Assembly (NCBI GenBank): GCA_964513235.1 | Contig: CAZEMI010000017.1 | Coordinates: 13,835 to 77,834 of the forward strand | Direction of reading: 5' to 3' | DNA from: an uncultured Acidobacterium sp. | Lineage (GTDB): Bacteria; Acidobacteriota; Vicinamibacteria; Vicinamibacterales; UBA2999 | Length of the DNA: 64,000 nucleotides | In this document: positions 1 through 64,000 of the stretch, piece after piece | How positions within the stretch are numbered: position 1 is the first letter of the stretch | How the letters are laid out: every line of letters begins with the position of its first letter | The notes under the pieces: generated by a model | Told to the model about the DNA's origin: nothing | What the model saw: the letters and a program-made list of their open reading frames with translations, nothing else | Database searches by the model: none | Translations under genes and position numbers: made by a program

Positions 1-362
1 ACTTCGTGGCGCGGACGCCCGAGTTCCAGACGCTGGCCAAGGAGATCGCGATGCACATTGCAGCGGCCAGCCCGCTGGTGGTGAAGCGCGAGGATCTGCC
101 TGCGGAATCGCTCGAGAAAGAGAAAGAGATCTATCGGGCGCAGTTCGCGGGCCAGAACAAGCCGGCGAACGTGATCGACAAGATCGTCGAGGGCAAGCTG
201 GAGAGCTACTACTCGCAGGTGTGCCTGATGGATCAACCGTCGGTGCGCGACCCCAACGTGACGATCAAGCAGATGGTCGCGGCGGCGACGGCCAAGACCG
301 GCGAAAACGTCACGATTACCCGTTTCGTGCGATTCAAACTCGGTGAAACTGCCGAAGGATAA
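1..362 (+). CDS. tsf: Elongation factor Ts, C-terminal portion (5' end outside window)
   Basis: ORF 6..362 (IAMHIAAASPLVVKREDLP...EKEIYRAQFAGQNKPANVIDKIVEGKLESYY) reads as the EF-Ts C-terminal region. The frame is open to the window edge, and the conserved tsf-pyrH-frr order follows. Confidence 0.85.
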   Translation, partial: FVARTPEFQTLAKEIAMHIAAASPLVVKREDLPAESLEKEKEIYRAQFAGQNKPANVIDKIVEGKLESYYSQVCLMDQPSVRDPNVTIKQMVAAATAKTGENVTITRFVRFKLGETAEG

Positions 363-368
363 GGACCA

Positions 369-409
369 CAGGCACAGACAGAGTTTTATATAATCTCTGT
401 TTGTGCCTG
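369..409 (+). promoter_or_regulatory. Stem-loop between tsf and pyrH that sequesters the pyrH start codon
   Basis: 15-bp stem CAGGCACAGACAGAG / CTCTGTTTGTGCCTG (one G-U pair) with an AT-rich 11-nt loop TTTTATATAAT. The 3' arm contains the GTG at 403. There is no T-tract afterwards, so it is not a classical terminator. Confidence 0.4.
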
Positions 410-1134
410 ACGCTTCCCCGCCGAGCCCCCACTACCAACGCATTCTCTTGAAGCTGTCGGGCGAAGCCCTGATGGGCGACCAGCCCTATGGGATCGATCC
501 GGCGGTGGCCACCCGCATCGCGCAGGACATCGCCGACATCCAATCGGTCGGCGTGCAGACGGCGATCGTGATTGGCGGCGGCAACATTTTTCGGGGCCTG
601 GCCGCCAGTGCCCGCGGCATGGATCGCTCGACCGGCGACTACATGGGCATGCTCGCCACCGTCATCAACGCCCTGGCGCTGCAGGACGCGCTCGAGCATG
701 CCGGCGTGCCGACGCGCGTGCTGACGGCCATCGAGATGCGCGCCGTGGCCGAGCCCTTCATTCGCCGCCGCGCGGTGCGCCACCTCGAGAAGGGCCGGGT
801 GGTGGTGTTCGCCGCAGGAACCGGCAATCCCTACTTCACCACCGACACCGCCGCCGCGCTCCGCGCCATGGAGATGAAGGCGCAGATCATCCTCAAGGCC
901 ACCAAGGTGGACGGCATCTACACCGCCGATCCCGTGAAGCATCCGGACGCGACCCGGTACGACAAGATCTCCTACCTGCAGGTCCTCCAGGAGCGCCTGC
1001 AAGTGATGGACGCCACCGCGATCTCGCTCTGCATGGATAACAAGCTGCCGATTCTCGTCTTCAACCTCAAGACGCCGGGCAACATCCGGAGGGTGGTCAT
1101 GGGGGAAACGGTCGGCACGATGGTGACAGCGTAG
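403..1134 (+). CDS. pyrH: UMP kinase
   Basis: 243 aa, full length. Motifs [21 protein letters not shown] and [20 protein letters not shown] are present. It sits between tsf and frr. Confidence 0.95.
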
Positions 1135-1199
1135 GTTCACGACGGAAGGTTCGACGCGAAGGTTCCAGGCGGAAGTTCACACGAGGGTTCGAGAGATGG
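1134..1199. repeat. Tandem 12-14 nt repeat x5 with GGTTC core in the pyrH-frr spacer
   Basis: GGTTCACGACGGAA GGTTCGACGCGAA GGTTCCAGGCGGAA GTTCACACGAGG GTTCGAGAGATGG. The array runs into the frr ATG at 1196. Confidence 0.8.
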
Positions 1200-1765
1200 A
1201 TGTCAGCGACCTGAAGGGGTTATTCGCCGAGATCAAGAAGCGCATGGACGGGCAGATCGAGTTTGTCCGGAAAGAGCTCGCCGGCGTGCGCACCGGACGC
1301 GCCTCCACCGACATGCTCCAGGGCGTGCAGGTGGAAGCGTACGGATCGAAGATGCCGCTCAACCAGGTGGCGAGCCTGTCGATTCCTGAACCGGCGCTGA
1401 TTGTCGCGGCGCCGTTCGATCCCTCGCTGATACCGGCGATCGACCGTGCCGTGCGACTGTCGGACCTCGGCCTCAACCCGTCCAGCGACGGCAAGGTGCT
1501 GCGCATTCCGATCCCGTCACTCACCGAGGAGCGCCGCAAGGAGCTCTCGCGGCACGTCCACAAGCAGGCCGAGGAAGGCCGCAACCACGTCCGCGTCGTC
1601 CGCCGCGAGGCCAACTACAAGCTGAAGAAAATGCTCAAGGAGCACAAGATCTCAGAGGATGATGAGAAGCGGGCGCTCGACGAAGTGCAGAAGGTGACCG
1701 ATGCGCACATCAAGATGATCGACGACCTGCAGCAGAAGAAGGACCAGGAGCTTCTCGGGAAGTGA
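1196..1765 (+). CDS. frr: Ribosome recycling factor
   Basis: 189 aa. The sequence (MDGQIEFVRKELAGVRTGRAS...LNPSSDGKVLRIPIPSLTEERRKEL...RREANYKLKK) is typical RRF. Confidence 0.95.
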   Translation: MDVSDLKGLFAEIKKRMDGQIEFVRKELAGVRTGRASTDMLQGVQVEAYGSKMPLNQVASLSIPEPALIVAAPFDPSLIPAIDRAVRLSDLGLNPSSDGKVLRIPIPSLTEERRKELSRHVHKQAEEGRNHVRVVRREANYKLKKMLKEHKISEDDEKRALDEVQKVTDAHIKMIDDLQQKKDQELLGK

Positions 1766-2961
1766 GATCTCAGATCTCAGATCTCAGAAGTTATTTCACG
1801 CATTTAGAGTGCAGCAGCGGGTGCGGCGCGGGTCCCTTCGACCCGCGCGAGGTCCATTTTCTTTGCCCCTCCTGCAAGCTCCCGATGCTGGCCCGCTACG
1901 ACCTGGCGGCCGCGCGCGCGTGGAAGAAAGACACGCTCGCCGGGCGCCCACCCACCATGTGGCGCTATCGCGAGCTAATGCCGCTGCTGGCCAGCGACGA
2001 GCCGGTCACGCTCGGCGAAGGCTTCACGCCGCTGATTCACGCGACACGGCTCGGCGCGTCGCTCGGGCTCGAGCGCCTCATGATCAAGGACGAGTCGCTC
2101 AACCCGACCAACTCGTTCAAGGCGCGCGGGCTCTCCGCGGCGATTTCTCGCGCGAAAGCGCTCGGCGCCACCACGGTCTTCCTGCCCACCGCTGGAAACG
2201 CGGGGAACGCGGCCGCCGCCTACGCCGCGGCTGCCGGCATCAAGTGCGAGGTCTTCATTCCCAAGGACGCCAAGCAGCCCTTCATCGACGAGTGCCGTTT
2301 GTACGGCGCCAACGTCACGCTGGTGGAAGGATTGATCACCGAGGCCGGCAAGGTCGCGTCGGACACCGGCAAGCCGCAAGGCTGGTACGAGGTCTCGACG
2401 TTCCGTGAGCCCGGCCGATGCGAAGGCAAGAAGACGATGGGCTTTGAGCTCGCCGAGCAACTTGGCTGGACACTGCCGGACTGGATCATCTATCCCACGG
2501 GCGGCGGCACCGGCATGGTCGGCATGTGGAAGGGCTTTGCGGAGCTCGAAACCATCGGCTGGCTCAGCCCCGGGCAGCGTCCGAAGATGGTGTCGGTGCA
2601 AACCGACGGCTGCGCGCCGATCGTGCGCGCGTTCGATCGGGGCGCCGACACCGCCGGCACGTGGGAAGGCGCCCACACCATCGCCGACGGCCTGCGCGTG
2701 CCGCGCGCCATCGCCGATTTTCTGATCCTGAGGACCATCCGCGAAAGCGGCGGCACCGCCGTGTCCGTCAGCGACGCCGAGATGGTGGACGACATGCTGG
2801 CGCTGGGGCGAGACGAGGGCGTCTCAGCCGCGCCCGAAGGCGCCGCGTCGCTGAGCGCCGTGCGCAAGCTCGTCGCCAACGGATCGATCGCCAGGCACGA
2901 GACCGTCGTGATCTTCAACACCGGCGGCGCGCTGAAATACCTCGACTTGCTGAAGAAGTAA
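1762..2961 (+). CDS. thrC: Threonine synthase-like PLP enzyme with N-terminal zinc ribbon
   Basis: 399 aa with CxxC...CxxC at the N-terminus, the PLP-lysine motif NSFKARG, and TAGNAGNAAAAYAA. The GTG start overlaps the frr stop (GTGA), and no other in-frame start lies before the zinc ribbon. Confidence 0.75.
   Translation: MRSQISDLRSYFTHLECSSGCGAGPFDPREVHFLCPSCKLPMLARYDLAAARAWKKDTLAGRPPTMWRYRELMPLLASDEPVTLGEGFTPLIHATRLGASLGLERLMIKDESLNPTNSFKARGLSAAISRAKALGATTVFLPTAGNAGNAAAAYAAAAGIKCEVFIPKDAKQPFIDECRLYGANVTLVEGLITEAGKVASDTGKPQGWYEVSTFREPGRCEGKKTMGFELAEQLGWTLPDWIIYPTGGGTGMVGMWKGFAELETIGWLSPGQRPKMVSVQTDGCAPIVRAFDRGADTAGTWEGAHTIADGLRVPRAIADFLILRTIRESGGTAVSVSDAEMVDDMLALGRDEGVSAAPEGAASLSAVRKLVANGSIARHETVVIFNTGGALKYLDLLKK
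1765..1787. repeat. Heptamer tandem repeat AGATCTC x3
   Basis: AGATCTC AGATCTC AGATCTC AG lies immediately after the frr stop. It encodes RSQISDLRS at the N-terminus of the next ORF. Confidence 0.85.
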
Positions 2962-2971
2962 GAAGTCGCAT

Positions 2972-2994
2972 GAGAGAAGTATGAAGCTTCTCTC
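2972..2994. terminator. Hairpin between convergent thrC-like and pfkA
   Basis: GAGAGAAG-TATGAAG-CTTCTCTC, a perfect 8-bp stem. The T-tract is weak, so function is uncertain. Confidence 0.35.
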
Positions 2995-3033
2995 TTCTCA
3001 CGTCTGACTTCTCACGTCTGACTTCTGACTTCA
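2994..3033. repeat. Tandem 14-nt repeat (2 x 7) CTTCTCACGTCTGA x2 plus partial copies
   Basis: CTTCTCACGTCTGA CTTCTCACGTCTGA CTTCTGA CTTCA. The array ends in the pfkA stop codon. Confidence 0.85.
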
Positions 3034-4113
3034 ATCCCCCAGTGACACGCCGAGCGCACGAGCCGTCCTCAGTAAGTCCGAATCGAGCGGCACCGTCTTG
3101 GTCCGTCCCACGACGTCAGCCAGAGGAATCGGCACGATGTCGGGAGGATTGTTCGCGACCATCTTGCCAAAGACCCTGCGGCGGATCAGTTCCACCGCCG
3201 CGCCGCCGAAGCGCGTCGCCAGCACTCGGTCGAACGCCGTCGGACCGCCGCCCCGTTGCAGATGTCCCAATACCACGCACCGCGACTCGCGGTTGGTCAA
3301 CTCTTCGAGCTGTTCGGCCACGAGAATGCCGACGCCGCCGAGGCGCTCGACATACCCGGCGCGGGCCTGCTGGCGTACCGTGAAGCTGCCGCCGACGCTC
3401 TTCGCGCCTTCCGCGACGACGATAATGCTGAACTTCGCGCCAAGCGCTTCGCGGCGCTTGATGGCTGCCGCCACCTTCGCCACGTCGAAGGAGATTTCGG
3501 GCATCAGGATGACGTCCGCGCCGCCGGCAATGCCGGCATGCAGCGCGATCCAGCCGGCGTAACGCCCCATCACTTCGACGACCATGATCCGTTTGTGCGC
3601 TTCCGCCGTCGTGTGCAGGCGATCGATGGCGTCGGCGGCGAAGGCCACCGCGGTGTCGAAACCGAAACAGCTCGTGGTGCCGACGATGTCGTTGTCGATG
3701 GTCTTGGGCACGCCGACCACCGGGATGCCCTTCAAATGAAACTGGTGCGCGATGCTGAGCGAACCGTCGCCGCCGATCACGACCAGCGCCTGCAGGCCCA
3801 TCTTGTGAAAGGTCTCAACGACGCGGTCGGAGTAATCAACCTTGCCCTCGGGCGTGTCGACCGGATACTCGAACGGGTTCCCGTGGTTGGTGGTGCCGAG
3901 AATGGTCCCGCCCAGCCGCAGGATGCCGGTGACGTCTCGAGGCGTCAGCGGCCTGGAACGGGACGGGTCCAGGAGGCCGTCGAAGCTGTCTTCAAGGCCA
4001 ATGACCTCGATCCCGGCATTAGACGCGGACTTGACGACGGCGCGGATGACGGCATTGAGGCCGGGTGCGTCACCGCCGCCGGTGAGCACGCCAATACGTT
4101 TGATGGCTGGCAC
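3031..4113 (-). CDS. pfkA: 6-phosphofructokinase (probably ATP-dependent)
   Basis: 360 aa with motifs GVLTGGGDAPGLNA, VIGGDGS, PKTIDNDI and MGRYAGW. GGDGS rather than GGDD favours ATP-dependent over PPi-dependent PFK. Confidence 0.9.
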   Translation of the reverse strand: MPAIKRIGVLTGGGDAPGLNAVIRAVVKSASNAGIEVIGLEDSFDGLLDPSRSRPLTPRDVTGILRLGGTILGTTNHGNPFEYPVDTPEGKVDYSDRVVETFHKMGLQALVVIGGDGSLSIAHQFHLKGIPVVGVPKTIDNDIVGTTSCFGFDTAVAFAADAIDRLHTTAEAHKRIMVVEVMGRYAGWIALHAGIAGGADVILMPEISFDVAKVAAAIKRREALGAKFSIIVVAEGAKSVGGSFTVRQQARAGYVERLGGVGILVAEQLEELTNRESRCVVLGHLQRGGGPTAFDRVLATRFGGAAVELIRRRVFGKMVANNPPDIVPIPLADVVGRTKTVPLDSDLLRTARALGVSLGD

Positions 4114-4166
4114 GGTGCCTCAACTATAAATGATGGAGTCTGTCGCTGGAGGACGTCCTTCGACTC

Positions 4167-4196
4167 GCCATTGGCTGCCATCGATCAGCCAATGGC
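4167..4196 (-). other. Perfect 11-bp stem-loop upstream of pfkA
   Basis: GCCATTGGCTG-CCATCGAT-CAGCCAATGGC. Confidence 0.5.
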
Positions 4197-4228
4197 TCGC
4201 TCAGGACATTCGACTGGACAGCTGGCTC

Positions 4229-4275
4229 GCCATGAGCGAACCTGCGGTTCGCCATGAGCGAACCTGCGGTTCGCC
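4229..4275. repeat. Tandem 22-nt REP-like hairpin units downstream of tRNA-Ala
   Basis: CGCCATGAGCGAACCTGCGGTT occurs twice, followed by a degenerate third unit. Each unit forms GCGAACC-TGC-GGTTCGC, a 7-bp stem. Confidence 0.8.
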
Positions 4276-4300
4276 GTAGGCGAATCGCAGGTGAGTCGAA

Positions 4301-4376
4301 TGGTGGACGGCAGGAGGATCGAACTCCCGACCTCAGCGTTGCGAACGCTGCGCTCTCCCAGCTGAGCTAGCCGCCC
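4301..4376 (-). tRNA. tRNA-Ala (anticodon CGC)
   Basis: 76 nt on the minus strand: GGGCGGCTAGCTCAGCTGGGAGAGCGCAGCGTTCGCAACGCTGAGGTCGGGAGTTCGATCCTCCTGCCGTCCACCA. A hand-folded cloverleaf gives a 7-bp acceptor stem with the G3:U70 Ala identity pair, D arm GCTC/GAGC, anticodon stem CAGCG/CGCTG with loop TTCGCAA, and a T arm with TTCGATC. The CCA is encoded. Confidence 0.92.
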
Positions 4377-4492
4377 TTGGGGTGTACAACTCAACGATAA
4401 TAACAAAATTTGGCCGGAATCGACCGCCTCCGCCAAGGCTTCGGCGGATTCTCTAAAGAAACCATTCCGCGTTTTCAGCGGTCAAACCTAGT

Positions 4493-5167
4493 ATGGGATC
4501 CATGAGGTCGTTGCTTATCTCGGCGGTAGCGGTCGCCATCGCCGGCGCCGGCTCGGTCACCGCGCAAAGCGATCCGGTCGTGCTCGCCGCGAAGGTGCAA
4601 CAGCGCTACAACGGTATCAAGGATTTCCAGGGCGATTTCGTCCAGAGCTATGAAGGCGGCGTGCTGCGCACCAAGACCAGCGAGCGCGGCACGCTGGCCA
4701 TCAAGCGTCCCGGACGCCTTCGTTTTACCTACACGAAACCGGAACGTAAGGAGTTCGTGTCGGACGGCGTTCGACTCTATACCCATCTGGTCGCAGACAA
4801 GCAGGTGATCGTGAGCCCGGCGCCCAGCGCGGATGACGGTGAGGTGCCGGCGATGTTTCTCGCCGGCCAGTCGGACCTCGCGCGGGACTACACCCCCAGC
4901 TTCACGCCACTGCCCGGAGCTGCAACCGGGCTGCTGACGCTCGAGCTGGTCCCGAAGAACAAGGCATCCGAGTTCGAATCGCTCGGCATCGGCCTCGATC
5001 CGAAGACGCTGCAGATCCAGTTCCTCACCGCGGTGGACAAACAGGGTGGCCGATCCTCGTTCGCCTTCAGTAACCTGAAGGAAAATCGGGGTTTGTCCGA
5101 TAAAGACTTCGAGTTTCGCATTCCGCGCGGCGTGGATGTGGTGACCCAAGGTGCACGAACGAAATAA
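4493..5167 (+). CDS. lolA: Outer-membrane lipoprotein carrier LolA
   Basis: 224 aa with a signal peptide (LLISAVAVAIAGAGSVTAQS). The sequence is LolA-like (YNGIKDFQGDFVQ...GTLAIKRPGRLRFTYTKPERKEFVSDG). Confidence 0.8.
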   Translation: MGSMRSLLISAVAVAIAGAGSVTAQSDPVVLAAKVQQRYNGIKDFQGDFVQSYEGGVLRTKTSERGTLAIKRPGRLRFTYTKPERKEFVSDGVRLYTHLVADKQVIVSPAPSADDGEVPAMFLAGQSDLARDYTPSFTPLPGAATGLLTLELVPKNKASEFESLGIGLDPKTLQIQFLTAVDKQGGRSSFAFSNLKENRGLSDKDFEFRIPRGVDVVTQGARTK

Positions 5168-7019
5168 CCTCGCCCTATTTAGCTGCGCCGCCCTCCGGGC
5201 GGCGGTGATCGCCACATTGGCCGCAGTGCTTGTCTCATGTGCGAGCTCAGGATCGCTCCGCGTGGCGCGCAACGCCGAAGCCGCGCAGAATTACGACGTC
5301 GCCGTCGCCGAATACAGCAAGCTGCTCGCCGACAATCCCGATAGCCGCGAAGCGCGCCTGGGGCTCGAACGCGCCAGGCTGCGCGCGTCGCAGGACCACT
5401 TCTCCACGGCGCGACGGCTCGCCGCCACCGGCAACACCGAGGAAGCCCTGGTTGAATACCAGTTGGCCGCCGAGCTGAATCCGGGAAACGCCGACATCGA
5501 CCGCGAGCTGCAGGACACGCGCTCGCAGCTGCGCGCCAAGGTGGCGATTCGCGAAGACGGCAAGACGCGACTGGAATCCCTGATCGCCCAGAGCCTCAGC
5601 GCGCCGCTGCCCGGCGCCGCCCTTCCCGCTGACGCGAAGCTGCCCGAATCAGTGGTCTTCCGCGACGCCAACACCCGCGACGTCTACTCCGCGATCGGCA
5701 AGTTCACCAACATCAGCGCGGTGTTCGATCCGACGTTCCGCGATCAGCCGGTGTCGATCGATCTGCGCAACAAGACCCTCGGCGACGCGCTGGACATGCT
5801 GTCGAAATCGACGCGCAATTTCTGGCGCTCCACCGGCGATCGCGAGATCATTGTCGTGCCCGACACGGCCGCGAAGCGCCGCGAGTACGAGGAGGAGGTC
5901 TATCGCACCTTCTACCTGAGCAACGCCGATCTGAAAGAAACCATCGACATCCTGCGCATCGTGGTGGACGCGCGGCGCATTGCGGCGATCACCGCGACCA
6001 ACGCCATCACGCTCCGCGATACCCCCGAGCGGGTCAACGCCGCCGGCAAGATCATCTCTGCACTCGACAAGGCGAGACCGGAGGTCATCATCGACGTCGA
6101 GCTGCTCGAGGTGAACCGCACGCACCTCAGCGAGTTCGGGCTGCAGCTGGCGTCGCCGACGGCCTCGGGGACTCCGACCGGCATCAACGGGCAGGCTGAC
6201 GTGAACAAGCCAGGCCTGTCGCTGCGCAGTCTCACGAGCCTGACACAGGCCGACGTGCTGCTGACCAACTTGCCCTCGCTGTATTACCGGCTGCTCAAGA
6301 ACGACGGCGCGACGCGGATTCTTGCCAACCCGCAGCTGCGTACCACCGAAGGCATCCCGGCCCAGGCTCGCTTCGGTGAGCGCGTGCCGGTCCCGGTCAC
6401 GACCTTCGCGCCGATCGCCGCCGGCGGCGTGCAGTCGCAGCCGATCACGTCATTCAACTACGAGCCGATCGGCGTGAACATCGACATCACGCCGCGTATG
6501 CATCACGACGATGCAGTGTCGCTGGCGTTGAAGATCGAGCTGAGCAGCATTTCGGGAACGGGGTTCGGCGGCCTGCCCACGTTTGGCAGCCGCTCGATCA
6601 GCACCGTGATTCGGTTGAAAGACGGCGAGACCAACATGCTCGCCGGCCTGATTCGCGACGAGGAACGGAAGTCGTTCGCGACCATTCCCTATCTTGGCGA
6701 CATCCCCGTGCTGGGCCGGCTCTTTGGCTACAACCGGACGGAAACCACGGAAACCGACATCATCCTCACGCTGACGCCGCGGATTGTGCGGGTGTTGAAC
6801 TTGACCGCGGAAGATCTGCGGCCGTTCCGCGTGCCGCGTGACGCCGGCACCACCGGGGGCATGGACGTTCTTCCCCCTCTCCCGATTCCGCTGCCAAAGC
6901 CGCCCGGCAACAACGAAGACGCGCCAGGGGTGCCGGGCCTGGCACCGGTGTTCCCGCTGCCGCCGGGAACGGCCACGCCGGTGCAGCCGCCCAAGCCCGT
7001 GAAACCGCCGAAGGGATAG
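5151..7019 (+). CDS. Secretin (GspD/PilQ superfamily) with lipoprotein signal and N-terminal TPR region
   Basis: 622 aa with lipobox LVSC. A TPR-like segment (AQNYDVAVAEYSKLLADNPDSREARLGLERA...) is followed by N0/N1-like domains and a C-terminal secretin core (GETNMLAGLIRDEERKSFATIPYLGDIPVLGRLFG...TDIILTLTPRIV). The tail is Pro-rich. The gene overlaps the lolA 3' end by 17 nt. Confidence 0.8.
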   Translation: MHERNNLALFSCAALRAAVIATLAAVLVSCASSGSLRVARNAEAAQNYDVAVAEYSKLLADNPDSREARLGLERARLRASQDHFSTARRLAATGNTEEALVEYQLAAELNPGNADIDRELQDTRSQLRAKVAIREDGKTRLESLIAQSLSAPLPGAALPADAKLPESVVFRDANTRDVYSAIGKFTNISAVFDPTFRDQPVSIDLRNKTLGDALDMLSKSTRNFWRSTGDREIIVVPDTAAKRREYEEEVYRTFYLSNADLKETIDILRIVVDARRIAAITATNAITLRDTPERVNAAGKIISALDKARPEVIIDVELLEVNRTHLSEFGLQLASPTASGTPTGINGQADVNKPGLSLRSLTSLTQADVLLTNLPSLYYRLLKNDGATRILANPQLRTTEGIPAQARFGERVPVPVTTFAPIAAGGVQSQPITSFNYEPIGVNIDITPRMHHDDAVSLALKIELSSISGTGFGGLPTFGSRSISTVIRLKDGETNMLAGLIRDEERKSFATIPYLGDIPVLGRLFGYNRTETTETDIILTLTPRIVRVLNLTAEDLRPFRVPRDAGTTGGMDVLPPLPIPLPKPPGNNEDAPGVPGLAPVFPLPPGTATPVQPPKPVKPPKG

Positions 7020-7035
7020 TGAGGGCTTGAGGGCG

Positions 7036-8289
7036 TTAAATCTTCGAGACCGACCCGCCTAACTTCTGCAAGCGCTCGACCACGCGGCTGTAACCGCGCT
7101 CGACCGTTTCGAGCGGCTCGACGCGGCTCTGCCCATCGGCAATCAACGCCGCGGCGATCAACGCCATGCCCGATCGGATGTCGCGGCTGTCGAGGGATTT
7201 CCCGCGCAACCGCCGCGGGCCGGTCACGATGATGCGGTGCGGATCGCAGAGGAACAGGTCCGCGCCCATGCCGCTCATCTGCTCGAGCGCAAACAGGCGC
7301 AGCTCATACATCCAGTCGTGCACGAGCGTGGCGCCTTCGGCCTGCGTGGCCAGCACGGTGACCAGGCTCACGAGGTCGCTCGGAAACCCGGGCCAGAGAC
7401 CGGTGGTGAGCCGGCCGGCGCCAACCAGCTTCTTCACCTCGACACGGAACACATCGTGGTCCTGCACGCATGTCACGCCCATCTTGGTGAGCACCGCGGC
7501 CACCACTTCCATGTCGATCGGCCGCGTGCCGCCGACCTCGATGTGCCCGCCGGTAATGGCGCCGACCACGGCCCAACTGCCGGCCTCGACGTAATCACCG
7601 TCGAGCGTTTTTTCCGCGCCGTGAGGCTTGGCCAGTCCCTCGATGCGAATGGTGTGCGATCCTTCGCCGGTGACGCCGACGCCCATGCCGCGCAGAAACT
7701 CGCACAGCTCCACCACGTGAGGCTCGCAGGCGGCGTGACGAATCTCGGAGGTGCCCGGTGCGGCCGCTGCCGCCAGCAAGGCGGTCTCGGTGCCGGTCAC
7801 CGAAGCCTCGTCCAGATAGATCGACGCCGGCTTCAGGCCGGTCGGCGTCTCGAGACGATGACCCGAGCCTGGCAGCTGCACCGCTCCCATCGCCATGAGC
7901 GCTTCGAGATGGGTCTTGATGCTCCGGCGCGCCGGGAAGTCTCCACCGGGCGGGGCCACGATGGCGCGCCCGCGGCGCGCGAGCAGCGGCCCCAGCAACA
8001 GCACCGAGCCGCGCAGCCGGCCCACCAGCGCGCTATCGGGCTCGTCCTTGGTCATGTTCGCGCAGCGAATGCGCAGCGTCGTGCTGCCGATGCCTTCGAC
8101 GTCGGCGCCGAGGTCGAGCAGCAACCGCGCCATCACCTCGACGTCGGCGATGCGGGGCATGTTGTGCAACGAGCACCATTGGTCGGTCAGCAAGCACGCC
8201 GCAATCAGCGGTAACGCCGCGTTCTTGTTGCCCTCGACATCCACGCGGCCTTCGAGCCGCCGCCCGCCCTCAATCACCAATGTCGACAT
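7036..8289 (-). CDS. murA: UDP-N-acetylglucosamine 1-carboxyvinyltransferase
   Basis: 417 aa, full-length MurA (STLVIEGGRRLEGRVDVEGNKNAALPLIAA...). Confidence 0.95.
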   Translation of the reverse strand: MSTLVIEGGRRLEGRVDVEGNKNAALPLIAACLLTDQWCSLHNMPRIADVEVMARLLLDLGADVEGIGSTTLRIRCANMTKDEPDSALVGRLRGSVLLLGPLLARRGRAIVAPPGGDFPARRSIKTHLEALMAMGAVQLPGSGHRLETPTGLKPASIYLDEASVTGTETALLAAAAAPGTSEIRHAACEPHVVELCEFLRGMGVGVTGEGSHTIRIEGLAKPHGAEKTLDGDYVEAGSWAVVGAITGGHIEVGGTRPIDMEVVAAVLTKMGVTCVQDHDVFRVEVKKLVGAGRLTTGLWPGFPSDLVSLVTVLATQAEGATLVHDWMYELRLFALEQMSGMGADLFLCDPHRIIVTGPRRLRGKSLDSRDIRSGMALIAAALIADGQSRVEPLETVERGYSRVVERLQKLGGSVSKI

Positions 8290-8342
8290 GTGTTTTAGTT
8301 TTCAACTTTTAACTTTTGATTTTTGACTTCTAACTTCTAACT
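8290..8342. repeat. AT-rich heptamer-like tandem repeat filling the murB-murA spacer
   Basis: On the minus strand it reads AGTTAGA AGTTAGA AGTCAAAA ATCAAA AGTTAAA AGTTGAAA ACTAAAACAC. The composition is strongly AT-rich in an otherwise GC-rich window. Confidence 0.8.
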
Positions 8343-9311
8343 TCAAAAGTCACCCAGGTAGATGATCTCATCTCGCAGCGTCACACCGAATTGATCTTTG
8401 ACGGCGGTCCGGCACCGCTCGATCAACTCGCGGATCGCCGCCGCTGAAGCTGTGCCGTCGTTGATGATGAAGTTCGCGTGTGTGGGCGAGACGCGCGCGC
8501 CGTGACTCTCCACGCCCTTGAGCCCGGCGCGATCGACCAGCGCGCCCGCCGACGGCGGCAGGCCGTCGGGCACCCGGTCGCGCGAGGGATCCGGATTCAT
8601 GAAAATGCACCCCGCACTCGCCGATTCGAGCGGCTGCGTGCGCTTGCGAAACGCGAGCGACTGGCGCGCCACGGCGCGAAGCGCCGCCGGATCGCCGCCG
8701 GGCGTCACCCGGAACGCCGCCCACAGCGCGATTTCACCGGTGCGCTTCAGCCGGCTGTCGTCGTAGTCGAATTCCATCCGATCGGCGGGCGCCTGCAGCA
8801 ACGCACCGTCTCGCCGCACCAGCCGCACACTCTCGACCAGGTCGCCGATATTCGTGCCCTTCCAGTGCGCGTTGCCATAAATCGCGCCGCCGACAGTGCC
8901 GGGCGTTCCCGCCCACGCCTCGAGGCCGGCATACCCGCGATTGATGGTCCAGCGCACGAGGCCGTTGATCGTGATCGCCGCATCGGCGCGCACGAGGGCC
9001 ACCGCAGGCACAGATGGCGCAGACTCAGGCGAACCGATGATCGACACGCTCCCACCCTTCGGCCGGATCACCAGGCCACCAATCCCGCTGTCGGCCACCA
9101 GCACGTTCGACCCGCCGCCAAGCAACGTGACCTTCACGCCGCCGGCGTGCGCGATCGTCACCGCCGCGATGAGCTCCGCCTCGGTGTGCGTCTCGAGAAA
9201 CACGTCGGCCGGGCCGCCGACCTTGAAGGTGGTCATGGGCGCGAGCGGCACGTTCCGGCGCACCCGCTCCGCGCCGAACCTCTGCTCGAGCGTCGCGGCC
9301 ACGTCGCTCAC
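8343..9311 (-). CDS. murB: UDP-N-acetylenolpyruvoylglucosamine reductase
   Basis: 322 aa with an FAD-binding MurB N-terminus (PLAPMTTFKVGGPADVF...LLGGGSNVLV) and a MurB C-terminal domain. The GTG start overlaps the pxpC stop (GTGA). Confidence 0.9.
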   Translation of the reverse strand: MSDVAATLEQRFGAERVRRNVPLAPMTTFKVGGPADVFLETHTEAELIAAVTIAHAGGVKVTLLGGGSNVLVADSGIGGLVIRPKGGSVSIIGSPESAPSVPAVALVRADAAITINGLVRWTINRGYAGLEAWAGTPGTVGGAIYGNAHWKGTNIGDLVESVRLVRRDGALLQAPADRMEFDYDDSRLKRTGEIALWAAFRVTPGGDPAALRAVARQSLAFRKRTQPLESASAGCIFMNPDPSRDRVPDGLPPSAGALVDRAGLKGVESHGARVSPTHANFIINDGTASAAAIRELIERCRTAVKDQFGVTLRDEIIYLGDF

Positions 9312-10258
9312 GACGGGTCCATCAGGTCGGCGTAGCGCAATAACTGCCGTTCGCGTGCGATCAGCGCCGCCACGGCTTCCTGGTGCGAACAGAGCACGAA
9401 CTCGATGAAGTCCCCGGGCGCGAGCTGGCCAGCCAGCGGCAAGTCCGCCGAAATCACGTGGCCGATCTTCGGATAGCCGCCGGCCGTCTGCCGATCGGCC
9501 ATCAGCAGAATCGGTTCGCCGGCAGCCGGCACCTGGATCGCGCCGATACCCACAGGTTCGGAAATCAATTCACCGTCCTTCACGCGCGGCAGCGGCGGAC
9601 CTTCGAGGCGATACCCCATCCGGTTCGAGCGCGGCGAGATCCGAAAACTCACGCTGACCATCAGCTTCAGGGCGTCTGGCGCAAACCAGTGATCCTGTGG
9701 TCCCAGTAACACCCGCAACAGCGCGCGTCCTTTTGGCGGCAGCGTGAGGCCTTCGGACTTCCGGTGCGGCCGGGGCACGGCACCGGTTGCAATCGGAATG
9801 CGATCGCCGGCCAGCAGGGCGCGGCCGGCCAGCCCGCCCATCCGGCTGACCAGATGTGTGGCGCGGCTGCCGAGCACCGGCGGCGTCTGCACCCCACCGG
9901 CCACTGCCAGGTATGCCCTGGCGCCGTGGTGGATGCGGCCGAATTTCAGTCGCGAACCCCCCCGGACGCCGAACGATGCACCCGTTGGCACCGAGCGATC
10001 GTCGCACGCCACGTCGAACTGCGCGCCGGCGATGGCTATCGTGGTGTCGGCCTCGACGATCAGCTCCGGGCCGATCAACGTAATCTCCAGCGCGGCCGCG
10101 CCGGGTTCATTCCCCACCAGCTGATTCGCCAGCCGGTGCGAGAAGGAATCCATCGGCCCCGCCACCGGAACACCCGACGCCTGGTGACCGAACCGGCCAA
10201 GGTCCTGCACCGTGGTCAACAGCCCGGGCTTCACGACGACAAGGGCGGCGGCACTCAT
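9308..10258 (-). CDS. pxpC: 5-oxoprolinase subunit C / allophanate hydrolase subunit 2 family (KipA-like)
   Basis: 316 aa with the typical AHS2 N-terminus (VVKPGLLTTVQDLGRFGHQASGVPVAGPMD) and ...GGYPKIGHVISADLPLAGQL. Confidence 0.8.
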   Translation of the reverse strand: MSAAALVVVKPGLLTTVQDLGRFGHQASGVPVAGPMDSFSHRLANQLVGNEPGAAALEITLIGPELIVEADTTIAIAGAQFDVACDDRSVPTGASFGVRGGSRLKFGRIHHGARAYLAVAGGVQTPPVLGSRATHLVSRMGGLAGRALLAGDRIPIATGAVPRPHRKSEGLTLPPKGRALLRVLLGPQDHWFAPDALKLMVSVSFRISPRSNRMGYRLEGPPLPRVKDGELISEPVGIGAIQVPAAGEPILLMADRQTAGGYPKIGHVISADLPLAGQLAPGDFIEFVLCSHQEAVAALIARERQLLRYADLMDPS

Positions 10259-10908
10259 GAGCGCGGCAACGCCACGAAGCGCACGAGATCGCCCGGCGAC
10301 AGCAGGCTGGGCGTCGCGCGATCGGCATCAAACATCACGGTTGGCGTGTGACCGATCAACTGCCAGCCGCCCGGGCTGTCCACCGGATAGACGCCCGTCT
10401 GCCCACCGGCGATGCCGACCGATCCCGCCGGCACGCGCTCGCGCGGCACGCGATGCCGCGGTGCCGCAATCACCGGGTCGACACGGCCCATGTACGCAAA
10501 GCCGGGTACAAACCCAAGCATGTACACGCGATACGTGCGGTGGGCGTGCCGCTCGATCACTTCCGGTTCGGAACATCCCGCGTGTTCGGCCACCGCCTTC
10601 AGGTCCGGGCCGCCGGCTCCGCCGTACTGCACGGGTATCTCGATGATTGGCCGTTCGCCGATCGACTCGACGGTCTCGATCGCGGCGAACGCACCCTCGA
10701 TGGCGCGCTCGAGAGCGGCGAGGTCGGTCTGGATCGGATCGAAGTGCACGCCGAGCGTGCAATAGCCGGGCGCGACATCACGCACGCCGCGCGCCGCCCG
10801 TGCCCGGATTCTCGACGCCAGCAGGATCGCGCGTTCGTTGACCACCGGATCGATCGCCGGCTCGAGCTCGACGAGCAGCATCGAATCACCGCAGTGTCTG
10901 ATTGTCAC
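10255..10908 (-). CDS. pxpB: 5-oxoprolinase subunit B / allophanate hydrolase subunit 1 family (KipI-like)
   Basis: 217 aa, AHS1-like (YRVYMLGFVPGFAYMG...GSVGIAGGQTGVYPVDSPGGWQLIG). An ATGA overlap joins it to pxpC and a GTGA overlap joins it to mpl. Confidence 0.8.
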   Translation of the reverse strand: MTIRHCGDSMLLVELEPAIDPVVNERAILLASRIRARAARGVRDVAPGYCTLGVHFDPIQTDLAALERAIEGAFAAIETVESIGERPIIEIPVQYGGAGGPDLKAVAEHAGCSEPEVIERHAHRTYRVYMLGFVPGFAYMGRVDPVIAAPRHRVPRERVPAGSVGIAGGQTGVYPVDSPGGWQLIGHTPTVMFDADRATPSLLSPGDLVRFVALPRS

Positions 10909-12365
10909 GCTTTTGTACGCAGGGGCGGGACTATCGTGTCCGCCGTCGCTTCAGCAGAGGCGGACGTCCCGCCCGCCAGCGCATCCAGCAACTTCTTGTG
11001 GATGCCGCCGAAGCCGCCGTTCGACATGACGACGATCACATCGCCGTCGCGAGCGTCGCCGGCCACGGCCTCGACAATGGCGTCGACGGTCGGCAGGTGG
11101 CGCGCGCGCACGTTGCGGCGCGCGAGATCGTCGACGAGCCGGCTCTCCGAGAGACGTTCCTCGGGCGGCAGGCTCGATCGGAACACCGGAGCCAGCACCA
11201 CTTCGTCGGCGCCCGCAAACGCGCGGGCAAAGTCGTCCTGGAACACGCGGCGGCACGATGAAGCGGAGCGGGGCTCGAAGATCGCCCAGACGCGCCGGCC
11301 CGGCGCGGCGTGACGGATCGCGCGCAGGGTCTCATCGACGGCCGTGGGATGGTGCGCGAAGTCGTCGTAGACGGTGACGCCCTTTCGAACCCCAACCACC
11401 TCGAGCCGTCGCTTCACGCCCGTGAATTCCGCGAGCCCCTGGCGCAGCTGCTCGAGATCGAGACCCAGATCGGCACCGACGGCAATGGCGGCCAGGGCGT
11501 TTCGCACGTTGTGCTCGCCGAGCAGCGCCATCGTGAACTCGCCGAGATCCTGTCCGCCTCGAGCGACATGGAAACGCGTGCCGCCCAGCGCGCGTAGATT
11601 GGTGGCGCGCCAGCCGGCACCTTCGTTCAGGCCGAACGTCTGCACGCGGCTCCGCGCATGCTCCGCCAGCGCCGCCGCGTCAGGACTATCCGATCCCAGC
11701 AGCACAAGACCACGGCGTGGCACGAGATTGACCAGCCGCCTGAACGCGAGCCGCACCTCGTCGAGATCGGCATAGATGTCGGCGTGATCGAACTCGATGT
11801 TGTTGATCACGGCGATGTCCGGCAGGTACTTCAGGAACTTCGCGGTCTTGTCGAAGTAGGCGCTGTCGTACTCGTCGCCTTCGATGACGAAGGCCTTTCC
11901 CTTGCCGATTCGATAACTCGCGCCGTCAGCGCCGAAGTTGCGCGCGATGCCGCCAATCAACACCGTCGGATCCGCGCCGGCCGCCGTCAGCAGCCATCCG
12001 GTGATCGCGGTCGTCGTGGTCTTGCCATGCGTTCCGGCAATCACGATCGAGTGCGCGTCCCACAGCCACTGGTCGCGAATGGTCTCCGGCAGCGAGGCGT
12101 AGCGGAGGCCCGTATCGAGCACCGCCTCGAGCTCGGCGTTGCCGCGTGAGATCGCATTGCCGACCACCACGAGATCGATCGCGCCCTGCACGTGCTCGGC
12201 TTGGTAGCCTTCGAGCACCGGGATGCGCTCGGCCGCAAGGAAATCGCTCATCGGTGGATAGAGATGCTCGTCCGATCCGCTCACGTCGTGGCCGCGATGC
12301 TTCAACATCGCCGCGAGTGTGGCCATGGCCGTGCCGGCGATGCCGATCAGATGAATGCGCGCCAC
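10905..12365 (-). CDS. mpl: UDP-N-acetylmuramate:L-alanyl-gamma-D-glutamyl-meso-DAP ligase
   Basis: Mur ligase family (IHLIGIAGTAMATLAAMLKHRGHDVSGSD, GTHGKTTTT). I trimmed the track ORF to the GTG at 12365 (VARIHLIG), which overlaps the ldcA stop by 1 nt. The upstream extension looks non-coding. Confidence 0.85.
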   Translation of the reverse strand: MARIHLIGIAGTAMATLAAMLKHRGHDVSGSDEHLYPPMSDFLAAERIPVLEGYQAEHVQGAIDLVVVGNAISRGNAELEAVLDTGLRYASLPETIRDQWLWDAHSIVIAGTHGKTTTTAITGWLLTAAGADPTVLIGGIARNFGADGASYRIGKGKAFVIEGDEYDSAYFDKTAKFLKYLPDIAVINNIEFDHADIYADLDEVRLAFRRLVNLVPRRGLVLLGSDSPDAAALAEHARSRVQTFGLNEGAGWRATNLRALGGTRFHVARGGQDLGEFTMALLGEHNVRNALAAIAVGADLGLDLEQLRQGLAEFTGVKRRLEVVGVRKGVTVYDDFAHHPTAVDETLRAIRHAAPGRRVWAIFEPRSASSCRRVFQDDFARAFAGADEVVLAPVFRSSLPPEERLSESRLVDDLARRNVRARHLPTVDAIVEAVAGDARDGDVIVVMSNGGFGGIHKKLLDALAGGTSASAEATADTIVPPLRTKA

Positions 12366-13285
12366 TACTCGACCGCGGCCTCGAGGATCCGAACCACCGG
12401 CGACGGGCCGGCCGTCACTTCGGCCTTCACGCCGAAGGGCAACGTCCACGTCGGCCCGCTGGTGTGACCCGATGGAAAGTTGAACAGCACCGGCCCGCGG
12501 AACTCCGCGGTGAAATCCCGGAGCACGTCGCGGATGGCCGGGTCACCACCGGGTTCATCACACCCCGGAAACTCGCCGAAGACAATGGCCGAGGCGTTGA
12601 CGAAGAGTCCGGCCTGTGCCGCCTGGGTCAACAACCGGTGAATGCGATACGGGCGCTCGCCGATGTCTTCCAGGAACAGGACCGCGCCGTGCGGCGGGTC
12701 GAATTCCCACGGCGTGCCCATCGACGCCATCAGCTGCGTGAGGGTCCCGCCGGCGAGCACGCCGGTCGCGGCGCCGGGATGCAAGGTGTCAAGCCGATCG
12801 GGCCGCAAATCACCCGCCGGATCGGCGGTCATCACCACGCGCCGGAATGACTCCTCGTGGTACGCGTTCGGCCCTTTCGACAGGCGCCGATCGATCATGG
12901 GGCCGTGAATCGCGGTCAGGCCATTCTTCAGATACAGCCAGAGTAACGCCGTGATGTCGCTGTAACCAATCAGCGGCTTACGGGACGACCGCAGCAATGG
13001 TGTGTCGAGCAAGGGTAACAGCTGCGCACTGCCGTAGCCGCCGCGCATGGCGATGAGCGCCGCGATTCCGGGGTCGGCCCACGCCTGGTGAATCGCGTCG
13101 ACGCGCGTCTGGACGGAGCCGGCAACGAATCTCTCTCTGTCGAAGATGGAAGGATCGTAAACCGCCTCCAGGCCCAGTCGCGCGAGCTCGGCGACCCCGG
13201 CCTCAACCTCCTCCGGAGGAAACGAGCTGGCCGGCGCCACCAAGGCCACGCGATCGCCAGGCGTCAACCGCCGCAGGCGAATCAC
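12365..13285 (-). CDS. ldcA: LD-carboxypeptidase (muramoyltetrapeptide carboxypeptidase)
   Basis: S66 peptidase-like (LTPGDRVALVAPASSF...GYSDITALL...FPSGHT). I trimmed the start to the GTG at 13285 (VIRLRRLTPGD). Confidence 0.8.
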   Translation of the reverse strand: MIRLRRLTPGDRVALVAPASSFPPEEVEAGVAELARLGLEAVYDPSIFDRERFVAGSVQTRVDAIHQAWADPGIAALIAMRGGYGSAQLLPLLDTPLLRSSRKPLIGYSDITALLWLYLKNGLTAIHGPMIDRRLSKGPNAYHEESFRRVVMTADPAGDLRPDRLDTLHPGAATGVLAGGTLTQLMASMGTPWEFDPPHGAVLFLEDIGERPYRIHRLLTQAAQAGLFVNASAIVFGEFPGCDEPGGDPAIRDVLRDFTAEFRGPVLFNFPSGHTSGPTWTLPFGVKAEVTAGPSPVVRILEAAVE

Positions 13286-13305
13286 CCTTCGACTCCGCTC
13301 AGGGT
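13284..13305. repeat. REP-like hairpin, copy A (conserved loop TCGACTCCGCTC)
   Basis: ACCCT-TCGACTCCGCTC-AGGGT in the nagZ-ldcA spacer. It overlaps the ldcA GTG. Confidence 0.7.
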
Positions 13306-13307
13306 TG

Positions 13308-14408
13308 TCACAAATAGGCCGCCATCTGGGCCGCCACCAATTGATGCTCTTCGCGGCCAAGCACGCCGCGCAGGGCGCGGATTCGGGCCGTCGGCCCCAG
13401 CCGCTCGCCGGTCAGAAACCGCTGCTTCACCCGTTTCAACCGTAGGAACGCATCGTCACACCGCTTGGCCGGAATTTTTCCGGACTCGATCGCCTTGACG
13501 AGCGCTTCCAAGGTGCGGGCCTGCAGATCGACGTCGCCCTGGCAGACGAGCACGGCATCGCAACCCGCGCGAATCGCGTCAACCGCGGCGTCCGGGACCG
13601 CGGACTGCGCGCTCACCGCTTTCATCTCCAGGTCGTCGCTCAAGATGACGCCCTCGTATTTCAATTCCTCGCGCAGCACGGCTTGCACCACGTGCGGCGA
13701 CAGCGTGGCGGGCCGATTCTCATCCAGCGCCGGCACGAGCACGTGGGCGGTCATGATGAACGCCACCTGCTCCGCCACGGCGGCGCGAAATGGTTCGAAC
13801 TCAATCGCGCGCAGGCGCGCGACCTCGTGCTCGACCACGGGCAGCTCGACATGCGAGTCGGTGCTGGTGTCGCCGTGGCCGGGGAAGTGTTTTCCGCACG
13901 CGGCCAGGCCGGCGCCCTGCAAGCCGCGAATGATCACGCGCCCGAGCCTGGCGACGTCTTCCGCGCGTTCCGCGAGCGCGCGATCGCCGATCACCGGGTT
14001 CTTCGGGTTGGTGTGGATATCCAGAACCGGCGCGTAATCCAGGGTGATGCCGACGGCCAGCAATTCCTCGGCGAGCGCCCTGGCGAACCGCCCCGCGAGC
14101 AGCTCCGACTCCCCGCCGGCGCGCCCGAGCGTGGCCATCGGCGGCCACTTGGTAAAAGGCTCCTTGAGACGCGCGACGCGGCCGCCTTCCTGATCGACGC
14201 TGACCCACGCGGGCATCGCGCGCCCAAGCGCCTCGCTCTCCGCCGACAGCTCCGCCACCTGTTCGGGTGCTTCGATGTTACGGCTGAACAGGATCACACC
14301 GCCGAGATCGAATTCCCCGGCGAGCGATCGCAGCTCCGCGGGAATGGTCGTGCCGGGCATGCTGCCGATCAGAAACTGTCCAATGTCGCGTCGCGTCGCC
14401 AGTGGCAT
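13308..14408 (-). CDS. nagZ: Beta-N-acetylhexosaminidase (GH3)
   Basis: 366 aa with GH3 motifs (GGVILFSRNI, VDQEGGRVARL, KHFPGHGDTSTDSH). Confidence 0.9.
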   Translation of the reverse strand: MPLATRRDIGQFLIGSMPGTTIPAELRSLAGEFDLGGVILFSRNIEAPEQVAELSAESEALGRAMPAWVSVDQEGGRVARLKEPFTKWPPMATLGRAGGESELLAGRFARALAEELLAVGITLDYAPVLDIHTNPKNPVIGDRALAERAEDVARLGRVIIRGLQGAGLAACGKHFPGHGDTSTDSHVELPVVEHEVARLRAIEFEPFRAAVAEQVAFIMTAHVLVPALDENRPATLSPHVVQAVLREELKYEGVILSDDLEMKAVSAQSAVPDAAVDAIRAGCDAVLVCQGDVDLQARTLEALVKAIESGKIPAKRCDDAFLRLKRVKQRFLTGERLGPTARIRALRGVLGREEHQLVAAQMAAYL

Positions 14409-14419
14409 CGTGCTTCGAG

Positions 14420-14429
14420 AATTATAATT
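14420..14429. promoter_or_regulatory. Palindromic AATTATAATT giving a TATAAT -10 box on both strands
   Basis: The 26-nt gap between the nagZ ATG (14408) and the GTG at 14435 contains a perfect palindrome. It reads TATAAT at 14423-14428 on the plus strand and at 14426-14421 on the minus strand. Confidence 0.45.
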
Positions 14430-14434
14430 GCGTC

Positions 14435-15427
14435 GTGCGTATCACGGCGTCCGCGCCTACAAGAATCGATCTGGCCGGTGGCACCCTCGACATCTGGCCG
14501 TTGTATCTCTTTCACCACGGCGCCCAGACGCTCAATGCCGCGATCAGCCTGCGGGCACGCGCCTGGATCGAGCCCCGGCCCGACGAGCGCATCGAGCTGG
14601 TGTCGGAAGACATCGATAAACAGGTCAACCTCTCCTTCGATCAGCTGCCGGGCGACGACACGCTCCCGCTGCTGGCCAAACTGGCCCATCGGTTCGGCGC
14701 ACGCGGCATCCGTCTGACCACGCGCGGCGAATCGCCGGCGGGTGCCGGCATTGCCGGATCCTCGGCGATGAACGTGGCCATCTGCGGCGCGCTGGCCAAG
14801 CACACTCGCGCCGCGCTCGAGCCCGAAGACCTGCTCGAGATCGCGAAGGACGTGGAGGCGCAGGTAATCAAGGTGCCGACGGGCCTCCAGGATTACCGGC
14901 CGGCCATGTATGGGGGCATCGCGGCCATCGAGCTGCACGCCGGCAAGCCCGTTCGCGTCGCGCTGGACGTGAGTCCCCGCGAGCTCGAGCGACGCGTGGT
15001 GCTCTGTTACACGGGCGAGCCGCGCAATTCCGGCACCAACAACTGGGAGATTACCAAGCGCCATATCGACGGCGATGCGCACATCTTCGATTGCTTCGAG
15101 CGCATCCGCGATACCGCGGCCCAGATGCGCGAGGCGCTCACCCGCGGCGACTGGGACGCCACGGCCGCGTGCCTGGCCACCGAATGGGAGAACCGAAAGC
15201 GGCTGGCGCCCGGCGTGACGACTCCGGCGATCGAGGCGCTGATCGCGCGCGCCATGGCGGCAGGCGCCAAGGCCGCGAAGGTGTGCGGCGCCGGCGGCGG
15301 CGGCTGCATGTTCTGCCTCGTGCCGCCTGACGATGTGCCGGCGGTGCGTGAAGCGCTGGCCGACGGCGGCGCGGGGCTGCTCGACGTCCGCATCGAAACG
15401 ACGGGCCTCGACCTCACCACCGAATGA
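14435..15427 (+). CDS. GHMP-family sugar kinase (substrate unknown)
   Basis: The N-terminus RITASAPTRIDLAGGTLD and the motif PAGAGIAGSSA are GHMP signatures. I chose the GTG at 14435; the track start at 14402 would overlap the nagZ start. Confidence 0.7.
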   Translation: MRITASAPTRIDLAGGTLDIWPLYLFHHGAQTLNAAISLRARAWIEPRPDERIELVSEDIDKQVNLSFDQLPGDDTLPLLAKLAHRFGARGIRLTTRGESPAGAGIAGSSAMNVAICGALAKHTRAALEPEDLLEIAKDVEAQVIKVPTGLQDYRPAMYGGIAAIELHAGKPVRVALDVSPRELERRVVLCYTGEPRNSGTNNWEITKRHIDGDAHIFDCFERIRDTAAQMREALTRGDWDATAACLATEWENRKRLAPGVTTPAIEALIARAMAAGAKAAKVCGAGGGGCMFCLVPPDDVPAVREALADGGAGLLDVRIETTGLDLTTE

Positions 15428-17160
15428 GCACCACCCAGCCCTCGCCGCTCGACAACCGCGCGGTGGCGCGCACGCTGTCGGAGATTGCGGACCTGCTCGA
15501 GCTCAAGGGCGACAACCCGTTCAAGATCCGCGCGTACCGCAACGCCGCCGACATCGTGGGCCACGCCGCCGAGCAGGTGGCGGGCCTGGACGAGGCCGGC
15601 CTGCGCGCGTGGAACGGGATCGGCAAGGACCTCGCCGGCCGCATCCGCGAAATCGCCCTCACCGGCGATTGCGCCATCCGCCAGGAGCTGCTGACCGAAT
15701 TCCCGGAGACGTTGCTCGAAGTCCTCAGGCTCCAGGGCGTGGGCCCGAAAACCGTCGCGGTGCTCTATCGCGAATTGCGAATCAAGAGCCTGGCGGATCT
15801 CGCCGAGGCGGCTAAGGCCGGACGCATTCGATCGCTGAAAGGCATGGGCTCGAAGAAGGAGCAGCTCATTCTCCAGGCGATTGAAGAGCGCCAGCGCCAT
15901 GCCGGGCGGCATCTGCTCGCGCGCGCCACCGAAGCCGCCGAGGCCATCGTCGCTTACCTGACGGCGCTGGCGCCGTCGGCGGACATCATCACCGTCGGCA
16001 GCGTTCGGCGCGGACAGGAAACCAGCGGCGACCTCGACATCCTGGCGTCGGGCGCGGACGCGTCGCTCACCAATGCGTTCGTGCAGTATCCCGGTGTCGA
16101 GCGCGTGCTCGGGCACGGCGGCGGCAAGGCCAGCGTGCTGATGCGCGGCGGGTTCCAGGCCGATCTGCGGATCGTCACGCCCGATCAGCGCGGCGCCGCC
16201 ATGCAGTACTTCACGGGATCGAAGGCGCACAACATCGTGTTGCGCGACAAGGCCCTCGAGCGCGGCTGGAAGCTGAACGAGTACGGCCTCTTCGATCCCG
16301 ATGAGCGCGCGATCGCCGGCGCCAGCGAGGACGAGATCTACGACGCCCTCGGCATGGCCTATGTGCCGCCCGAACTGCGCGAAAACCGCGGCGAGATCGA
16401 CGCGGCGCTGGAGCACCGGCTGCCCCGCCTGATCGAGGCGTCGGACCTCAGGGGTGACGTGCACATGCACACCACCGAGTCCGACGGCCGCGAATCCCTG
16501 GAGACCATGGTCGCTGCCGCCAGGGCGCGCGGGCTCGAGTTCATCGCCATCACCGACCACACCCAGTCGCTGGCCATGGCCAACGGTCTCGACGAGACGC
16601 GCACCATGGCCAACGCGGAGCGGGTCCGCAATTACTCGAGAAGCCTGAAGGGTTTTACCGTGCTGGCCGGCGCCGAGGTTGACATCCTCTCCGATGGCCG
16701 GCTCGACTTGACCGACAACTGCCTGGCCTCGCTGGACATCGTGATTGCGTCGCTGCACTCGCAGTTGCAACAGGAAGAGGATGAGACGACGCGGCGATTG
16801 ATTCGCGCCATCGAGCATCCGGCGGTGGACATTCTCGGCCACCCCACGGCCCGGATGCTCTTGCGCCGTGAAGGCGCCAAGTTCAAGCTCGAGAAAGTGA
16901 TTGACGCCGCCGTCGCCAACGGCGTCGCGCTCGAGATCAACTCGCAGCCGCATCGGCTGGATTTGTGCGACAGCCACGCGCGCCTCGCCCGGGATCGCGG
17001 CGCCAAGCTCGCCGTCAACTCCGACGCCCACGAAATCGACGCCCTCGGCTACACGCGCTGGGGTATCCTGACGGCGCGCCGGGCCTGGCTCACGAAGGAT
17101 GACGTGATCAATACGCGGCCGCTGAAACAGTTCCGCGCCAGCTTACGAAGGAATCGATAG
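15424..17160 (+). CDS. polX: DNA polymerase X family protein with C-terminal PHP domain
   Basis: 578 aa with HhH motifs (KIRAYRNAADIV, GVGPKTVAVLY), a Pol beta-like nucleotidyltransferase (GSVRRGQETSGDLDIL) and a PHP domain (GDVHMHTTESDG...ITDH). Its ATG overlaps the GHMP kinase stop (ATGA). Confidence 0.9.
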   Translation: MSTTQPSPLDNRAVARTLSEIADLLELKGDNPFKIRAYRNAADIVGHAAEQVAGLDEAGLRAWNGIGKDLAGRIREIALTGDCAIRQELLTEFPETLLEVLRLQGVGPKTVAVLYRELRIKSLADLAEAAKAGRIRSLKGMGSKKEQLILQAIEERQRHAGRHLLARATEAAEAIVAYLTALAPSADIITVGSVRRGQETSGDLDILASGADASLTNAFVQYPGVERVLGHGGGKASVLMRGGFQADLRIVTPDQRGAAMQYFTGSKAHNIVLRDKALERGWKLNEYGLFDPDERAIAGASEDEIYDALGMAYVPPELRENRGEIDAALEHRLPRLIEASDLRGDVHMHTTESDGRESLETMVAAARARGLEFIAITDHTQSLAMANGLDETRTMANAERVRNYSRSLKGFTVLAGAEVDILSDGRLDLTDNCLASLDIVIASLHSQLQQEEDETTRRLIRAIEHPAVDILGHPTARMLLRREGAKFKLEKVIDAAVANGVALEINSQPHRLDLCDSHARLARDRGAKLAVNSDAHEIDALGYTRWGILTARRAWLTKDDVINTRPLKQFRASLRRNR

Positions 17161-17168
17161 AATTACGG

Positions 17169-17201
17169 CCCAAGTCCCAGGACCCAAGACCCAGGACCCT
17201 T
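17169..17201. repeat. Heptamer tandem repeat CCCAGGA/CCCAAGA x4.5
   Basis: CCCAAGT CCCAGGA CCCAAGA CCCAGGA CCCTT lies directly before the ATG at 17202. Confidence 0.85.
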
Positions 17202-17516
17202 ATGGACGCGATCGCGGAGATCAAGCGCCTCTACTACGGGGCCACCAAGGCGACGATTCAGAAAGACATTGAGCGCGCCATCGATCTCTTGAAATCGTTG
17301 TCCAGCGAGGAAGAGCGCGAGCGCGCTGCGGTGTATATGGATGGCCTGTCCCAGATGCGGTCGGAGTGGTCCCAGGCAAATCGCGGTGGGGTGTCGCCTA
17401 GTCCGAGCTGGGCTTCCCGCCCGACTGGTTCTTCACATTCCGCTTCCGCGCCGCCAAACGGAGCGCCTCGGGGACGTTCCGGTCGGTCGCCAGCTTCTTC
17501 ACGTCGGACTCGTTAA
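17202..17516 (+). CDS. Hypothetical small protein (3' end uncertain)
   Basis: The first ~60 codons look coding (MDAIAEIKRLYYGATKATIQKDIERAIDLLKSLSSEEERERAAVYMDGLSQMRSEW). The last ~40 codons overlap the convergent gene and look like an antisense-frame artefact. No Shine-Dalgarno sequence is visible. Confidence 0.3.
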   Translation: MDAIAEIKRLYYGATKATIQKDIERAIDLLKSLSSEEERERAAVYMDGLSQMRSEWSQANRGGVSPSPSWASRPTGSSHSASAPPNGAPRGRSGRSPASSRRTR

Positions 17517-18201
17517 GCCGCTGTAGCAGGTTCATCGTAATCGCCACTGGCGTCTTGGAGTTCTTCACCAGCGCCAGTACGACCGTGTAGCTTTTGGTCC
17601 AGGCGCGCGACTGCGCAATGGTCCGGAGAATTTCCTCGGAAACATTTCCCATCTTCGCGAACGCCTCGACCTCGGCGTCGTTGACCTTCGGACAGCTCAA
17701 CACTGCCGAGGCCACCATCCGGTTCGGATCACGAATCAGGATGGAGCGCATCTCGCGCGTGCCCTTGGTGGCGCACTTCACTTTTTCGGGCACCGTCATC
17801 GAACTGAGCCGCTGCTGGAAGGTCTGCGTCTTCTCTTCCTCCGTGGAGCCCTGGAGCTCCTGAGCGAGATCACTGGTATCGATCAGCGCGTCGTCGGTAT
17901 CAGGTGCCGGTACGGCCGCCGGCGCGATGCCGCGCCTGATGAAAAATTCGCGAATCTCCGTCGGGGCGTCCGACCGCGCAATGTAGCCGGCAATGAGATC
18001 CGAAGGCAGGATCGACAGCGTTTGCTCCGCGGTTTGCCGGATCTCGCTGTCGGCGTCGCCGGTCAGCACCATCAGGATGCCCAGCTGCTCCATCGGACGC
18101 GGCGCGATGGCGCCCTGCGCGGCGAGCAGCTTGACGTCACGCGCAACTTCGCCGCGCCGGAAAAAATCCAGCATGGGCGTTCTGAGTCCGGCTTCTGCCA
18201 T
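17398..18201 (-). CDS. Hypothetical HEAT / leucine-rich-variant-like repeat protein
   Basis: 267 aa of helical-repeat-like sequence (VLSCPKVNDAEVEAFAKMGNVSEEILRTIAQSRAWTKSYTVVLALVKNSKTPVAITMNLLQRL). I recognise no specific family. Confidence 0.6.
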   Translation of the reverse strand: MAEAGLRTPMLDFFRRGEVARDVKLLAAQGAIAPRPMEQLGILMVLTGDADSEIRQTAEQTLSILPSDLIAGYIARSDAPTEIREFFIRRGIAPAAVPAPDTDDALIDTSDLAQELQGSTEEEKTQTFQQRLSSMTVPEKVKCATKGTREMRSILIRDPNRMVASAVLSCPKVNDAEVEAFAKMGNVSEEILRTIAQSRAWTKSYTVVLALVKNSKTPVAITMNLLQRLNESDVKKLATDRNVPEALRLAARKRNVKNQSGGKPSSD

Positions 18202-18236
18202 ACATCAGTAGTGGGTTAAGGGCACTGGTGCTGTCA

Positions 18237-18297
18237 AGGCAAAAGGCTGAAGGCAAGAAGCAGATTCATCTGCCTTCTGCCTCGTGCCTGTTGCCTT
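18237..18297. repeat. Inverted pair of 4 x heptamer arrays forming a long imperfect hairpin
   Basis: AAGGCAA AAGGCTG AAGGCAA GAAGCAG - ATTCAT - CTGCCTT CTGCCTC GTGCCTG TTGCCTT. About 21 of 28 positions can pair. It sits just downstream of the rodZ stop on the minus strand. Confidence 0.75.
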
Positions 18298-18298
18298 T

Positions 18299-19060
18299 CT
18301 AGTATTGGACCAAGAAATCCTGGTAATCGTCGCGGCCGATGCGTGCCGAGAGCACGTCGCCAGGCGCGCCGAGCAGGCGCCCGGACTGGCCGTTGATACT
18401 GAATTGCACGGCCGAGGCGTTGTCGCCGAGCAGCCACAGTTCGTCGCCCAGCTCGATCGGCACGGTTTCACCGGGCTCCATGATGCGTCCGAGAATCTCG
18501 GTGCCGTCGGCGACGACGCGCAACCGGCAGCGCGAGGAGATCGTCAACGTGACGACCACGGGACGCGGCACGGCCAGCGGTGTTTCGATCAAACCCGCCA
18601 CCGGCAGAATCTCCGCGCGCAGCGGTTCAGCGCGCTGCTCCAGCGTCGAGGGCGGCAGCACCATCACCGGCGCGCGTGGCTCGGGCATCGCGAAATACAA
18701 AAAGCCCGCGGCCATCGGCAACGCGGCGCTGACAAACGCAAGCGCCTTTTGAAACGATGATGTCGGCTTCGGGGCGACGACCGCGGCCGCCTTCGGCGTC
18801 GCGAGATGGTCGGGATGGAGTGCGGTGAAATCCGCGAGCAGGTGATCGGGGTTGAGTCCGATCTCGCGCGCGACGGCGCGCACGATCGATCGGCGGTAGA
18901 TCCCTTCCGGCAGTTCTGCGATGCGATCGTTTTCGAGTTGCTCGATTACGCGCACCGACAGCTTCGTCGCCTCGGCAAGTTGCCGGTACGACAGGCCTTT
19001 TTCTTCGCGGGCCTGGCGCAGACGGGAAGCGGGATCCGGCGTGCGATGCCGAGCCACCAC
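18299..19060 (-). CDS. rodZ: RodZ-like cytoskeleton protein (HTH + TM + DUF4115-like C-terminus)
   Basis: The N-terminal XRE-type HTH (LRQAREEKGLSYRQLAEATKLSVRVIEQLEN) is followed by a TM segment (AFVSAALPMAAGFLYFA) and a C-terminal beta domain (RLRVVADGTEILGRIMEPGETVPIELGDELWLLGDNASAVQFSINGQ). Confidence 0.8.
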   Translation of the reverse strand: MVARHRTPDPASRLRQAREEKGLSYRQLAEATKLSVRVIEQLENDRIAELPEGIYRRSIVRAVAREIGLNPDHLLADFTALHPDHLATPKAAAVVAPKPTSSFQKALAFVSAALPMAAGFLYFAMPEPRAPVMVLPPSTLEQRAEPLRAEILPVAGLIETPLAVPRPVVVTLTISSRCRLRVVADGTEILGRIMEPGETVPIELGDELWLLGDNASAVQFSINGQSGRLLGAPGDVLSARIGRDDYQDFLVQY

Positions 19061-19124
19061 GTCGACGGTCGGACGTTGGTTGTTTGCCAGAACTGCCTAT
19101 CTTTCAAGGGGGCAGGAGCTAATC

Positions 19125-19793
19125 TTAGGGATCTCGCCGCGCTGAGTCAAAGGCAAAACGCATGTCGATGACTCGTTTCTGCACGAACTCGACGGGTCCT
19201 TGCCCTACTGTCGGGATGAAGGCGCCCACTGCCGCCAACCCGGCCGCGCCGCTTGCCACCAGCATCGGAATCGATAGCAGGTCCAGCCCGCCGATCCCGA
19301 GCACGGGGGTGCCGTGCGCCGCATCGATCACTGTCTCCAACCCCTTCCATTCAAGATAATCGGCCGGCTGTTTCGAGACTGTAGGCATCACCGTGCCGGC
19401 GATGAGGAAATCCGCAGATCGCCGTGCAGCCGCAGTAAGTGGTGTGTGCACCGAGCAACCGATGATGAATCCCTGCGGCGCCAGGCGGCGCACGTGGTCT
19501 GGTGAAAAGGACGATTCTTTCAGGTGCACTCCGGCGGCGTTGGCCGCCAGGGCGACGTCGAAGCGGTCGTTCACCAGAATTTTCGCCGCCGTCTCGCGGC
19601 ACTTAATGGTGATCGACCGAACCAGCCCCGTCAGCCTCGCCGCTCCCAGGTCGGGTTCACGAATTTGCACGAGGTCGATGCCGGCGCGGGCCGCGGCCAC
19701 CACCTGTGCTTCCAGCGCGTCGATGTATTCGTCGGGCCGCGCTCCGATCGCGGCGCCCAGTCGGCGGCGATCGGTCACGAGGCATAAAATCAT
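19125..19793 (-). CDS. thiE: Thiamine-phosphate synthase
   Basis: 222 aa, ThiE-like (ILCLVTDRRRL...DLVQIREPDL...AAGVHL...IGCSVHT...GGL). The ATG overlaps the upstream ORF stop (ATGA). Confidence 0.85.
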   Translation of the reverse strand: MILCLVTDRRRLGAAIGARPDEYIDALEAQVVAAARAGIDLVQIREPDLGAARLTGLVRSITIKCRETAAKILVNDRFDVALAANAAGVHLKESSFSPDHVRRLAPQGFIIGCSVHTPLTAAARRSADFLIAGTVMPTVSKQPADYLEWKGLETVIDAAHGTPVLGIGGLDLLSIPMLVASGAAGLAAVGAFIPTVGQGPVEFVQKRVIDMRFAFDSARRDP

Positions 19794-20017
19794 GGCTGAT
19801 TGCTGATGTCAGATTGCTGATTGATTGAAGATTGCGGATCGTGGGATTTGCGCGGGCCGAGCATGTCGGCCAGCTCCGCCAGGGCGGCCCACACGTTCAC
19901 GAGACCAAGACCGGAAATCGCGCCACGCGTGTAGTTGCTCGTCAACAGGGCCTTCAACGCGGCCGACCACTCCACGAAGTAGTTTCGCTCCCAGAACGCC
20001 GACCACGGGATCAGCAC
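19790..20017 (-). CDS. Small hypothetical (membrane?) protein, start uncertain
   Basis: 75 aa counted from the GTG. The frame is open and hydrophobic for 19 more codons upstream, directly after the TGA of the TPR gene and in the same frame. The C-terminal 13 codons are encoded by a heptamer repeat. Confidence 0.35.
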   Translation of the reverse strand: MLIPWSAFWERNYFVEWSAALKALLTSNYTRGAISGLGLVNVWAALAELADMLGPRKSHDPQSSINQQSDISNQP

Positions 20018-20074
20018 CAGCAGCAGGCCTGTTTCGAGCAGCAGGGCGACGAGGAGGAGCCGCCTGAACAGGGA

Positions 20075-22051
20075 TCAGCCTCGAGCCTGGACTTTGGACA
20101 GGCGCTCGATTTGGCCGGCCACGTCGCGGTAGCCACCCGATTCCGCTTCGAGCTCCACGAAGACCGCAAGCGCGCGGGAATGCTCTCCCACCGATTCCAG
20201 TACCTTGGCCAGGTCGTAGAGCAACGCGCGGCCGGCATCCGGGGTCGGCGCCGGTGCCTCGGCGGCGCGCTCGAGCCACTCGATCGCGTGCTCGGTATCC
20301 TTGCGTTCGAGGTAGAGGCGGCCGAGCATCGAGGCGGCATCAAACCGCTGCCGCGGCGAGCGCGTCGCGGTTTCCAGCGCCTTGATGGCATCGTCGGTCA
20401 TGTCCATCTCGTGATACGTGAGGGCCAGCCGGTAGGCTTCCGCGGCGGCCTCTTCGGAGGATTGGCGATTCGAATCGTCGCGGATGCCGCGGAACACCTG
20501 GTCGAGCGAGCGCGGCGGCGGCGGCACGAGCGGCAACGGCCTGGCGGGCGGCTCCGGCGACGAGAGCGTGCTTTCCTTCTCTTTGGCATCCTCAGCCTTG
20601 GCGGGCGTCGCCGTGTCGAAGCCTTCGTTGAGATCCATCTTCTCGGTGGCCAGGAACGGACTTTCGCCGCTGAGCCGATCGGCGATGATCGCGTCCGGAT
20701 CCCCCTCGCCGAGCATCACCAAGGCGCGTCGGAAGCGATCGAGGTTGGCCTTATTCCACGGCTCGCGCGCGACGAGGTCTTCGCTGATGATCCGGGCCTC
20801 GAGCGCGCGGCCCGACGCGAGATACGCTTCCGCCAACTGCGCCTGCGCCTCGTACATCGTCGATTCGAGCCCGCCATCCACACAGATCTCGACCAGCCGC
20901 ATCAGCGCGATGAGGTGCGAGGGCACTCGGGTGGTGAACTCATGGAGCGCCACCGCCGCGGCCGCGAAATCGTTGGTGGCCAGCGCGGCGTCGGCCACCG
21001 CCTCGATCGGCTGATAGCCGGCGTCGGCGTTGACTTCGGCTAACTTGCAGCCCAGCACGACGGCAGCCTGGGCTTGGTTACTGTCGAGCCGCATGGCCTG
21101 CATAACGGCGGTCTTGCCTTCGGCCAGGCGGTTGCCGCGCAGCTCGATCTCGGCGATCGTCATCCACAACGCCGGATTCGCCCCGGCTGTCTCAGGTGAC
21201 AGGAAGCTCTTGGCTTTGCCCAGGTCGCCACGCGAGACATAGGCGAGGGCGAGTTGGGCCTTGATTTCGATGTTGGTCGGATCGGCGTCTGCGAGCTGGG
21301 CGAGAACCTCCAGCGCCTCGTCACCCTTGCCGGCCTTGGTCAGGGCGTCGGCCACCTCTTTCAGCTCATCGGCGGACTTCGCAAGCGGCCGCGCGGCCAT
21401 CGGGTCGTCGCCGAGGTAGGCGGTGAACAGCCGGCTGCGGAGCTTATCGTCCGACTTATCGAGCTCATACGCCGCCTTCAGCGGAATGAGCGCGTCGGCG
21501 TAGCGCTCCTTCTTTTCGAGCCTGCCGGCAACGTCCTTGTACTCGCGGAGCGCCGTCGTCGTGTCGCCGGAGTCCTGTGCCAGCTTCGCGGCGCGCATGC
21601 GCGCCTCAAAATCCTCGGGGTCGAGCGTGCCGAGGCGAATGGCGATCTCGGTGGCGCCCTTCTTGTCGCCGCGCTTGGCGCGGCGTTCGGCGAGCTGGTT
21701 GAAAAACTGCTTGGCGTCGGCGAGCGTGCCCAGCTTCGCCGCCATGTCGCCGGACTGCAGCATCGAGTACTCGTCGTCCGGCTTGATCTTGAGGATTTTC
21801 TTGTACAGCGCCGCCGCCTTTGGGTAGAACCCCTCTTCGGCGAGGTGGTCGGCTATGCGGATGTATTGCTGAACGCCTTTGTCGACCTGCTTTGCGCGTA
21901 CGTACAAGTCGCCCAGGGCGTTGGCGCTATTCCAGTCGCGCGGCTGCGCTTCGACGACCCTGATGTACTCGGCGATGGCCAGGTCAACGCGTCCCTGTTT
22001 TATGGCCTTTTCCGCGTTCTTCAGCGCGGCTTTACTATCGAACGGCGGCAC
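20075..22051 (-). CDS. Tetratricopeptide repeat protein
   Basis: 658 aa with many TPR-like helical pairs (ALGDLYVRAKQVDKGVQQYIRIADHLAEEGFYPKAAALYKKILKIKPDD...). Confidence 0.8.
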   Translation of the reverse strand: MPPFDSKAALKNAEKAIKQGRVDLAIAEYIRVVEAQPRDWNSANALGDLYVRAKQVDKGVQQYIRIADHLAEEGFYPKAAALYKKILKIKPDDEYSMLQSGDMAAKLGTLADAKQFFNQLAERRAKRGDKKGATEIAIRLGTLDPEDFEARMRAAKLAQDSGDTTTALREYKDVAGRLEKKERYADALIPLKAAYELDKSDDKLRSRLFTAYLGDDPMAARPLAKSADELKEVADALTKAGKGDEALEVLAQLADADPTNIEIKAQLALAYVSRGDLGKAKSFLSPETAGANPALWMTIAEIELRGNRLAEGKTAVMQAMRLDSNQAQAAVVLGCKLAEVNADAGYQPIEAVADAALATNDFAAAAVALHEFTTRVPSHLIALMRLVEICVDGGLESTMYEAQAQLAEAYLASGRALEARIISEDLVAREPWNKANLDRFRRALVMLGEGDPDAIIADRLSGESPFLATEKMDLNEGFDTATPAKAEDAKEKESTLSSPEPPARPLPLVPPPPRSLDQVFRGIRDDSNRQSSEEAAAEAYRLALTYHEMDMTDDAIKALETATRSPRQRFDAASMLGRLYLERKDTEHAIEWLERAAEAPAPTPDAGRALLYDLAKVLESVGEHSRALAVFVELEAESGGYRDVAGQIERLSKVQARG

Positions 22052-22062
22052 AGTGATTGCTC

Positions 22063-22686
22063 TCAGACAATGTTATCAAACAGGGTCGCGGGTCTGAATG
22101 TGCGGCGATGCTGCGGCGAGTAGCCAAACCGTGCAACCGCTGCGAGGTGGTCGGCCGTCGCGTACCCCTTATGTCGGTCGTATCCGTATCTGGGGTCAGC
22201 GGCGTGAAGCGCGTGCATTAATCGATCCCGCGTCACTTTCGCGACGATCGACGCCGCGGCGATGGCCGACGCGCGGCGATCCCCGCCGATCACGCTCTTC
22301 TGAGCCATCGGTAATGACGGAATTCGGAAGGCATCCACCAAAACTGCATCCGGCAGCGGCGCCAGAGCGAGCACCGCGCGGCGCATGGCCTGCAGCGTGG
22401 CCTGGTGGATGTTGATGCGATCGATCTCGTCCGGATCGATCGAAGTGACCGACCATGAGACACATTTCCGACAAATTTCGTCGTGGAGGCGGTTGCGCTG
22501 GGCGGCGGTGCAGGCCTTCGAATCGGCGAGGCCGTCGATGCGGCGATCGGGGTGAAGAATCACGGCGCCGGCCATCACCGGTCCGGCAAGGCATCCCCGG
22601 CCCACTTCGTCCACACCCGCCACCGCCACGAACCCGTAGCGGTGGAGTGCGTTTTCGATGTTCTTGCGGGCCGAGACCTTACGCAT
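22063..22686 (-). CDS. rnhB: Ribonuclease HII
   Basis: 207 aa (VAGVDEVGRGCLAGPV...ADSKACTAAQR...DAVLVDA...ASIVAKVTRD). Confidence 0.9.
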   Translation of the reverse strand: MRKVSARKNIENALHRYGFVAVAGVDEVGRGCLAGPVMAGAVILHPDRRIDGLADSKACTAAQRNRLHDEICRKCVSWSVTSIDPDEIDRINIHQATLQAMRRAVLALAPLPDAVLVDAFRIPSLPMAQKSVIGGDRRASAIAAASIVAKVTRDRLMHALHAADPRYGYDRHKGYATADHLAAVARFGYSPQHRRTFRPATLFDNIV

Positions 22687-22705
22687 AGGTGCAGCGAACG
22701 CACCG

Positions 22706-22768
22706 TGTGCACATGCTGCACGGGGTGCACATGGTGCACATTGTGCACTCTGCGCACATTGTGCACCT
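22706..22768. repeat. 9-nt tandem repeat x7 built on the GTGCAC palindrome
   Basis: GTGTGCACA TGCTGCACG GGGTGCACA TGGTGCACA TTGTGCACT CTGCGCACA TTGTGCACC, with exact 9-nt phasing, in the rplS-rnhB spacer. Confidence 0.9.
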
Positions 22769-22777
22769 ACTTAATTC

Positions 22778-23146
22778 TTAGTTCGTCTTTTTGACTTCCT
22801 TCATGCGCGCGGCTTTCCCCTTCAGTTCGCGCAGGAAATACAGCTTGGCGCGGCGGACCTTCGCCGACCGGACCACCTCGACACGCTGGATCGTCGGCGA
22901 ATGCAGCGGGAAGATGCGCTCCACGCCCTGGCTGAACGACACCTTGCGCACCGTGAACGTGGCGCGGTTACCGCCGCGGCGCAAGCCGATGATCACACCC
23001 TCGAAGATCTGGATGCGCTCCTTGTCGCCTTCCTTGACCCGCACGTGCACACGCACCGTGTCACCCGCCTTGAGGCGCGGCCGCTCGGTCAGTTGCGCCT
23101 TCTCCACCAACTCCATCGCCGTCATGACTTGCTCCTTTTCAACCAC
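22778..23146 (-). CDS. rplS: 50S ribosomal protein L19
   Basis: 122 aa ([46 protein letters not shown]). Confidence 0.95.
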
Positions 23147-23850
23147 TCTCGTTCGTCCGCATCGAGCGCCGCGGTGGCCAGCAGGTCCGGCCGCCGCTCC
23201 TGCGTGCGTTGCAGCGCCGTCTCGCGGCGCCAGCGACGAATCTCGGCATGATGCCCGGACAACAACACCTCGGGCACCGGCCGCCCTTCGTACTCCGCCG
23301 GCCTCGTGTAGTGCGGGTAATCGAGCAGCCCGCGCGTAAACGAATCCGCTTCCACCGACTGATCGTCGCCCACCACGCCGGGTCTCAGCCGCGCCACCGC
23401 GTCGACGACCGCCAGCGCCGGCATTTCGCCGCCCGACAACACGTAGTCGCCGATCGAAATCTCTTCGGTCGCGAGCGCCTCACGCACCCGCTCGTCGATC
23501 CCTTCGTATCGCCCGCACAACAGGACGATGTGGCCCAGCGTGGCCAGCCGCTTCGCGCCCTGCTGCGTGAACCGCTCGCCCGCCGGCGACAGCAGGATCA
23601 CCGCATCGGGCGTGCCGCGCCGCGCCCGAATCGCGCCGAGCGCCGCGAAAAACGGCTCGGGCTTCATCACCATGCCCGGCCCGCCGCCAAACGGCACGTC
23701 GTCGACGACGTGATGCTTGTCGGTGGTGAAGTCGCGCAGGTTGTGGACCACGATGTCCAGTAACCCCGCCGTGCGGGCGCGTCCCACGACGCCTTCGGTG
23801 AGTCCCGCCTCCACCATCTTCGGGAAGATCGTGATGACGTCGACCTTCAC
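23122..23850 (-). CDS. trmD: tRNA (guanine37-N1)-methyltransferase
   Basis: 242 aa ([12 protein letters not shown]...[17 protein letters not shown]...[13 protein letters not shown]). Confidence 0.95.
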
Positions 23851-23853
23851 CTG

Positions 23854-24423
23854 CTAACCCTTTGCCTCGCTCCGCTTCGGCGGTCGCCATTCCCCGTTCA
23901 ACTCGAGTAATCCTTCCGGCGGCCGCACCGTGATGCGCCCGGCCGCCAGGTCGATCGAGCAAATCTCATCCGCCAGCGGAATCAGCACGTCGTTCCGCGG
24001 GCTCTTCACGACCAGTCGCGTGTTGCCGCGGTCGCCCTCCACCGCGGTCACTTCGCCGACCGGGTCGCCGCCCTCCGTCACCACGGAGCAGCCAATTAGG
24101 TCGCGATGGAAGTACTCGCCCTCTTCCAGGAGCTCGGCGTCGCTCTCGTCTTCGGCGATCCGCAACTCACGTCCCGCCAGGAGCTCGGCGTCGTCCATCG
24201 AACCGATCCCCTTGAACAGGATCAACGGCCGCCCCTGATGCATCCGCATCGTCGCCACTTCCAGCGTGTCGAGGCTGCCGTCTCTCGCGCGCGACCAGAG
24301 CCGCGCGCCCTGCTTGAATCGTTCTTCGGGGAAGTCGGTTTCCGCGTTGATCGCCACCTCACCCTTGTTCCCGTGCGTCCTGGCCACGACGCCCACGAGA
24401 ATCGCGTCGTCCCACTCGCTCAT
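23854..24423 (-). CDS. rimM: 16S rRNA processing protein RimM
   Basis: RimM-like (VGVVARTHGNKGEVAINAETDFPEERF...) with a PRC barrel. I prefer the ATG at 24423 (MSEWDD) over the track TTG at 24429. Confidence 0.9.
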   Translation of the reverse strand: MSEWDDAILVGVVARTHGNKGEVAINAETDFPEERFKQGARLWSRARDGSLDTLEVATMRMHQGRPLILFKGIGSMDDAELLAGRELRIAEDESDAELLEEGEYFHRDLIGCSVVTEGGDPVGEVTAVEGDRGNTRLVVKSPRNDVLIPLADEICSIDLAAGRITVRPPEGLLELNGEWRPPKRSEAKG

Positions 24424-24431
24424 TTGCAACT

Positions 24432-24455
24432 CCCGGATCCCGGATCCCGGATCCC
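24432..24455. repeat. Heptamer tandem repeat CCCGGAT x3
   Basis: CCCGGAT CCCGGAT CCCGGAT CCC in the KH-rimM spacer. It abuts REP copy B. Confidence 0.85.
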
Positions 24456-24500
24456 GCCCCTCGACTCCGCTCGGGGCGGCCCTGAGCTTGCCGAAGGGCC
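24454..24500. repeat. REP-like two-hairpin element, copy B
   Basis: Hairpin 1 is CCGCCCC-TCGACTCCGCTC-GGGGCGG. Hairpin 2 is GGCCCT-GAGCTTGCCGA-AGGGCC. Confidence 0.75.
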
Positions 24501-24508
24501 GGATTCCG

Positions 24509-24763
24509 TCAGCTTCGCCCTGATTGATCTCGAATATCGAGACTAACCCGCTTGTCGTCGGCCTCCGCGGCGCTGGACAACAGCGTGCGCAACGCCGCCG
24601 CCGTGCGGCCCTGGCGTCCGATCACACGGCCAAGGTCAGTCGACGCGACCTGCAGCTCGTACACCGTGCCGCCGCGCCGCTCCGATTCTCGGACGCTGAC
24701 CGCCTCCGGTTGATCGGCGAGCGCTTTCGCGACCGTCTCGATGAGTCCCTTGAGATCCGCCAC
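24509..24763 (-). CDS. KH-domain RNA-binding protein (UPF0109/YlqC-like)
   Basis: 84 aa (DLGRVIGRQGRTAAALRTLL) in the conserved position between rpsP and rimM. Confidence 0.85.
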   Translation of the reverse strand: MADLKGLIETVAKALADQPEAVSVRESERRGGTVYELQVASTDLGRVIGRQGRTAAALRTLLSSAAEADDKRVSLDIRDQSGRS

Positions 24764-24772
24764 GATGTGTCC

Positions 24773-25144
24773 TTACTCGATGGGCGCAGTGGGCGCCGTC
24801 GGTTCCGCCGTCACCCCTCGACCTTGGTCGTCCCTCGACTGCGCTCGGGACGACCCTGAGCTGGTCGAAGGGTCGGGGCCAGCCGGCGTTGCGGCGACCG
24901 CGCGGTCGCGCGTCAGGTGCTTGGACAGCAGCGTCCGGACCGAGTCCGACGGGCGCGCGCCCTTCGCGATCCAGTGCGTGATGCGTTCCTTGTTGATTTC
25001 CACGACGGCGGGCTTGGTGCGCGGATTGTAGAAACCGAGCACTTCGATGAACTCGCCTTCCTTCTTCGAACGGGCCTCGGACACGACCACGCGGAAAAAC
25101 GGACGCTTCTTCGAACCGGTGCGGCGGAGACGAATCGACAACAT
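24773..25144 (-). CDS. rpsP: 30S ribosomal protein S16 with C-terminal extension
   Basis: MLSIRLRRTGSKKRPFFRVVV...FYNP...HWIAKGARPSD, with the ATG at 25144 chosen. A tail of about 45 aa follows the S16 domain and is partly encoded by REP copy C. Confidence 0.9.
   Translation of the reverse strand: MLSIRLRRTGSKKRPFFRVVVSEARSKKEGEFIEVLGFYNPRTKPAVVEINKERITHWIAKGARPSDSVRTLLSKHLTRDRAVAATPAGPDPSTSSGSSRAQSRDDQGRGVTAEPTAPTAPIE
24814..24876. repeat. REP-like two-hairpin element, copy C (inside the rpsP 3' coding region)
   Basis: Hairpin 1 is GGTCGTCCC-TCGACTGCGCTC-GGGACGACC. Hairpin 2 is GACCCT-GAGCTGGTCGA-AGGGTC. Outer arms are CCCCTCGACC / GGTCGAAGGG. Confidence 0.75.
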
Positions 25145-25239
25145 GACTACTCTCTTTGCGGCGCTACTGGGCCGCGCTTCGGGTTCACTGCTGCTCGCCA
25201 CGATCCCCCGCCTCAAGGCCGGGGCTATCTGCGGGCTCT

Positions 25240-26601
25240 CTACTTCATCAGACTAAACGGGCCCTTCTTCTTTTTCTTCTTCGGCGCCGCCGCGATGGGC
25301 TCGCCCGTCATCTCGCCCACCATCTTCAGCATCCGCTGCATCTCGACGAACTGCTTGAGCAACCGGTTGACGTCTTCCACCGTGGTGCCGCTGCCCTTCG
25401 CCACCCGCTTGCGCCGGCTCCCGTCGAGGATCTCGGCGAACTTGCGCTCCTCGGGCGTCATCGAGTTGATGATCGCTTCGATCCGCCCGAGCTGCTTCTC
25501 GTCCGGCTTCTGGCCGGCGAGCTCTTTCATGCCGCCCATGCCCGGCAGCATGCCCAGGATCTTGTCGAGCGGGCCCATGCGCTTGAGCATCCGCAGCTGA
25601 TCCCGGAAATCTTCGAGCGTGAACCCGCCCTTGCGGATCTTCGCTTCGAGCTTTTCCGCGTCGCCGTGATCGATGACCGCTTCGGCCTTCTCGATCAGCG
25701 ACAGCACGTCGCCCATGCCGAGCATGCGCGACACGAACCGGTCGGCGTGGAACGGCTCGAGGTCGTCGAGCTTTTCGCCGCTGCCGACAAACGCAATCGG
25801 CACGCCGACCACCGACACCACCGAGAGCGCCGCGCCGCCGCGCGCGTCGCCGTCGATCTTGGTCAGCACCACGCCGGTGACGCCGACCTGCGCGTTGAAC
25901 TCGCCCGCGCTCTTGATCGCGTCCTGCCCCGTCATCGCGTCGGCGACGTAGAGCAGATCCGACGGTCCCGATACGTCTTTGATCGCGACGAGCTCTTTCA
26001 TGAGCTCGTCGTCGATGTGGAGCCGGCCGGCGGTGTCGACGATGACCACGTCGTTGCCCACCGCGCGGGCTTCGGCGAGCGCCCCTTTGGCGCGCGCCAC
26101 CGGATCCATCTCCCCCGCCGGGTCGTGCACCCGCACGCCGGCCTGTTCCGCGACGATCGCGAGCTGCTGGATGGCCGCTGGACGTCTCACGTCCGTCGAC
26201 ACCACAATCGGGTGGCGGCCTTGCTTCGCCAGCCACTTCGCCAGCTTGCCCGTGGTGGTGGTCTTGCCCGAGCCCTGCAGCCCGAGCATCAAAATCACGC
26301 GCGGTCGAGCCGACGTCTCCTGCAGCCCGCCCTTGGCATCGCCGAACAGCGCGAGCAGCTCATCGCGAACGATCTTGATGACCTGCTGGCTCGGGGTCAG
26401 GCTCTTGAGAACCGCCTGATCCATCGCCCGATCGCGCACACGATCGACGAATGCCTTGACGACCTTGAAGTTGACGTCCGCTTCGAGCAGTGCCAGCCGG
26501 ATTTCCCGGAGAGCGTTCTCGACCGTGGTCTCCGTGAGACGTGTTTCCCCCTTGAGTGACTGGAAGACGTCCTGGAGCCGATGGCTGAGCGCGTCGAACA
26601 T
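25240..26601 (-). CDS. ffh: Signal recognition particle protein Ffh
   Basis: 453 aa with a GTPase domain (GLQGSGKTTTTGKLA, DTAGR, TKIDGD) and an M domain with a Met-rich C-terminus. Confidence 0.95.
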   Translation of the reverse strand: MFDALSHRLQDVFQSLKGETRLTETTVENALREIRLALLEADVNFKVVKAFVDRVRDRAMDQAVLKSLTPSQQVIKIVRDELLALFGDAKGGLQETSARPRVILMLGLQGSGKTTTTGKLAKWLAKQGRHPIVVSTDVRRPAAIQQLAIVAEQAGVRVHDPAGEMDPVARAKGALAEARAVGNDVVIVDTAGRLHIDDELMKELVAIKDVSGPSDLLYVADAMTGQDAIKSAGEFNAQVGVTGVVLTKIDGDARGGAALSVVSVVGVPIAFVGSGEKLDDLEPFHADRFVSRMLGMGDVLSLIEKAEAVIDHGDAEKLEAKIRKGGFTLEDFRDQLRMLKRMGPLDKILGMLPGMGGMKELAGQKPDEKQLGRIEAIINSMTPEERKFAEILDGSRRKRVAKGSGTTVEDVNRLLKQFVEMQRMLKMVGEMTGEPIAAAPKKKKKKGPFSLMK

Positions 26602-26678
26602 TAGGGCCGCAGCATTTCTTTACCCCGCCTCCGGCGAGGCGCGCAAACCCTTATCCTACTGGAGCTTCAGGAGATCGG

Positions 26679-28001
26679 TCAAACCGATTCGAGGCGGTGT
26701 CCGAGCTTTTCCTTCTTTACTTTCAAGTATCTACGGGTGGTCGCCGACGCGGGGATCTCGAGCGGAAGGGTCTCGGAAATCGACAGGCCGTACCCCTGCA
26801 AACCTACGAATTTGCGTGGGTTATTGGTCAGCAGGCGCATCGAGCGGATGCCCAGGTGCCGCAGGATTTGCGCGCCGATGCCGTAGTCGCGTTGATCGGC
26901 CTTGAAGCCGAGCCGCTCGTTGGCTTCGACGGTGTCGAGGCCGCGATCCTGCAACGCATAGGCGCGCAGCTTGTTGGCGAGGCCGATGCCGCGCCCTTCC
27001 TGGTTGAGATAGAGCAGCACGCCGCGGCCGGCGCGCGAGATTTGCTGCAGCGCGGCTTCGAGCTGCATGCCGCAATCGCAGCGCGCGGAGTGAAACACGT
27101 CGCCGGTCAGGCACTTCGAGTGCACGCGCACGAGCACGTCCTCGCCTGTGCCGATCTCGCCGCACACCAGCGCGAGGTGGGTTTCCTGGTCGATCAGGCT
27201 CTCGTAGCCGTGAATGCGGAACTGGCCGTGTTCGGTCGGCAGCTCGGCGTCGGCCACCTTGGTCACGAGGCCTTCGGTGCGCATGCGATAGCGAATCAGA
27301 TCGGCGATGGTGATCATCAACAGCGAGTGACGCTGCGCGAACTTGGTCAGCGCCGGCACCCGCGCCATCGTGCCGTCATCGTTCATGATTTCGCAGATCA
27401 CGCCCGCCGGCGCCAGGCCGGCGATGCGCGCGAGATCGACCGCGGCTTCGGTTTGTCCGGCACGCACCAGCACGCCGCCGTCGCGAGCGCGCAGCGGGAA
27501 CATGTGGCCCGGCCGCGCGAGGTCGGCGGATTTCGTCTTCGGATTGATCGCCGCGCGCACGGTGGCGGCGCGATCGGCCGCCGAGATGCCGGTGCTGGTG
27601 CCGCGCTTGGCTTCGATCGGCACGCAGAACGCGGTTTCAAACCGGCTCGAGTTCTTGGTGACCATCAGCGGAATCTCGAGCTTGTCGAGACGCTCGCCGG
27701 TCATCGGCAGGCAGATCAGGCCGCGCCCGAACCGCGCCATGAAGTTGATCGCTTCGGGCGTCACCGTCTCGGCGGCCATCGTCAGATCGCCCTCGTTCTC
27801 GCGATCCTCGTCGTCCACCACGATCACCATCTCACCGCGCTTGATCGAGGCAACCGCATCCTCAACTGCCGCAAACGGCCCGGTACTCTTGGCACCCTTG
27901 GCGATTTTGATCTGTGCCTTCGGCGGCCCCCTTCGACTCGGTCGTGCGAGCGCGAGCGCTCGCTCAACCTCGCTCAGGGCCTTCGGCTGATGTTTCTTCA
28001 T
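26679..28001 (-). CDS. ribBA: Bifunctional 3,4-dihydroxy-2-butanone-4-phosphate synthase / GTP cyclohydrolase II
   Basis: DHBP synthase motifs ([13 protein letters not shown]) and GCH II motifs ([21 protein letters not shown]) are both present. I chose the ATG at 28001 (ATGA overlap with the ribE stop), which leaves an N-terminal extension of about 40 aa before the DHBPS domain. Confidence 0.9.
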
Positions 28002-28594
28002 TGATTCCTTCGCACTTCGATGGCCCGCGCCACGTACTTGCCGATCATGTCGCACTCGAGATTGACCTTGTCGCCCTTGCGCAGCGCCTGCAACGTGGTG
28101 GCGGTCCACGTGAATGGGATCACCATCACGTCGAACTGCCGCTCGCCGAGTCCGGCCACGGTGAGGCTGATGCCGTCCACCGCCACCGAGCCCTTGCGAA
28201 TGAACAACGGCGCCAGCGCCGGGGGAAACCCGATCGTCAGCCAGTGTGATTCGCCTTCCGCCCTGATCTCTTCGATGACGCCGACGCCGTCGACGTGTCC
28301 GAGCACGAAGTGCCCGTCGAAGCGGCCCTCCGCCTTGACTGGGCGCTCGAGATTCACGTCCTGGCCGCGCTGCAACGAGCCCAGCGTCGTGACCCGCGAC
28401 GTCTCGGGACCCACGTCCGCCAGCACGTGCTCGCCGTCGATCACGATCACGGTCAGGCAGACGCCGTTGACGGCCAGGCTGTCGCCCACCCTCAGCTCCG
28501 CCGACAGCGGCGTATGAATGCTCACGCGATAGCCGCCGCCGGTGCCCTTCACCTCGGCGAGTGTGCCGACCGCTTCAACGATGCCCGTGAACAT
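27998..28594 (-). CDS. ribE: Riboflavin synthase alpha chain
   Basis: [10 protein letters not shown]...[13 protein letters not shown]...[12 protein letters not shown]. The ATG at 28594 was chosen. Confidence 0.9.
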
Positions 28595-29660
28595 CCGCCT
28601 CCATCCATCTATCGGGTCCAAGCTGTTCCACCGTGACGGGAATCAGCTGCGACATCGGCACCTCGACGCCGTCGAAGAATTTCACACCGCCCTCGCCGAG
28701 TGCCGTCGGCGCCACCACCACGTGCACGCGATCGATGACGCCGGCCCGCCAGGCCGCCGCGTGCATTTCCGCCCCGCCCTCGAGCAACAACGCCGACACG
28801 TCGAAGCGCACCAGGGCCCGAAGGTCTTCTCGGAGGGCTCCCGATCCTTCGATCAGCGTGGCCCCGGCGCGCGTCAATGCACCGGCTGTGTCTGGGTGCT
28901 CGGCGGCTGCCTCGGCCGTGGTCAGTATTATGACCGGCCCGGAGGCGAGCGTCGATAACAGCCGGGCGTGCGGGGGCGTGCGGAGGCGACGATCGAAGAT
29001 CACTCGAACGAGCGGCCGCGGGCGATACAAATCGCGCACCGTCAGGATCGGGTCGTCGGCGAGCACGGTGCCCGAGCCCACGCCGACGGCATCGACCGCC
29101 GCGCGCAGCCGCTGGGTCCGCCGGTTCGCTTCCTTCGACGTCAGTGGCGTCCGTACACCCGGCGCCGCCGCGATCCGCGAGTCGATGCTGGTGGCCGCCT
29201 TGGCGATCACCATCGGCCGCCCTTCGGTCTGCACGATCGCAAACGCGCGATTCAACCGGGCCGCTTCGTCCTCCATCACACCAACGTCCACCTGGATGCC
29301 GCTCGCCCGCAATTGGTCGAAGCCCATGCCGCTCACCAGCGGATTCGGATCGCGCATCGCCGCCACGACGCGGCGAATGCCGGCCGCGATGATGCGGCGC
29401 GTGCAGGGGCCGGTACGGCCGACGTGACAGCACGGCTCGAGCGTCACATACAACGTCGCGCCTCTCGCGCGGTCGCCGGCAGCGTCGAGCGCAAACACTT
29501 CCGCGTGGGCGTCGCCGGCTCGCGGATGCCGGCCGTAGCCGGCGACGATCCCGTCCGGGGTGACCACCACCGCGCCGACCATCGGGTTCGGCGTGGTGAC
29601 GCCCTCACCGCGACGGGCATGGAACAACGCGCGCCGCATGTGATCGGCATCGGTCACCAT
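28575..29660 (-). CDS. ribD: Bifunctional riboflavin deaminase/reductase RibD
   Basis: 361 aa with the deaminase motif HAEVFAL...TLEPCCHVGRTGPC and a C-terminal reductase domain. The start overlaps the ftsY stop. Confidence 0.9.
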   Translation of the reverse strand: MVTDADHMRRALFHARRGEGVTTPNPMVGAVVVTPDGIVAGYGRHPRAGDAHAEVFALDAAGDRARGATLYVTLEPCCHVGRTGPCTRRIIAAGIRRVVAAMRDPNPLVSGMGFDQLRASGIQVDVGVMEDEAARLNRAFAIVQTEGRPMVIAKAATSIDSRIAAAPGVRTPLTSKEANRRTQRLRAAVDAVGVGSGTVLADDPILTVRDLYRPRPLVRVIFDRRLRTPPHARLLSTLASGPVIILTTAEAAAEHPDTAGALTRAGATLIEGSGALREDLRALVRFDVSALLLEGGAEMHAAAWRAGVIDRVHVVVAPTALGEGGVKFFDGVEVPMSQLIPVTVEQLGPDRWMEADVHGHR

Positions 29661-30622
29661 TGGTGCTGGAAGATGGCGTCGACGTATGCGCGGGGAGAGA
29701 ACGGCAACAGGTCATCGACCGCTTCGCCCACGCCGACGTAGCGGATGGGCACGTTCAGATCGTGCGCAATGGCCACCGCGATGCCGCCCTTGGCCGTGCC
29801 GTCCAGCTTGGTCAGCACGATCCCGGTGACGCCGGCGGCGCTGGTGAACTCCCGTGCCTGCGCCAGGCCGTTCTGCCCGACGGTGGCATCAAGGACGAGC
29901 AGCACCTCGTGCGGCGCGCCGGGGATCTCGCGACTGGCGACGCGCCGAATCTTGTCGAGCTCGTTCATCAGGTTCGTGCGTGTGTGTAAGCGCCCGGCGG
30001 TATCGACGAGCACCACGTCACTCCGCCGGGATTTCGCCGCGGACATCGCATCGAAGACCACCGCCGCCGGATCCGATCCGGCCTTGGCGCGAATGATGGC
30101 CACGCCGGCCCGGTCCGCCCAGATCTGCAACTGATCGACGGCGGCGGCGCGAAAGGTGTCAGCCGCGCAGATCAGCGGCTGCTTGCCCTCTTCCCGCATC
30201 CGATGCGCGAGCTTGCCAATGGTGGTCGTTTTACCAACACCGTTCACGCCAACGACGAGTACCACTCGTGGTTGGTGTGAACGATCCGCCGAAGCGCCCG
30301 AGGATCCAGGCGCGAAGGCGGACCGCTCCTGCGCGGCTGCCTCGGATCGTTCGAGCACGCGGAGCATTTCCTGTTTGACCAGCGCTCGCAAGCTCTCGCC
30401 GCGACGTTGCCGTTTTCGCACGGCCTCGACGATCTCCGCCGTGGCGGCCACGCCGACGTCGGCCATCAGGAGGATCTCTTCCAGCGCATCGGCGGTATCC
30501 ACGTCGACCTCGCGCGTGCGCGCGTCGGGCGCATCAGCGAGGCTGACAATGTCGTCGAACCGATCCTTGAGCTGCTGCGTCGTGCGCTGCAGACCTTGCT
30601 TTAACTTGTCAAACAAACCCAT
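29654..30622 (-). CDS. ftsY: Signal recognition particle receptor FtsY
   Basis: 322 aa with an NG domain (VVGVNGVGKTTTIGKLA, DTAGRLH, TKLDGTAKGG). Confidence 0.9.
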   Translation of the reverse strand: MGLFDKLKQGLQRTTQQLKDRFDDIVSLADAPDARTREVDVDTADALEEILLMADVGVAATAEIVEAVRKRQRRGESLRALVKQEMLRVLERSEAAAQERSAFAPGSSGASADRSHQPRVVLVVGVNGVGKTTTIGKLAHRMREEGKQPLICAADTFRAAAVDQLQIWADRAGVAIIRAKAGSDPAAVVFDAMSAAKSRRSDVVLVDTAGRLHTRTNLMNELDKIRRVASREIPGAPHEVLLVLDATVGQNGLAQAREFTSAAGVTGIVLTKLDGTAKGGIAVAIAHDLNVPIRYVGVGEAVDDLLPFSPRAYVDAIFQHQW

Positions 30623-30636
30623 TAAATGACTCGCAT

Positions 30637-30675
30637 CTGGTGATCTGTTGACCTGGTGATCTGTTGACCTGGGAC
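30637..30675. repeat. 16-nt tandem repeat CTGGTGATCTGTTGAC x2.4
   Basis: Two perfect copies and a partial third lie in the gpsA-ftsY spacer. Downstream, GGTTCAACAG and CAGATCAAC are partial inverted matches. Confidence 0.85.
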
Positions 30676-30720
30676 CTCTCAGATCAACGGTTCAACAGCT
30701 CAAGAGATCAATAGATGTGC

Positions 30721-31722
30721 CTATGCATGTTCAAGCTTTTGTTTCCGCCCCATCAGGTTGCGGATGGCGAGTTGTGGATCGGTGCGACCGGCCAGCACGT
30801 CCGACATTTCGCGGGCGATGGGCAGCTCGATGTTGTGGCGGGTACCGAGGGCCAACGCGGCTTCGGTGGTGCGAATGCCCTCCGCAACCATGCGCGTGCC
30901 CGCCAGGATGTCTTTCAGTGAATGGCCGCGCGCGAGCTCAATGCCCACCCTGCGGTTGCGGCTCAAGTCGCCCGTGCAGGTGAGCACGAGATCGCCGAGG
31001 CCGGCCAGGCCCGACAGCGTGTGCGGTTGGGCGCCGGCCGCCACCGCCAGTCGCGACAACTCCGCAAGCCCGCGCGTCATCAGCGCGGCCAGCGCGTTGT
31101 GGCCGACGCCCAGTCCTTCGACCACGCCGGCCGCGATCGCAATGATGTTCTTCAAGGCGCCGCCCAGTTCCACGCCGACCACATCCGGGCTGCCGTAGAG
31201 CCGCAACGCCGGCGAACCGAAGTGCGCCATCACCGCTTCGACCACCGCCGAGGATTCACCGGCCGCCACCACCGCGGTGGGCTGCTCCCGCGCGAGTTCC
31301 ATCGCAAAACTTGGACCGGAGAGCACGACCACCTCGCCGATGTCGGAAAACTCCTCGCCCAACACCTGCGACATGCGGAGCAGCGAGCCGGCTTCGAGGC
31401 CTTTCGCCGCGCTCACCACCGTGCACGCGCGTGGCACGTGCACGTTGGCCGCGCGCGCGACGTCACGCAGGCCATGCGACGGCACCGCCATCACGACGAA
31501 GGCCGCGCCGCCGACGGCGTCCTGGATGGTCGAGGTCGGCGTCAGCGCCGGCGGCAAGGCGATGCCGGGCAGATAGGTCTGATTTTCGCGCGCCGCGGTC
31601 ATGGCCGAGGCGAGCGCGGGGTCGCGCGCCCACAACCGTACCTCGTGGCCGGTCCGCGCCAGGTGCACCGCCAGCGCCGTCCCCCAACTCCCCGAGCCGA
31701 GCACGCCGATGGTGTGACTCAT
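30721..31722 (-). CDS. gpsA: NAD(P)H-dependent glycerol-3-phosphate dehydrogenase
   Basis: 333 aa (IGVLGSGSWGTALA...GALKNIIAIAAG...). Confidence 0.92.
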   Translation of the reverse strand: MSHTIGVLGSGSWGTALAVHLARTGHEVRLWARDPALASAMTAARENQTYLPGIALPPALTPTSTIQDAVGGAAFVVMAVPSHGLRDVARAANVHVPRACTVVSAAKGLEAGSLLRMSQVLGEEFSDIGEVVVLSGPSFAMELAREQPTAVVAAGESSAVVEAVMAHFGSPALRLYGSPDVVGVELGGALKNIIAIAAGVVEGLGVGHNALAALMTRGLAELSRLAVAAGAQPHTLSGLAGLGDLVLTCTGDLSRNRRVGIELARGHSLKDILAGTRMVAEGIRTTEAALALGTRHNIELPIAREMSDVLAGRTDPQLAIRNLMGRKQKLEHA

Positions 31723-32291
31723 GTGCCCAGGGCCCGCTCGCTACGGGTCCACAAACGCGCCATGTTGCCGCGATGACGAAACAGGATGAGTGCCGCGACG
31801 ATCGTGGCGCCGATGTCCACCGCGCGAAGGCCCGGCGTCAGCCACTCGACGACCGGCAGCAGCACCGCGGCCACCAGTGATCCGAGCGAGACCAAACGCG
31901 TGCGCGCCACGACGATCGCGAACGCCGCCGCGGCAATCGCCGTCGGCAGCGGCGACAGCACGCTGAAGACCCCGCTCGCGGTGGCCACGCCCTTGCCGCC
32001 GCGAAACCCCAACCACACGGGATAAACGTGACCACACACGGCGGCCACACCCGCGGCCACGCCATTGACGCCGCCGCCGCCCAGGAAGACGGCACCGGCG
32101 CCTTTTGCCGCGTCGGCCAGCATCACCGCAATCGCCATGGCCAGCCCGCTGGTGCGATAGACGTTGGCGGCACCCACATTGCCGCTCCCGACCCGGCGCA
32201 GATCGACCCCGCGCGCGCTCTGCGCAACGAGATACCCGATCGGCAGTGAGCCGGCGGCGTAGCCGATCAGAATCGCGGGAAGCAGATCCAT
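31719..32291 (-). CDS. plsY: Glycerol-3-phosphate acyltransferase PlsY
   Basis: 190 aa polytopic membrane protein (GSGNVGAANVYR...GHVYPVWLGFRGGKGVAT). Confidence 0.9.
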   Translation of the reverse strand: MDLLPAILIGYAAGSLPIGYLVAQSARGVDLRRVGSGNVGAANVYRTSGLAMAIAVMLADAAKGAGAVFLGGGGVNGVAAGVAAVCGHVYPVWLGFRGGKGVATASGVFSVLSPLPTAIAAAAFAIVVARTRLVSLGSLVAAVLLPVVEWLTPGLRAVDIGATIVAALILFRHRGNMARLWTRSERALGT

Positions 32292-32295
32292 GAAT

Positions 32296-32898
32296 CTATT
32301 GATCTGGTGATCTCGTGATCGGTTGATCTGCGATCAGTGGAGCGCTCACCAACTCAGTATAGTTCGGGCCAAACTGCGTCAGGTTGCTGCGGTAGAGCGT
32401 CACGCGATCGACGTGCGACGTCACGTTCCGCACCTCGGTGGCCTGGAGGATGTTCGGCCAATCCACGCCGGCGCCGGCCATCTTCACGCGCCCGAGCGTG
32501 AGATGCGGCAGTAGCGCCCGATCGTCGAGGTCGACGGCCGCGCCCGCGACGCGTTTCGAGATCTCGGCTTCGATCGCCGCCAGTTGCGCGGAGCCGCTCG
32601 TCACGCCGAGCCAGAGCGCCCGCGGATGCCGATTGTTCGGAAACGTGCCGATGCCGCGCCACGCGATGTCAAACGGGGCCACGGGAATGGGCGGCGCGAG
32701 GAGCGGTATCAGCCGCTCCACCTCGTCCGGCTCGACTTCGCCGACAAACCTGATCGTGACGTGGAGGGCCGCCGGCTTGACCCACACCACTTTCGGCGGC
32801 ACCTTCGCCATCTCGAGCTTGATGGCGAGTGCGCTGACCGCACGCGTCGCCTCGCGGCGAACCGCGTTGCCGATATCAACCGCTACGAACACCCGCAC
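32296..32898 (-). CDS. thpR: RNA 2',3'-cyclic phosphodiesterase (2H phosphoesterase, LigT/ThpR)
   Basis: Two HxT motifs are present (LHVTIRF and PHLTLGR). The C-terminal ~12 codons are encoded by the GTGATCT repeat. Confidence 0.8.
   Translation of the reverse strand: MRVFVAVDIGNAVRREATRAVSALAIKLEMAKVPPKVVWVKPAALHVTIRFVGEVEPDEVERLIPLLAPPIPVAPFDIAWRGIGTFPNNRHPRALWLGVTSGSAQLAAIEAEISKRVAGAAVDLDDRALLPHLTLGRVKMAGAGVDWPNILQATEVRNVTSHVDRVTLYRSNLTQFGPNYTELVSAPLIADQPITRSPDQ
32299..32337. repeat. 8-nt tandem repeat GTGATCTN x5
   Basis: TTGATCTG GTGATCTC GTGATCG GTTGATCTG CGATCAG. It shares the GTGATCTG core with the 30637 repeat. Confidence 0.85.
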
Positions 32899-32903
32899 GA
32901 AAC

Positions 32904-34175
32904 TCAGTCCTCGAGAAGATGACGCCGAAGCAGATCGATCGCCCAGTTCGCCGACATGGCCTTGACCATCTCTCGGCCACCCGGAAATTTGAACGTCCGG
33001 ACGCGTGAGGTGCCATCATCCACGGCAATACACACAGTGCCAACCGGTTTCTGCTCGGTGCCCCCACCCGGACCGGCAATGCCCGTAATACCGACGCCGA
33101 CGTTGACACCCGCGCGCTGGCGAATGCCGGCGGCCATCGCCAGCGCCACCGGCTCGCTCACCGCGCCGTGTTCCTGGATGAACGCTTCGGGCACGCCGAG
33201 CAGCTCGATCTTGGCGCGGTTGCTGTACGCCACCACGCTCCGCTCAACATACTCCGAGCTGCCGGGCACATCCGTCAGTCGCGACGTCGCCAGGCCTCCC
33301 GTGCACGACTCCGCAAGCGCCACCCACCAGCCCCGTGATCGCAGCAGGCGGCCGACCACGGCCTCGAGGGTCGTGCCATCGGTGCTGACCAGATCCGCGC
33401 CGAGCACGGCGGCCAGCTGCCCGACTGCGCGATCGAGGGTGGCCGTTGCCGCCGCGGCGTCGCGCGACTGCGTGACCAGGTGCAGTTCCACCTGGCCGAG
33501 GCCCGCGAGGATCGTCGTCTCGATCGGCGGCCGTTCGGTCAGCCATCGCGAGTAGATCGGCTGCACGATCTCCTCGACCGCCGACTCACCTTTCCCCGAC
33601 ACCCGCAGCACGCGCCGGTGCAGCCGCACCGCGCCTGCGCGCGCCGCGAGCCGCGTCCGCACCTCGCCGTCGATCATCGGCTTCATCTCGCGGGGCGGAC
33701 CGGGCACCAGGGCGATCACCGCCTCGCCATGCTCGATCCACAACCCCGGCGCGGTGCCATGCGGGTTGGCGAGCACGGTGGCGCCGCGCGGCACCTGCGC
33801 CTGCCGCCGGTTGTTCGCGGGCATCTTCCAGCCCCGCGCCGCAAAGCGCTTCTCCATTGCCTCGACGATCGAAGGATCCTCGTCCAGCGGCAGGTTGAGA
33901 TGTGCCGCCACGACTTCCCTCGTCAGATCATCGTCGGTGGGACCGAGTCCGCCGGTCAGGATTAGGACGCGGTGCCGCGACAACGCGTGCGCGACGTGGG
34001 CGGTGAGCTCGTCGCGGTTGTCGCCAACGATGGTCTTGCAGGCCACCGCGATCCCAAGGTCGTTGAGGACCTGCGTGATGTACAGCGAGTTGGTGTCGGT
34101 CCGTTCGGGCGTGAGCAGCTCGCTGCCCACGGCGATGATGGCCGCCGAAGGCAGGGAAGACTCAACCAGGGCCAC
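32904..34175 (-). CDS. cinA: CinA-family competence/damage-inducible protein (MoCF-like N-domain + PncC-like NMN deamidase C-domain)
   Basis: AAIIAVGSELLTPERTDTNS...LTGGLGPTDDDLT at the N-terminus and ESCTGGL...VGTVCIA at the C-terminus. I provisionally moved the start to the GTG at 34175, because the upstream codons are repeat-encoded. Confidence 0.85.
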   Translation of the reverse strand: MALVESSLPSAAIIAVGSELLTPERTDTNSLYITQVLNDLGIAVACKTIVGDNRDELTAHVAHALSRHRVLILTGGLGPTDDDLTREVVAAHLNLPLDEDPSIVEAMEKRFAARGWKMPANNRRQAQVPRGATVLANPHGTAPGLWIEHGEAVIALVPGPPREMKPMIDGEVRTRLAARAGAVRLHRRVLRVSGKGESAVEEIVQPIYSRWLTERPPIETTILAGLGQVELHLVTQSRDAAAATATLDRAVGQLAAVLGADLVSTDGTTLEAVVGRLLRSRGWWVALAESCTGGLATSRLTDVPGSSEYVERSVVAYSNRAKIELLGVPEAFIQEHGAVSEPVALAMAAGIRQRAGVNVGVGITGIAGPGGGTEQKPVGTVCIAVDDGTSRVRTFKFPGGREMVKAMSANWAIDLLRRHLLED

Positions 34176-34225
34176 AGAAGGCACAGAGGATTTCACCAGG
34201 ATCACAGAAGGCGCAGATCATAAGC

Positions 34226-34729
34226 TTACGCCGTCAACCACGCCGGCGCCAGCATCACGCCGATCCGCAGCAGCAGGTGCCCGTAGACGCCAGCCATGGC
34301 ATCGTCGGCCATGATGCCAAGCCCGGCGGGCAGGTGTTCGAGCCGTCCGGCCGGAAACGGCTTGATCACGTCGAGCACGCGGAAGATCAGAAAGCCGGCG
34401 AGGATGCCCCACCACGACAGCGGCATGAACGCGATCGTGATCAACATGCCGAGCACCTCGTCAATGACGACGACGCCAGGATCTTTCCGGTCGAGCGCCC
34501 GCTCGGTCGCGGTCGAGGCCCAGATACCGACGGCCAGCACGACGACAATCGCGACCAACTCGAGTGCGTGACTGCCGCTCCAGCGCAGCAGCGCGTACAA
34601 CGCCAGCGCCGCGAGTGATCCGGCCGTGCCTGGTGCGATCGGAAAGTAGCCAACGTACCCGAAGGTGGCAATGAAAACCTGCAAACGTTGCAAAGGCCTA
34701 AACCGCTCGTCCATGCTTCCGGTTCCCAC
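34226..34729 (-). CDS. pgpA: Phosphatidylglycerophosphatase A
   Basis: 167 aa (GYVGYFPIAPGTAGSL...DPGVVVIDEVLGM...FRVLDVIKPFP). Confidence 0.85.
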   Translation of the reverse strand: MGTGSMDERFRPLQRLQVFIATFGYVGYFPIAPGTAGSLAALALYALLRWSGSHALELVAIVVVLAVGIWASTATERALDRKDPGVVVIDEVLGMLITIAFMPLSWWGILAGFLIFRVLDVIKPFPAGRLEHLPAGLGIMADDAMAGVYGHLLLRIGVMLAPAWLTA

Positions 34730-34749
34730 CGCGGCCTTTGCGACGTTTC

Positions 34750-34768
34750 GCCCCGCCGGAGGCGGGGC
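34750..34768 (-). terminator. GC-rich hairpin between the RDD gene and pgpA
   Basis: GCCCCGCC-GGA-GGCGGGGC, a perfect 8-bp stem flanked by TTTC and AAAA. No clean U-tract follows on the transcribed (minus) strand, so it may be an attenuator, a stabiliser or part of a REP element. Confidence 0.35.
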
Positions 34769-34840
34769 AAAACATAGTAGCCACGAGCGAGGCGCAGCGA
34801 ATGTTCGATGCTGGAGCCCCCCAGCGGAGCCTCGCTTGTC

Positions 34841-35812
34841 TCATGCTTCGCGAACAACGCGCGTGCCCGCCAGCCGATCGTGCAGCGCGCGATGATCGCT
34901 CGTGACCAGGGCCGGCACGTACGACAGGCCGAGCGTGACCGGCACCAGCATGCAGCCTGCCGCGCGCAACATGCCGCCGGCGGCATCCACGGGACGGCCG
35001 TCGTCGCCGATGACGCGGAGGTTCATGATCATCTTGCCGATGGTCTGGCCGCCGGCAACGGTGAACGCGGCAACGTAGCTGAAGGCCAGGATCGCCAGGA
35101 AGCCGGCGAACGGGATCGGCGGCAGCACGCGCACGTCGTCGACGGTGTTCTGAAGGCCCGCGATGCGAAGCGTCAGGAACAACACGGTTACGTCGATCGC
35201 CACGAGCAGGGCGGTATCGATCAATCCGGCGCTGACCCGCGCGCTGAGCGCGGGCGTCTCCATCAACGACGCGACGATGTCGCCGGAGGTGGCGCGGACG
35301 TGCGGTTCGGCTTCGAGTTGTAATGGCTCACTGCGTGCCGGCCGCGTCGTGCGGGGCCGATTGCGCGGCAGTTCCTGTGTGGAACGACGCACGGCGAGGG
35401 GCGCTCGCGCGGCGGGCGGTGGAACGATCGGGGCGTCGTCAAATGGAAGTTCAGACGAAGGTTCGGACGATGGTTCGTCGACCGGCACTTCGATCTCGTC
35501 GACGGCGGGCGTGGCCTCCGCGTCATCGTCGATGATCGTCACCGTCGGCCCGGTAGAAACGGTCGCCTCCGCGGCGAGCTCCGCCGTGCCGAACAACCGA
35601 TCGAGATCGAGCGCGTGCGCGCTCAGCGAGTCGGTGTGACGCTTGATGGCCGGCAACTCGAAATCGTCGCCGGATTCCGCTTTGCGATCGGCGGCGGACT
35701 GCAGCGCCAGTTCGGGGTCGGCCGAGAACGGCGCGAGTGAGAAATCGTACTGACAGTTCCGACAGCGGTCGGTGGTCTCAAACCCCAGATAGCCGCATTT
35801 CGGGCACTTCAT
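34841..35812 (-). CDS. RDD-family membrane protein with N-terminal zinc ribbon
   Basis: MKCPKCGYLGFETTDRCRNCQYDF is followed by an acidic linker and a C-terminal RDD-like TM domain (ARVSAGLIDTALL...). The ATGA overlaps the upstream gene. Confidence 0.8.
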   Translation of the reverse strand: MKCPKCGYLGFETTDRCRNCQYDFSLAPFSADPELALQSAADRKAESGDDFELPAIKRHTDSLSAHALDLDRLFGTAELAAEATVSTGPTVTIIDDDAEATPAVDEIEVPVDEPSSEPSSELPFDDAPIVPPPAARAPLAVRRSTQELPRNRPRTTRPARSEPLQLEAEPHVRATSGDIVASLMETPALSARVSAGLIDTALLVAIDVTVLFLTLRIAGLQNTVDDVRVLPPIPFAGFLAILAFSYVAAFTVAGGQTIGKMIMNLRVIGDDGRPVDAAGGMLRAAGCMLVPVTLGLSYVPALVTSDHRALHDRLAGTRVVREA

Positions 35813-36660
35813 TCTTGTCGTGGTGACACCGGCGTGGCGGCAGCGGCCGACGCCGAGGCTTCGGCGCTCGCCAGTGCCAGCAGTTCGCGTTGAATGTCGG
35901 CGCGCAGGCGCTCGGCGTCGGCGCGCAACGCATCACCCACCGGCACGCGATCGAGAGCGCGCAACGCATCACGGAGCTTGCCGCCCGCAAACATCGCGCG
36001 GGCCCGGGTCAAATACGCCTCGGTCGGCGCCGGAATCGGCAATGGCGCGGGGGCGGGAGCCACCAGCGCCGGTGCGCCGATCGTGGCCTGCACCGGGAAC
36101 CAGTCGGCCAGACCATTCGGCGTGACCAGCACGAAGGCAATCGCCGCGACGAGCACGATCGCCGCCGCCGTCGCCCACCACCGCGCCAGCGTGCCGCCAT
36201 GCCGCGCCTCGCGCTCCCCTGCCAGGGGTTTGCTGAACGGCCGGCGCCGAGTCACGGGAAGAGCGGGGCTGGCCGTGCGACCAACCTCGAGGCGATCGAT
36301 GCGGCCGAGCACGCCGAGCGCGACGTCGTGTGACGCGCCCTGGTCGAGCGCATCGCTCAGCAGCTCGCGCGCCCGCACCACCTCGCCCTTGTCGAAAGCG
36401 TCGAGGCCCTGATGGACGAGCGCTTCGGAGATGCGCTGGCGTTCGGCCTGCGCGCTGCGCGCGCGATCGATGTAGGCGCGCGCCCGATCGTGGGTCCGAT
36501 CGAGAAACAGCACGCGCGTCCAGAGGTTGATGGCCTGTTCGAATTCGCCGGCGAAGTAGTGATCGAGGCCGGTCACGAGCAGATGCTCGATCCGCGTTTC
36601 GTCTGCCGGCTCAGGCTGCGGCTCGGACCGGCGCGGGCCTGACGGGTGCGGGTCGGCCAT
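35809..36660 (-). CDS. Hypothetical TPR-like single-pass membrane protein
   Basis: 283 aa with a TPR-like N-terminus (YFAGEFEQAINLWTRVLFLDRTHDRARAYIDRA), a TM segment (WWATAAAIVLVAAIAFVLV) and a helical C-terminus. Confidence 0.6.
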   Translation of the reverse strand: MADPHPSGPRRSEPQPEPADETRIEHLLVTGLDHYFAGEFEQAINLWTRVLFLDRTHDRARAYIDRARSAQAERQRISEALVHQGLDAFDKGEVVRARELLSDALDQGASHDVALGVLGRIDRLEVGRTASPALPVTRRRPFSKPLAGEREARHGGTLARWWATAAAIVLVAAIAFVLVTPNGLADWFPVQATIGAPALVAPAPAPLPIPAPTEAYLTRARAMFAGGKLRDALRALDRVPVGDALRADAERLRADIQRELLALASAEASASAAAATPVSPRQE

Positions 36661-36662
36661 GT

Positions 36663-36687
36663 TAAGTGCTACGGATTATAGCACTTA
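36663..36687. promoter_or_regulatory. AT-rich palindrome in a divergent promoter region, followed by a 9-nt direct repeat
   Basis: TAAGTGCTA-CGGATTA-TAGCACTTA has perfect 9-bp arms. ACAGGGTGC ACAGGGTGC follows at 36691-36708. Confidence 0.45.
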
Positions 36688-36724
36688 CAGACAGGGTGCA
36701 CAGGGTGCAATAAGCTGAGCGCAC

Positions 36725-37630
36725 ATGGCCGTCATTGAATGCGTTCCAAACGTCAGCGAGGGCCGCCGGACCGACCTCGTCCAGCGCCTGGCTGGCTCCC
36801 TCGAGGCGGTCCCCGGATTGAGCGTGCTCGACGTCCAGTCCGACGCGTCGCACAATCGCTCTGTTTTCACGCTCGCCGGCGACGCCGAAGCGCTGGCCGC
36901 CGGAATCCCGAAGCTGTTCGAAGGCGCCATCGCGGCGATCGATCTGCGGTCGCACAGGGGCGAGCATCCGCGGCTGGGCGCCGTCGACGTCGTGCCGTTC
37001 ATTCCGATTGAAGGCGTGACGATGGAGGCGTGCGTGGAGCTGGCCAAGCGGGTGGCCGCGGATGTCGCGTCGCGGTTTTCGCTGCCGGTGTACCTCTACG
37101 AAGAGGCGTCGGGCAACCCGGCGCGCAAGCACCTCGAAGACATCCGGCGCGGCGAGTTCGAAGGCCTGGCCGCGAAGATGGCGCAGCCGGCCTGGGCGCC
37201 CGATTACGGCCCCGCCACGCCGCACCAGACCGCGGGCGCCACCGTGATCGGCGCGCGAATGCCGCTCATCGCCTACAACGTCAACCTGGCCACCCACCGG
37301 CTTGACGTGGCCAGGAAGATCGCGGCGGCGGTGCGCATGAGCGGCGGCGGCCTGCGGTATGTCAAAGCGATGGGGATTCCGCTCGCAGACCGCGGCATCG
37401 TCCAGGTGTCGATGAACCTCACCAACTACGAGAAGACGCCGATCTTCCGGGTGTTCGATCTGGTGAAGCGCGAGGCGGAACGGTACGGCGTGCAGGTTCT
37501 CGAAAGTGAGATCGTCGGGCTGGTGCCGGCGGCGGCGCTCCGGCAATCGGTCGAATACTATCTGCAGCTCGAAGGATTCTCCGGAGCGCAGGTGCTGGAG
37601 AACAAGCTTAGGTCCCGCCCCGGGGCGTGA
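36725..37630 (+). CDS. Glutamate formimidoyltransferase (FtcD N-terminal-type)
   Basis: 301 aa (VIECVPNVSEGRRTDLV...DASHNRSVFTLAG...HPRLGAVDVVPFIP). Confidence 0.85.
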   Translation: MAVIECVPNVSEGRRTDLVQRLAGSLEAVPGLSVLDVQSDASHNRSVFTLAGDAEALAAGIPKLFEGAIAAIDLRSHRGEHPRLGAVDVVPFIPIEGVTMEACVELAKRVAADVASRFSLPVYLYEEASGNPARKHLEDIRRGEFEGLAAKMAQPAWAPDYGPATPHQTAGATVIGARMPLIAYNVNLATHRLDVARKIAAAVRMSGGGLRYVKAMGIPLADRGIVQVSMNLTNYEKTPIFRVFDLVKREAERYGVQVLESEIVGLVPAAALRQSVEYYLQLEGFSGAQVLENKLRSRPGA

Positions 37631-38975
37631 TGCCAAACGCGCGAAGCTTTTTGTACAGGTTCGAGCGTTCCACGCCAAGCACTTCGGCGGTGCGCGACAT
37701 GTTCCCCTGCTGCGCGGCCAGCGTCTGCAGGATGTAGTCCTTCTCGAACCGATCGCGGGCTTCGGACAACGGCTGCACGGGCCCCGCCGCGGCCGGCGCC
37801 TCCGGCACCCCGTCGCGGCCGAGAAAGCCCACATCCTGCGCCGTGATGGTGTCGCCGCCGACAAAAATCAGCAGCTTCTCGATCACATTGCGCAACTCGC
37901 GGACGTTCCCCGGCCACGAGTGCTGCTGCAGGCGCGCCGCCGCTTCGGGTGCCAGCCGCTTCGGCCGCTTGCGATCCTCGGCGGCCAGCAGCGCGATGAA
38001 GTGCTCGGCCAGCAGCGGAATGTCCTGCTGCCGTTCCCGCAACGGCGGTACGAAGATCGGAATGACGTTCAACCGGAAGTACAAGTCTTCGCGGAACCGT
38101 CCCGCTCGAATCTCCGCCGGCAGATCCCTGTTGGTTGCCGCCAGCACGCGCACGTCGACCTTGATTCGCTGCGTGCCGCCGACCCGCTCCATCACCTGCT
38201 CCTGCAGCACGCGGAGCACCTTGGCCTGCGTTTTCAGGCTCATGTCGGCAATCTCGTCCAGGAAGATCGTGCCGCCGTCGGCCTGTTCGAATCGACCCGG
38301 CTTGTCCGCGACCGCCCCCGTAAAGGCGCCGCGCACGTGCCCGAACAACTCGGACTCAATCAACTCCTCCGGAATCGCGGCGCAGTTCACTTCGACGAAC
38401 GGCCCGCTCTTGCGCCGGCTGGTGTGATGGATGGTCCGCGCCACGAGCTCCTTGCCGGTGCCGCTTTCGCCGAGAATCAAGACCCGACCGTTGGTCGGGG
38501 CGGCGAGCGACACGTGGTCGCGCAGATGGCTCATCGCCGGGCTCTCGCCGACCATCGTGTACTGCTGCTGGCGGTCGACCTTGGCGCGCAGCACGCGGTT
38601 TTCGGCTTCGAGATCGCGCTGGCGCAGCGCGTTGCGCACCACCAGCACCGTCTTCTCGAGCGACAGCGGCTTCTCGATGAAGTCGAACGCGCCCATCTTG
38701 ATGGCGCGGACCGCGGACTCGATGTTGCCGTGGCCGGAGATGATCACCACCTGCGAATCGATCTGCCGCTCGCGCAGCCGCTGCAGCGTGGTCAGGCCGT
38801 CCAGGCCCGGCAGCCAGATGTCGAGCACCACCACGTCGAACGCCGCGCCGTTGGCCTTCTCGAGGCATTCTTCGCCGGTGCTGGCGGTGTCGACGTCGAA
38901 GCCTTCGTCCTGCAGGACCCCGCTGATCGACGAGCGCACGCCCGGTTCATCGTCGACGACGAGGATGGACGCCAT
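37608..38975 (-). CDS. ntrX: Sigma-54-dependent response regulator (NtrC/NtrX family)
   Basis: 455 aa with a REC domain (ILVVDDE...VVVLDIWLPGLDG), an AAA+ domain (GESGTGKELVA, GAFTGA) and a Fis-type HTH (GNMSRTAEVLGVERSNLYKKLRAFG). The start overlaps the kinase stop (TGATG). Confidence 0.85.
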   Translation of the reverse strand: MASILVVDDEPGVRSSISGVLQDEGFDVDTASTGEECLEKANGAAFDVVVLDIWLPGLDGLTTLQRLRERQIDSQVVIISGHGNIESAVRAIKMGAFDFIEKPLSLEKTVLVVRNALRQRDLEAENRVLRAKVDRQQQYTMVGESPAMSHLRDHVSLAAPTNGRVLILGESGTGKELVARTIHHTSRRKSGPFVEVNCAAIPEELIESELFGHVRGAFTGAVADKPGRFEQADGGTIFLDEIADMSLKTQAKVLRVLQEQVMERVGGTQRIKVDVRVLAATNRDLPAEIRAGRFREDLYFRLNVIPIFVPPLRERQQDIPLLAEHFIALLAAEDRKRPKRLAPEAAARLQQHSWPGNVRELRNVIEKLLIFVGGDTITAQDVGFLGRDGVPEAPAAAGPVQPLSEARDRFEKDYILQTLAAQQGNMSRTAEVLGVERSNLYKKLRAFGITPRGGT

Positions 38976-41257
38976 CAGGCCGGCAACTCGATGATAAACC
39001 GCGTGCCGGTGGGCACGTTGTCGGTGACGTCAATGCTGCCGCCGTGCTCGGCGACAATGCGCCGCACGATCGCGAGGCCCAGGCCGCTGCCGCGGCCCTT
39101 GGTCGAGTAGTACGGCAGGAACAATTTGTCGCGCTCGGCGGCGGGAATGCCGGGTCCGGTGTCGGCCACCACGATGCGCACCAGGCTGTTCGGCACGTCG
39201 CGCGCGGTCTCGATCACGATCGTGCCCTGCCGCTCCATCGCTTCGATCGCGTTGTCGATCAGGTTGATCATCACGCGCTTCATCTGCTCCGGATCGACGC
39301 GCACCTGGGTGACGGCCGGGTCGTAGTGCTTCTGGAATGCCACTGACCCGAACAGCCCGTCGTACAGCGACAAGGTGTGGGTGAGAAAGGCGTGGAGCTC
39401 GGTGGGCACCGCGCGCGGTGCCGGCATGCGCGCGAACTGCGAGAACTCGTCGACGAGCCCTTTCAGCGATTCGACCTCGCCGATGATGGTCGAGGTGCAC
39501 TCCTGCACGAGATCCTGGAGCGGCGGCGCCACGTCGCCGAGCTTGCGGCGCAGCCGCTCGGCCGACAGTTGAATGGGCGTCAGCGGATTCTTGATCTCAT
39601 GGGCCAGCCGGCGCGCCACTTCGCGCCACGCCGCCACCTTCTGCGCACGAATCAGCGGCGTCACATCGTCCACTACCAGCACCGTGCCGTCGAAGCTGCC
39701 GTCGGTGCCGGCCACGCGGGTGGCCGCCGCCACCACGTGACGCTCGCGGCCGTCGCGCACCAGCGCCACTTCCTGCGCAAAGGAATCCATCTTGGCGCGC
39801 GCGGCCTGGTCGAGCACCTCGTTCATCGGCGCGAGGTCGGGTCGCGCGAACACGTCGACCGCCGCGCTCCCGACCACGTCCGCCGTCACTTCGAGCAGCC
39901 GCATCGCCGAGGGGTTGATCGTGCCGATGCGTCCGGCGCGATCGATCGACACCACGCCGGTGGCAATCCGCTCGAGGATGGCTTCGATGTAGCGGCGGCG
40001 GCCTTCACCCTCTTCGTGCTTGCGTTCGAGATCGATGCCGGCGCGCTCGAGCCGCTTGCGCGTCTGCGACACTTCCGCGGCCATCGCATTGAAGGCCTCG
40101 ACCATTGATCCGAACTCATCGCTGCCTTCGTGCTCGATGCGATGATCGTAATGGCCGGCGCCAATTTCCTTGGCCGCTTCAGAGAGCAACTGCACCGGCC
40201 GGGTGATGCGCTTGGCGAGATACAGGCCCATCCACGTCGAGCCCACCAGAATCAACAGCGTGACCATGACGAAGAACGACACGTAGACGCCGGCCAGCGG
40301 TTGTTTCAGCACCCGCAGCTGCGTGTAGTCCTCGTAGGCCTTCGACATCCGGCGCGCCTGGTCCGCGAACTCGCCGGACAGGTACTCGCTGGTCACCACC
40401 ACGCCGGTAATCTGCCCCGCGGGAGTGCGCACCGGCGTCGCGACGTGGACGAGATCCCCACCGGCCGGGAGTTGATCGATCCGGCTCGGCGCCGCTTCGT
40501 CTCCGGAGGCGACCCGCGCCGCCAGCGGATCGGCGGAGGAGCGCGCCCACCCTTGCGGCATCGACGGCGAGGCGATGTCCACCACCGAGACCACGCTCAC
40601 CGGCTGACCGGGTTCGCGCACCGCGCGATACACCTGGACCATCACCACGCGCTGTCCCGTCACTTCCGGCGTGACGATCCGCTGCACGCGCGTCAGCTCC
40701 GCATCCGACAGGTCGACCGGGCTCAACGAGCGGGCGATGCGGGACGCCTGTTCGGTGACCAGCCGCTGCCGCTCCTGGTAGTAATCGCCGGCAATGCGGT
40801 TGGCGCCGCTGAGGATCTCCTCCATCGGCGCGTTGAACCAGCGATCGACGGCGGTCAGCACCACCCGGCTGCCGACGATCATCACCAGCACCGACGGAAT
40901 CACCGTCATGCCCAGCATGGCGAGCACGAGCTTGGCGCGGAAGCGGCCGAACGGCAGGCCGCGCCGCCCGTCCATCAATGACTTGATCACGTTGCGCGCC
41001 AGCACGAACACCAGCGCCAGCAGCATGGTGATGTTGGTCGCGGAAAGCGCGATCAACACCACTTCGGTGAGGAAATCCGGGGACAGCGTCGCCGTGCGAT
41101 CGGCCAGCCAGACGATGCCGCCGAGCGCGGCGAGCAGGATGACGATCCCGGCGAGGATCAGCGGCGGGTTGTCGCGAAACGGCCGGCGCGCGGGCGCCGC
41201 CGCCGCCGGCCTGACGGCCGGCCGCGACCCGGTACTGAGCGGCTTCGCGGTTGCCAC
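38975..41257 (-). CDS. ntrY: NtrY-like sensor histidine kinase (TM-HAMP-PAS-HisKA-HATPase)
   Basis: 760 aa with N-terminal TM helices, the H-box LAHEIKNPLTPIQLSAERL (as I recall, characteristic of NtrY) and a C-terminal ATPase (GTGLGLAIVRRIV). Confidence 0.8.
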   Translation of the reverse strand: MATAKPLSTGSRPAVRPAAAAPARRPFRDNPPLILAGIVILLAALGGIVWLADRTATLSPDFLTEVVLIALSATNITMLLALVFVLARNVIKSLMDGRRGLPFGRFRAKLVLAMLGMTVIPSVLVMIVGSRVVLTAVDRWFNAPMEEILSGANRIAGDYYQERQRLVTEQASRIARSLSPVDLSDAELTRVQRIVTPEVTGQRVVMVQVYRAVREPGQPVSVVSVVDIASPSMPQGWARSSADPLAARVASGDEAAPSRIDQLPAGGDLVHVATPVRTPAGQITGVVVTSEYLSGEFADQARRMSKAYEDYTQLRVLKQPLAGVYVSFFVMVTLLILVGSTWMGLYLAKRITRPVQLLSEAAKEIGAGHYDHRIEHEGSDEFGSMVEAFNAMAAEVSQTRKRLERAGIDLERKHEEGEGRRRYIEAILERIATGVVSIDRAGRIGTINPSAMRLLEVTADVVGSAAVDVFARPDLAPMNEVLDQAARAKMDSFAQEVALVRDGRERHVVAAATRVAGTDGSFDGTVLVVDDVTPLIRAQKVAAWREVARRLAHEIKNPLTPIQLSAERLRRKLGDVAPPLQDLVQECTSTIIGEVESLKGLVDEFSQFARMPAPRAVPTELHAFLTHTLSLYDGLFGSVAFQKHYDPAVTQVRVDPEQMKRVMINLIDNAIEAMERQGTIVIETARDVPNSLVRIVVADTGPGIPAAERDKLFLPYYSTKGRGSGLGLAIVRRIVAEHGGSIDVTDNVPTGTRFIIELPA

Positions 41258-41263
41258 GCGGCC

Positions 41264-41728
41264 TTACTCCTTGTGACCCTTCAAGGCGCGCACCTCGTGG
41301 GCGAAGTCGTCCACGTCGCGGAAGTCGCGGTAGACCGACGCGAACCGCACGTACGCGACCTGATCGAGCTTCTTGAGCTCCGACATCACCAGCGCGCCCA
41401 ACTCGCGTCCCGAGATCTCGCGCTCCGGACGATCGTTGAGGATCTGTTCGGCGCGGTCGGCAATCTCGTCGATGTCGGCGGGCTTGATCGGCCGTTTCTC
41501 GCAGGCCTTCAACAACCCGGCCACCAGCTTCGAGCGCTCGAAGCGCTCGCGGGTGCCGTCTTTCTTCACCACCATGTAAGGGATCTCTTCGATCCGTTCA
41601 TAGCTCGTGAAGCGTTTCTTGCACGTCTCGTTCAGACACTGACGGCGGCGGCGAATCACGTCGCCCTCGCGGCTCTCGCGCGAGTCGACCACCTTGTCGC
41701 CGATATCCCCGCAGAACGGACACTTCAC
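41264..41728 (-). CDS. nrdR: Transcriptional repressor NrdR
   Basis: 154 aa with the zinc ribbon MKCPFCG...RRRQC and an ATP-cone. Confidence 0.95.
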   Translation of the reverse strand: MKCPFCGDIGDKVVDSRESREGDVIRRRRQCLNETCKKRFTSYERIEEIPYMVVKKDGTRERFERSKLVAGLLKACEKRPIKPADIDEIADRAEQILNDRPEREISGRELGALVMSELKKLDQVAYVRFASVYRDFRDVDDFAHEVRALKGHKE

Positions 41729-41740
41729 GGCTTCACCCCA

Positions 41741-42796
41741 TCACCCGTTCGCCCGATCGTCAACAGTCGGTCGTTCGGCAATCTGTCGTTCGCCAATGAT
41801 CGTCGTCAGCTTCAAGCCGTCCTGCACGATGAACAGCAGGCCCGCCAGCGTCACCGGCCCCACCGAGATGGCGTGCAGCACGATCGCCGCACCAACCGCG
41901 GTGTTGTTATCGGCGCCGAAAAACGACGTGGCGCCCAGGCGAAACGCCTCGTGAAAACCACCCACCCCGCCGGGCGTCGGCACCGCCACGCCAACCACCA
42001 GCGGCGCCAGCATCAACCACCCCCCGGTGAAGGGCATCGCAATCCCGAAGGCGACGGCCACGGCCCAAATGCCGCCGGCGATCGAGATCCACAGCACGAT
42101 CGACCACGCCAGCGCCGCCACCAGGCGCTCGGGCCGGCGCACCACGGCAAACCCTTCCGCAAACATCCGCGCGAACTTCGCGATGGCCGCCGCGGCGCGC
42201 GCCGGCAGGATCCGTTCCGCCTTGAGCAACCACTCGTGCAGGCGCTCCGGATGCCCGGCCATGAAAAACATCAGCAGTAACGCGCCGACCGCCACCGGCG
42301 CCATCACCAGACCGCCAAAGCGAATCGCGCTGAACACCGCCGAATCCCGCGCCTCGACACCCGGGTCGAACCACACCAGAAACGCCAGCAGCAGTACCAG
42401 CACCGCGACCAGATCGATCACCCGTTCCACGAGAATCGTCGCGAACGTGGCCGTCGCACTCAGGCCCTCCTTGCGGGCGAGCAGATACGGCCGAATCACT
42501 TCCCCGGCTCGTGCCGGCAACACCGCCGACGCCGCAAACCCGATGACCGTTGTGCGAAACACGTTGCGAAACTTCGTCGGTCCGAGTGGCCCGAGCAGGT
42601 ATTGCCAGCGCTCGGCCCGAATTACAAAGGTCAACGCCGTCAGCGCAATCGACAGGGCCAGAAAATCCGCCCGCGCCGCCGCCACGGCCGACCACACCCG
42701 ATCGAGATCCGCGTTCCTGAGAAAAACCGCAATGAGGCCAACGGCAAGACCGATGACAATGACGGTCCGGATGATGTTGCGCAAGCCAATGTCCAT
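41741..42796 (-). CDS. UPF0104 / lysyl-PG synthase TM-region-like flippase-type membrane protein
   Basis: Polytopic membrane protein (VLPARAGEVIRPYLLARKEGLSATATFATILVERVIDL). I chose the ATG at 42796 (MDIGLRNII); the upstream part of the track ORF looks non-coding. Confidence 0.7.
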   Translation of the reverse strand: MDIGLRNIIRTVIVIGLAVGLIAVFLRNADLDRVWSAVAAARADFLALSIALTALTFVIRAERWQYLLGPLGPTKFRNVFRTTVIGFAASAVLPARAGEVIRPYLLARKEGLSATATFATILVERVIDLVAVLVLLLAFLVWFDPGVEARDSAVFSAIRFGGLVMAPVAVGALLLMFFMAGHPERLHEWLLKAERILPARAAAAIAKFARMFAEGFAVVRRPERLVAALAWSIVLWISIAGGIWAVAVAFGIAMPFTGGWLMLAPLVVGVAVPTPGGVGGFHEAFRLGATSFFGADNNTAVGAAIVLHAISVGPVTLAGLLFIVQDGLKLTTIIGERQIAERPTVDDRANG

Positions 42797-42893
42797 ACTA
42801 CATGACGTGTGGCTCCTGAGCCGCACCCAATGATTGGTGTATTGATTACATTGCGTGACGCGTTTACCATGAGGGTTCTTCACGCGAGCGCCC

Positions 42894-43802
42894 GTGCTTT
42901 CACAACCGCTTTTAGATACGCAGTTCGACGGCCTGACACTGGTCCGTCGCGGCAAGGTACGCGACGTGTACGCTGCCGGCGACGCGTTGATCCTGGTCGC
43001 CACCGATCGCATCTCGGCCTTTGATTACGTGCTCGGGTCGGGCATCCCTGACAAGGGCCGCGTGCTCAACCAGCTGTCGGCCTTCTGGTTCGCACGCACC
43101 GGGCACATCGTCCCGAATCATGTGATCTCGACGCGGGTGACGGATTACCCCGCGGGCGCACGACGGTTTGCCGCCCAGCTCGAAGGCCGCTCCATGCTCT
43201 GCACGCGCACCACGCCGCTCCCGGTGGAATGCGTGGCGCGCGGCTATCTGTCGGGATCGGGCTGGAAGGATTACAAGGCCACCGGCGAGCTGTGCGGCAT
43301 TCCCCTCCCGGAGGGACTACGCGAATCGGATCGCCTCCCCACGCCGATCTTCACACCGGCCACGAAAGCGGAATCCGGCCACGACGAGAACATCAGCGAA
43401 GCCGCGGCGGCGGCCGTGGTCGGCGCCGAGCTGCTCGCGCGCCTCAAGCGCTCGACGATGGCGCTCTACGAGCACGGCGTGGCGCACGCGGACTCAAAGG
43501 GGATCATTCTCGCGGACACGAAGTTCGAGTTCGGGATCACGGACGCCGGCGAGTTGCTACTGATCGACGAAGTCATGACGCCGGACTCATCGCGCTACTG
43601 GCCGAAGGACGCCTATTCGCCCGGCGGCCCGCAACCCAGTTTCGACAAGCAGTACGTGCGGGACTATCTGGAGTCGATCACGTGGAACAAGCAACCCCCG
43701 GTACCCTCCCTGCCGGATGATGTCGTCCGTAACACGCGCGCCAAGTATCTCGACGCCTATCGCCGCCTCACGGGCAGGGAACTGGAAGTTGCCGTTGCAT
43801 AA
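42894..43802 (+). CDS. purC: Phosphoribosylaminoimidazole-succinocarboxamide synthase
   Basis: 302 aa (RGKVRDVYAAGDALILVATDRISAFD...ILADTKFEFG). Confidence 0.95.
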   Translation: MLSQPLLDTQFDGLTLVRRGKVRDVYAAGDALILVATDRISAFDYVLGSGIPDKGRVLNQLSAFWFARTGHIVPNHVISTRVTDYPAGARRFAAQLEGRSMLCTRTTPLPVECVARGYLSGSGWKDYKATGELCGIPLPEGLRESDRLPTPIFTPATKAESGHDENISEAAAAAVVGAELLARLKRSTMALYEHGVAHADSKGIILADTKFEFGITDAGELLLIDEVMTPDSSRYWPKDAYSPGGPQPSFDKQYVRDYLESITWNKQPPVPSLPDDVVRNTRAKYLDAYRRLTGRELEVAVA

Positions 43803-44013
43803 GCTGCTGGATCAATTGGTGTCTGAAATGGTGGCGCGCGGGGTTCACTACGAGGATGCCCGCCGTGAATTCGACAAGCGTTTCCTCACGACGGTGATCA
43901 ACAAGGCCGACGGCAATCTGTGCAAAGCGGCCGACACACTCGGCGTGCATCGCAACACGCTGACGCGCAAGATCAAGGAACTGAAGATCAAGGGCCGCTC
44001 GACCGGCGCATAA
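43789..44013 (+). CDS. Small Fis-type helix-turn-helix DNA-binding protein (start uncertain)
   Basis: The C-terminus GNLCKAADTLGVHRNTLTRKIKELKIKG is a classic Fis/NtrC-type HTH. The upstream part of the track ORF overlaps purC, so I chose the TTG at 43789 provisionally. Confidence 0.6.
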   Translation: MPLHKLLDQLVSEMVARGVHYEDARREFDKRFLTTVINKADGNLCKAADTLGVHRNTLTRKIKELKIKGRSTGA

Positions 44014-44179
44014 GCGAATCTCCTGAGGGGCGGTCGGCGGAAACCAGCCAGACCATTGGCGTGAAGCTGGGAAACTGGCCGATTACGGAACTGTTCTATA
44101 GTGTGTCACTTCGGCGCAAGTGTCACATCACGACCACGATACGGACCGCTGAATCACACGTTTTTCAGCAGCCCAGCTG

Positions 44180-44195
44180 TGGCGTCCCTCTTGCA
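44180..44195 (+). promoter_or_regulatory. Sigma-54 (-24/-12) promoter candidate
   Basis: TGGCGTCCCTCTTGCA matches TGGCACG-N4-TTGCW with exact GG...GC spacing. The -12 C lies 29 nt upstream of the ATG at 44223. Confidence 0.55.
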
Positions 44196-44222
44196 GCGGG
44201 TCGCCCGTTTGCGGGGCAACAG

Positions 44223-44897
44223 ATGGGTTGTCAGGTGCTGTTGGTTGAATCGGATTTGCAGACCTCGACCGCAATAGCAGCGGTCCTTGGAGAGGCAGGG
44301 CACGCCGTTACGGCGGTCTCGTCCTTTGAAGCTGCAACCGATTCCGCGTCAAAATCGCGTCCCGATCTGCTGATCGCCGGCGTACGGCTTGGGCGGTTCA
44401 ATGGACTGCACCTTGCCGCGCGCCTCCGGGCGGATCACCCCGCGCTGCCGATTATCATCCTCGGCCACGAAGGCGAAGTCGTGCTCGCGGCTGAAGCAAT
44501 TCAGCTTCAGGCGCGCTTCGTGCCTCGCGCGACGCTGCCAACCCGGCTCGTCGCTTTCGTCGATGACCTCGTTTCCGGCCGCGCGCCGCGCGACCTGGTC
44601 AGCACGCGCCGGTGGCAGCGGTGGCCGACCTCGCTACCCGTAAAAACCGCCCAAGGCATGGGATGGGCCGTGGACGTCGGCTACGGCGGGATGCGCGTCC
44701 AATCGTCCCTCCCCTTGAACAGCGAAACGGCGGCGGACGTCGACCTGCCGACGGTCGGCGTTCAGGTGCAGGGCCTGTTCCGCTGGTCCAAGCGTGCCGT
44801 CGACGAGAAATCGTGGTGGTCCGGCTTCGAGCTCGATTCCGATTCGATCGATACGCGACGCTGGCGCCGGATCGTCGACTCCTTGCCGCCTCAGTGA
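44223..44897 (+). CDS. Atypical receiver (no phospho-acceptor Asp) fused to a PilZ-like domain
   Basis: The REC-like N-terminus (VLLVESD...PDLLIAGVRLGRFNG...IIILG) has A/G where the acceptor Asp is expected. The C-terminus carries RRWQR (RxxxR) and DVGYGG (a D-x-S-x-x-G variant) with PilZ-like spacing. I chose the ATG at 44223. Confidence 0.65.
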   Translation: MGCQVLLVESDLQTSTAIAAVLGEAGHAVTAVSSFEAATDSASKSRPDLLIAGVRLGRFNGLHLAARLRADHPALPIIILGHEGEVVLAAEAIQLQARFVPRATLPTRLVAFVDDLVSGRAPRDLVSTRRWQRWPTSLPVKTAQGMGWAVDVGYGGMRVQSSLPLNSETAADVDLPTVGVQVQGLFRWSKRAVDEKSWWSGFELDSDSIDTRRWRRIVDSLPPQ

Positions 44898-44947
44898 GGC
44901 TCGGGCGGAAAGGCGTCTGCCCTCCCGCCGCGAGCCGCGTTCCCTTC

Positions 44948-47900
44948 CTATTTCTTCGGCTTGTCGTCCTTCGGCGCCTTGATGGTCCACTCGAAGTCGC
45001 ACGTGTCGGTTGCGTGGCCGTCACTCACCGTGACCACGGCCCGGTAGTGGCCCTTTCCAGTGGGAGTACCGAAAATCAGGCCCGCCGGATCAAACTCGAG
45101 GCCCGGCGGCAGGGTGACCACATGGAACTCCAGGCGATCGCCATCCTGATCGAACGCAGACAGCTTCAATTCGAGGTCCTGGCCCACTTTCGATTCCTGA
45201 TCGTTCAAGTGCTTGATACGCGGCGCATGATTCTTCGGCAGAATCGTCCATAGGAAGGTTTGCGAGACCTCCTCGCCTCTGAGGCGCATGGTGACGGTGA
45301 CCTCCTCGGGGCCCCGTTCGCCGCGCCGTGAGACGTGGCCTGAGATGACGCCGTCGTGCCGGCCAATGTGCAACCCGCGCGGCAGGTTCTCCGCGCGGAA
45401 CGTCGGCCGTTTGAAGTGCTTGTTCCCTGAACCGGGGGCGCTCCACTGCAACTCCAGTCGAACCTTCTCGCCCTCGGTGTTGCTCTGCGAATCGGGGTTG
45501 GTCAGCGAGATCTGCGACGGCGCCGCCGTCACGATCCACAGGAACGACGTCGTCGCCGAGTCCGTACCGTCCGACACGGTCACCTCGACGTTGACGTCGT
45601 CCGCCTGGGTCGGCGTACCCGCGATGGTGATGTTGTTGTTGCCCGGAGTCCACGTCAGTCCCTGGGGCAGACCCGTGACGGTGAAGGTCAGCGTATCGCC
45701 GTCCGGATCGCTCCCCGTGATCACCAGCGGCGCGATCGCCATGTCCTCCTGAGAGGTCTGCTGCGCAATCGGGTCGACCGACGGCGCGCCGTTCACCGCC
45801 ACTACCGACGCGATCACGAACGGGCTCAGTTCCATCACTCTCGCGCACACCTTCTGAGTCGCGAAGTCGTTCGGCAGCACGGTGCGATCGACAAACACTC
45901 CGCCCTCGCCGTGCAGAACTCGCAGCAGCGCGAACTGCGGCTCAGCCAGGCTCAGCGACGAGACATTGAAGCACAACACGATCGGACCACTGAACTTCGC
46001 GGTGGTCGTCACGTTGAACGCCGGCAGGCCGGCGATCGAGAACCCGGCCGGCACGCTTCCCGGATCTACTTGGGTGGGCGTCACCAGCGTGGTGCCCGGG
46101 TCAGTGATCGTATCGAACGTGATGTCCGCCTGCGGCGTGTCAACGGTCACGTCGTCACCCGGCGGCGTATTGTCGAACGGGAACGGGTCGTCGGCATCCG
46201 GCACGCCGTCGTTGTCGTCGTCGTCGTCGACGCAGTCTGCGTCGTCGTCATTGTCATTGTTCGGGAAGCCTTCGTTGTTCAGGCCGTCGAGATCGTTGTC
46301 GACCGCGTCGCACACCTCGGGCGTCGAGGCCGCATTCAGCGGATCCGACCCGGCTAGGCCCTCAGCGACGTCCGAGTGGCCATCGTTGTCGTCGTCGGTG
46401 TCGATGCAGTCGGCATCGTCGGTCCCATCCGTATTCGGGAAGCCTTCGTTGTTCAGGCCGTCGAGATCGTTGTCGATCGTGTCGCACACCTCGGGCGTCG
46501 AGGCCGCATTCAGCGGATCCGACCCGGCCGCGATCTCCGCTGCGTCGTCGAAGCTGTCGTTGTCGTCGTTATCGTCGCAGGCGTCGCCTTGCGCATCGGG
46601 GTCGTGGTTGGCCTGGTCGGGATTGGCGACCGCAGGGCAGTTGTCTGCGGCGTCGAAGACACCGTCGCCGTCGCCGTCGGCTTCTCCGCCGCCGGGCGCC
46701 GCGAGGTAAAAGTCGAGGGCCCAGCCGGCGCGGCACGCCAGGTCTGGACGGTCGTCGCCATTTCCCAGGTTGCCGCAGGCGGCAACGTCAATGCCGATGA
46801 ACTGAAAGAGGTAATCGTGCGCGTCCTCGGCGCCGGGCCAGCCCTCTTCGACACCAATCATCAGGTTCAGGCGCGCTTCGGGTCCATAGTAACCTGCGTA
46901 TGGGCGGTGATTGAAGGGATCGCCCTGCGTCGCGTCGCGGATCTGCTCGAGTGTCGTGAAGGGCGTGTTGTGCGCCCACCACGAATCCGGATCGTTCGGG
47001 TCGCCGGTGAACTCGGCCACCTGCAGCGTGAACGGCGCGCCCCACGGGATCTGGGATCCCACCGGGTAGACCTCTCCGTTTATTTGGCTGAAATCCAGAG
47101 TGTTCGTCAGCGTGGACGTGCGTGGATATGCCGGCGTGTTTCTGAACAGATCCAGCTGCAACTTCGCGATTACATCTCGATGTGCCAGCCCGCCCTCGAA
47201 GCCCTGTTTACTGGCGCGATCGATCGCCCAGGCCACATAGTTCATCTCCCACATCGCGACCATGCCCGGCTCGGGACGGAAGCCGATCCACGGAATCTTC
47301 AGTGGATTCGTTGCCGGCTGGTTGTGCACATAGTCATCGAGCCACTGGAGGTTCGCCGTCACCTTGTCGCGCAAGTAATTGCGCACGGGCGATGCATCGG
47401 GATAGTACGCGGCGGCGTCCACCAGGTTGCGCAGGGCCCACGCCACGCCACGCGTCTCGTTGTCGTTCCCGAGAATGCCGTCGGCGCCTCGCACTCCGTT
47501 CTCGGGCGATGTCTTCATCATTCCGTAGTTCGCCCAGAACGCCATTTCCTCGGCGTAGTACCGATCGCCCGTGAGCAGATACGGCACATAGGCGATCGAC
47601 GGCTGGTGTGCGTTGTCGGGGTTGAGGGGGCTCTGGCCAGATCCTGGAACCGGATTCTCGGTGCCCGTCCCCAGCGGCATCGGGGTGCCGCGAACAAAAT
47701 CAATACCGCAACATGACGCCAGGTTTTCCGCCCGATCGTCGAGCCAGAGCCACGGCCGCAAGTTGAGGGAGACTAGGTTTTCCGCACCGACGCCGGCGTG
47801 GGCAGACGTCCCGTCTTCAGGTTCGCGCACGTGAATGGGCCACGACCCCGACAGATCGCCATTGGCCAGCACGAACCTCTTTTGGTCGATGTCCTTATGA

Positions 47901-48793
47901 ACGAGGTAACGCGCGGCCCAATCGGGATACGGCGCCAGTTCCGGCCGACCCGAATGGGCCGGCATGTATCGGGTCAGTGCACCTTCTCTAAGGATGTCGA
48001 ACGTCGGCCCCATGTCGTTCACCACGGCGGCCACCAGCGGCAGATAGGGCGGCAAAGCCTTGGTCGTGTTCAGCGAGGCGATGTCGGGAGTGATGATGGC
48101 CGACATCGCTCCGGATGGTCCGATCGTCTTGGTATGCCGCCAACGCGTGAGGTAAAAGTGCTCGATGCCGAGCCGGGAAAACGACGGCTGAACGGGATTA
48201 TCCACCCAGATAGTGGCGTCATACGTCACCGTGCTCGCGCCAATTTGGTCGAGCATGTTCTCCACCGACACGTCGGCACGGCCGCTGCCGTCGTTGTAGC
48301 TGCGCACATCGAAATTGATGCGCAAGAACGGATGCGGGATCCCGCCGGCATTGGGCGCCACGACATGGCGCGTCTCCTGCACCAGCGGTCCCTTGAGCCA
48401 ATAGTCACCAGGCGCCGACGGGGCAACCGCGCTGTGAGGCGTGCCGTTGATCGACATGTCCACCGAAACGTTGCGAGGGATGGGCGTGAAATCGCCCAGC
48501 TCTGACGGCGCCGGGTAAATGGCGTAGTTGTTTTCGGCCGGGACCTGCACCGTGAGAATGGCAAACTTGATTGAACCGCCAGGCCAGCGGTTTTTGACGT
48601 CGGTCTGCGTGGTAAGCGATCCGACCTGAAGTCCATCGTAGGCCGAACCTTCTGGGACGGCTTGGCCGAACGTTGCCCAACCAGTACTCAAGTGGACCGT
48701 GCCTATGGGATCCGGCACCGCCGCAAACATGGCGCGGCTGACGAGAACCAACAACAGAAGTGCAACAACGCCGTAGTGAGCGCGACGGCTCAT
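44948..48793 (-). CDS. Large secreted multidomain protein: PcRGLX/YetA-like N-terminal region + TSP3-type Ca-binding repeats + Ig/cadherin-like (He_PIG-type) domains
   Basis: About 1281 aa from the ATG at 48793, with GGAGGA 8 nt upstream. A signal peptide (HYGVVALLLLVLVSRAMFAAV) leads into an N-terminal region (NRWPGGSIKFAIL) and a helical toroid-like region (AHQPSIAYVPYLLTGDRYYAEEMAFWANY). Asp-rich repeats follow (DNCPAVANPDQANHDPDAQGDACD, DNDLDGLNNEGFPN). C-terminal repeats include DGDTLTFTVTGLPQGLTW and DGDRLEFHVVTLPPGLEFD. Confidence 0.8.
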   Translation of the reverse strand: MSRRAHYGVVALLLLVLVSRAMFAAVPDPIGTVHLSTGWATFGQAVPEGSAYDGLQVGSLTTQTDVKNRWPGGSIKFAILTVQVPAENNYAIYPAPSELGDFTPIPRNVSVDMSINGTPHSAVAPSAPGDYWLKGPLVQETRHVVAPNAGGIPHPFLRINFDVRSYNDGSGRADVSVENMLDQIGASTVTYDATIWVDNPVQPSFSRLGIEHFYLTRWRHTKTIGPSGAMSAIITPDIASLNTTKALPPYLPLVAAVVNDMGPTFDILREGALTRYMPAHSGRPELAPYPDWAARYLVHKDIDQKRFVLANGDLSGSWPIHVREPEDGTSAHAGVGAENLVSLNLRPWLWLDDRAENLASCCGIDFVRGTPMPLGTGTENPVPGSGQSPLNPDNAHQPSIAYVPYLLTGDRYYAEEMAFWANYGMMKTSPENGVRGADGILGNDNETRGVAWALRNLVDAAAYYPDASPVRNYLRDKVTANLQWLDDYVHNQPATNPLKIPWIGFRPEPGMVAMWEMNYVAWAIDRASKQGFEGGLAHRDVIAKLQLDLFRNTPAYPRTSTLTNTLDFSQINGEVYPVGSQIPWGAPFTLQVAEFTGDPNDPDSWWAHNTPFTTLEQIRDATQGDPFNHRPYAGYYGPEARLNLMIGVEEGWPGAEDAHDYLFQFIGIDVAACGNLGNGDDRPDLACRAGWALDFYLAAPGGGEADGDGDGVFDAADNCPAVANPDQANHDPDAQGDACDDNDDNDSFDDAAEIAAGSDPLNAASTPEVCDTIDNDLDGLNNEGFPNTDGTDDADCIDTDDDNDGHSDVAEGLAGSDPLNAASTPEVCDAVDNDLDGLNNEGFPNNDNDDDADCVDDDDDNDGVPDADDPFPFDNTPPGDDVTVDTPQADITFDTITDPGTTLVTPTQVDPGSVPAGFSIAGLPAFNVTTTAKFSGPIVLCFNVSSLSLAEPQFALLRVLHGEGGVFVDRTVLPNDFATQKVCARVMELSPFVIASVVAVNGAPSVDPIAQQTSQEDMAIAPLVITGSDPDGDTLTFTVTGLPQGLTWTPGNNNITIAGTPTQADDVNVEVTVSDGTDSATTSFLWIVTAAPSQISLTNPDSQSNTEGEKVRLELQWSAPGSGNKHFKRPTFRAENLPRGLHIGRHDGVISGHVSRRGERGPEEVTVTMRLRGEEVSQTFLWTILPKNHAPRIKHLNDQESKVGQDLELKLSAFDQDGDRLEFHVVTLPPGLEFDPAGLIFGTPTGKGHYRAVVTVSDGHATDTCDFEWTIKAPKDDKPKK
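46261..46527. repeat. 93-bp near-identical direct duplication inside the giant gene (period 174 bp = 58 codons)
   Basis: 46261-46353 and 46435-46527 differ at 2 positions (GACCGCG versus GATCGTG). They encode AGSDPLNAASTPEVCDxxDNDLDGLNNEGFPN. Confidence 0.9.
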
Positions 48794-48833
48794 AAAACGA
48801 TCCTCCAAGGTTTGCGGTAGACGGCGGCGGCGT

Positions 48834-48849
48834 TGCAAAACACCTTCCG
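48834..48849 (-). promoter_or_regulatory. Weaker sigma-54 promoter candidate for the giant gene
   Basis: On the minus strand it reads CGGAAGGTGTTTTGCA. The GG/GC spacing is correct, the -12 element TTGCA is good and the -24 element is poor. The -12 C lies 42 nt upstream of the ATG at 48793. Confidence 0.3.
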
Positions 48850-48920
48850 TACATCGTTCAGGTAGGTTTCTGGGCCGGAACTAAGTGTCTTACGGGCGTT
48901 CGCCCGAGGAGGAGGGGTGG

Positions 48921-48946
48921 ATTTGGCAGACTTTTGTCTGCCAAAT
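48921..48946. promoter_or_regulatory. Perfect 11-4-11 palindrome, candidate enhancer (UAS) site
   Basis: ATTTGGCAGAC-TTTT-GTCTGCCAAAT. Further half-sites are GCAGACTT at 48995-49002 and GTCTGCC at 49075-49081. Confidence 0.5.
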
Positions 48947-49011
48947 GACTGCCGGAGGGGATCGCCGCTGCTCCGTTTCGGAACGCGATTGCGTGCAGAC
49001 TTCGAGCTCCA

Positions 49012-49025
49012 AATTGCGCGCAATT
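49012..49025. promoter_or_regulatory. Perfect 14-bp palindrome AATTGCGCGCAATT
   Basis: It is self-complementary and lies between the GCAGAC sites and the plus-strand sigma-54 promoter. It could be an operator or a bending-protein site; function is unknown. Confidence 0.35.
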
Positions 49026-49085
49026 CCAAGCGCTGCCGTAGATTACGGGTGAGTTCCTACCTGTTGCGCGGAAAGTCTGCCGCGA

Positions 49086-49101
49086 TGGCGACATCTTTGC
49101 T
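49086..49101 (+). promoter_or_regulatory. Sigma-54 (-24/-12) promoter candidate for the EBP-EPS operon
   Basis: TGGCGACATCTTTGCT matches TGGCACG-N4-TTGCW with exact spacing. The -12 C lies 76 nt upstream of the ATG at 49176. Confidence 0.6.
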
Positions 49102-49175
49102 TAAGGCGGAGCTGCGCCGCCGGGTCTCCGGCTGCCCCCCCAGTAATTGAAACTTTCGGAGACGGAGTCGATTCG

Positions 49176-50243
49176 ATGCGATTCGATGGAACCGCCCAAC
49201 TTTTGGGCGAGAGTGCGGTTATTCGTGAGCTGCGGGATGAAATAGGGCGCGTCGGCGGCACCGACGCGAAGATCCTCATCACCGGCGAAAGCGGCTCCGG
49301 TAAGGAAGTGGTCGCGCGACAGCTCTGGGCGAACAGTAAGCGCTCGAGCCGGCCGTTTGTCGCCGTCAACTGCGCGGGCCTGCCCGAAACCCTGCTCGAA
49401 TCCGAGCTATTCGGACATGTCCGCGGCAGCTTTACCGGTGCCTTCCGCGACAAGCCCGGCAAGTTGGAAATCGCCGACGAAGGCACCTGCTTCATGGATG
49501 AAATCGGGGAAATGACCCTGCGCATGCAGGGCCTGCTGCTCCGCTTCTTCGAGACCGGCGAAATTCAAAAGGTCGGCGCACACCGCTCGGGCAGCCGCCT
49601 GGACGTCCGCACCATCGCGGCGACCAACGCCAACCTGCCCGAAATGATTCAGAAGGGGCTTTTCAGAGAAGACCTCTTCTACCGCCTCAACGTGATTCAC
49701 CTGATTGTGCCGTCCCTACGCGAGCGGAAGGACGACCTGCCGGTGCTCATCGAGCATTTCGTGGCGCGGCTCTCGCAACCCGGCATCCACGCGGCGCGGG
49801 CGATCTCGCCGGCCGCCGTGGCTCTGCTGAAGGAATACCACTGGCCTGGCAACGTCCGCGAACTGCAGAACGTGATCGAGCGGATGCTCATCCGTTGCCG
49901 CACCGATGTGATCGGCGGCGACGACGTGCCACTCAAGATTCGCGAAAGCCAGCCGCTGACGCCGGCGCCGTTCCGTGAACGCCGGCGGACGATCGTGGAC
50001 GACCTCTATCAGCGGATGACCTCCGAACAGCATTCGTTCTGGACCACCGTGTATCCGCTATACATGCAGCGCGAGATCACCCGCACCAGCGTGCGCGACC
50101 TCGTGCGCCGCGGCTTACAGGACTCCAACGGCAGCTACAAGGTGGTCGCGCGCCTGTTCAACATGGAACAGAACGACTACAAGAAGTTCCTCAATTTCCT
50201 CCGCAAGCATCACTGCCAGCCGTCGTATCGGGAGTTCCGATGA
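49176..50243 (+). CDS. Sigma-54 enhancer-binding protein lacking any N-terminal sensory/receiver domain
   Basis: 355 aa. The AAA+ core begins within about 10 residues of the start ([39 protein letters not shown]). It has a GAFTGA variant (GSFTGA) and ESELFGH. The C-terminal HTH-like segment ([27 protein letters not shown]) diverges from the Fis type. A GGAG Shine-Dalgarno sequence lies 8 nt upstream. Confidence 0.88.
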
Positions 50244-50860
50244 TCAACCGTCTCATCGGCGCCGGTGTCGTGCTCGCGGTCGCCTCGACGGGTGCTCACG
50301 CCCAAGAGGCCCGCCAATCGGAGCATCCGGTGGTGGCGGCCGCCGGCGGCAGCGCTCCCGTGGCGCCTGGGCTGCCATCCGGCTACGTGATCGGCGCCGA
50401 CGATGTGCTGTCGATCGTGTATTGGCGTGAAAAAGAGATGTCGGCCGAGGTGACCGTGCGGCCCGACGGCAAAGTGGCGCTGCCGCTCATCAACGACCTG
50501 AGTGCGGCCGGCCTCACGCCGGAAGCCTTCCGCGACAAAGTGATCGAAGCGGCGCGCCGTTTCGTGGAAGACCCGAACCCGACGGTGATGGTCAAGGAGA
50601 TCAACAGCCGCCGCGTGTTCATCACCGGGCAAGTCGAGAAGCCGGGACCGTATCAGTTGAATCACTCGGTGACAGTGCTGCAACTGATCGCCATGGCCGG
50701 CGGCCTGAAGGAATTCGCGCGCGGCAAGAACATCACCGTGCTCCGGACCGAGGGTGGCCAGCAGGTGGTGCACCGCTTCAACTACCAGGACGCGTTGATC
50801 CGCAAGAATCTCCAGCTGAACATCGAGCTGAAGCCGGGCGACACGATTCTCGTCCCCTAA
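50240..50860 (+). CDS. Polysaccharide export protein (Wza/Poly_export + SLBB type)
   Basis: 206 aa with a signal peptide ([13 protein letters not shown]), [14 protein letters not shown]...[14 protein letters not shown] and a SLBB-like C-terminus. The ATGA overlaps the EBP stop. Confidence 0.85.
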
Positions 50861-50879
50861 CCGGATTGACGGTTTGGAC

Positions 50880-52157
50880 ATGCGCCCCCGCCTCCCTGTT
50901 CCGTTGCTGGCCCTTGTCGTCGCCCTGTCGGTGGCGGGTGCGAACGCGCAACAGGCTCGGAGACCGTTCAGAACCGAGTTCGGCCCAGGCGAGCGAGACG
51001 AGCAGCGCGCGGATCAGCTGGTGCTGACGGGCGGCACCTACGCCGGGGCCGACGACACGTCGCGATTGGCGGGGGCCGCGTTGCTCGATGAAACGCTGCA
51101 AAGCGGACGCATGCATCAAGGCGGCAACGTGTCGCTGCGGTATGTCCGGCGCCGCCCGAGACTCTCGCTGTCCGCGTCCGGCGGGTCGTCAGTGCGCTAT
51201 TACCATTCGCTGAATCGCATCGGCACGCAGCGCCACTCGGTGTCGGCCTCGGGCGAGTGGGTCGCCAGCCGCCAGCTGTCGTTTCAGTTCGGACAGGATG
51301 TCAGCTATTCCCCGTCGTACCACCTGTCGTTCGCCGCCGCACCGGACATCGGTGCCGAGGCGCCGGCCGATCCGGGATCGCTCGACTACGACCTGAGTAG
51401 GAGCAAGCAGTTCATGCTCGGGTCGTTCGCCAGCGCCAGGTACGTCCTGAGCCCGAGCCGTGAGATGACGGCCGGCTACGGCCTGAGCTACACGAACTAT
51501 CTGACCGCGCAACAGCCCGACTTCGGCATCCAGCAGGCCTCGTTTGGTTTCTCGCAGCGGCTGGCCACTGGCGTGGCCCTCAAGTTGGGGTACGGCGTTG
51601 GCACGGGCACGGGCACGGGCCTTGGCGAGGGTGTGCGCCAGATCATCGATGCGGGCGTGGCGTTCGATCGATCGATCTCGATCTCGCCGCGAACCATCGT
51701 CGGGTTCAACTCGGGCTCCGCGATCGTCAACACCGACGGCGGCCGCCAGGTGGAGCTGATTGGCAATCTGAATGTCCGCCGGCGGCTGAGCCCGCGCTGG
51801 ACGGCGTCGATCGCGTATCAACGCGGCCTCATGGCGATCGACGGCGTGCCGAATCCGCTCACGACCAACACCATGACCGCCGACGTGAGCGGGTTCCTCG
51901 GCATGACGACGAGCGTCACCATCCGGCCGGTCTATACGTGGGGGGCCGACGTGAACGACGCGACCCAATCTTTTCGCAACAGCACGAGCATGGCCCGCGT
52001 GCAGACGGCACTGGGACGCCACTTGGCGGCATTCGCCGAATACATCTACTACGACCATCGGTTCGGCGCCATCGTCGGGCTTCGCCCGTCGCTGGCGGTT
52101 GACACGCGCCGGCACGGATTGCGGACCGGCGTGACGTTATGGTCGCCGCTGCGCTAG
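50880..52157 (+). CDS. Putative outer-membrane beta-barrel protein of EPS loci
   Basis: Signal peptide MRPRLPVPLLALVVALSVAGANAQ, alternating beta-strand-like pattern and a C-terminal ...GLRTGVTLWSPLR. It resembles the uncharacterised barrel protein of PEP-CTERM-type loci (from memory). Confidence 0.6.
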   Translation: MRPRLPVPLLALVVALSVAGANAQQARRPFRTEFGPGERDEQRADQLVLTGGTYAGADDTSRLAGAALLDETLQSGRMHQGGNVSLRYVRRRPRLSLSASGGSSVRYYHSLNRIGTQRHSVSASGEWVASRQLSFQFGQDVSYSPSYHLSFAAAPDIGAEAPADPGSLDYDLSRSKQFMLGSFASARYVLSPSREMTAGYGLSYTNYLTAQQPDFGIQQASFGFSQRLATGVALKLGYGVGTGTGTGLGEGVRQIIDAGVAFDRSISISPRTIVGFNSGSAIVNTDGGRQVELIGNLNVRRRLSPRWTASIAYQRGLMAIDGVPNPLTTNTMTADVSGFLGMTTSVTIRPVYTWGADVNDATQSFRNSTSMARVQTALGRHLAAFAEYIYYDHRFGAIVGLRPSLAVDTRRHGLRTGVTLWSPLR

Positions 52158-52170
52158 CGAAGGAGACGTC

Positions 52171-53727
52171 ATGCTGCCCGGCCGCAAATACACGCCCGAA
52201 GACATTGCCGCGATTGCGTGGCGCCGCAAGTGGATGGTCATCTCGGTCGTCGCGATGCTGACGACGGCGGCGATCACAGCGTCGATGCGGCTGCCGGACC
52301 TGTATCGATCCGAGACCCTGATTCTGGTCGTGCCGCAGCGCGTGCCGGAAAGCTACGTGCGCTCGACGGTCACGATGCGGATCGAGGATCGCCTGCGCTC
52401 ACTGCGCCAGCAGATCCTGAGCCGCAGCAATCTCGAGCGCATCATCAACGATTTCCAGCTCTTCGACGAGGACGTCAAGAAGCGGCCGATGGAAGTGATT
52501 GTCGAGGAGATGCGCCAGCGCGTCATCGTCGACACCGTGCGCGAAGACACCTTCAAGGTGTCCTATATCTCCGAGGTGCCGCGGACGGCGATGATTGTCA
52601 CCGACCGGCTGGCGGCGATGTTCATCGAGGAGAACCTGCGCGATCGCGGGCAGCTGGCCGACGGCACGAACGACTTCCTCGAATCGCAGCTCGCCGGCGC
52701 GCGCCAGCGCCTGGTCGGACACGAACAAAAGCTCGAAGCCTACCGGCGGCTCAACTCGGGCGAGCTGCCGTCGCAGCTCCAGTCGAACCTGCAGGTGATC
52801 CAATCCACGCAGAACCAGATTCAAAACCTGAACGAGTCGATCAACCGCGATCAGGATCGCCGCCTGGTGCTCGAGCGATCGCTGGAGGATGCCAATTCCA
52901 GCACGCCCATCGAGCCCGGCAACGCCAGGAACACGGTGCTGGACACGCCCGAAGTGCGCGCCATCGATCAGCTCGAGATCGCGCGCGGCGAGCTGCGCGA
53001 CCTGCTGCTGCGACTCAGGCCCGAACATCCCGACGTGGTGGCGAAGACCAGGACGATCAGGCAGCTCGAAGCCAAGGTCCAGGGCACCGCTTCGAACGGG
53101 ACCGCCCCCGGCCGCAACGAGCCCTACGTCTCCGGCGCCGAGCTGGTGAGGCGCGCGCGCGGCCGCCAGACGCAGCAGGAAATGGCCAAGCTCGACGAGC
53201 AGATCGCGGGCAAAGAGGCCGACATGCGCGACCTGCGGCTGCGCATGAGCGACTACCAGCGCCGCGTCGACGCCGTGCCCGGCCACGAGTCGGAGCTGAT
53301 CGGCCTGATGCGCGACTACGACACGCTGCAGAAGGTCTACGCGGATCTGCTGGCCAAGAAAGAGAACTCGCAGATCTCGGCCAACCTCGAACGCCAGCAG
53401 GTGGGTGAACAGTTCAAGGTGATCGATCCGGCGCGCCTGCCGGAGGCACCGTTCAGCCCGAACCGGCTGCGCATCGCGCTGATCGCCGCGGCGCTGGGAC
53501 TGTTCCTCGCGGTCGGGGTGCTCGGCGTCATCGAATATCGCGACATGACGCTGCGCACCGAAGACGAGATCGTGCGCACGCTGGTGCTGCCGGTGATCGC
53601 CGCCATTCCGCTGATGGCCGCGGTTGCGGACACACGGCGGCGCCAGCGCAATCAACTCCTGATGGGCGCGGCGACGGCCATGACCCTCGTCGGCCTGACC
53701 GTCGCGGTCTGGCGGATGGTGCAGTAG
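52171..53727 (+). CDS. Polysaccharide chain-length determinant (Wzz/GumC/PCP family)
   Basis: 518 aa with an N-terminal Wzz motif and TM (AWRRKWMVISVVAMLTTAAI...YRSETLILV), a long coiled-coil periplasmic region and a C-terminal TM. Confidence 0.85.
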   Translation: MLPGRKYTPEDIAAIAWRRKWMVISVVAMLTTAAITASMRLPDLYRSETLILVVPQRVPESYVRSTVTMRIEDRLRSLRQQILSRSNLERIINDFQLFDEDVKKRPMEVIVEEMRQRVIVDTVREDTFKVSYISEVPRTAMIVTDRLAAMFIEENLRDRGQLADGTNDFLESQLAGARQRLVGHEQKLEAYRRLNSGELPSQLQSNLQVIQSTQNQIQNLNESINRDQDRRLVLERSLEDANSSTPIEPGNARNTVLDTPEVRAIDQLEIARGELRDLLLRLRPEHPDVVAKTRTIRQLEAKVQGTASNGTAPGRNEPYVSGAELVRRARGRQTQQEMAKLDEQIAGKEADMRDLRLRMSDYQRRVDAVPGHESELIGLMRDYDTLQKVYADLLAKKENSQISANLERQQVGEQFKVIDPARLPEAPFSPNRLRIALIAAALGLFLAVGVLGVIEYRDMTLRTEDEIVRTLVLPVIAAIPLMAAVADTRRRQRNQLLMGAATAMTLVGLTVAVWRMVQ

Positions 53728-53731
53728 CCCC

Positions 53732-54733
53732 ATGTACGAGTCCTTTTACGGCCTTCGTGAGCGCCCGTTCGAGCTGACGCCGAATCCGCGCTTCCTGTTC
53801 ATGACGCCCCGCCATCGCGAGGCGTTGACCACGCTGGTGTACGGACTCACGGCGCGCACCGGCATCGCCTTGCTGGTTGGCGAAGCCGGCACCGGCAAGA
53901 CCACGCTCGTCCACGCCGCGCTGCAATCGCAACGCACGCAGGAAGGCATGGCCGTGTACCTGAACAATCCGTCGCTGACGCGCCAGGAGTTCCTCGAATT
54001 CCTCGCCGCCGGATTCGGCTTGAGCGCCGACGCGGCACGGTCGAAGACGCGGTGCCTCGCCGACCTCACCGACTTGCTGGTGTCGCGGCATTCGGCCGGC
54101 GGCATGACCGCGCTCGTGATCGACGAAGCACAATGCCTCCCGGACGACCTGCTCGAGGAAGTGCGGCTGCTCGCCAACATCGAGTCCGCGTCGGAGAAGC
54201 TGCTCTCGATCGTACTCGCGGGCCAGCCGGAGGTGGCGACGCGGCTCAGCCAGCCGTCGCTGCGCCAGTTGAAGCAACGCATCGGCTTGCGGTGCGCGCT
54301 CGCGGCGCTGGACCTGCAGAACACGAGTGCCTACATTGCCGCGCGCGTGCGCATCGCCGGCGGTGAGGCGGCGCAGCTGTTCACGCCCGAGGCGGTGTGC
54401 GAGATCCAGGAGCGCTCGCGCGGCATCCCGCGAACGATCAGCGTGATTTGCGACAACGCGCTGGTCTCGGGCTTTGCGCTCGACCGCAAGCAGATCGATC
54501 GCGAACTCATCGTCGAAGTCTGCGCGGACTTCGACTTCGCCCTGCCCGCCGCTGACGAACCACCGCCGAGGACGGCCGCCGACCTGCTGCCCGCAGTGCG
54601 GCCGGAGCCGGCGGTGCCGTCGCCCCCTGCGGCGGGCACCGTTCCTCGACCTGGAGATGAGCTACTCGCGCGCCTGGCCCGCATCCGCGGCATGGCGGGC
54701 GCAGCCGAAGAGGCGGATGGGACACAGACCTGA
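53732..54733 (+). CDS. ExeA-like AAA ATPase of EPS loci
   Basis: MYESFYGLRERPFELTPNPRFLF..., Walker A GEAGTGKTT and Walker B LVIDEAQ, with a Pro-rich C-terminus. Confidence 0.85.
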   Translation: MYESFYGLRERPFELTPNPRFLFMTPRHREALTTLVYGLTARTGIALLVGEAGTGKTTLVHAALQSQRTQEGMAVYLNNPSLTRQEFLEFLAAGFGLSADAARSKTRCLADLTDLLVSRHSAGGMTALVIDEAQCLPDDLLEEVRLLANIESASEKLLSIVLAGQPEVATRLSQPSLRQLKQRIGLRCALAALDLQNTSAYIAARVRIAGGEAAQLFTPEAVCEIQERSRGIPRTISVICDNALVSGFALDRKQIDRELIVEVCADFDFALPAADEPPPRTAADLLPAVRPEPAVPSPPAAGTVPRPGDELLARLARIRGMAGAAEEADGTQT

Positions 54734-54735
54734 CT

Positions 54736-55656
54736 ATGGCTCGACTCGCTGATGCATTACAGCGCGCCAATCGGACGCGCATGGAACAGGACGGGCCACC
54801 CCCGGCGCCGCCGCCGGCGGCGGAGGAAACGTCGCCGGTCGTGATGCGGCCCCGCGCCGCCGAACGGCCGGCCGCCGCCCACGGTTCGGCGTCGCTGCTC
54901 GGCTTTCCGAAAGGGGAGCCGCAGACAGCCGGATGGCGCTCCAATCCCGAGCTGGTCGGAAAGCTCGTGGGCACCGATGGCGTGTCTGCGGGGGCACTCG
55001 AGCAATACCGAAAACTTGCCGCCACCCTGCATCACACGCAGGAGGAACGCGGCATCCAGGTGGTGATGACCGCGAGCTCGTTGCCGGGCGAAGGCAAGAG
55101 CCTCACCGCCGCCAACCTCGCGCTCACCTTCAGCGAGTCCTACCAGCGGCGCGTGCTGCTGGTCGACGCCGACTTGCGCCGGCCGACGGTGCAGCGCCTG
55201 TTCGACGTGGCCACCATTGACGGCCTCGATGCCGGACTCAAGGCCGAGCACGACCGGCCGATGCCGCTCACGCGGATGTCGGAACGGCTCTGGGTGCTGC
55301 CGGCGGGACGGCCCGACCCCGATCCGCTGAGCGGGCTCACGTCGGATCGCATGCGGCGCTTCGTCCAGGAGGCGCGCACCTTGTTCGACTGGGTGATCAT
55401 CGACACCCCCCCGGTGTCGCTGCTGCCCGACGCAAACCTGCTGGCGGCCAACGTGGATGGCGTCTTGCTCGTGGTCCGTTCCGGCAAGGCGCCCTTCCAG
55501 CTGGTGAAGCGGACCGTCGACACCATCGGTCACGACCGCATCCTGGGCATCGTGATGAACGCCGTGGACTTCAGGCATGACCGCAACGCCGGCGGCTACT
55601 ACGAGTACTACGGTTACGGCTACGGCTACGGCCATTACGGAGCGGGGAAGAAGTAG
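54736..55656 (+). CDS. BY-kinase (CpsD/CapB-type tyrosine autokinase)
   Basis: Walker A SSLPGEGKS, Walker A' VLLVDADLRRP, Walker B DWVIIDTPP and a C-terminal Tyr cluster YYEYYGYGYGYGHYG. Confidence 0.85.
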   Translation: MARLADALQRANRTRMEQDGPPPAPPPAAEETSPVVMRPRAAERPAAAHGSASLLGFPKGEPQTAGWRSNPELVGKLVGTDGVSAGALEQYRKLAATLHHTQEERGIQVVMTASSLPGEGKSLTAANLALTFSESYQRRVLLVDADLRRPTVQRLFDVATIDGLDAGLKAEHDRPMPLTRMSERLWVLPAGRPDPDPLSGLTSDRMRRFVQEARTLFDWVIIDTPPVSLLPDANLLAANVDGVLLVVRSGKAPFQLVKRTVDTIGHDRILGIVMNAVDFRHDRNAGGYYEYYGYGYGYGHYGAGKK

Positions 55657-55661
55657 GGGCC

Positions 55662-57050
55662 ATGGCGAAGGGGCTGATTCAAGACGCGACCTGGCGGTCG
55701 TCGACACTGATCGTCATGGAGAGCGCGCTCATTCTGGGCGCCGTGGCGACCGCGGTCTATGTGCAGGTCGGCGTCGCGACCGGCACCGCCGGCCTGGCCG
55801 GCCTGCTGCCAAAGGCCTTCGTGATCGTGATCGTCTGCCAGCTGTGCCTGTATTGGGGCGATCTCTACGACCACCCGCATTCGAGCGGCAGCTACGTCGA
55901 GCTGATGATTCGCACGCTACAGGCGCTCGGCGCGACCTGCCTCTTGCTGGCCGCGATCTATGCGTTGTTCCCCGATCTGGTGATCGGCCGCGGTGTGCTG
56001 ACCGTCGTCGCGCTGCTCACCACGAGCGGCGTCATCAGCTGGCGGATGATGTTCGGGTGGCTGTCGCGCCGCGTCGGACCGCGCGAGCGGCTGTTGATGG
56101 TCGGCGCGAGCAGCGCCGGCCTGGCGCTCGCCCGCGAGCTGCACGACAACGACGAGGCGGGCGTGCAGATCGTCGGCGTGGTCGACAACGACGGCGCCAC
56201 CGCGAGCGACCCGAGGCTGCTCTGGCTTGGCGGGATTGAAGAGATTCCATCGATCGTCCGCGCTCGCGGCGTCGATCGCGTGGTCGTCAGCCTCGCCGAT
56301 GCCCGCGGCAAGCTGCCCATGGACAAGATGCTCGAGATGAAGCTCGATGGGGTGTCGTTCGACTATCTCGCCTCGGTCTACGAGGAATACACCGGCAAGA
56401 TCGCCGTCGAGAATCTTCGTCCGAGCTGGTTGATCTTCTCGCCCGGATTTCGCAAGACGCGCCGCCTGCTGGCCCTCAAGCGGGCGCTCGATGTGGTGTC
56501 GGCACTGGCCGGGTTGATCCTGTCGGCGCCGCTTCTGGTGGGGCTCGCGGCGATCATCAAGATCACCTCGCCGGGGCCGGTGTTCTATTCACAGCGGCGC
56601 GTCGGCCGCGACTCGCGCATCTTCACCGTCTACAAGCTGCGGTCGATGTGCCACGACGCCGAGCGGCAGACCGGTCCCGTGTGGGCGGCACGCGCCGGCG
56701 ACACGCGGATCACCTGGATCGGCCGTTTCATGCGCCGCACGCGCCTCGACGAGATCCCGCAGTTCTGGAACATCCTGATTGGCAACATGAGCTTCGTCGG
56801 GCCGCGGCCGGAGCGGCCCGAGTTCGTGCGGTCACTCTCCGAGCAGATTCCGTTCTATCGCCAGCGGCACGTGATCAAGCCCGGCCTCACGGGCTGGGCG
56901 CAGGTGCGCTACACCTACGGCGCCACGGTGGAAGAGGCGATGGAGAAACTCCAGTACGACCTCTACTACATCAAGCACCTGTCGGTGACGTTCGACCTGT
57001 TCATCATCTTCGAGACCATCAAGACCGTCCTGTTGCGGCGGGGGAATTAA
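55662..57050 (+). CDS. Undecaprenyl-phosphate sugar phosphotransferase (WbaP/EpsB-type initiating enzyme)
   Basis: 462 aa with N-terminal TM helices, a Rossmann-like linker and the Bac_transf core (KRALDVV...PGPVFYSQRRVG..FTVYKLRSM...DEIPQFWNILIGNMSFVGPRP). Confidence 0.9.
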   Translation: MAKGLIQDATWRSSTLIVMESALILGAVATAVYVQVGVATGTAGLAGLLPKAFVIVIVCQLCLYWGDLYDHPHSSGSYVELMIRTLQALGATCLLLAAIYALFPDLVIGRGVLTVVALLTTSGVISWRMMFGWLSRRVGPRERLLMVGASSAGLALARELHDNDEAGVQIVGVVDNDGATASDPRLLWLGGIEEIPSIVRARGVDRVVVSLADARGKLPMDKMLEMKLDGVSFDYLASVYEEYTGKIAVENLRPSWLIFSPGFRKTRRLLALKRALDVVSALAGLILSAPLLVGLAAIIKITSPGPVFYSQRRVGRDSRIFTVYKLRSMCHDAERQTGPVWAARAGDTRITWIGRFMRRTRLDEIPQFWNILIGNMSFVGPRPERPEFVRSLSEQIPFYRQRHVIKPGLTGWAQVRYTYGATVEEAMEKLQYDLYYIKHLSVTFDLFIIFETIKTVLLRRGN

Positions 57051-57949
57051 TGGCCGACGCCGCCAACGCCGCGATCATCAATGCGATGACCGTCGACGTC
57101 GAAGACTACTTTCACGTCAGCGTGTTCGACGGCGTGATCCCCCGCCATACGTGGGATCGCCTCGACAGCCGCGTCTGCGGCAACACCACGCGGCTGCTGA
57201 AGATTTTCGAGGCGACCGGCGTTCGGGCCACCTTCTTCATCCTGGGCTGGGTCGCCGAGCGTTTCCCGTCGCTCGTCGGCGAGATCGCCGCGGCCGGCCA
57301 CGAGATCGCGTCGCACGGCTACGGGCATCGCCTGGTCTACGACTTGACGCCGGACGCCTTCCGCGACGATGTCCGGCGGTCGAAGGATCTGCTCGAGTCG
57401 GCCACTGGCGTGCCGGTCTACGGCTACCGGGCGCCGAGTTATTCGGTGACGGCGCGATCGTTGTGGGCGCTCGACGTCCTGATCGACGAAGGGTTCCGTT
57501 ACGACGCCAGCATCTTTCCGATTCACCACGATCGCTACGGCATCCCGACCTCGCCGCGCCACCCGTACGTGTTGCAGCGCCACTATTCGCTGATCGAAGC
57601 ACCGGGGTCGACGGTGCAGTGGGGTCCGTTCAACCTGCCGGTGGCGGGCGGCGGCTATTTTCGGATCCTGCCGTATGCCTGGACGCGATGGGGCATCACG
57701 CGCCTCAACCAGGCGGAGCGCGCACCGGCGATCTTCTATCTGCATCCGTGGGAGATCGATCCCGGGCAACCGCGGCTGCCCGCGAGCCTGCTGGGCCGCT
57801 TCCGTCACTACTTCAATCTCTCGCAGACCGAGTCGCGCCTGCGCGCGTTGCTCAGCGACTTCCGGTTTTCGACCATGGCCTCGGTGCTCCGGCGCGCCGG
57901 GTTCGACCTTCACGACACCAGCCCCGCGCCGCTGCCCTACGTCTGGTAG
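57050..57949 (+). CDS. Polysaccharide deacetylase (EPS-locus subfamily)
   Basis: NAMTVDVEDYFH...ATFFILGWVAERFP...GHEIASHGYGH. The ATG at 57050 overlaps the upstream stop (TAATG). Confidence 0.85.
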   Translation: MADAANAAIINAMTVDVEDYFHVSVFDGVIPRHTWDRLDSRVCGNTTRLLKIFEATGVRATFFILGWVAERFPSLVGEIAAAGHEIASHGYGHRLVYDLTPDAFRDDVRRSKDLLESATGVPVYGYRAPSYSVTARSLWALDVLIDEGFRYDASIFPIHHDRYGIPTSPRHPYVLQRHYSLIEAPGSTVQWGPFNLPVAGGGYFRILPYAWTRWGITRLNQAERAPAIFYLHPWEIDPGQPRLPASLLGRFRHYFNLSQTESRLRALLSDFRFSTMASVLRRAGFDLHDTSPAPLPYVW

Positions 57950-57967
57950 CGCCGCCCGGAGAGACCC

Positions 57968-59062
57968 ATGTCCGCCTCGGTTGCCGCAGTCCCCCGGCTT
58001 GCACGTTCGGCGTCGACGGTGCCGCCGGCCGTTGACGTCGCACTGTCGACAAACCCCTCGCCCGCGGCGTGGGACCAGTTCGCGCGACACACGCCAGATG
58101 CCGGGCTCTATCACCTGTGGGGCTGGCGCCGCGTCATCGAAGAGACGTTCGGCCACGAGACCATCTACCTGTCGGCCACGCACGCCGGCGCGATTGTCGG
58201 CATCCTGCCGCTCGCAATTTTCCGCAGCCGGATCTTCGGGAACTTCGCGGTGTCGCTGCCATTCGTTGACCAGGGCGGCATCTGCGCGGCCGACGAGGGC
58301 GTGAGACGCGTCCTGGCCAATTGCGCCGCGTCGGTTGCCGCCAGCCGGCACTTGTCTCACGTGGAGCTGCGCCATGTGGCGCGGCAGCAGCCCGAGCTGC
58401 CGGTGCGGCAGCACAAGGTCGGCATGACGCTGCGCCTGGTGCCGGATCTCGGCAAGGCGTGGACGCTGCTCGATCGCAAGGTGCGCAACCAGGTTCGCAA
58501 GGCGGAAAAGGGCGGACTGACCGAGCGGCGCGGCGGGCTGGAGTTGCTGGACGCGTTCTACGACGTGTTCTGCCACAACATGCGCGATCTCGGCACGCCC
58601 GTCTATCCGCGCCTCTTCTTCGAGCGCATCATCTCGACCTTCGCCGATTCATCCACCGTGTTCGTGGTCGAGGATCCACGGCGCACACCCGTCGCCGCCG
58701 CGATCGGTCTGGTGCATCGAGACTCCTTCGCGGTGCCGTGGGCCTCGTCGCTGCGCGAGTTCCGGGCGCAGAGTCCGAACACGCTGTTGTATTGGCGGAT
58801 GATCGAGCACGCCATCGCCTCGGGATTGACGACTTTTAACTTCGGCCGTTCGACACCTGGCGAAGGCACGTATCAATTCAAGGAACAATGGGGCGCGCGC
58901 CCCACACCGCTGCACTGGGAATACGTCCTCGAGTCAGGACGGCCGCTCCCGGATCTCACCCCCAAGAATCCGAAGTTCCGCGCCGCCATCGCCGCCTGGA
59001 AGCGGCTGCCGGTGCCGGTGACGCGATGGATCGGCCCCCACATCATTCGCTCGATTCCCTAG
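57968..59062 (+). CDS. FemAB/GNAT-like protein of EPS loci
   Basis: 364 aa (WDQFARHTPDAGLYHLWGWRRVIEETFGH...LLYWRMIEHAIASGLTTFNFGRSTPGEGTYQFKEQWGA). Confidence 0.8.
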   Translation: MSASVAAVPRLARSASTVPPAVDVALSTNPSPAAWDQFARHTPDAGLYHLWGWRRVIEETFGHETIYLSATHAGAIVGILPLAIFRSRIFGNFAVSLPFVDQGGICAADEGVRRVLANCAASVAASRHLSHVELRHVARQQPELPVRQHKVGMTLRLVPDLGKAWTLLDRKVRNQVRKAEKGGLTERRGGLELLDAFYDVFCHNMRDLGTPVYPRLFFERIISTFADSSTVFVVEDPRRTPVAAAIGLVHRDSFAVPWASSLREFRAQSPNTLLYWRMIEHAIASGLTTFNFGRSTPGEGTYQFKEQWGARPTPLHWEYVLESGRPLPDLTPKNPKFRAAIAAWKRLPVPVTRWIGPHIIRSIP

Positions 59063-59079
59063 GGGCCACACGCGATCGC

Positions 59080-60348
59080 GTGTACACGTCGGTTGCCGTT
59101 GCCTTCGTCGCGCTCGCGACCTGGGGCAGCTGGTTTCCGTTCGTGTTCCGTCCGTTGCCGTGGGATGTCGCCATCGCGTGGCTGTGGTGGAGCGCTACGC
59201 CCGCACAATTCTCGCTGACCGACGCGCTCTCGAACCTGCTGCTGTTCGTGCCGATTGGCGTGTTCGCGGCATCAGTGCTCGGCCGCCGCGGACGAGTGCG
59301 CGACAGCGTGGCCGTGATCGCCCTCGGCGCGGCGCTCAGTCTTGCGCTCGAACTGGGCCAGCTGCTGGTGCCGTGGCGAATCCCCTCGGTGCTCGACATC
59401 GCCTTCGAGACCGCCGGCATGGTGGTGGGGGTGTTGGTACGGCGCGTGGCCGCGGCGGAGCTCGACGCTCTGACGGGCCGGCTGATCATGGCCTGGCGCA
59501 CGGCCGGCATTCGCGAGCGCGTGCTGTGGGCCTACACGGCCACGTTCGCCATCGCGTGGCTGATGCCATTCGACTTCACCATCCGTCCGGATGAGATCGG
59601 CGACAAGTACGAGCACAAACGGCTGGTGTTGCCGTGGATGCCGTCGCCCGATGCGGCCACCACGGCCGAGTCATGGCTGACCGCGGCTGCCGCGGTGCCG
59701 CTCGGCTGGGCCTTCGTGCTATGTGCGAGCGATGCAGGCTGGCGACGCTCGGTGGCCGCGGCCATCGCCGACGCCGCGGCGCTGCTGGTGGCGCTGACCC
59801 TGTTGCAAGTGACGGTGTTCTCGCGCACCACCGACATCACTCTCACGTTCGCCGCGTTCGGCGGCGCTGCCGCCGGCGCCATCATGGCGGCCCGCATGAC
59901 GGTTCGGACGGTGCGCCCGCGGGACCACTCGTCGATGCGGTTCGCGGCGCTCGCCGCCACCTGGATCGCGGCGGTGATTGCGATCGAATGGTGGCCGCTT
60001 CAGTTCAATCTCGACGTCGATCGCATCCGGCAGCACGCCGCCGCCTGGTCGTACGCGCCGTTTCGCGCGCCAGCCACGGCCGCGGACGTCGTGCCGGGCG
60101 CCCTGCTCGCCATTGCCGGTGCCGTGATCGCATCGCCGGGCAGCCGCGCGGCGTACGCGCGCCTCCACCTGATGGCCGCACTCATCGCCGCCGGCGCGCT
60201 CTTCGCGACGATTGAGGCCGGACACCTCCTGGCCGAGACCCACACCCCCACGCTGGCATCGGTTGCGATTAAGCTCCTCGCATTCGCCGTCACGCTCGCC
60301 TTCGCGAGCGCGGCGCAGCCGATCTGGTCGTCGCAGGCACGGTCATGA
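59080..60348 (+). CDS. Polytopic membrane protein with three VanZ-like repeats (start uncertain: GTG 59080 or ATG 59026)
   Basis: LTDALSNLLLFVPIG...ELGQLLVPWRIPSVLDIAFETAGMVVG is VanZ-like. Two further degenerate copies follow (LLQVTVFSRTTDITLTFAAFGGAAAG and IEAGHLLAETHTPTLASVAIKLLAF). There is no exosortase-type CSG motif. Confidence 0.55.
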   Translation: MYTSVAVAFVALATWGSWFPFVFRPLPWDVAIAWLWWSATPAQFSLTDALSNLLLFVPIGVFAASVLGRRGRVRDSVAVIALGAALSLALELGQLLVPWRIPSVLDIAFETAGMVVGVLVRRVAAAELDALTGRLIMAWRTAGIRERVLWAYTATFAIAWLMPFDFTIRPDEIGDKYEHKRLVLPWMPSPDAATTAESWLTAAAAVPLGWAFVLCASDAGWRRSVAAAIADAAALLVALTLLQVTVFSRTTDITLTFAAFGGAAAGAIMAARMTVRTVRPRDHSSMRFAALAATWIAAVIAIEWWPLQFNLDVDRIRQHAAAWSYAPFRAPATAADVVPGALLAIAGAVIASPGSRAAYARLHLMAALIAAGALFATIEAGHLLAETHTPTLASVAIKLLAFAVTLAFASAAQPIWSSQARS

Positions 60349-62888
60349 TGTCGGCGCCGCTCACCGTGTCGATTCCCGCCACGCCGAATCGCGGCGTGCT
60401 ATGTGAGCCGCTGACCTTCGGGATGCCCTTCCCTGCGGGGCTGGTCCGCGACGAGAGCGATATTCATCTTCACGACGACGCCAGCCGCGTCACCGCGCTC
60501 CAGGCTCGCGCGACCGAGCGATGGCCTGACGGCAGCATCCGCTGGGCGTTGCTCGATTTCCTGCTCACGGGTGCGCCGGCGCCGGAGCGGCAGTTCTCGG
60601 TTCGTCTCGGCGCCGCCGGCCCGCAGCCGGCCGCGCCTCCGCTCACCATCGACGCCGCGGCGCGCAAGATCACAATTGATACCGGGGTCGCATCGTTTGT
60701 CGTCAAGACGGGACCTGCATTCCCATTCGCCTCCGTGCACGTGCTGGGGGTGCCCGCACTCGGCGCGGCGGGGTGCGCATTCGTGACGACCACGCCGGAC
60801 GGGCGGACGCTCGAGACGCGGGTCACCGACGTGGCCGTCGAAGAGCGGGGCGCATTGCGAGCGACCGTGCGGATCCACGCCAGCGTGGGCCCGCCCCGGC
60901 ATCCATCCTTGCTGCTGACTGCCCGCGTGCAGTTCATTGCCGGGTCGGCGGCGGTGCGCCTGGCGGTCACGCTGCGCAACGTCAAGCGCGCGCAGCATCC
61001 GGGAGGCATCTGGGAGTTGGGCGACCGCGGATCCGTCTACCTGCGCGACGTCTCGCTGCGGCTTGGTCTTCCCGGCGCCATCACGCAGACCGAGTGCGCT
61101 CCCGAGATCGGCACGCCCGCTGAATCCTGCCCGGCGCCGGTGGAGCTGTACCAGGATTCGAGCGGCGGCGCCAACTGGCACCACACCGCCCACGTCGATC
61201 GGCACGGCGAGATTCCGTGCACATTTTGCGGCTACCGGTTGCACGGCGACGGCCGCCGCGCCGACGGGCGGCGCGCGACGCCGCTGATGATCGCGCGGCA
61301 CGCCACCGGCATGGCCGGCATCGCGGTCGAGCACTTCTGGCAGAACTGGCCGCAGGCGATCGCGATTGAACCCGACGCCGTCGTCTGGCGGATGCTCCCC
61401 GGACACACGGCCAACGAACACGAGTTGCAAGGCGGCGAACAGAAGACCCATCGCTGCACGCTGATTTTCGGCGACGATCCCTGCGCGCGCGACGCGGGTA
61501 TTTGGGGTCGGATACCGGCGTTTGCGCGGCTCACGCCGGCATGGTATTGCGCCAGCCAGGCCGCCGGCGTGCTGACGCGCGCCGGATCCGATCCATATCA
61601 GCAGCTCGTCGACGCCGCCATCGAGGGTCCCGGTTCATTGCTGCAGAAGCGCGAGGACGCCGACGAGTACGGCTGGCGGCACTTCGGCGACATCTACGCC
61701 GATCACGAGAATGCGTTCAGCGGACTCGATGTGCCGGTGGTCTCGCACTACAACAACCAATACGACGCCATCGCCGGGTTCGCGCTGCAGTTCATGCGCT
61801 CGGGCGACCCGCGCTGGCACACGATGATGAACGAGCTGGCGTGGCACGTCGCCGACATCGACATCTACCATACGGATCGCGACAAGAGCGCGTACAACCA
61901 CGGCTTGTTCTGGCACACGGCGCATTACGTGACCGCCGGGCGCTCGTCGCATCGATCCTTCCCGAAGGACCCGCGCGTCAAAGGTGGCGGCCCGGCCAAC
62001 GAGCACAACTACACCGCCGGACTGCGCCTGCACTGGCTGCTCACCGGCGACTCGCCATCGCGCGAGGCGGCGATCGAGCTGGCCACGTGGGTGATCCAAA
62101 TGGACGACGGGCGCCGTACCTTCCTGCGCTGGTTGAGCACCAGCAACACGGGACTTGCGAGCCAGACCTACTCGCCGTCATTCCACGGACCCGGCCGCGG
62201 CGCCGGCCATTCGATTCTCGCGCTACTCGACGGGCATCGCCTGACGCACGACGACCTGTACCTGGCGAAGGCCGAACAGTTGGTGCGCCGCTGCATTCAT
62301 CCGGCCGACGACATCGAACGGCTGGACCTGCTCGATGCCGAGCGGCGCTGGTCGTACACCGTGTTCCTGCAGGTCCTGGGGCGGTATCTGGATTATCGCG
62401 TCGAACTCGGGCTGGTCGATGAGCACTACACCTACGCCCGCGCCGCGCTCGTGCACTACGCGCGCTGGATGATCGCCAACGAGTATCCGTATCTCGACAA
62501 GCCCAGGATGCTCGAATATCCCACCGAGACGTGGGCGGCGCAGGACATGCGCAAGTGCGACGTGCTCCTCGTCGCCGCGGGTCACGTCTCCGGCGACGAG
62601 CGTCGCATGTTCCTGTCGACCGCGGCACGGTTCTTCGAGTACTCAGTCACCACGCTGCTGTCGATGCCGGCGCGAACCCTCGCGCGTCCCCTCGTGCTGA
62701 TGCTGACCAACGGCTACCAGTACTTGTCGCCTGATGCTTCCGCGCCGCGGCCCGAGGGGCCGCTCGTCGCCGACTTCGGCGCGCCGGCGATATTCGTGCC
62801 ACAGAAAGCGCTGGTCAAGCGGCGGATTGCGATGACCGCCGGCGCGGTGGTCTTCGTGATCACTGCCACGGTCCTCGCACTGATCTGA
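60345..62888 (+). CDS. PcRGLX/YetA-like putative glycan lyase/hydrolase with C-terminal TM anchor (paralog of the giant protein N-region)
   Basis: 847 aa with N-terminus LTFGMPFPAGLVRDESDIHLHDD...ERWPDGSIRWALLDF, a helical region NEHNYTAGLRLHWLLTGDSPSREAAIELATW and a C-terminal TM helix IAMTAGAVVFVITATVLALI. The ATGA overlaps the upstream gene. Confidence 0.6.
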   Translation: MMSAPLTVSIPATPNRGVLCEPLTFGMPFPAGLVRDESDIHLHDDASRVTALQARATERWPDGSIRWALLDFLLTGAPAPERQFSVRLGAAGPQPAAPPLTIDAAARKITIDTGVASFVVKTGPAFPFASVHVLGVPALGAAGCAFVTTTPDGRTLETRVTDVAVEERGALRATVRIHASVGPPRHPSLLLTARVQFIAGSAAVRLAVTLRNVKRAQHPGGIWELGDRGSVYLRDVSLRLGLPGAITQTECAPEIGTPAESCPAPVELYQDSSGGANWHHTAHVDRHGEIPCTFCGYRLHGDGRRADGRRATPLMIARHATGMAGIAVEHFWQNWPQAIAIEPDAVVWRMLPGHTANEHELQGGEQKTHRCTLIFGDDPCARDAGIWGRIPAFARLTPAWYCASQAAGVLTRAGSDPYQQLVDAAIEGPGSLLQKREDADEYGWRHFGDIYADHENAFSGLDVPVVSHYNNQYDAIAGFALQFMRSGDPRWHTMMNELAWHVADIDIYHTDRDKSAYNHGLFWHTAHYVTAGRSSHRSFPKDPRVKGGGPANEHNYTAGLRLHWLLTGDSPSREAAIELATWVIQMDDGRRTFLRWLSTSNTGLASQTYSPSFHGPGRGAGHSILALLDGHRLTHDDLYLAKAEQLVRRCIHPADDIERLDLLDAERRWSYTVFLQVLGRYLDYRVELGLVDEHYTYARAALVHYARWMIANEYPYLDKPRMLEYPTETWAAQDMRKCDVLLVAAGHVSGDERRMFLSTAARFFEYSVTTLLSMPARTLARPLVLMLTNGYQYLSPDASAPRPEGPLVADFGAPAIFVPQKALVKRRIAMTAGAVVFVITATVLALI

Positions 62889-62904
62889 CCCGAGCGGTCA
62901 GATC
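62882..62904 (+). terminator. Hairpin at the end of the EPS operon
   Basis: GATCTGACC-CGAGC-GGTCAGATC, a perfect 9-bp stem whose left arm contains the TGA stop. No U-tract follows directly. Confidence 0.4.
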
Positions 62905-63004
62905 CGTCGTCGGTCCTGCGAAAGTGTCAGGATCAGACATTTTCGCCACATGAGCTTTGTCTGCTGATGGAAGACACGCGCCCTTAGAGTCATCACGAGT
63001 CTCA

Positions 63005-63020
63005 TGGCAAACCCTCGGCG
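63005..63020 (+). promoter_or_regulatory. Weak sigma-54 promoter candidate upstream of the G8 gene
   Basis: TGGCAAACCCTCGGCG has a good -24 element (TGGCA) and correct GG/GC spacing, but a poor -12 context (CGGCG instead of TTGCW). The -12 C lies 26 nt upstream of the ATG at 63045. Confidence 0.25.
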
Positions 63021-63044
63021 TAGCCTTTGCCCTCCCGCCGGGGC

Positions 63045-64000
63045 ATGGCAGTCCTGACTTTGCTCGATCCTGGCATCACCCGAACTCCGCACCCATTTTC
63101 GCAGCATCTCCGGCGCGCGCACGCCGGAGTCCGACGGTTGCGCCACCTCCTGCTGATCGCGGCTGCACTGGTGCTGATCGTCCCCGCCGCCTCGGCGCAG
63201 ACGCTGCCGCACAACATTCCGGATTTCTCGCAAGACCCGACCCGGCCGACGGTCCGCAGTGTCGGCACCGGCCGCTGGGCGAACGCCGGCACGTGGCAGG
63301 GCGGCCAGGTACCGACCGCCAACCACGTTGTCCATGTCGATCCCGACCATGTCGTCACGATCGATACCGTGACCGCGACCGCTTACACGCTGGCGGTGCA
63401 CGGCACGCTGCGGTTCGACCCTGCCGCCGACGGCCGGCTGACGGTCACCAACGTGATGATCATGGGCGATCACGGCATGCCCGAAATGACCACGGTTGGT
63501 CATCTTGAAGTGGGCACGGCCGCCAGCCCGATCGCCGTGGGCCGCACCGCCGAAATCGTCCTCGCCGACACGCCGCTCGGCGCGGGTGTATCGGATCCGG
63601 AGCAATTCGGGAACGGCATCATCAACTTCGGCAGGTTCACCGTTCACGGCGCACCGGTCACACCGACCTTTACCCGGGTGGCCACCGAACCGCGGGCCGG
63701 GCATACGTCGCTGACACTGTCTGAACCGGTCAGCGGGTGGAGTGCCGGCGACCGGCTGGTGCTGCCGGATACGCGTCACATCAAGGAGTCCGAAACGACT
63801 GGCGGAGGTTGGATCAACGCGCAAAACCAGTGGGAGGAGCGGACGGTACAGTCGATCTCAGCCGACGGCCGTGTCATCACGCTCACCCAGTCGCTGCAAT
63901 TCGATCATCTCGGCGCGCGCGATCAGAATGGCACGCTCGACTTCCTGCCGCACGTCGGCAACTTGACGCGTAACGTCGTCATCCGTTCCGAGAACGCCAC
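63045..64000 (+). CDS. G8-domain / beta-helix-type secreted protein, N-terminal part (runs off the window end)
   Basis: This ORF is not in the supplied track because it has no stop in the window, so I translated it by hand. An in-frame TAG lies at 63021 and the first ATG at 63045. The product begins ...GVRRLRHLLLIAAALVLIVPAASAQ (signal, possibly Tat-like RR). It continues with RWANAGTWQGGQVPTANHVVHVDPDHVVTIDTVTATAYTLAVHGTLRFDP, which is the G8 signature W..G..P....V.I.....V..D......L.V.G.L.F. Confidence 0.7.
   Translation, partial: MAVLTLLDPGITRTPHPFSQHLRRAHAGVRRLRHLLLIAAALVLIVPAASAQTLPHNIPDFSQDPTRPTVRSVGTGRWANAGTWQGGQVPTANHVVHVDPDHVVTIDTVTATAYTLAVHGTLRFDPAADGRLTVTNVMIMGDHGMPEMTTVGHLEVGTAASPIAVGRTAEIVLADTPLGAGVSDPEQFGNGIINFGRFTVHGAPVTPTFTRVATEPRAGHTSLTLSEPVSGWSAGDRLVLPDTRHIKESETTGGGWINAQNQWEERTVQSISADGRVITLTQSLQFDHLGARDQNGTLDFLPHVGNLTRNVVIRSENA

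Follow-up and report, generated by a model that had tools for sequence, protein, structure and literature searches.

A triple VanZ protein in an XrtA-type exopolysaccharide operon, most likely an enzyme that cuts sugar chains from a lipid carrier and not an exosortase substitute

The exopolysaccharide operon and its gene order

The window, i.e., the whole 64-kb stretch of DNA that was analysed, carries an 11-gene exopolysaccharide (EPS) operon, in which the genes follow the order sigma-54 activator, export protein, outer-membrane protein, chain-length determinant, ATPase, tyrosine kinase, priming glycosyltransferase, deacetylase, FemAB, triple VanZ and PcRGLX-like protein. The operon and the features around the triple VanZ gene are as follows:

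49176..62888, plus strand: XrtA/PEP-CTERM-type EPS operon of 11 genes (NCBIfam matches)
57047..57949, plus strand: XrtA-system polysaccharide deacetylase, upstream of FemAB (TIGR03006, 405 bits; cut-off 276)
57968..59062, plus strand: FemAB-family protein, directly upstream of the triple VanZ gene (TIGR03019, 376 bits; cut-off 260)
59026..60348, plus strand: triple VanZ/Lipocone gene, 440 aa and 12 TM segments (open reading frame with start and stop, Pfam VanZ, AF2 model)
60345..60348, plus strand: ATGA stop/start overlap between the triple VanZ and PcRGLX-like genes, indicating translational coupling (direct sequence reading)
60345..62888, plus strand: PcRGLX-like protein of 847 aa with a TM helix at its extreme C-terminus (Pfam PcRGLX_1st, E=2.3e-10; PcRGLX_2nd, E=2.7e-6)

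A TIGR03013 match in the operon also exceeded its cut-off (432 against 393 bits), and the export protein, chain-length determinant, ATPase and kinase matched XrtA models below the respective cut-offs. A sequence search of the PcRGLX-like protein against PDB chains gave no match. The upstream 5–17 kb holds peptidoglycan recycling and housekeeping genes.

The triple VanZ gene starts with the ATG at 59026, 37 nt ahead of the FemAB stop codon (59060–59062), and its TGA stop at 60346–60348 shares the ATGA with the start codon of the next gene at 60345, as the first-pass annotation had read when it described coupling to a downstream anchored PcRGLX-like protein. The same annotation gave the product as a multi-TM protein of ~420 aa; the multi-TM character stands, and the length is corrected to 440 aa. 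A separate gene call on a Logan contig (L016) yielded the identical 440-aa product, and the MDRP(P/A)HH N-terminus is kept among homologues.

The order deacetylase–FemAB–VanZ–PcRGLX-like was found at nine genome or assembly loci and at 35 of the 80 metagenome loci, with the PcRGLX-like gene adjoining the triple VanZ gene at every syntenic locus. The possibility that the gene is not linked to the EPS operon in relatives, raised in the first-pass annotation, was thereby not borne out. The gene order of the whole operon is repeated at four loci (L001, L007, L014 and L015) and at many metagenome loci, and the named sources of the syntenic loci belong to Acidobacteriota/Vicinamibacterales.

The position after the deacetylase and FemAB genes had been taken as the expected site of an exosortase gene, an expectation that holds only loosely. 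In Sphingomonas, a glycosyltransferase gene separates the deacetylase–FemAB pair from xrtA, and on D. vulgaris pDV, FemAB is followed by an aminotransferase, with xrtA absent within 12 kb. At the syntenic loci, exosortase was absent within ~10 kb; PF09721 is missing from the precomputed Pfam annotation of L001, L014 and L015, and tblastn detected no exosortase in the 80 metagenome loci. The membrane ORFs of the window (PlsY, PgpA, a flippase-like protein, a histidine kinase and similar) include neither an exosortase nor EpsI, and PEP-CTERM-like C-termini in its six frames amounted to two matches, both in non-coding frames. 'XrtA-associated' gene sets can therefore occur without an adjacent exosortase.

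Three VanZ modules in one membrane protein

Pfam VanZ (PF04892) matched residues 62–139 of the protein with E=8e-16 and 59.2 bits (gathering cut-off 30.1). The first module contains both motifs named in the first-pass annotation, S63..D66...N70.LLF.P.G78 and E109.GQ112.....R118..S121..D124...E128..G131...G135, although the Q-to-R spacing had been given one residue too short. Three strings quoted there as copies of the second motif map to residues 109–135, 259–284 and 396–420, and the internal triplication they suggested was upheld by hhalign, which was significant for all module pairs. With a 20-sequence alignment, module 1 matched module 2 at 93% (E=3.6e-7) and module 3 at 85% (E=6.7e-6); with a 90-sequence alignment, the module pairs reached 98.6%, 99.0% and 99.7% (E=1e-15, 2e-18 and 4e-25), and the six reversed-sequence controls all stayed at ≤1% probability with E≥0.056. 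The AF2 model (pLDDT 88.3, pTM 0.83) repeats the pattern H1, short helix, H2, H3, H4 three times. The 440-aa protein consists of three VanZ (Lipocone) modules that cover its whole length:

59059..59451, plus strand: module 1 (residues 12–142), canonical VanZ-1-like Lipocone, predicted to be catalytic (Pfam VanZ for this module alone, E=5e-13, 50.2 bits)
59452..59508, plus strand: linker helix (residues 143–161), extending H4 of module 1 and predicted to be cytoplasmic (AF2 helix 122–159)
59509..59898, plus strand: module 2 (residues 162–291), divergent VanZ copy (sub-threshold Pfam VanZ, E=0.013; hhalign to module 1, 98.6%)
59563..59661, plus strand: H1–H2 loop of module 2 (residues 180–212, MPFDFTIRPDEIGDKYEHKRLVLPWMPSPDAAT), predicted to be periplasmic (AF2 short helix 188–196)
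59926..60312, plus strand: module 3 (residues 301–429), degenerate VanZ copy (hhalign 99.0–99.7% to modules 1 and 2, 90-sequence alignment)

Module 3 alone gave no Pfam match. A Foldseek search of the PDB with the full AF2 model and with a separate model of module 1 returned nothing with E<0.5, human PSS1 (9b4e_A) appearing only at E=4.3; this outcome speaks neither for nor against structural kinship with the solved Lipocones (PTDSS1, TelC, Wnt, SAA).

The key residues of module 1 are D66, N70, E109, Q112, R118, S121, D124 and E128, and all eight are invariant in 20/20 proteins of the operon clade. Seven of these positions are kept in 76–84 of 84 distant family members; at position 128, 45 of these proteins have E and 36 have Q. 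The residues that define the four-helix VanZ-1/Lipocone core are in place in module 1, with N70 and D66 on H2, E109-x2-Q112 on H3 and D124, E128 and G131 on H4, each of them invariant; Ser121 occupies the position of the first Asp in the canonical VanZ-1 H4 motif. Module 2 retains Q261, R267 and D270, with T258 and L273 replacing the E and D of the wider family. Module 3 keeps only E397 of the motif, the other positions being H400, H406, T409, S412 and K416.

Sequence conservation follows a different order. Module 2 is the most conserved module (58% pairwise identity, 29 invariant columns), and its H1–H2 loop, where pairwise identity averages 77% and 13 of the 33 columns do not vary, is the most conserved block of the protein; P181, D183, T185 and K194 of this loop are also conserved across the wider triple-VanZ family. 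Stronger conservation in module 2 than in module 1 would be unexpected if module 1 alone were functional. Pairwise identity falls to 44% in module 3 and to 37% in the linker helix, which has no invariant column. Orthologues of ~300 aa lack module 3 and have the PcRGLX gene directly next to them or within ~30 nt; judging from these sequences, module 3 is dispensable in relatives and has been lost repeatedly.

Basic residues concentrate in the loops 86–90, 233–242 and 292–300, which, under the positive-inside rule, puts the conserved motifs on the other face of the membrane, towards the periplasm. We infer that both termini are cytoplasmic and that the motif pocket lies at the periplasmic membrane interface. 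The tail-anchored PcRGLX-like partner appears to face the cytoplasm, opposite the predicted VanZ active site.

As the first-pass annotation had stated, the protein has a single Cys in a non-CSG context and no exosortase motifs. The residue, C233 in LCAS, is predicted to lie at the cytoplasmic end of a TM helix and is Cys in 17/20 relatives and Val in 3/20; the only invariant His is H197, in a predicted periplasmic loop. Exosortase, Wzy and ligase profiles gave no Pfam match at E≤1 and no NCBIfam match at E≤0.01, so that neither the exosortase models (PF09721, TIGR03109) with their catalytic Cys/Arg/His nor Wzy_C (PF04932), for which Foldseek also found no PDB fold match, describe this protein.

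The wider family and characterized relatives

The first-pass annotation called a tandem-triplicated VanZ in an EPS operon unexplained. The triplication is not special to this locus but the architecture of a large family, with 618 clusters (50% identity) reaching E≤1e-30. Members of this wider, uncharacterized family of ~450-aa proteins, found in soil metagenomes, Planctomycetota and others, likewise have 12 TM segments and three modules, can be aligned end to end with the operon protein, carry an identical module-1 motif and share the P-x-D-x-T...K pattern of the module-2 loop. Each of the three modules retains E-x2-Q-x5-R-x2-[S/D]-x2-D and matches Pfam VanZ in the wider family, whereas the EPS-operon clade has the full motif only in module 1, module 2 being partly degenerate and module 3 degenerate through the loss of motif residues, and module 3 often being deleted. 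Distant members (24–32% identity) are also found beside FemAB, deacetylase, chain-length-determinant or AsnB genes, and there are fusions to Wzy_C (P0098) and to Acyl_transf_3. The cluster at the L009 locus contains a distant triple-VanZ homologue and also a true exosortase (PF09721, E=3.5e-62), together with EpsI and Wzy_C genes; a triple VanZ and a real exosortase thus coexist and do not replace each other.

The view that VanZ functions are poorly understood, expressed in the first-pass annotation, has been outdated by two recent studies (bioRxiv 10.64898/2026.09.16.752124; Burroughs, Nicastro & Aravind 2025, PMC12419801). VanZ, Llp1 and YfiM are now described as Ca2+-dependent lipid-linked-oligosaccharide (LLO) pyrophosphatases, for which E128/D143/D147 of VanZ and E72/D87/D91 of YfiM were reported as essential; the H2 His was also mutated in VanZ and YfiM, and the activity is described as dependent on the H2 His, the H3 Glu and two H4 Asp residues (10.64898/2026.09.16.752124). 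The E109(+15)D124(+4)E128 spacing of module 1 equals that of both triads. Like module 1 of the triple VanZ, VanZ/Llp1 proteins (PF04892; E. faecium VanZ, yeast Llp1) have a four-helix core with the H3 Glu and H4 acidic residues at +15 and +19, and both belong to a glycan-assembly context with polyprenyl-diphosphate carriers. They differ in being single modules, in having His rather than Asp/Asn on H2 and no S..D...E motif on H4, and in residing in the van cluster or the ER rather than in an EPS operon. E. coli YfiM (DUF2279) belongs to the same superfamily and shares the E(+15)D(+4)D spacing and, as proposed chemistry, Ca2+-dependent lipid-PP-glycan cleavage, but it is small, with three predicted TM segments, and has no detectable sequence similarity to the triple VanZ beyond the motif spacing.

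In the Lipocone study, VanZ-1 is statistically associated with Wzz, Wzc and WaaL genes, resistance contexts make up a small fraction of the family, and integral-membrane Lipocones are predicted to target outer-leaflet head groups (PMC12419801). A duplicated VanZ-1 with an inactive second copy is described there, and the betaproteobacterial VanZ-1 + VanZ-i pair resembles the present protein in the H2 Asn, the H3 ExxQ, the EPS neighbours and the succession of an active and an inactive copy. That system is duplicated and has ferredoxin, lipase and transpeptidase partners, whereas here the module is triplicated and the partners are TIGR03006, TIGR03019 and PcRGLX-like proteins. We found no mention of triple VanZ, PcRGLX, FemAB or exosortase-type loci in PMC12419801 or its supplements, and a literature search retrieved no paper joining VanZ and exosortase.

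Proposed activity and alternative explanations

We hypothesize, with moderate confidence, that the triple VanZ is a phosphoesterase that faces the periplasm and acts on undecaprenyl-diphosphate-glycan, one of its modules being catalytic and the other two accessory. It would be an inner-membrane VanZ-1/Lipocone enzyme built of three tandem four-helix modules with 12 TM segments, in which the polar pocket of module 1 (D66/N70, E109-x2-Q112, R118, S121-x2-D124-x3-E128) is predicted to bind a divalent cation. Module 1 may attack the phosphate linkage of EPS intermediates that have been flipped on their undecaprenyl-diphosphate carrier, with either of two outcomes: the finished or growing chain would be freed from its carrier, or surplus and dead-end intermediates would be destroyed and undecaprenyl phosphate recycled. 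Module 2 is probably a non-catalytic partner that serves substrate binding, capping or docking, especially via its periplasmic H1–H2 loop, and module 3 would be a decaying, dispensable copy. The protein is a fixed part of this Wzx/Wzy-type, XrtA-style EPS operon and would most likely pair stoichiometrically with the tail-anchored PcRGLX-like protein. Since H4 carries S-x2-D-x3-E versus the canonical VanZ-1 D-x2-D-x3-N, and H2 carries Asn/Asp versus His, activity or specificity may differ from that of the characterized enzymes.

A terminal transferase, in which the Lipocone pocket moves the polymer, or polymer-phosphate, from undecaprenyl diphosphate to an acceptor (e.g., a lipid anchor, a second glycan or a component of the cell surface) by transesterification in a WaaL- or LCP-like step, is an unlikely alternative. 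Such a reaction has been proposed for VanZ families on the model of the head-group exchange by PTDSS1/2 (PMC12419801), and it would suit the Wzy_C ligase/polymerase domains fused to family members; an acceptor site could be built from the altered H4 motif (S..D...E) and the strongly conserved loop of module 2. Only hydrolytic activities have been demonstrated for the VanZ/Llp1/YfiM group, however, and no acceptor can be named. The lack of a WaaL-like gene among the 11 genes of the operon would fit a transferase, but it holds for this locus only, as Wzy and Wzx are encoded beyond the window.

It is also improbable that the three modules of the triple VanZ are non-enzymatic, serving as lipid- or partner-binding units of a scaffold or pseudo-enzyme that docks, e.g., the PcRGLX-like protein or the Wzx/Wzy/PCP machinery. 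The ATGA coupling and constant adjacency of the PcRGLX-like gene, the loss of motif residues in two of three modules, the location of the most conserved region in the loop of a degenerate module rather than in the catalytic pocket, and the existence of inactive Lipocones all agree with such a role. The invariance of the eight module-1 pocket residues over ~25–94% identity is nevertheless difficult to account for unless the pocket is catalytic or binds metal, and the repeated loss of module 3 implies that simple scaffolding by repeat number is not required.

A glycopeptide-antibiotic resistance protein acting on lipid II like the VanZ of Tn1546 is very improbable: family membership, the JGI annotation 'glycopeptide antibiotics resistance protein' and a weak NCBIfam vanZ-F match (20.8 bits, cut-off 375) point that way, but the gene has a fixed place in an EPS operon of a diderm phylum, the 64-kb window contains no van genes, and VanZ-1 rarely occurs in resistance contexts (PMC12419801). 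The annotation is corrected accordingly, as the label sits in an EPS context. A divergent exosortase, rhombosortase, Wzy polymerase or O-antigen ligase in the exosortase slot of an XrtA operon has a negligible likelihood and was rejected: the protein is polytopic, as XrtA (PF09721/TIGR03109) is, and lies beside the FemAB and deacetylase genes that flank xrtA in classical loci, and one two-module relative has a sub-threshold Pfam Exosortase_EpsH match (E=0.017), but it has no homology to XrtA, no profile match and no Cys/Arg/His triad, its sole Cys is variable, VanZ modules fill its whole length, Foldseek gave no WaaL-like match, the window holds neither EpsI nor PEP-CTERM substrates, and a homologue stands alongside a true exosortase in L009.

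The most likely role of the triple VanZ is thus to cut sugar chains from a lipid carrier, not to replace an exosortase. To our knowledge, the carrier-release step of most Wzy-dependent capsules and EPS, as well as the clearance of dead-end intermediates, is still unassigned. VanZ-type Lipocones have only recently been proposed and shown to cleave such intermediates, and the locus presents a VanZ-1 protein fixed in a defined EPS operon of an abundant soil phylum. More speculatively, and rather doubtfully, the VanZ/PcRGLX-like pair could be the missing terminal module of a Wzy-dependent EPS pathway. If so, module 1 would detach the finished undecaprenyl-diphosphate-linked polymer, or transfer it by transesterification, on the periplasmic side; the chain would be selected by the conserved loop of module 2, and the tail-anchored partner would link these events to the cytoplasmic side. 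Vicinamibacteria would then have an exosortase-independent version of the XrtA-type system, and the pair would be a candidate, open to experiment, for the step that releases or ligates non-LPS polysaccharides and has long been sought. The natural series of forms, from three intact modules through one intact and two degenerate modules to two-module proteins, points to the essential parts of the protein.

Gene, product and operon context

The open reading frame at 59026–60348 (+) has a coding-type GC3 of 0.83 and encodes a 440-aa protein, longer than the ~420 aa of the first-pass annotation. The same 440-aa product was called independently on a Logan contig with the identical locus, and the N-terminal peptide MDRP(P/A)HH is kept in homologues. 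Residues 62–139 were assigned to VanZ (PF04892; Pfam, E = 8e-16, 59 bits against a cut-off of 30). The VanZ motifs and the three strings quoted in the first-pass annotation are present, its Q112–R118 spacing being one residue off, and the single cysteine it mentioned is C233 (LCAS context), replaced by Val in 3 of 20 relatives. The ATG at 59026 falls inside the FemAB-family gene upstream, 37 nt ahead of its stop, while the TGA shares an ATGA (60345–60348) with the start of the PcRGLX-like gene, bearing out the coupling noted earlier. The triple VanZ gene is the tenth of an 11-gene same-strand exopolysaccharide (EPS) operon.

Genes of the operon at 49176–62888
1, sigma-54 activator (49176–50243, +)
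2, polysaccharide export protein
3, outer-membrane protein
4, chain-length determinant
5, ExeA-like ATPase
6, tyrosine autokinase
7, priming glycosyltransferase (TIGR03013)
8, XrtA-system polysaccharide deacetylase (TIGR03006, 405 bits against a cut-off of 276)
9, FemAB-family XrtA/PEP-CTERM-associated protein (TIGR03019, 376 against a cut-off of 260)
10, triple VanZ (59026–60348, +)
11, PcRGLX-like protein, 847 aa (60345–62888, +)

The DNA upstream of the operon is housekeeping, and a gap of ~180–250 nt separates the PcRGLX-like gene from an unrelated large gene. No exosortase was found among the membrane ORFs of the 64-kb window, and no PEP-CTERM-type C-terminus was detected in it. The sigma-54 activator is only 355 aa long, begins at the AAA+ domain and matches the PEP-CTERM-box response regulator TIGR02915 below cut-off and from profile position 140, thus lacking a receiver domain. 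Relatives carry Response_reg as a gene of its own immediately before the activator. Immediately before the operon, a 1296-aa ORF (44948–48838, −) weakly matches MtsC, a cell-cohesion protein of the MYXO-CTERM type, with a score far under the cut-off (E = 1e-6). A block at 7036–14408 (−), encoding EPSP-synthase-family (MurA-like), MurB, Mur-ligase-family, LD-carboxypeptidase and GH3 proteins and broken up by CT_A_B/CT_C_D carboxyltransferase-domain genes, is peptidoglycan-related and appears unrelated to the EPS operon.

Triplication and uneven decay of the modules

Module profiles were cut at residues 14–150, 160–300 and 301–432 from a 20-sequence alignment of full-length homologues. In hhalign, module 1 matched module 2 (93% probability, E = 3.6e-7) and module 3 (85%, E = 6.7e-6) colinearly over ~110 columns; modules 2 and 3 gave no significant match with this alignment. 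With a 90-sequence alignment that included distant family members, all pairs matched: 1 and 2 at 98.6% (E = 1e-15), 1 and 3 at 99.0% (E = 2e-18), 2 and 3 at 99.7% (E = 4e-25), against ≤1% (E ≥ 0.056) for six controls with one partner reversed. The suggested internal triplication is therefore real. A confident AlphaFold2 model built from 49 sequences (mean pLDDT 88.3, pTM 0.83) contains 12 TM helices: a unit of one TM helix, one short helix and three further TM helices occurs three times, from residues 12, 162 and 301 onwards; the modules cover essentially the full length of the protein. Searched alone, module 1 matched Pfam VanZ (E = 5e-13), module 2 had it as a sub-threshold top match (E = 0.013), and module 3 had no Pfam VanZ match.

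Searches for a divergent exosortase, rhombosortase, Wzy_C or O-antigen ligase returned no Pfam match at E ≤ 1 and no NCBIfam match at E ≤ 0.01. Foldseek comparison of the whole model with the PDB gave nothing below E = 0.5, and neither AlphaFold2 model used had a solved-structure match there. Since, in addition, C233 is not invariant and VanZ modules fill the length, an exosortase or Wzy identity is effectively excluded, the former in agreement with the first reading. A role in glycopeptide resistance is likewise effectively excluded by the tests run.

With thresholds of E ≤ 1e-3, 1e-10 and 1e-30, a family profile search of 1.84 billion representatives retrieved 9,900, 2,876 and 618 proteins, respectively; many are 430–500 aa long and alignable over all three modules. 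Pfam generally recognises three VanZ stretches in the larger members. Natural fusions join the triple module to Wzy_C (O-antigen ligase/polymerase; P0098, 1035 aa) or to Acyl_transf_3 (P0117, 883 aa). Several other long members, up to 1841 aa, carry extra regions with no assigned domain. Motif states were then compared between 84 distant members (broad family) and 20 relatives from the EPS-operon group (operon clade).

Motif states by module
Module 1, broad family: E 84, Q 83, R 84, S 76, D 84 of 84
Module 1, operon clade: all eight positions 20/20; window protein keeps all
Module 2, broad family: E 82, Q 81, R 71, D 54, D 78 of 84
Module 2, operon clade: Q261, R267, D270 20/20; E258 7/20; D273 replaced
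Module 2, window protein: T258, L273
Module 3, broad family: E 82, Q 81, R 67, D 64, D 82 of 84
Module 3, operon clade: E397 alone kept
Module 3, window protein: H400, H406, T409, S412, K416

Mean pairwise identity is 50% in module 1, 58% in module 2 and 44% in module 3, and reaches 77%, with 13 invariant residues, in the module-2 H1–H2 loop (residues 180–212; PFDFT[IL]RPDEI[GA]DK..HKRL.LP). Purifying selection thus does not simply match motif retention.

Orthologues of ~300 aa lack module 3. Among them is the group that, after P0001 (94% identical), stands nearest to the window protein, with 77–81% identity over modules 1–2. In the four loci below, the PcRGLX-like gene follows directly or within ~30 nt.

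Two-module orthologues
L001, 10001–10906
L014, 10001–10864
L006, 7371–8210
L008, 7809–8659

In a neighbour-joining tree, two-module forms fall at four or five separate places among three-module forms, which suggests that module 3 was lost independently four or five times; this tree is approximate, and assembly truncation may account for some of the short proteins. In L001 (ENA contig_1945, 1169–9191), the export, chain-length determinant, ATPase, kinase and deacetylase genes are fragmented by apparent frameshifts, probably long-read assembly errors, and its gene calls should therefore be treated with care.

Synteny and relation to exosortase loci

Close homologues come from Acidobacteriota/Vicinamibacterales MAGs and soil metagenomes. 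The expected linkage to the EPS operon recurs: the deacetylase–FemAB–VanZ–PcRGLX-like block is kept in nine loci (L001, L003, L004, L006, L007, L008, L014, L015 and L016) and in 35 of the 80 metagenome loci found by searching with a distant family seed. FemAB–VanZ without a detected PcRGLX-like gene occurs in 8 further of the 80, at least one ending at a contig edge; L005 starts at the VanZ gene, leaving only VanZ–PcRGLX visible. The PcRGLX-like gene adjoins the VanZ gene in every syntenic locus. No exosortase/EpsI was found in the L001, L014 and L015 neighbourhoods (precomputed Pfam), and no exosortase in the 80 metagenome loci (tblastn, two exosortase queries, E < 0.01). In L002 (10001–17983), a two-module homologue (P0062, 42% identity) lies outside the operon on a 3.2-Mb contig, with Wzy_C/DUF5935 and asparagine-synthase genes, both hallmarks of XrtA-type loci, 4–7 kb away; it adjoins a He_PIG-domain protein, which is also found downstream of the operon in L014.

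The first-pass annotation had expected an exosortase after the deacetylase–FemAB pair. Such a classical arrangement exists in Sphingomonas (deacetylase, FemAB, TIGR03087 glycosyltransferase, xrtA, amidotransferase), but it does not hold everywhere: in D. vulgaris pDV an aminotransferase comes after the deacetylase–FemAB pair, and no xrtA lies within 12 kb. The observation itself is confirmed, and its interpretation partly supported. L009 comes from an unclassified bacterial MAG; its complete exosortase-type cluster (1985–18436) comprises EpsI (DUF3485), a bona fide exosortase (PF09721, E = 3.5e-62), two GT4, AsnB-type amidotransferase, triple VanZ (480 aa, 25% identical), sulfotransferase, beta-helix/chondroitinase-B-like, Wzy_C/DUF5935 and PcRGLX-like (1064 aa, with a FlgD_ig domain) genes. 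Triple VanZ and exosortase therefore coexist, the former being an accessory of such EPS systems and not a sortase replacement, and the VanZ/PcRGLX-like pairing extends beyond Acidobacteriota. More distant triple-VanZ genes (24–32% identity; L030 186–9395, L046 1–11332, L033, L036 and L040) neighbour XrtA-type export, chain-length, ATPase, kinase and priming-transferase genes, or FemAB and deacetylase genes, in differing orders and without a PcRGLX-like gene, suggesting a broader functional link.

Predicted topology and candidate function

Arg/Lys-rich loops at 86–90 (GRRGR), 233–242 and 292–300 would, by the positive-inside rule, be cytoplasmic together with both termini, placing the motifs on the periplasmic side.

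Predicted periplasmic interface
D66/N70, start of H2
E109/Q112, end of H3
D124/E128, start of H4
module-2 loop
WWP...APFR loop, module 3

This topology fits what Burroughs, Nicastro and Aravind predicted for integral-membrane Lipocones, namely that their targets are head groups in the outer leaflet (eLife 2025, PMC12419801). VanZ belongs to that superfamily, which has a four-helix core and a conserved H2/H3/H4 polar pocket; VanZ-1 has an H2 Asn and shares an H3 ExxQ with Skillet families, and a duplicated VanZ-1 with an inactive second copy exists (PMC12419801). In module 1, Ser121 takes the place of the first Asp in the H4 motif of VanZ-1. Ca2+-dependent lipid-linked-oligosaccharide pyrophosphatase activity is reported for yeast Llp1, for VanZ and for E. 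coli YfiM, with H87/E128/D143/D147 (VanZ) and H31/E72/D87/D91 (YfiM) essential (Li et al., as cited in bioRxiv 10.64898/2026.09.16.752124). Compared by spacing alone, their E(+15)D(+4)acidic pattern is exactly that of E109/D124/E128, whereas their H2 His is Asn/Asp in module 1.

We slightly favour a periplasm-facing polyprenyl-diphosphate-glycan phosphoesterase, in which module 1 would be catalytic, module 2 a constrained non-catalytic partner and module 3 a dispensable relic. Such an enzyme may free EPS chains from their undecaprenyl diphosphate carrier, or it may let that carrier be recycled by removing intermediates that are surplus or aberrant. Published proposals for VanZ include cleavage of lipid-carrier-linked glycans and transfer or release of finished chains (PMC12419801); the main rival, that the same pocket is a transferase providing the missing terminal ligation step, seems unlikely. 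Three points weaken the phosphoesterase reading: conservation is higher in module 2 than in module 1, neither model has a solved-structure match in the PDB, and the bulk of the coupled PcRGLX-like protein is probably cytoplasmic, opposite the predicted active site. A purely structural role is quite improbable.

The PcRGLX-like protein lacks an N-terminal signal peptide, and a sequence search against PDB chains gave no match. Apart from its last 20 residues, which follow KRR (...VKRRIAMTAGAVVFVITATVLALI*), it has no hydrophobic helix. It looks tail-anchored, with most of the protein probably on the cytoplasmic side, an odd location for a lyase/hydrolase-like fold encoded by an EPS operon.

An association of VanZ with EPS genes was already anticipated in general terms, VanZ-1 neighbourhoods being significantly associated with Wzz, Wzc and WaaL-type genes (PMC12419801). 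We found no mention of triplicated VanZ, FemAB, PcRGLX or exosortase loci in that paper or in the supplements examined, and our literature search found no paper pairing 'VanZ' with 'exosortase'. The triple VanZ protein belongs to a known superfamily, and a biochemical role for it has now become plausible; what appears undescribed is the widespread triple-module architecture, the stepwise degeneration of modules in the operon clade, and the fixed VanZ/PcRGLX-like pairing in XrtA-type operons without an adjacent exosortase.
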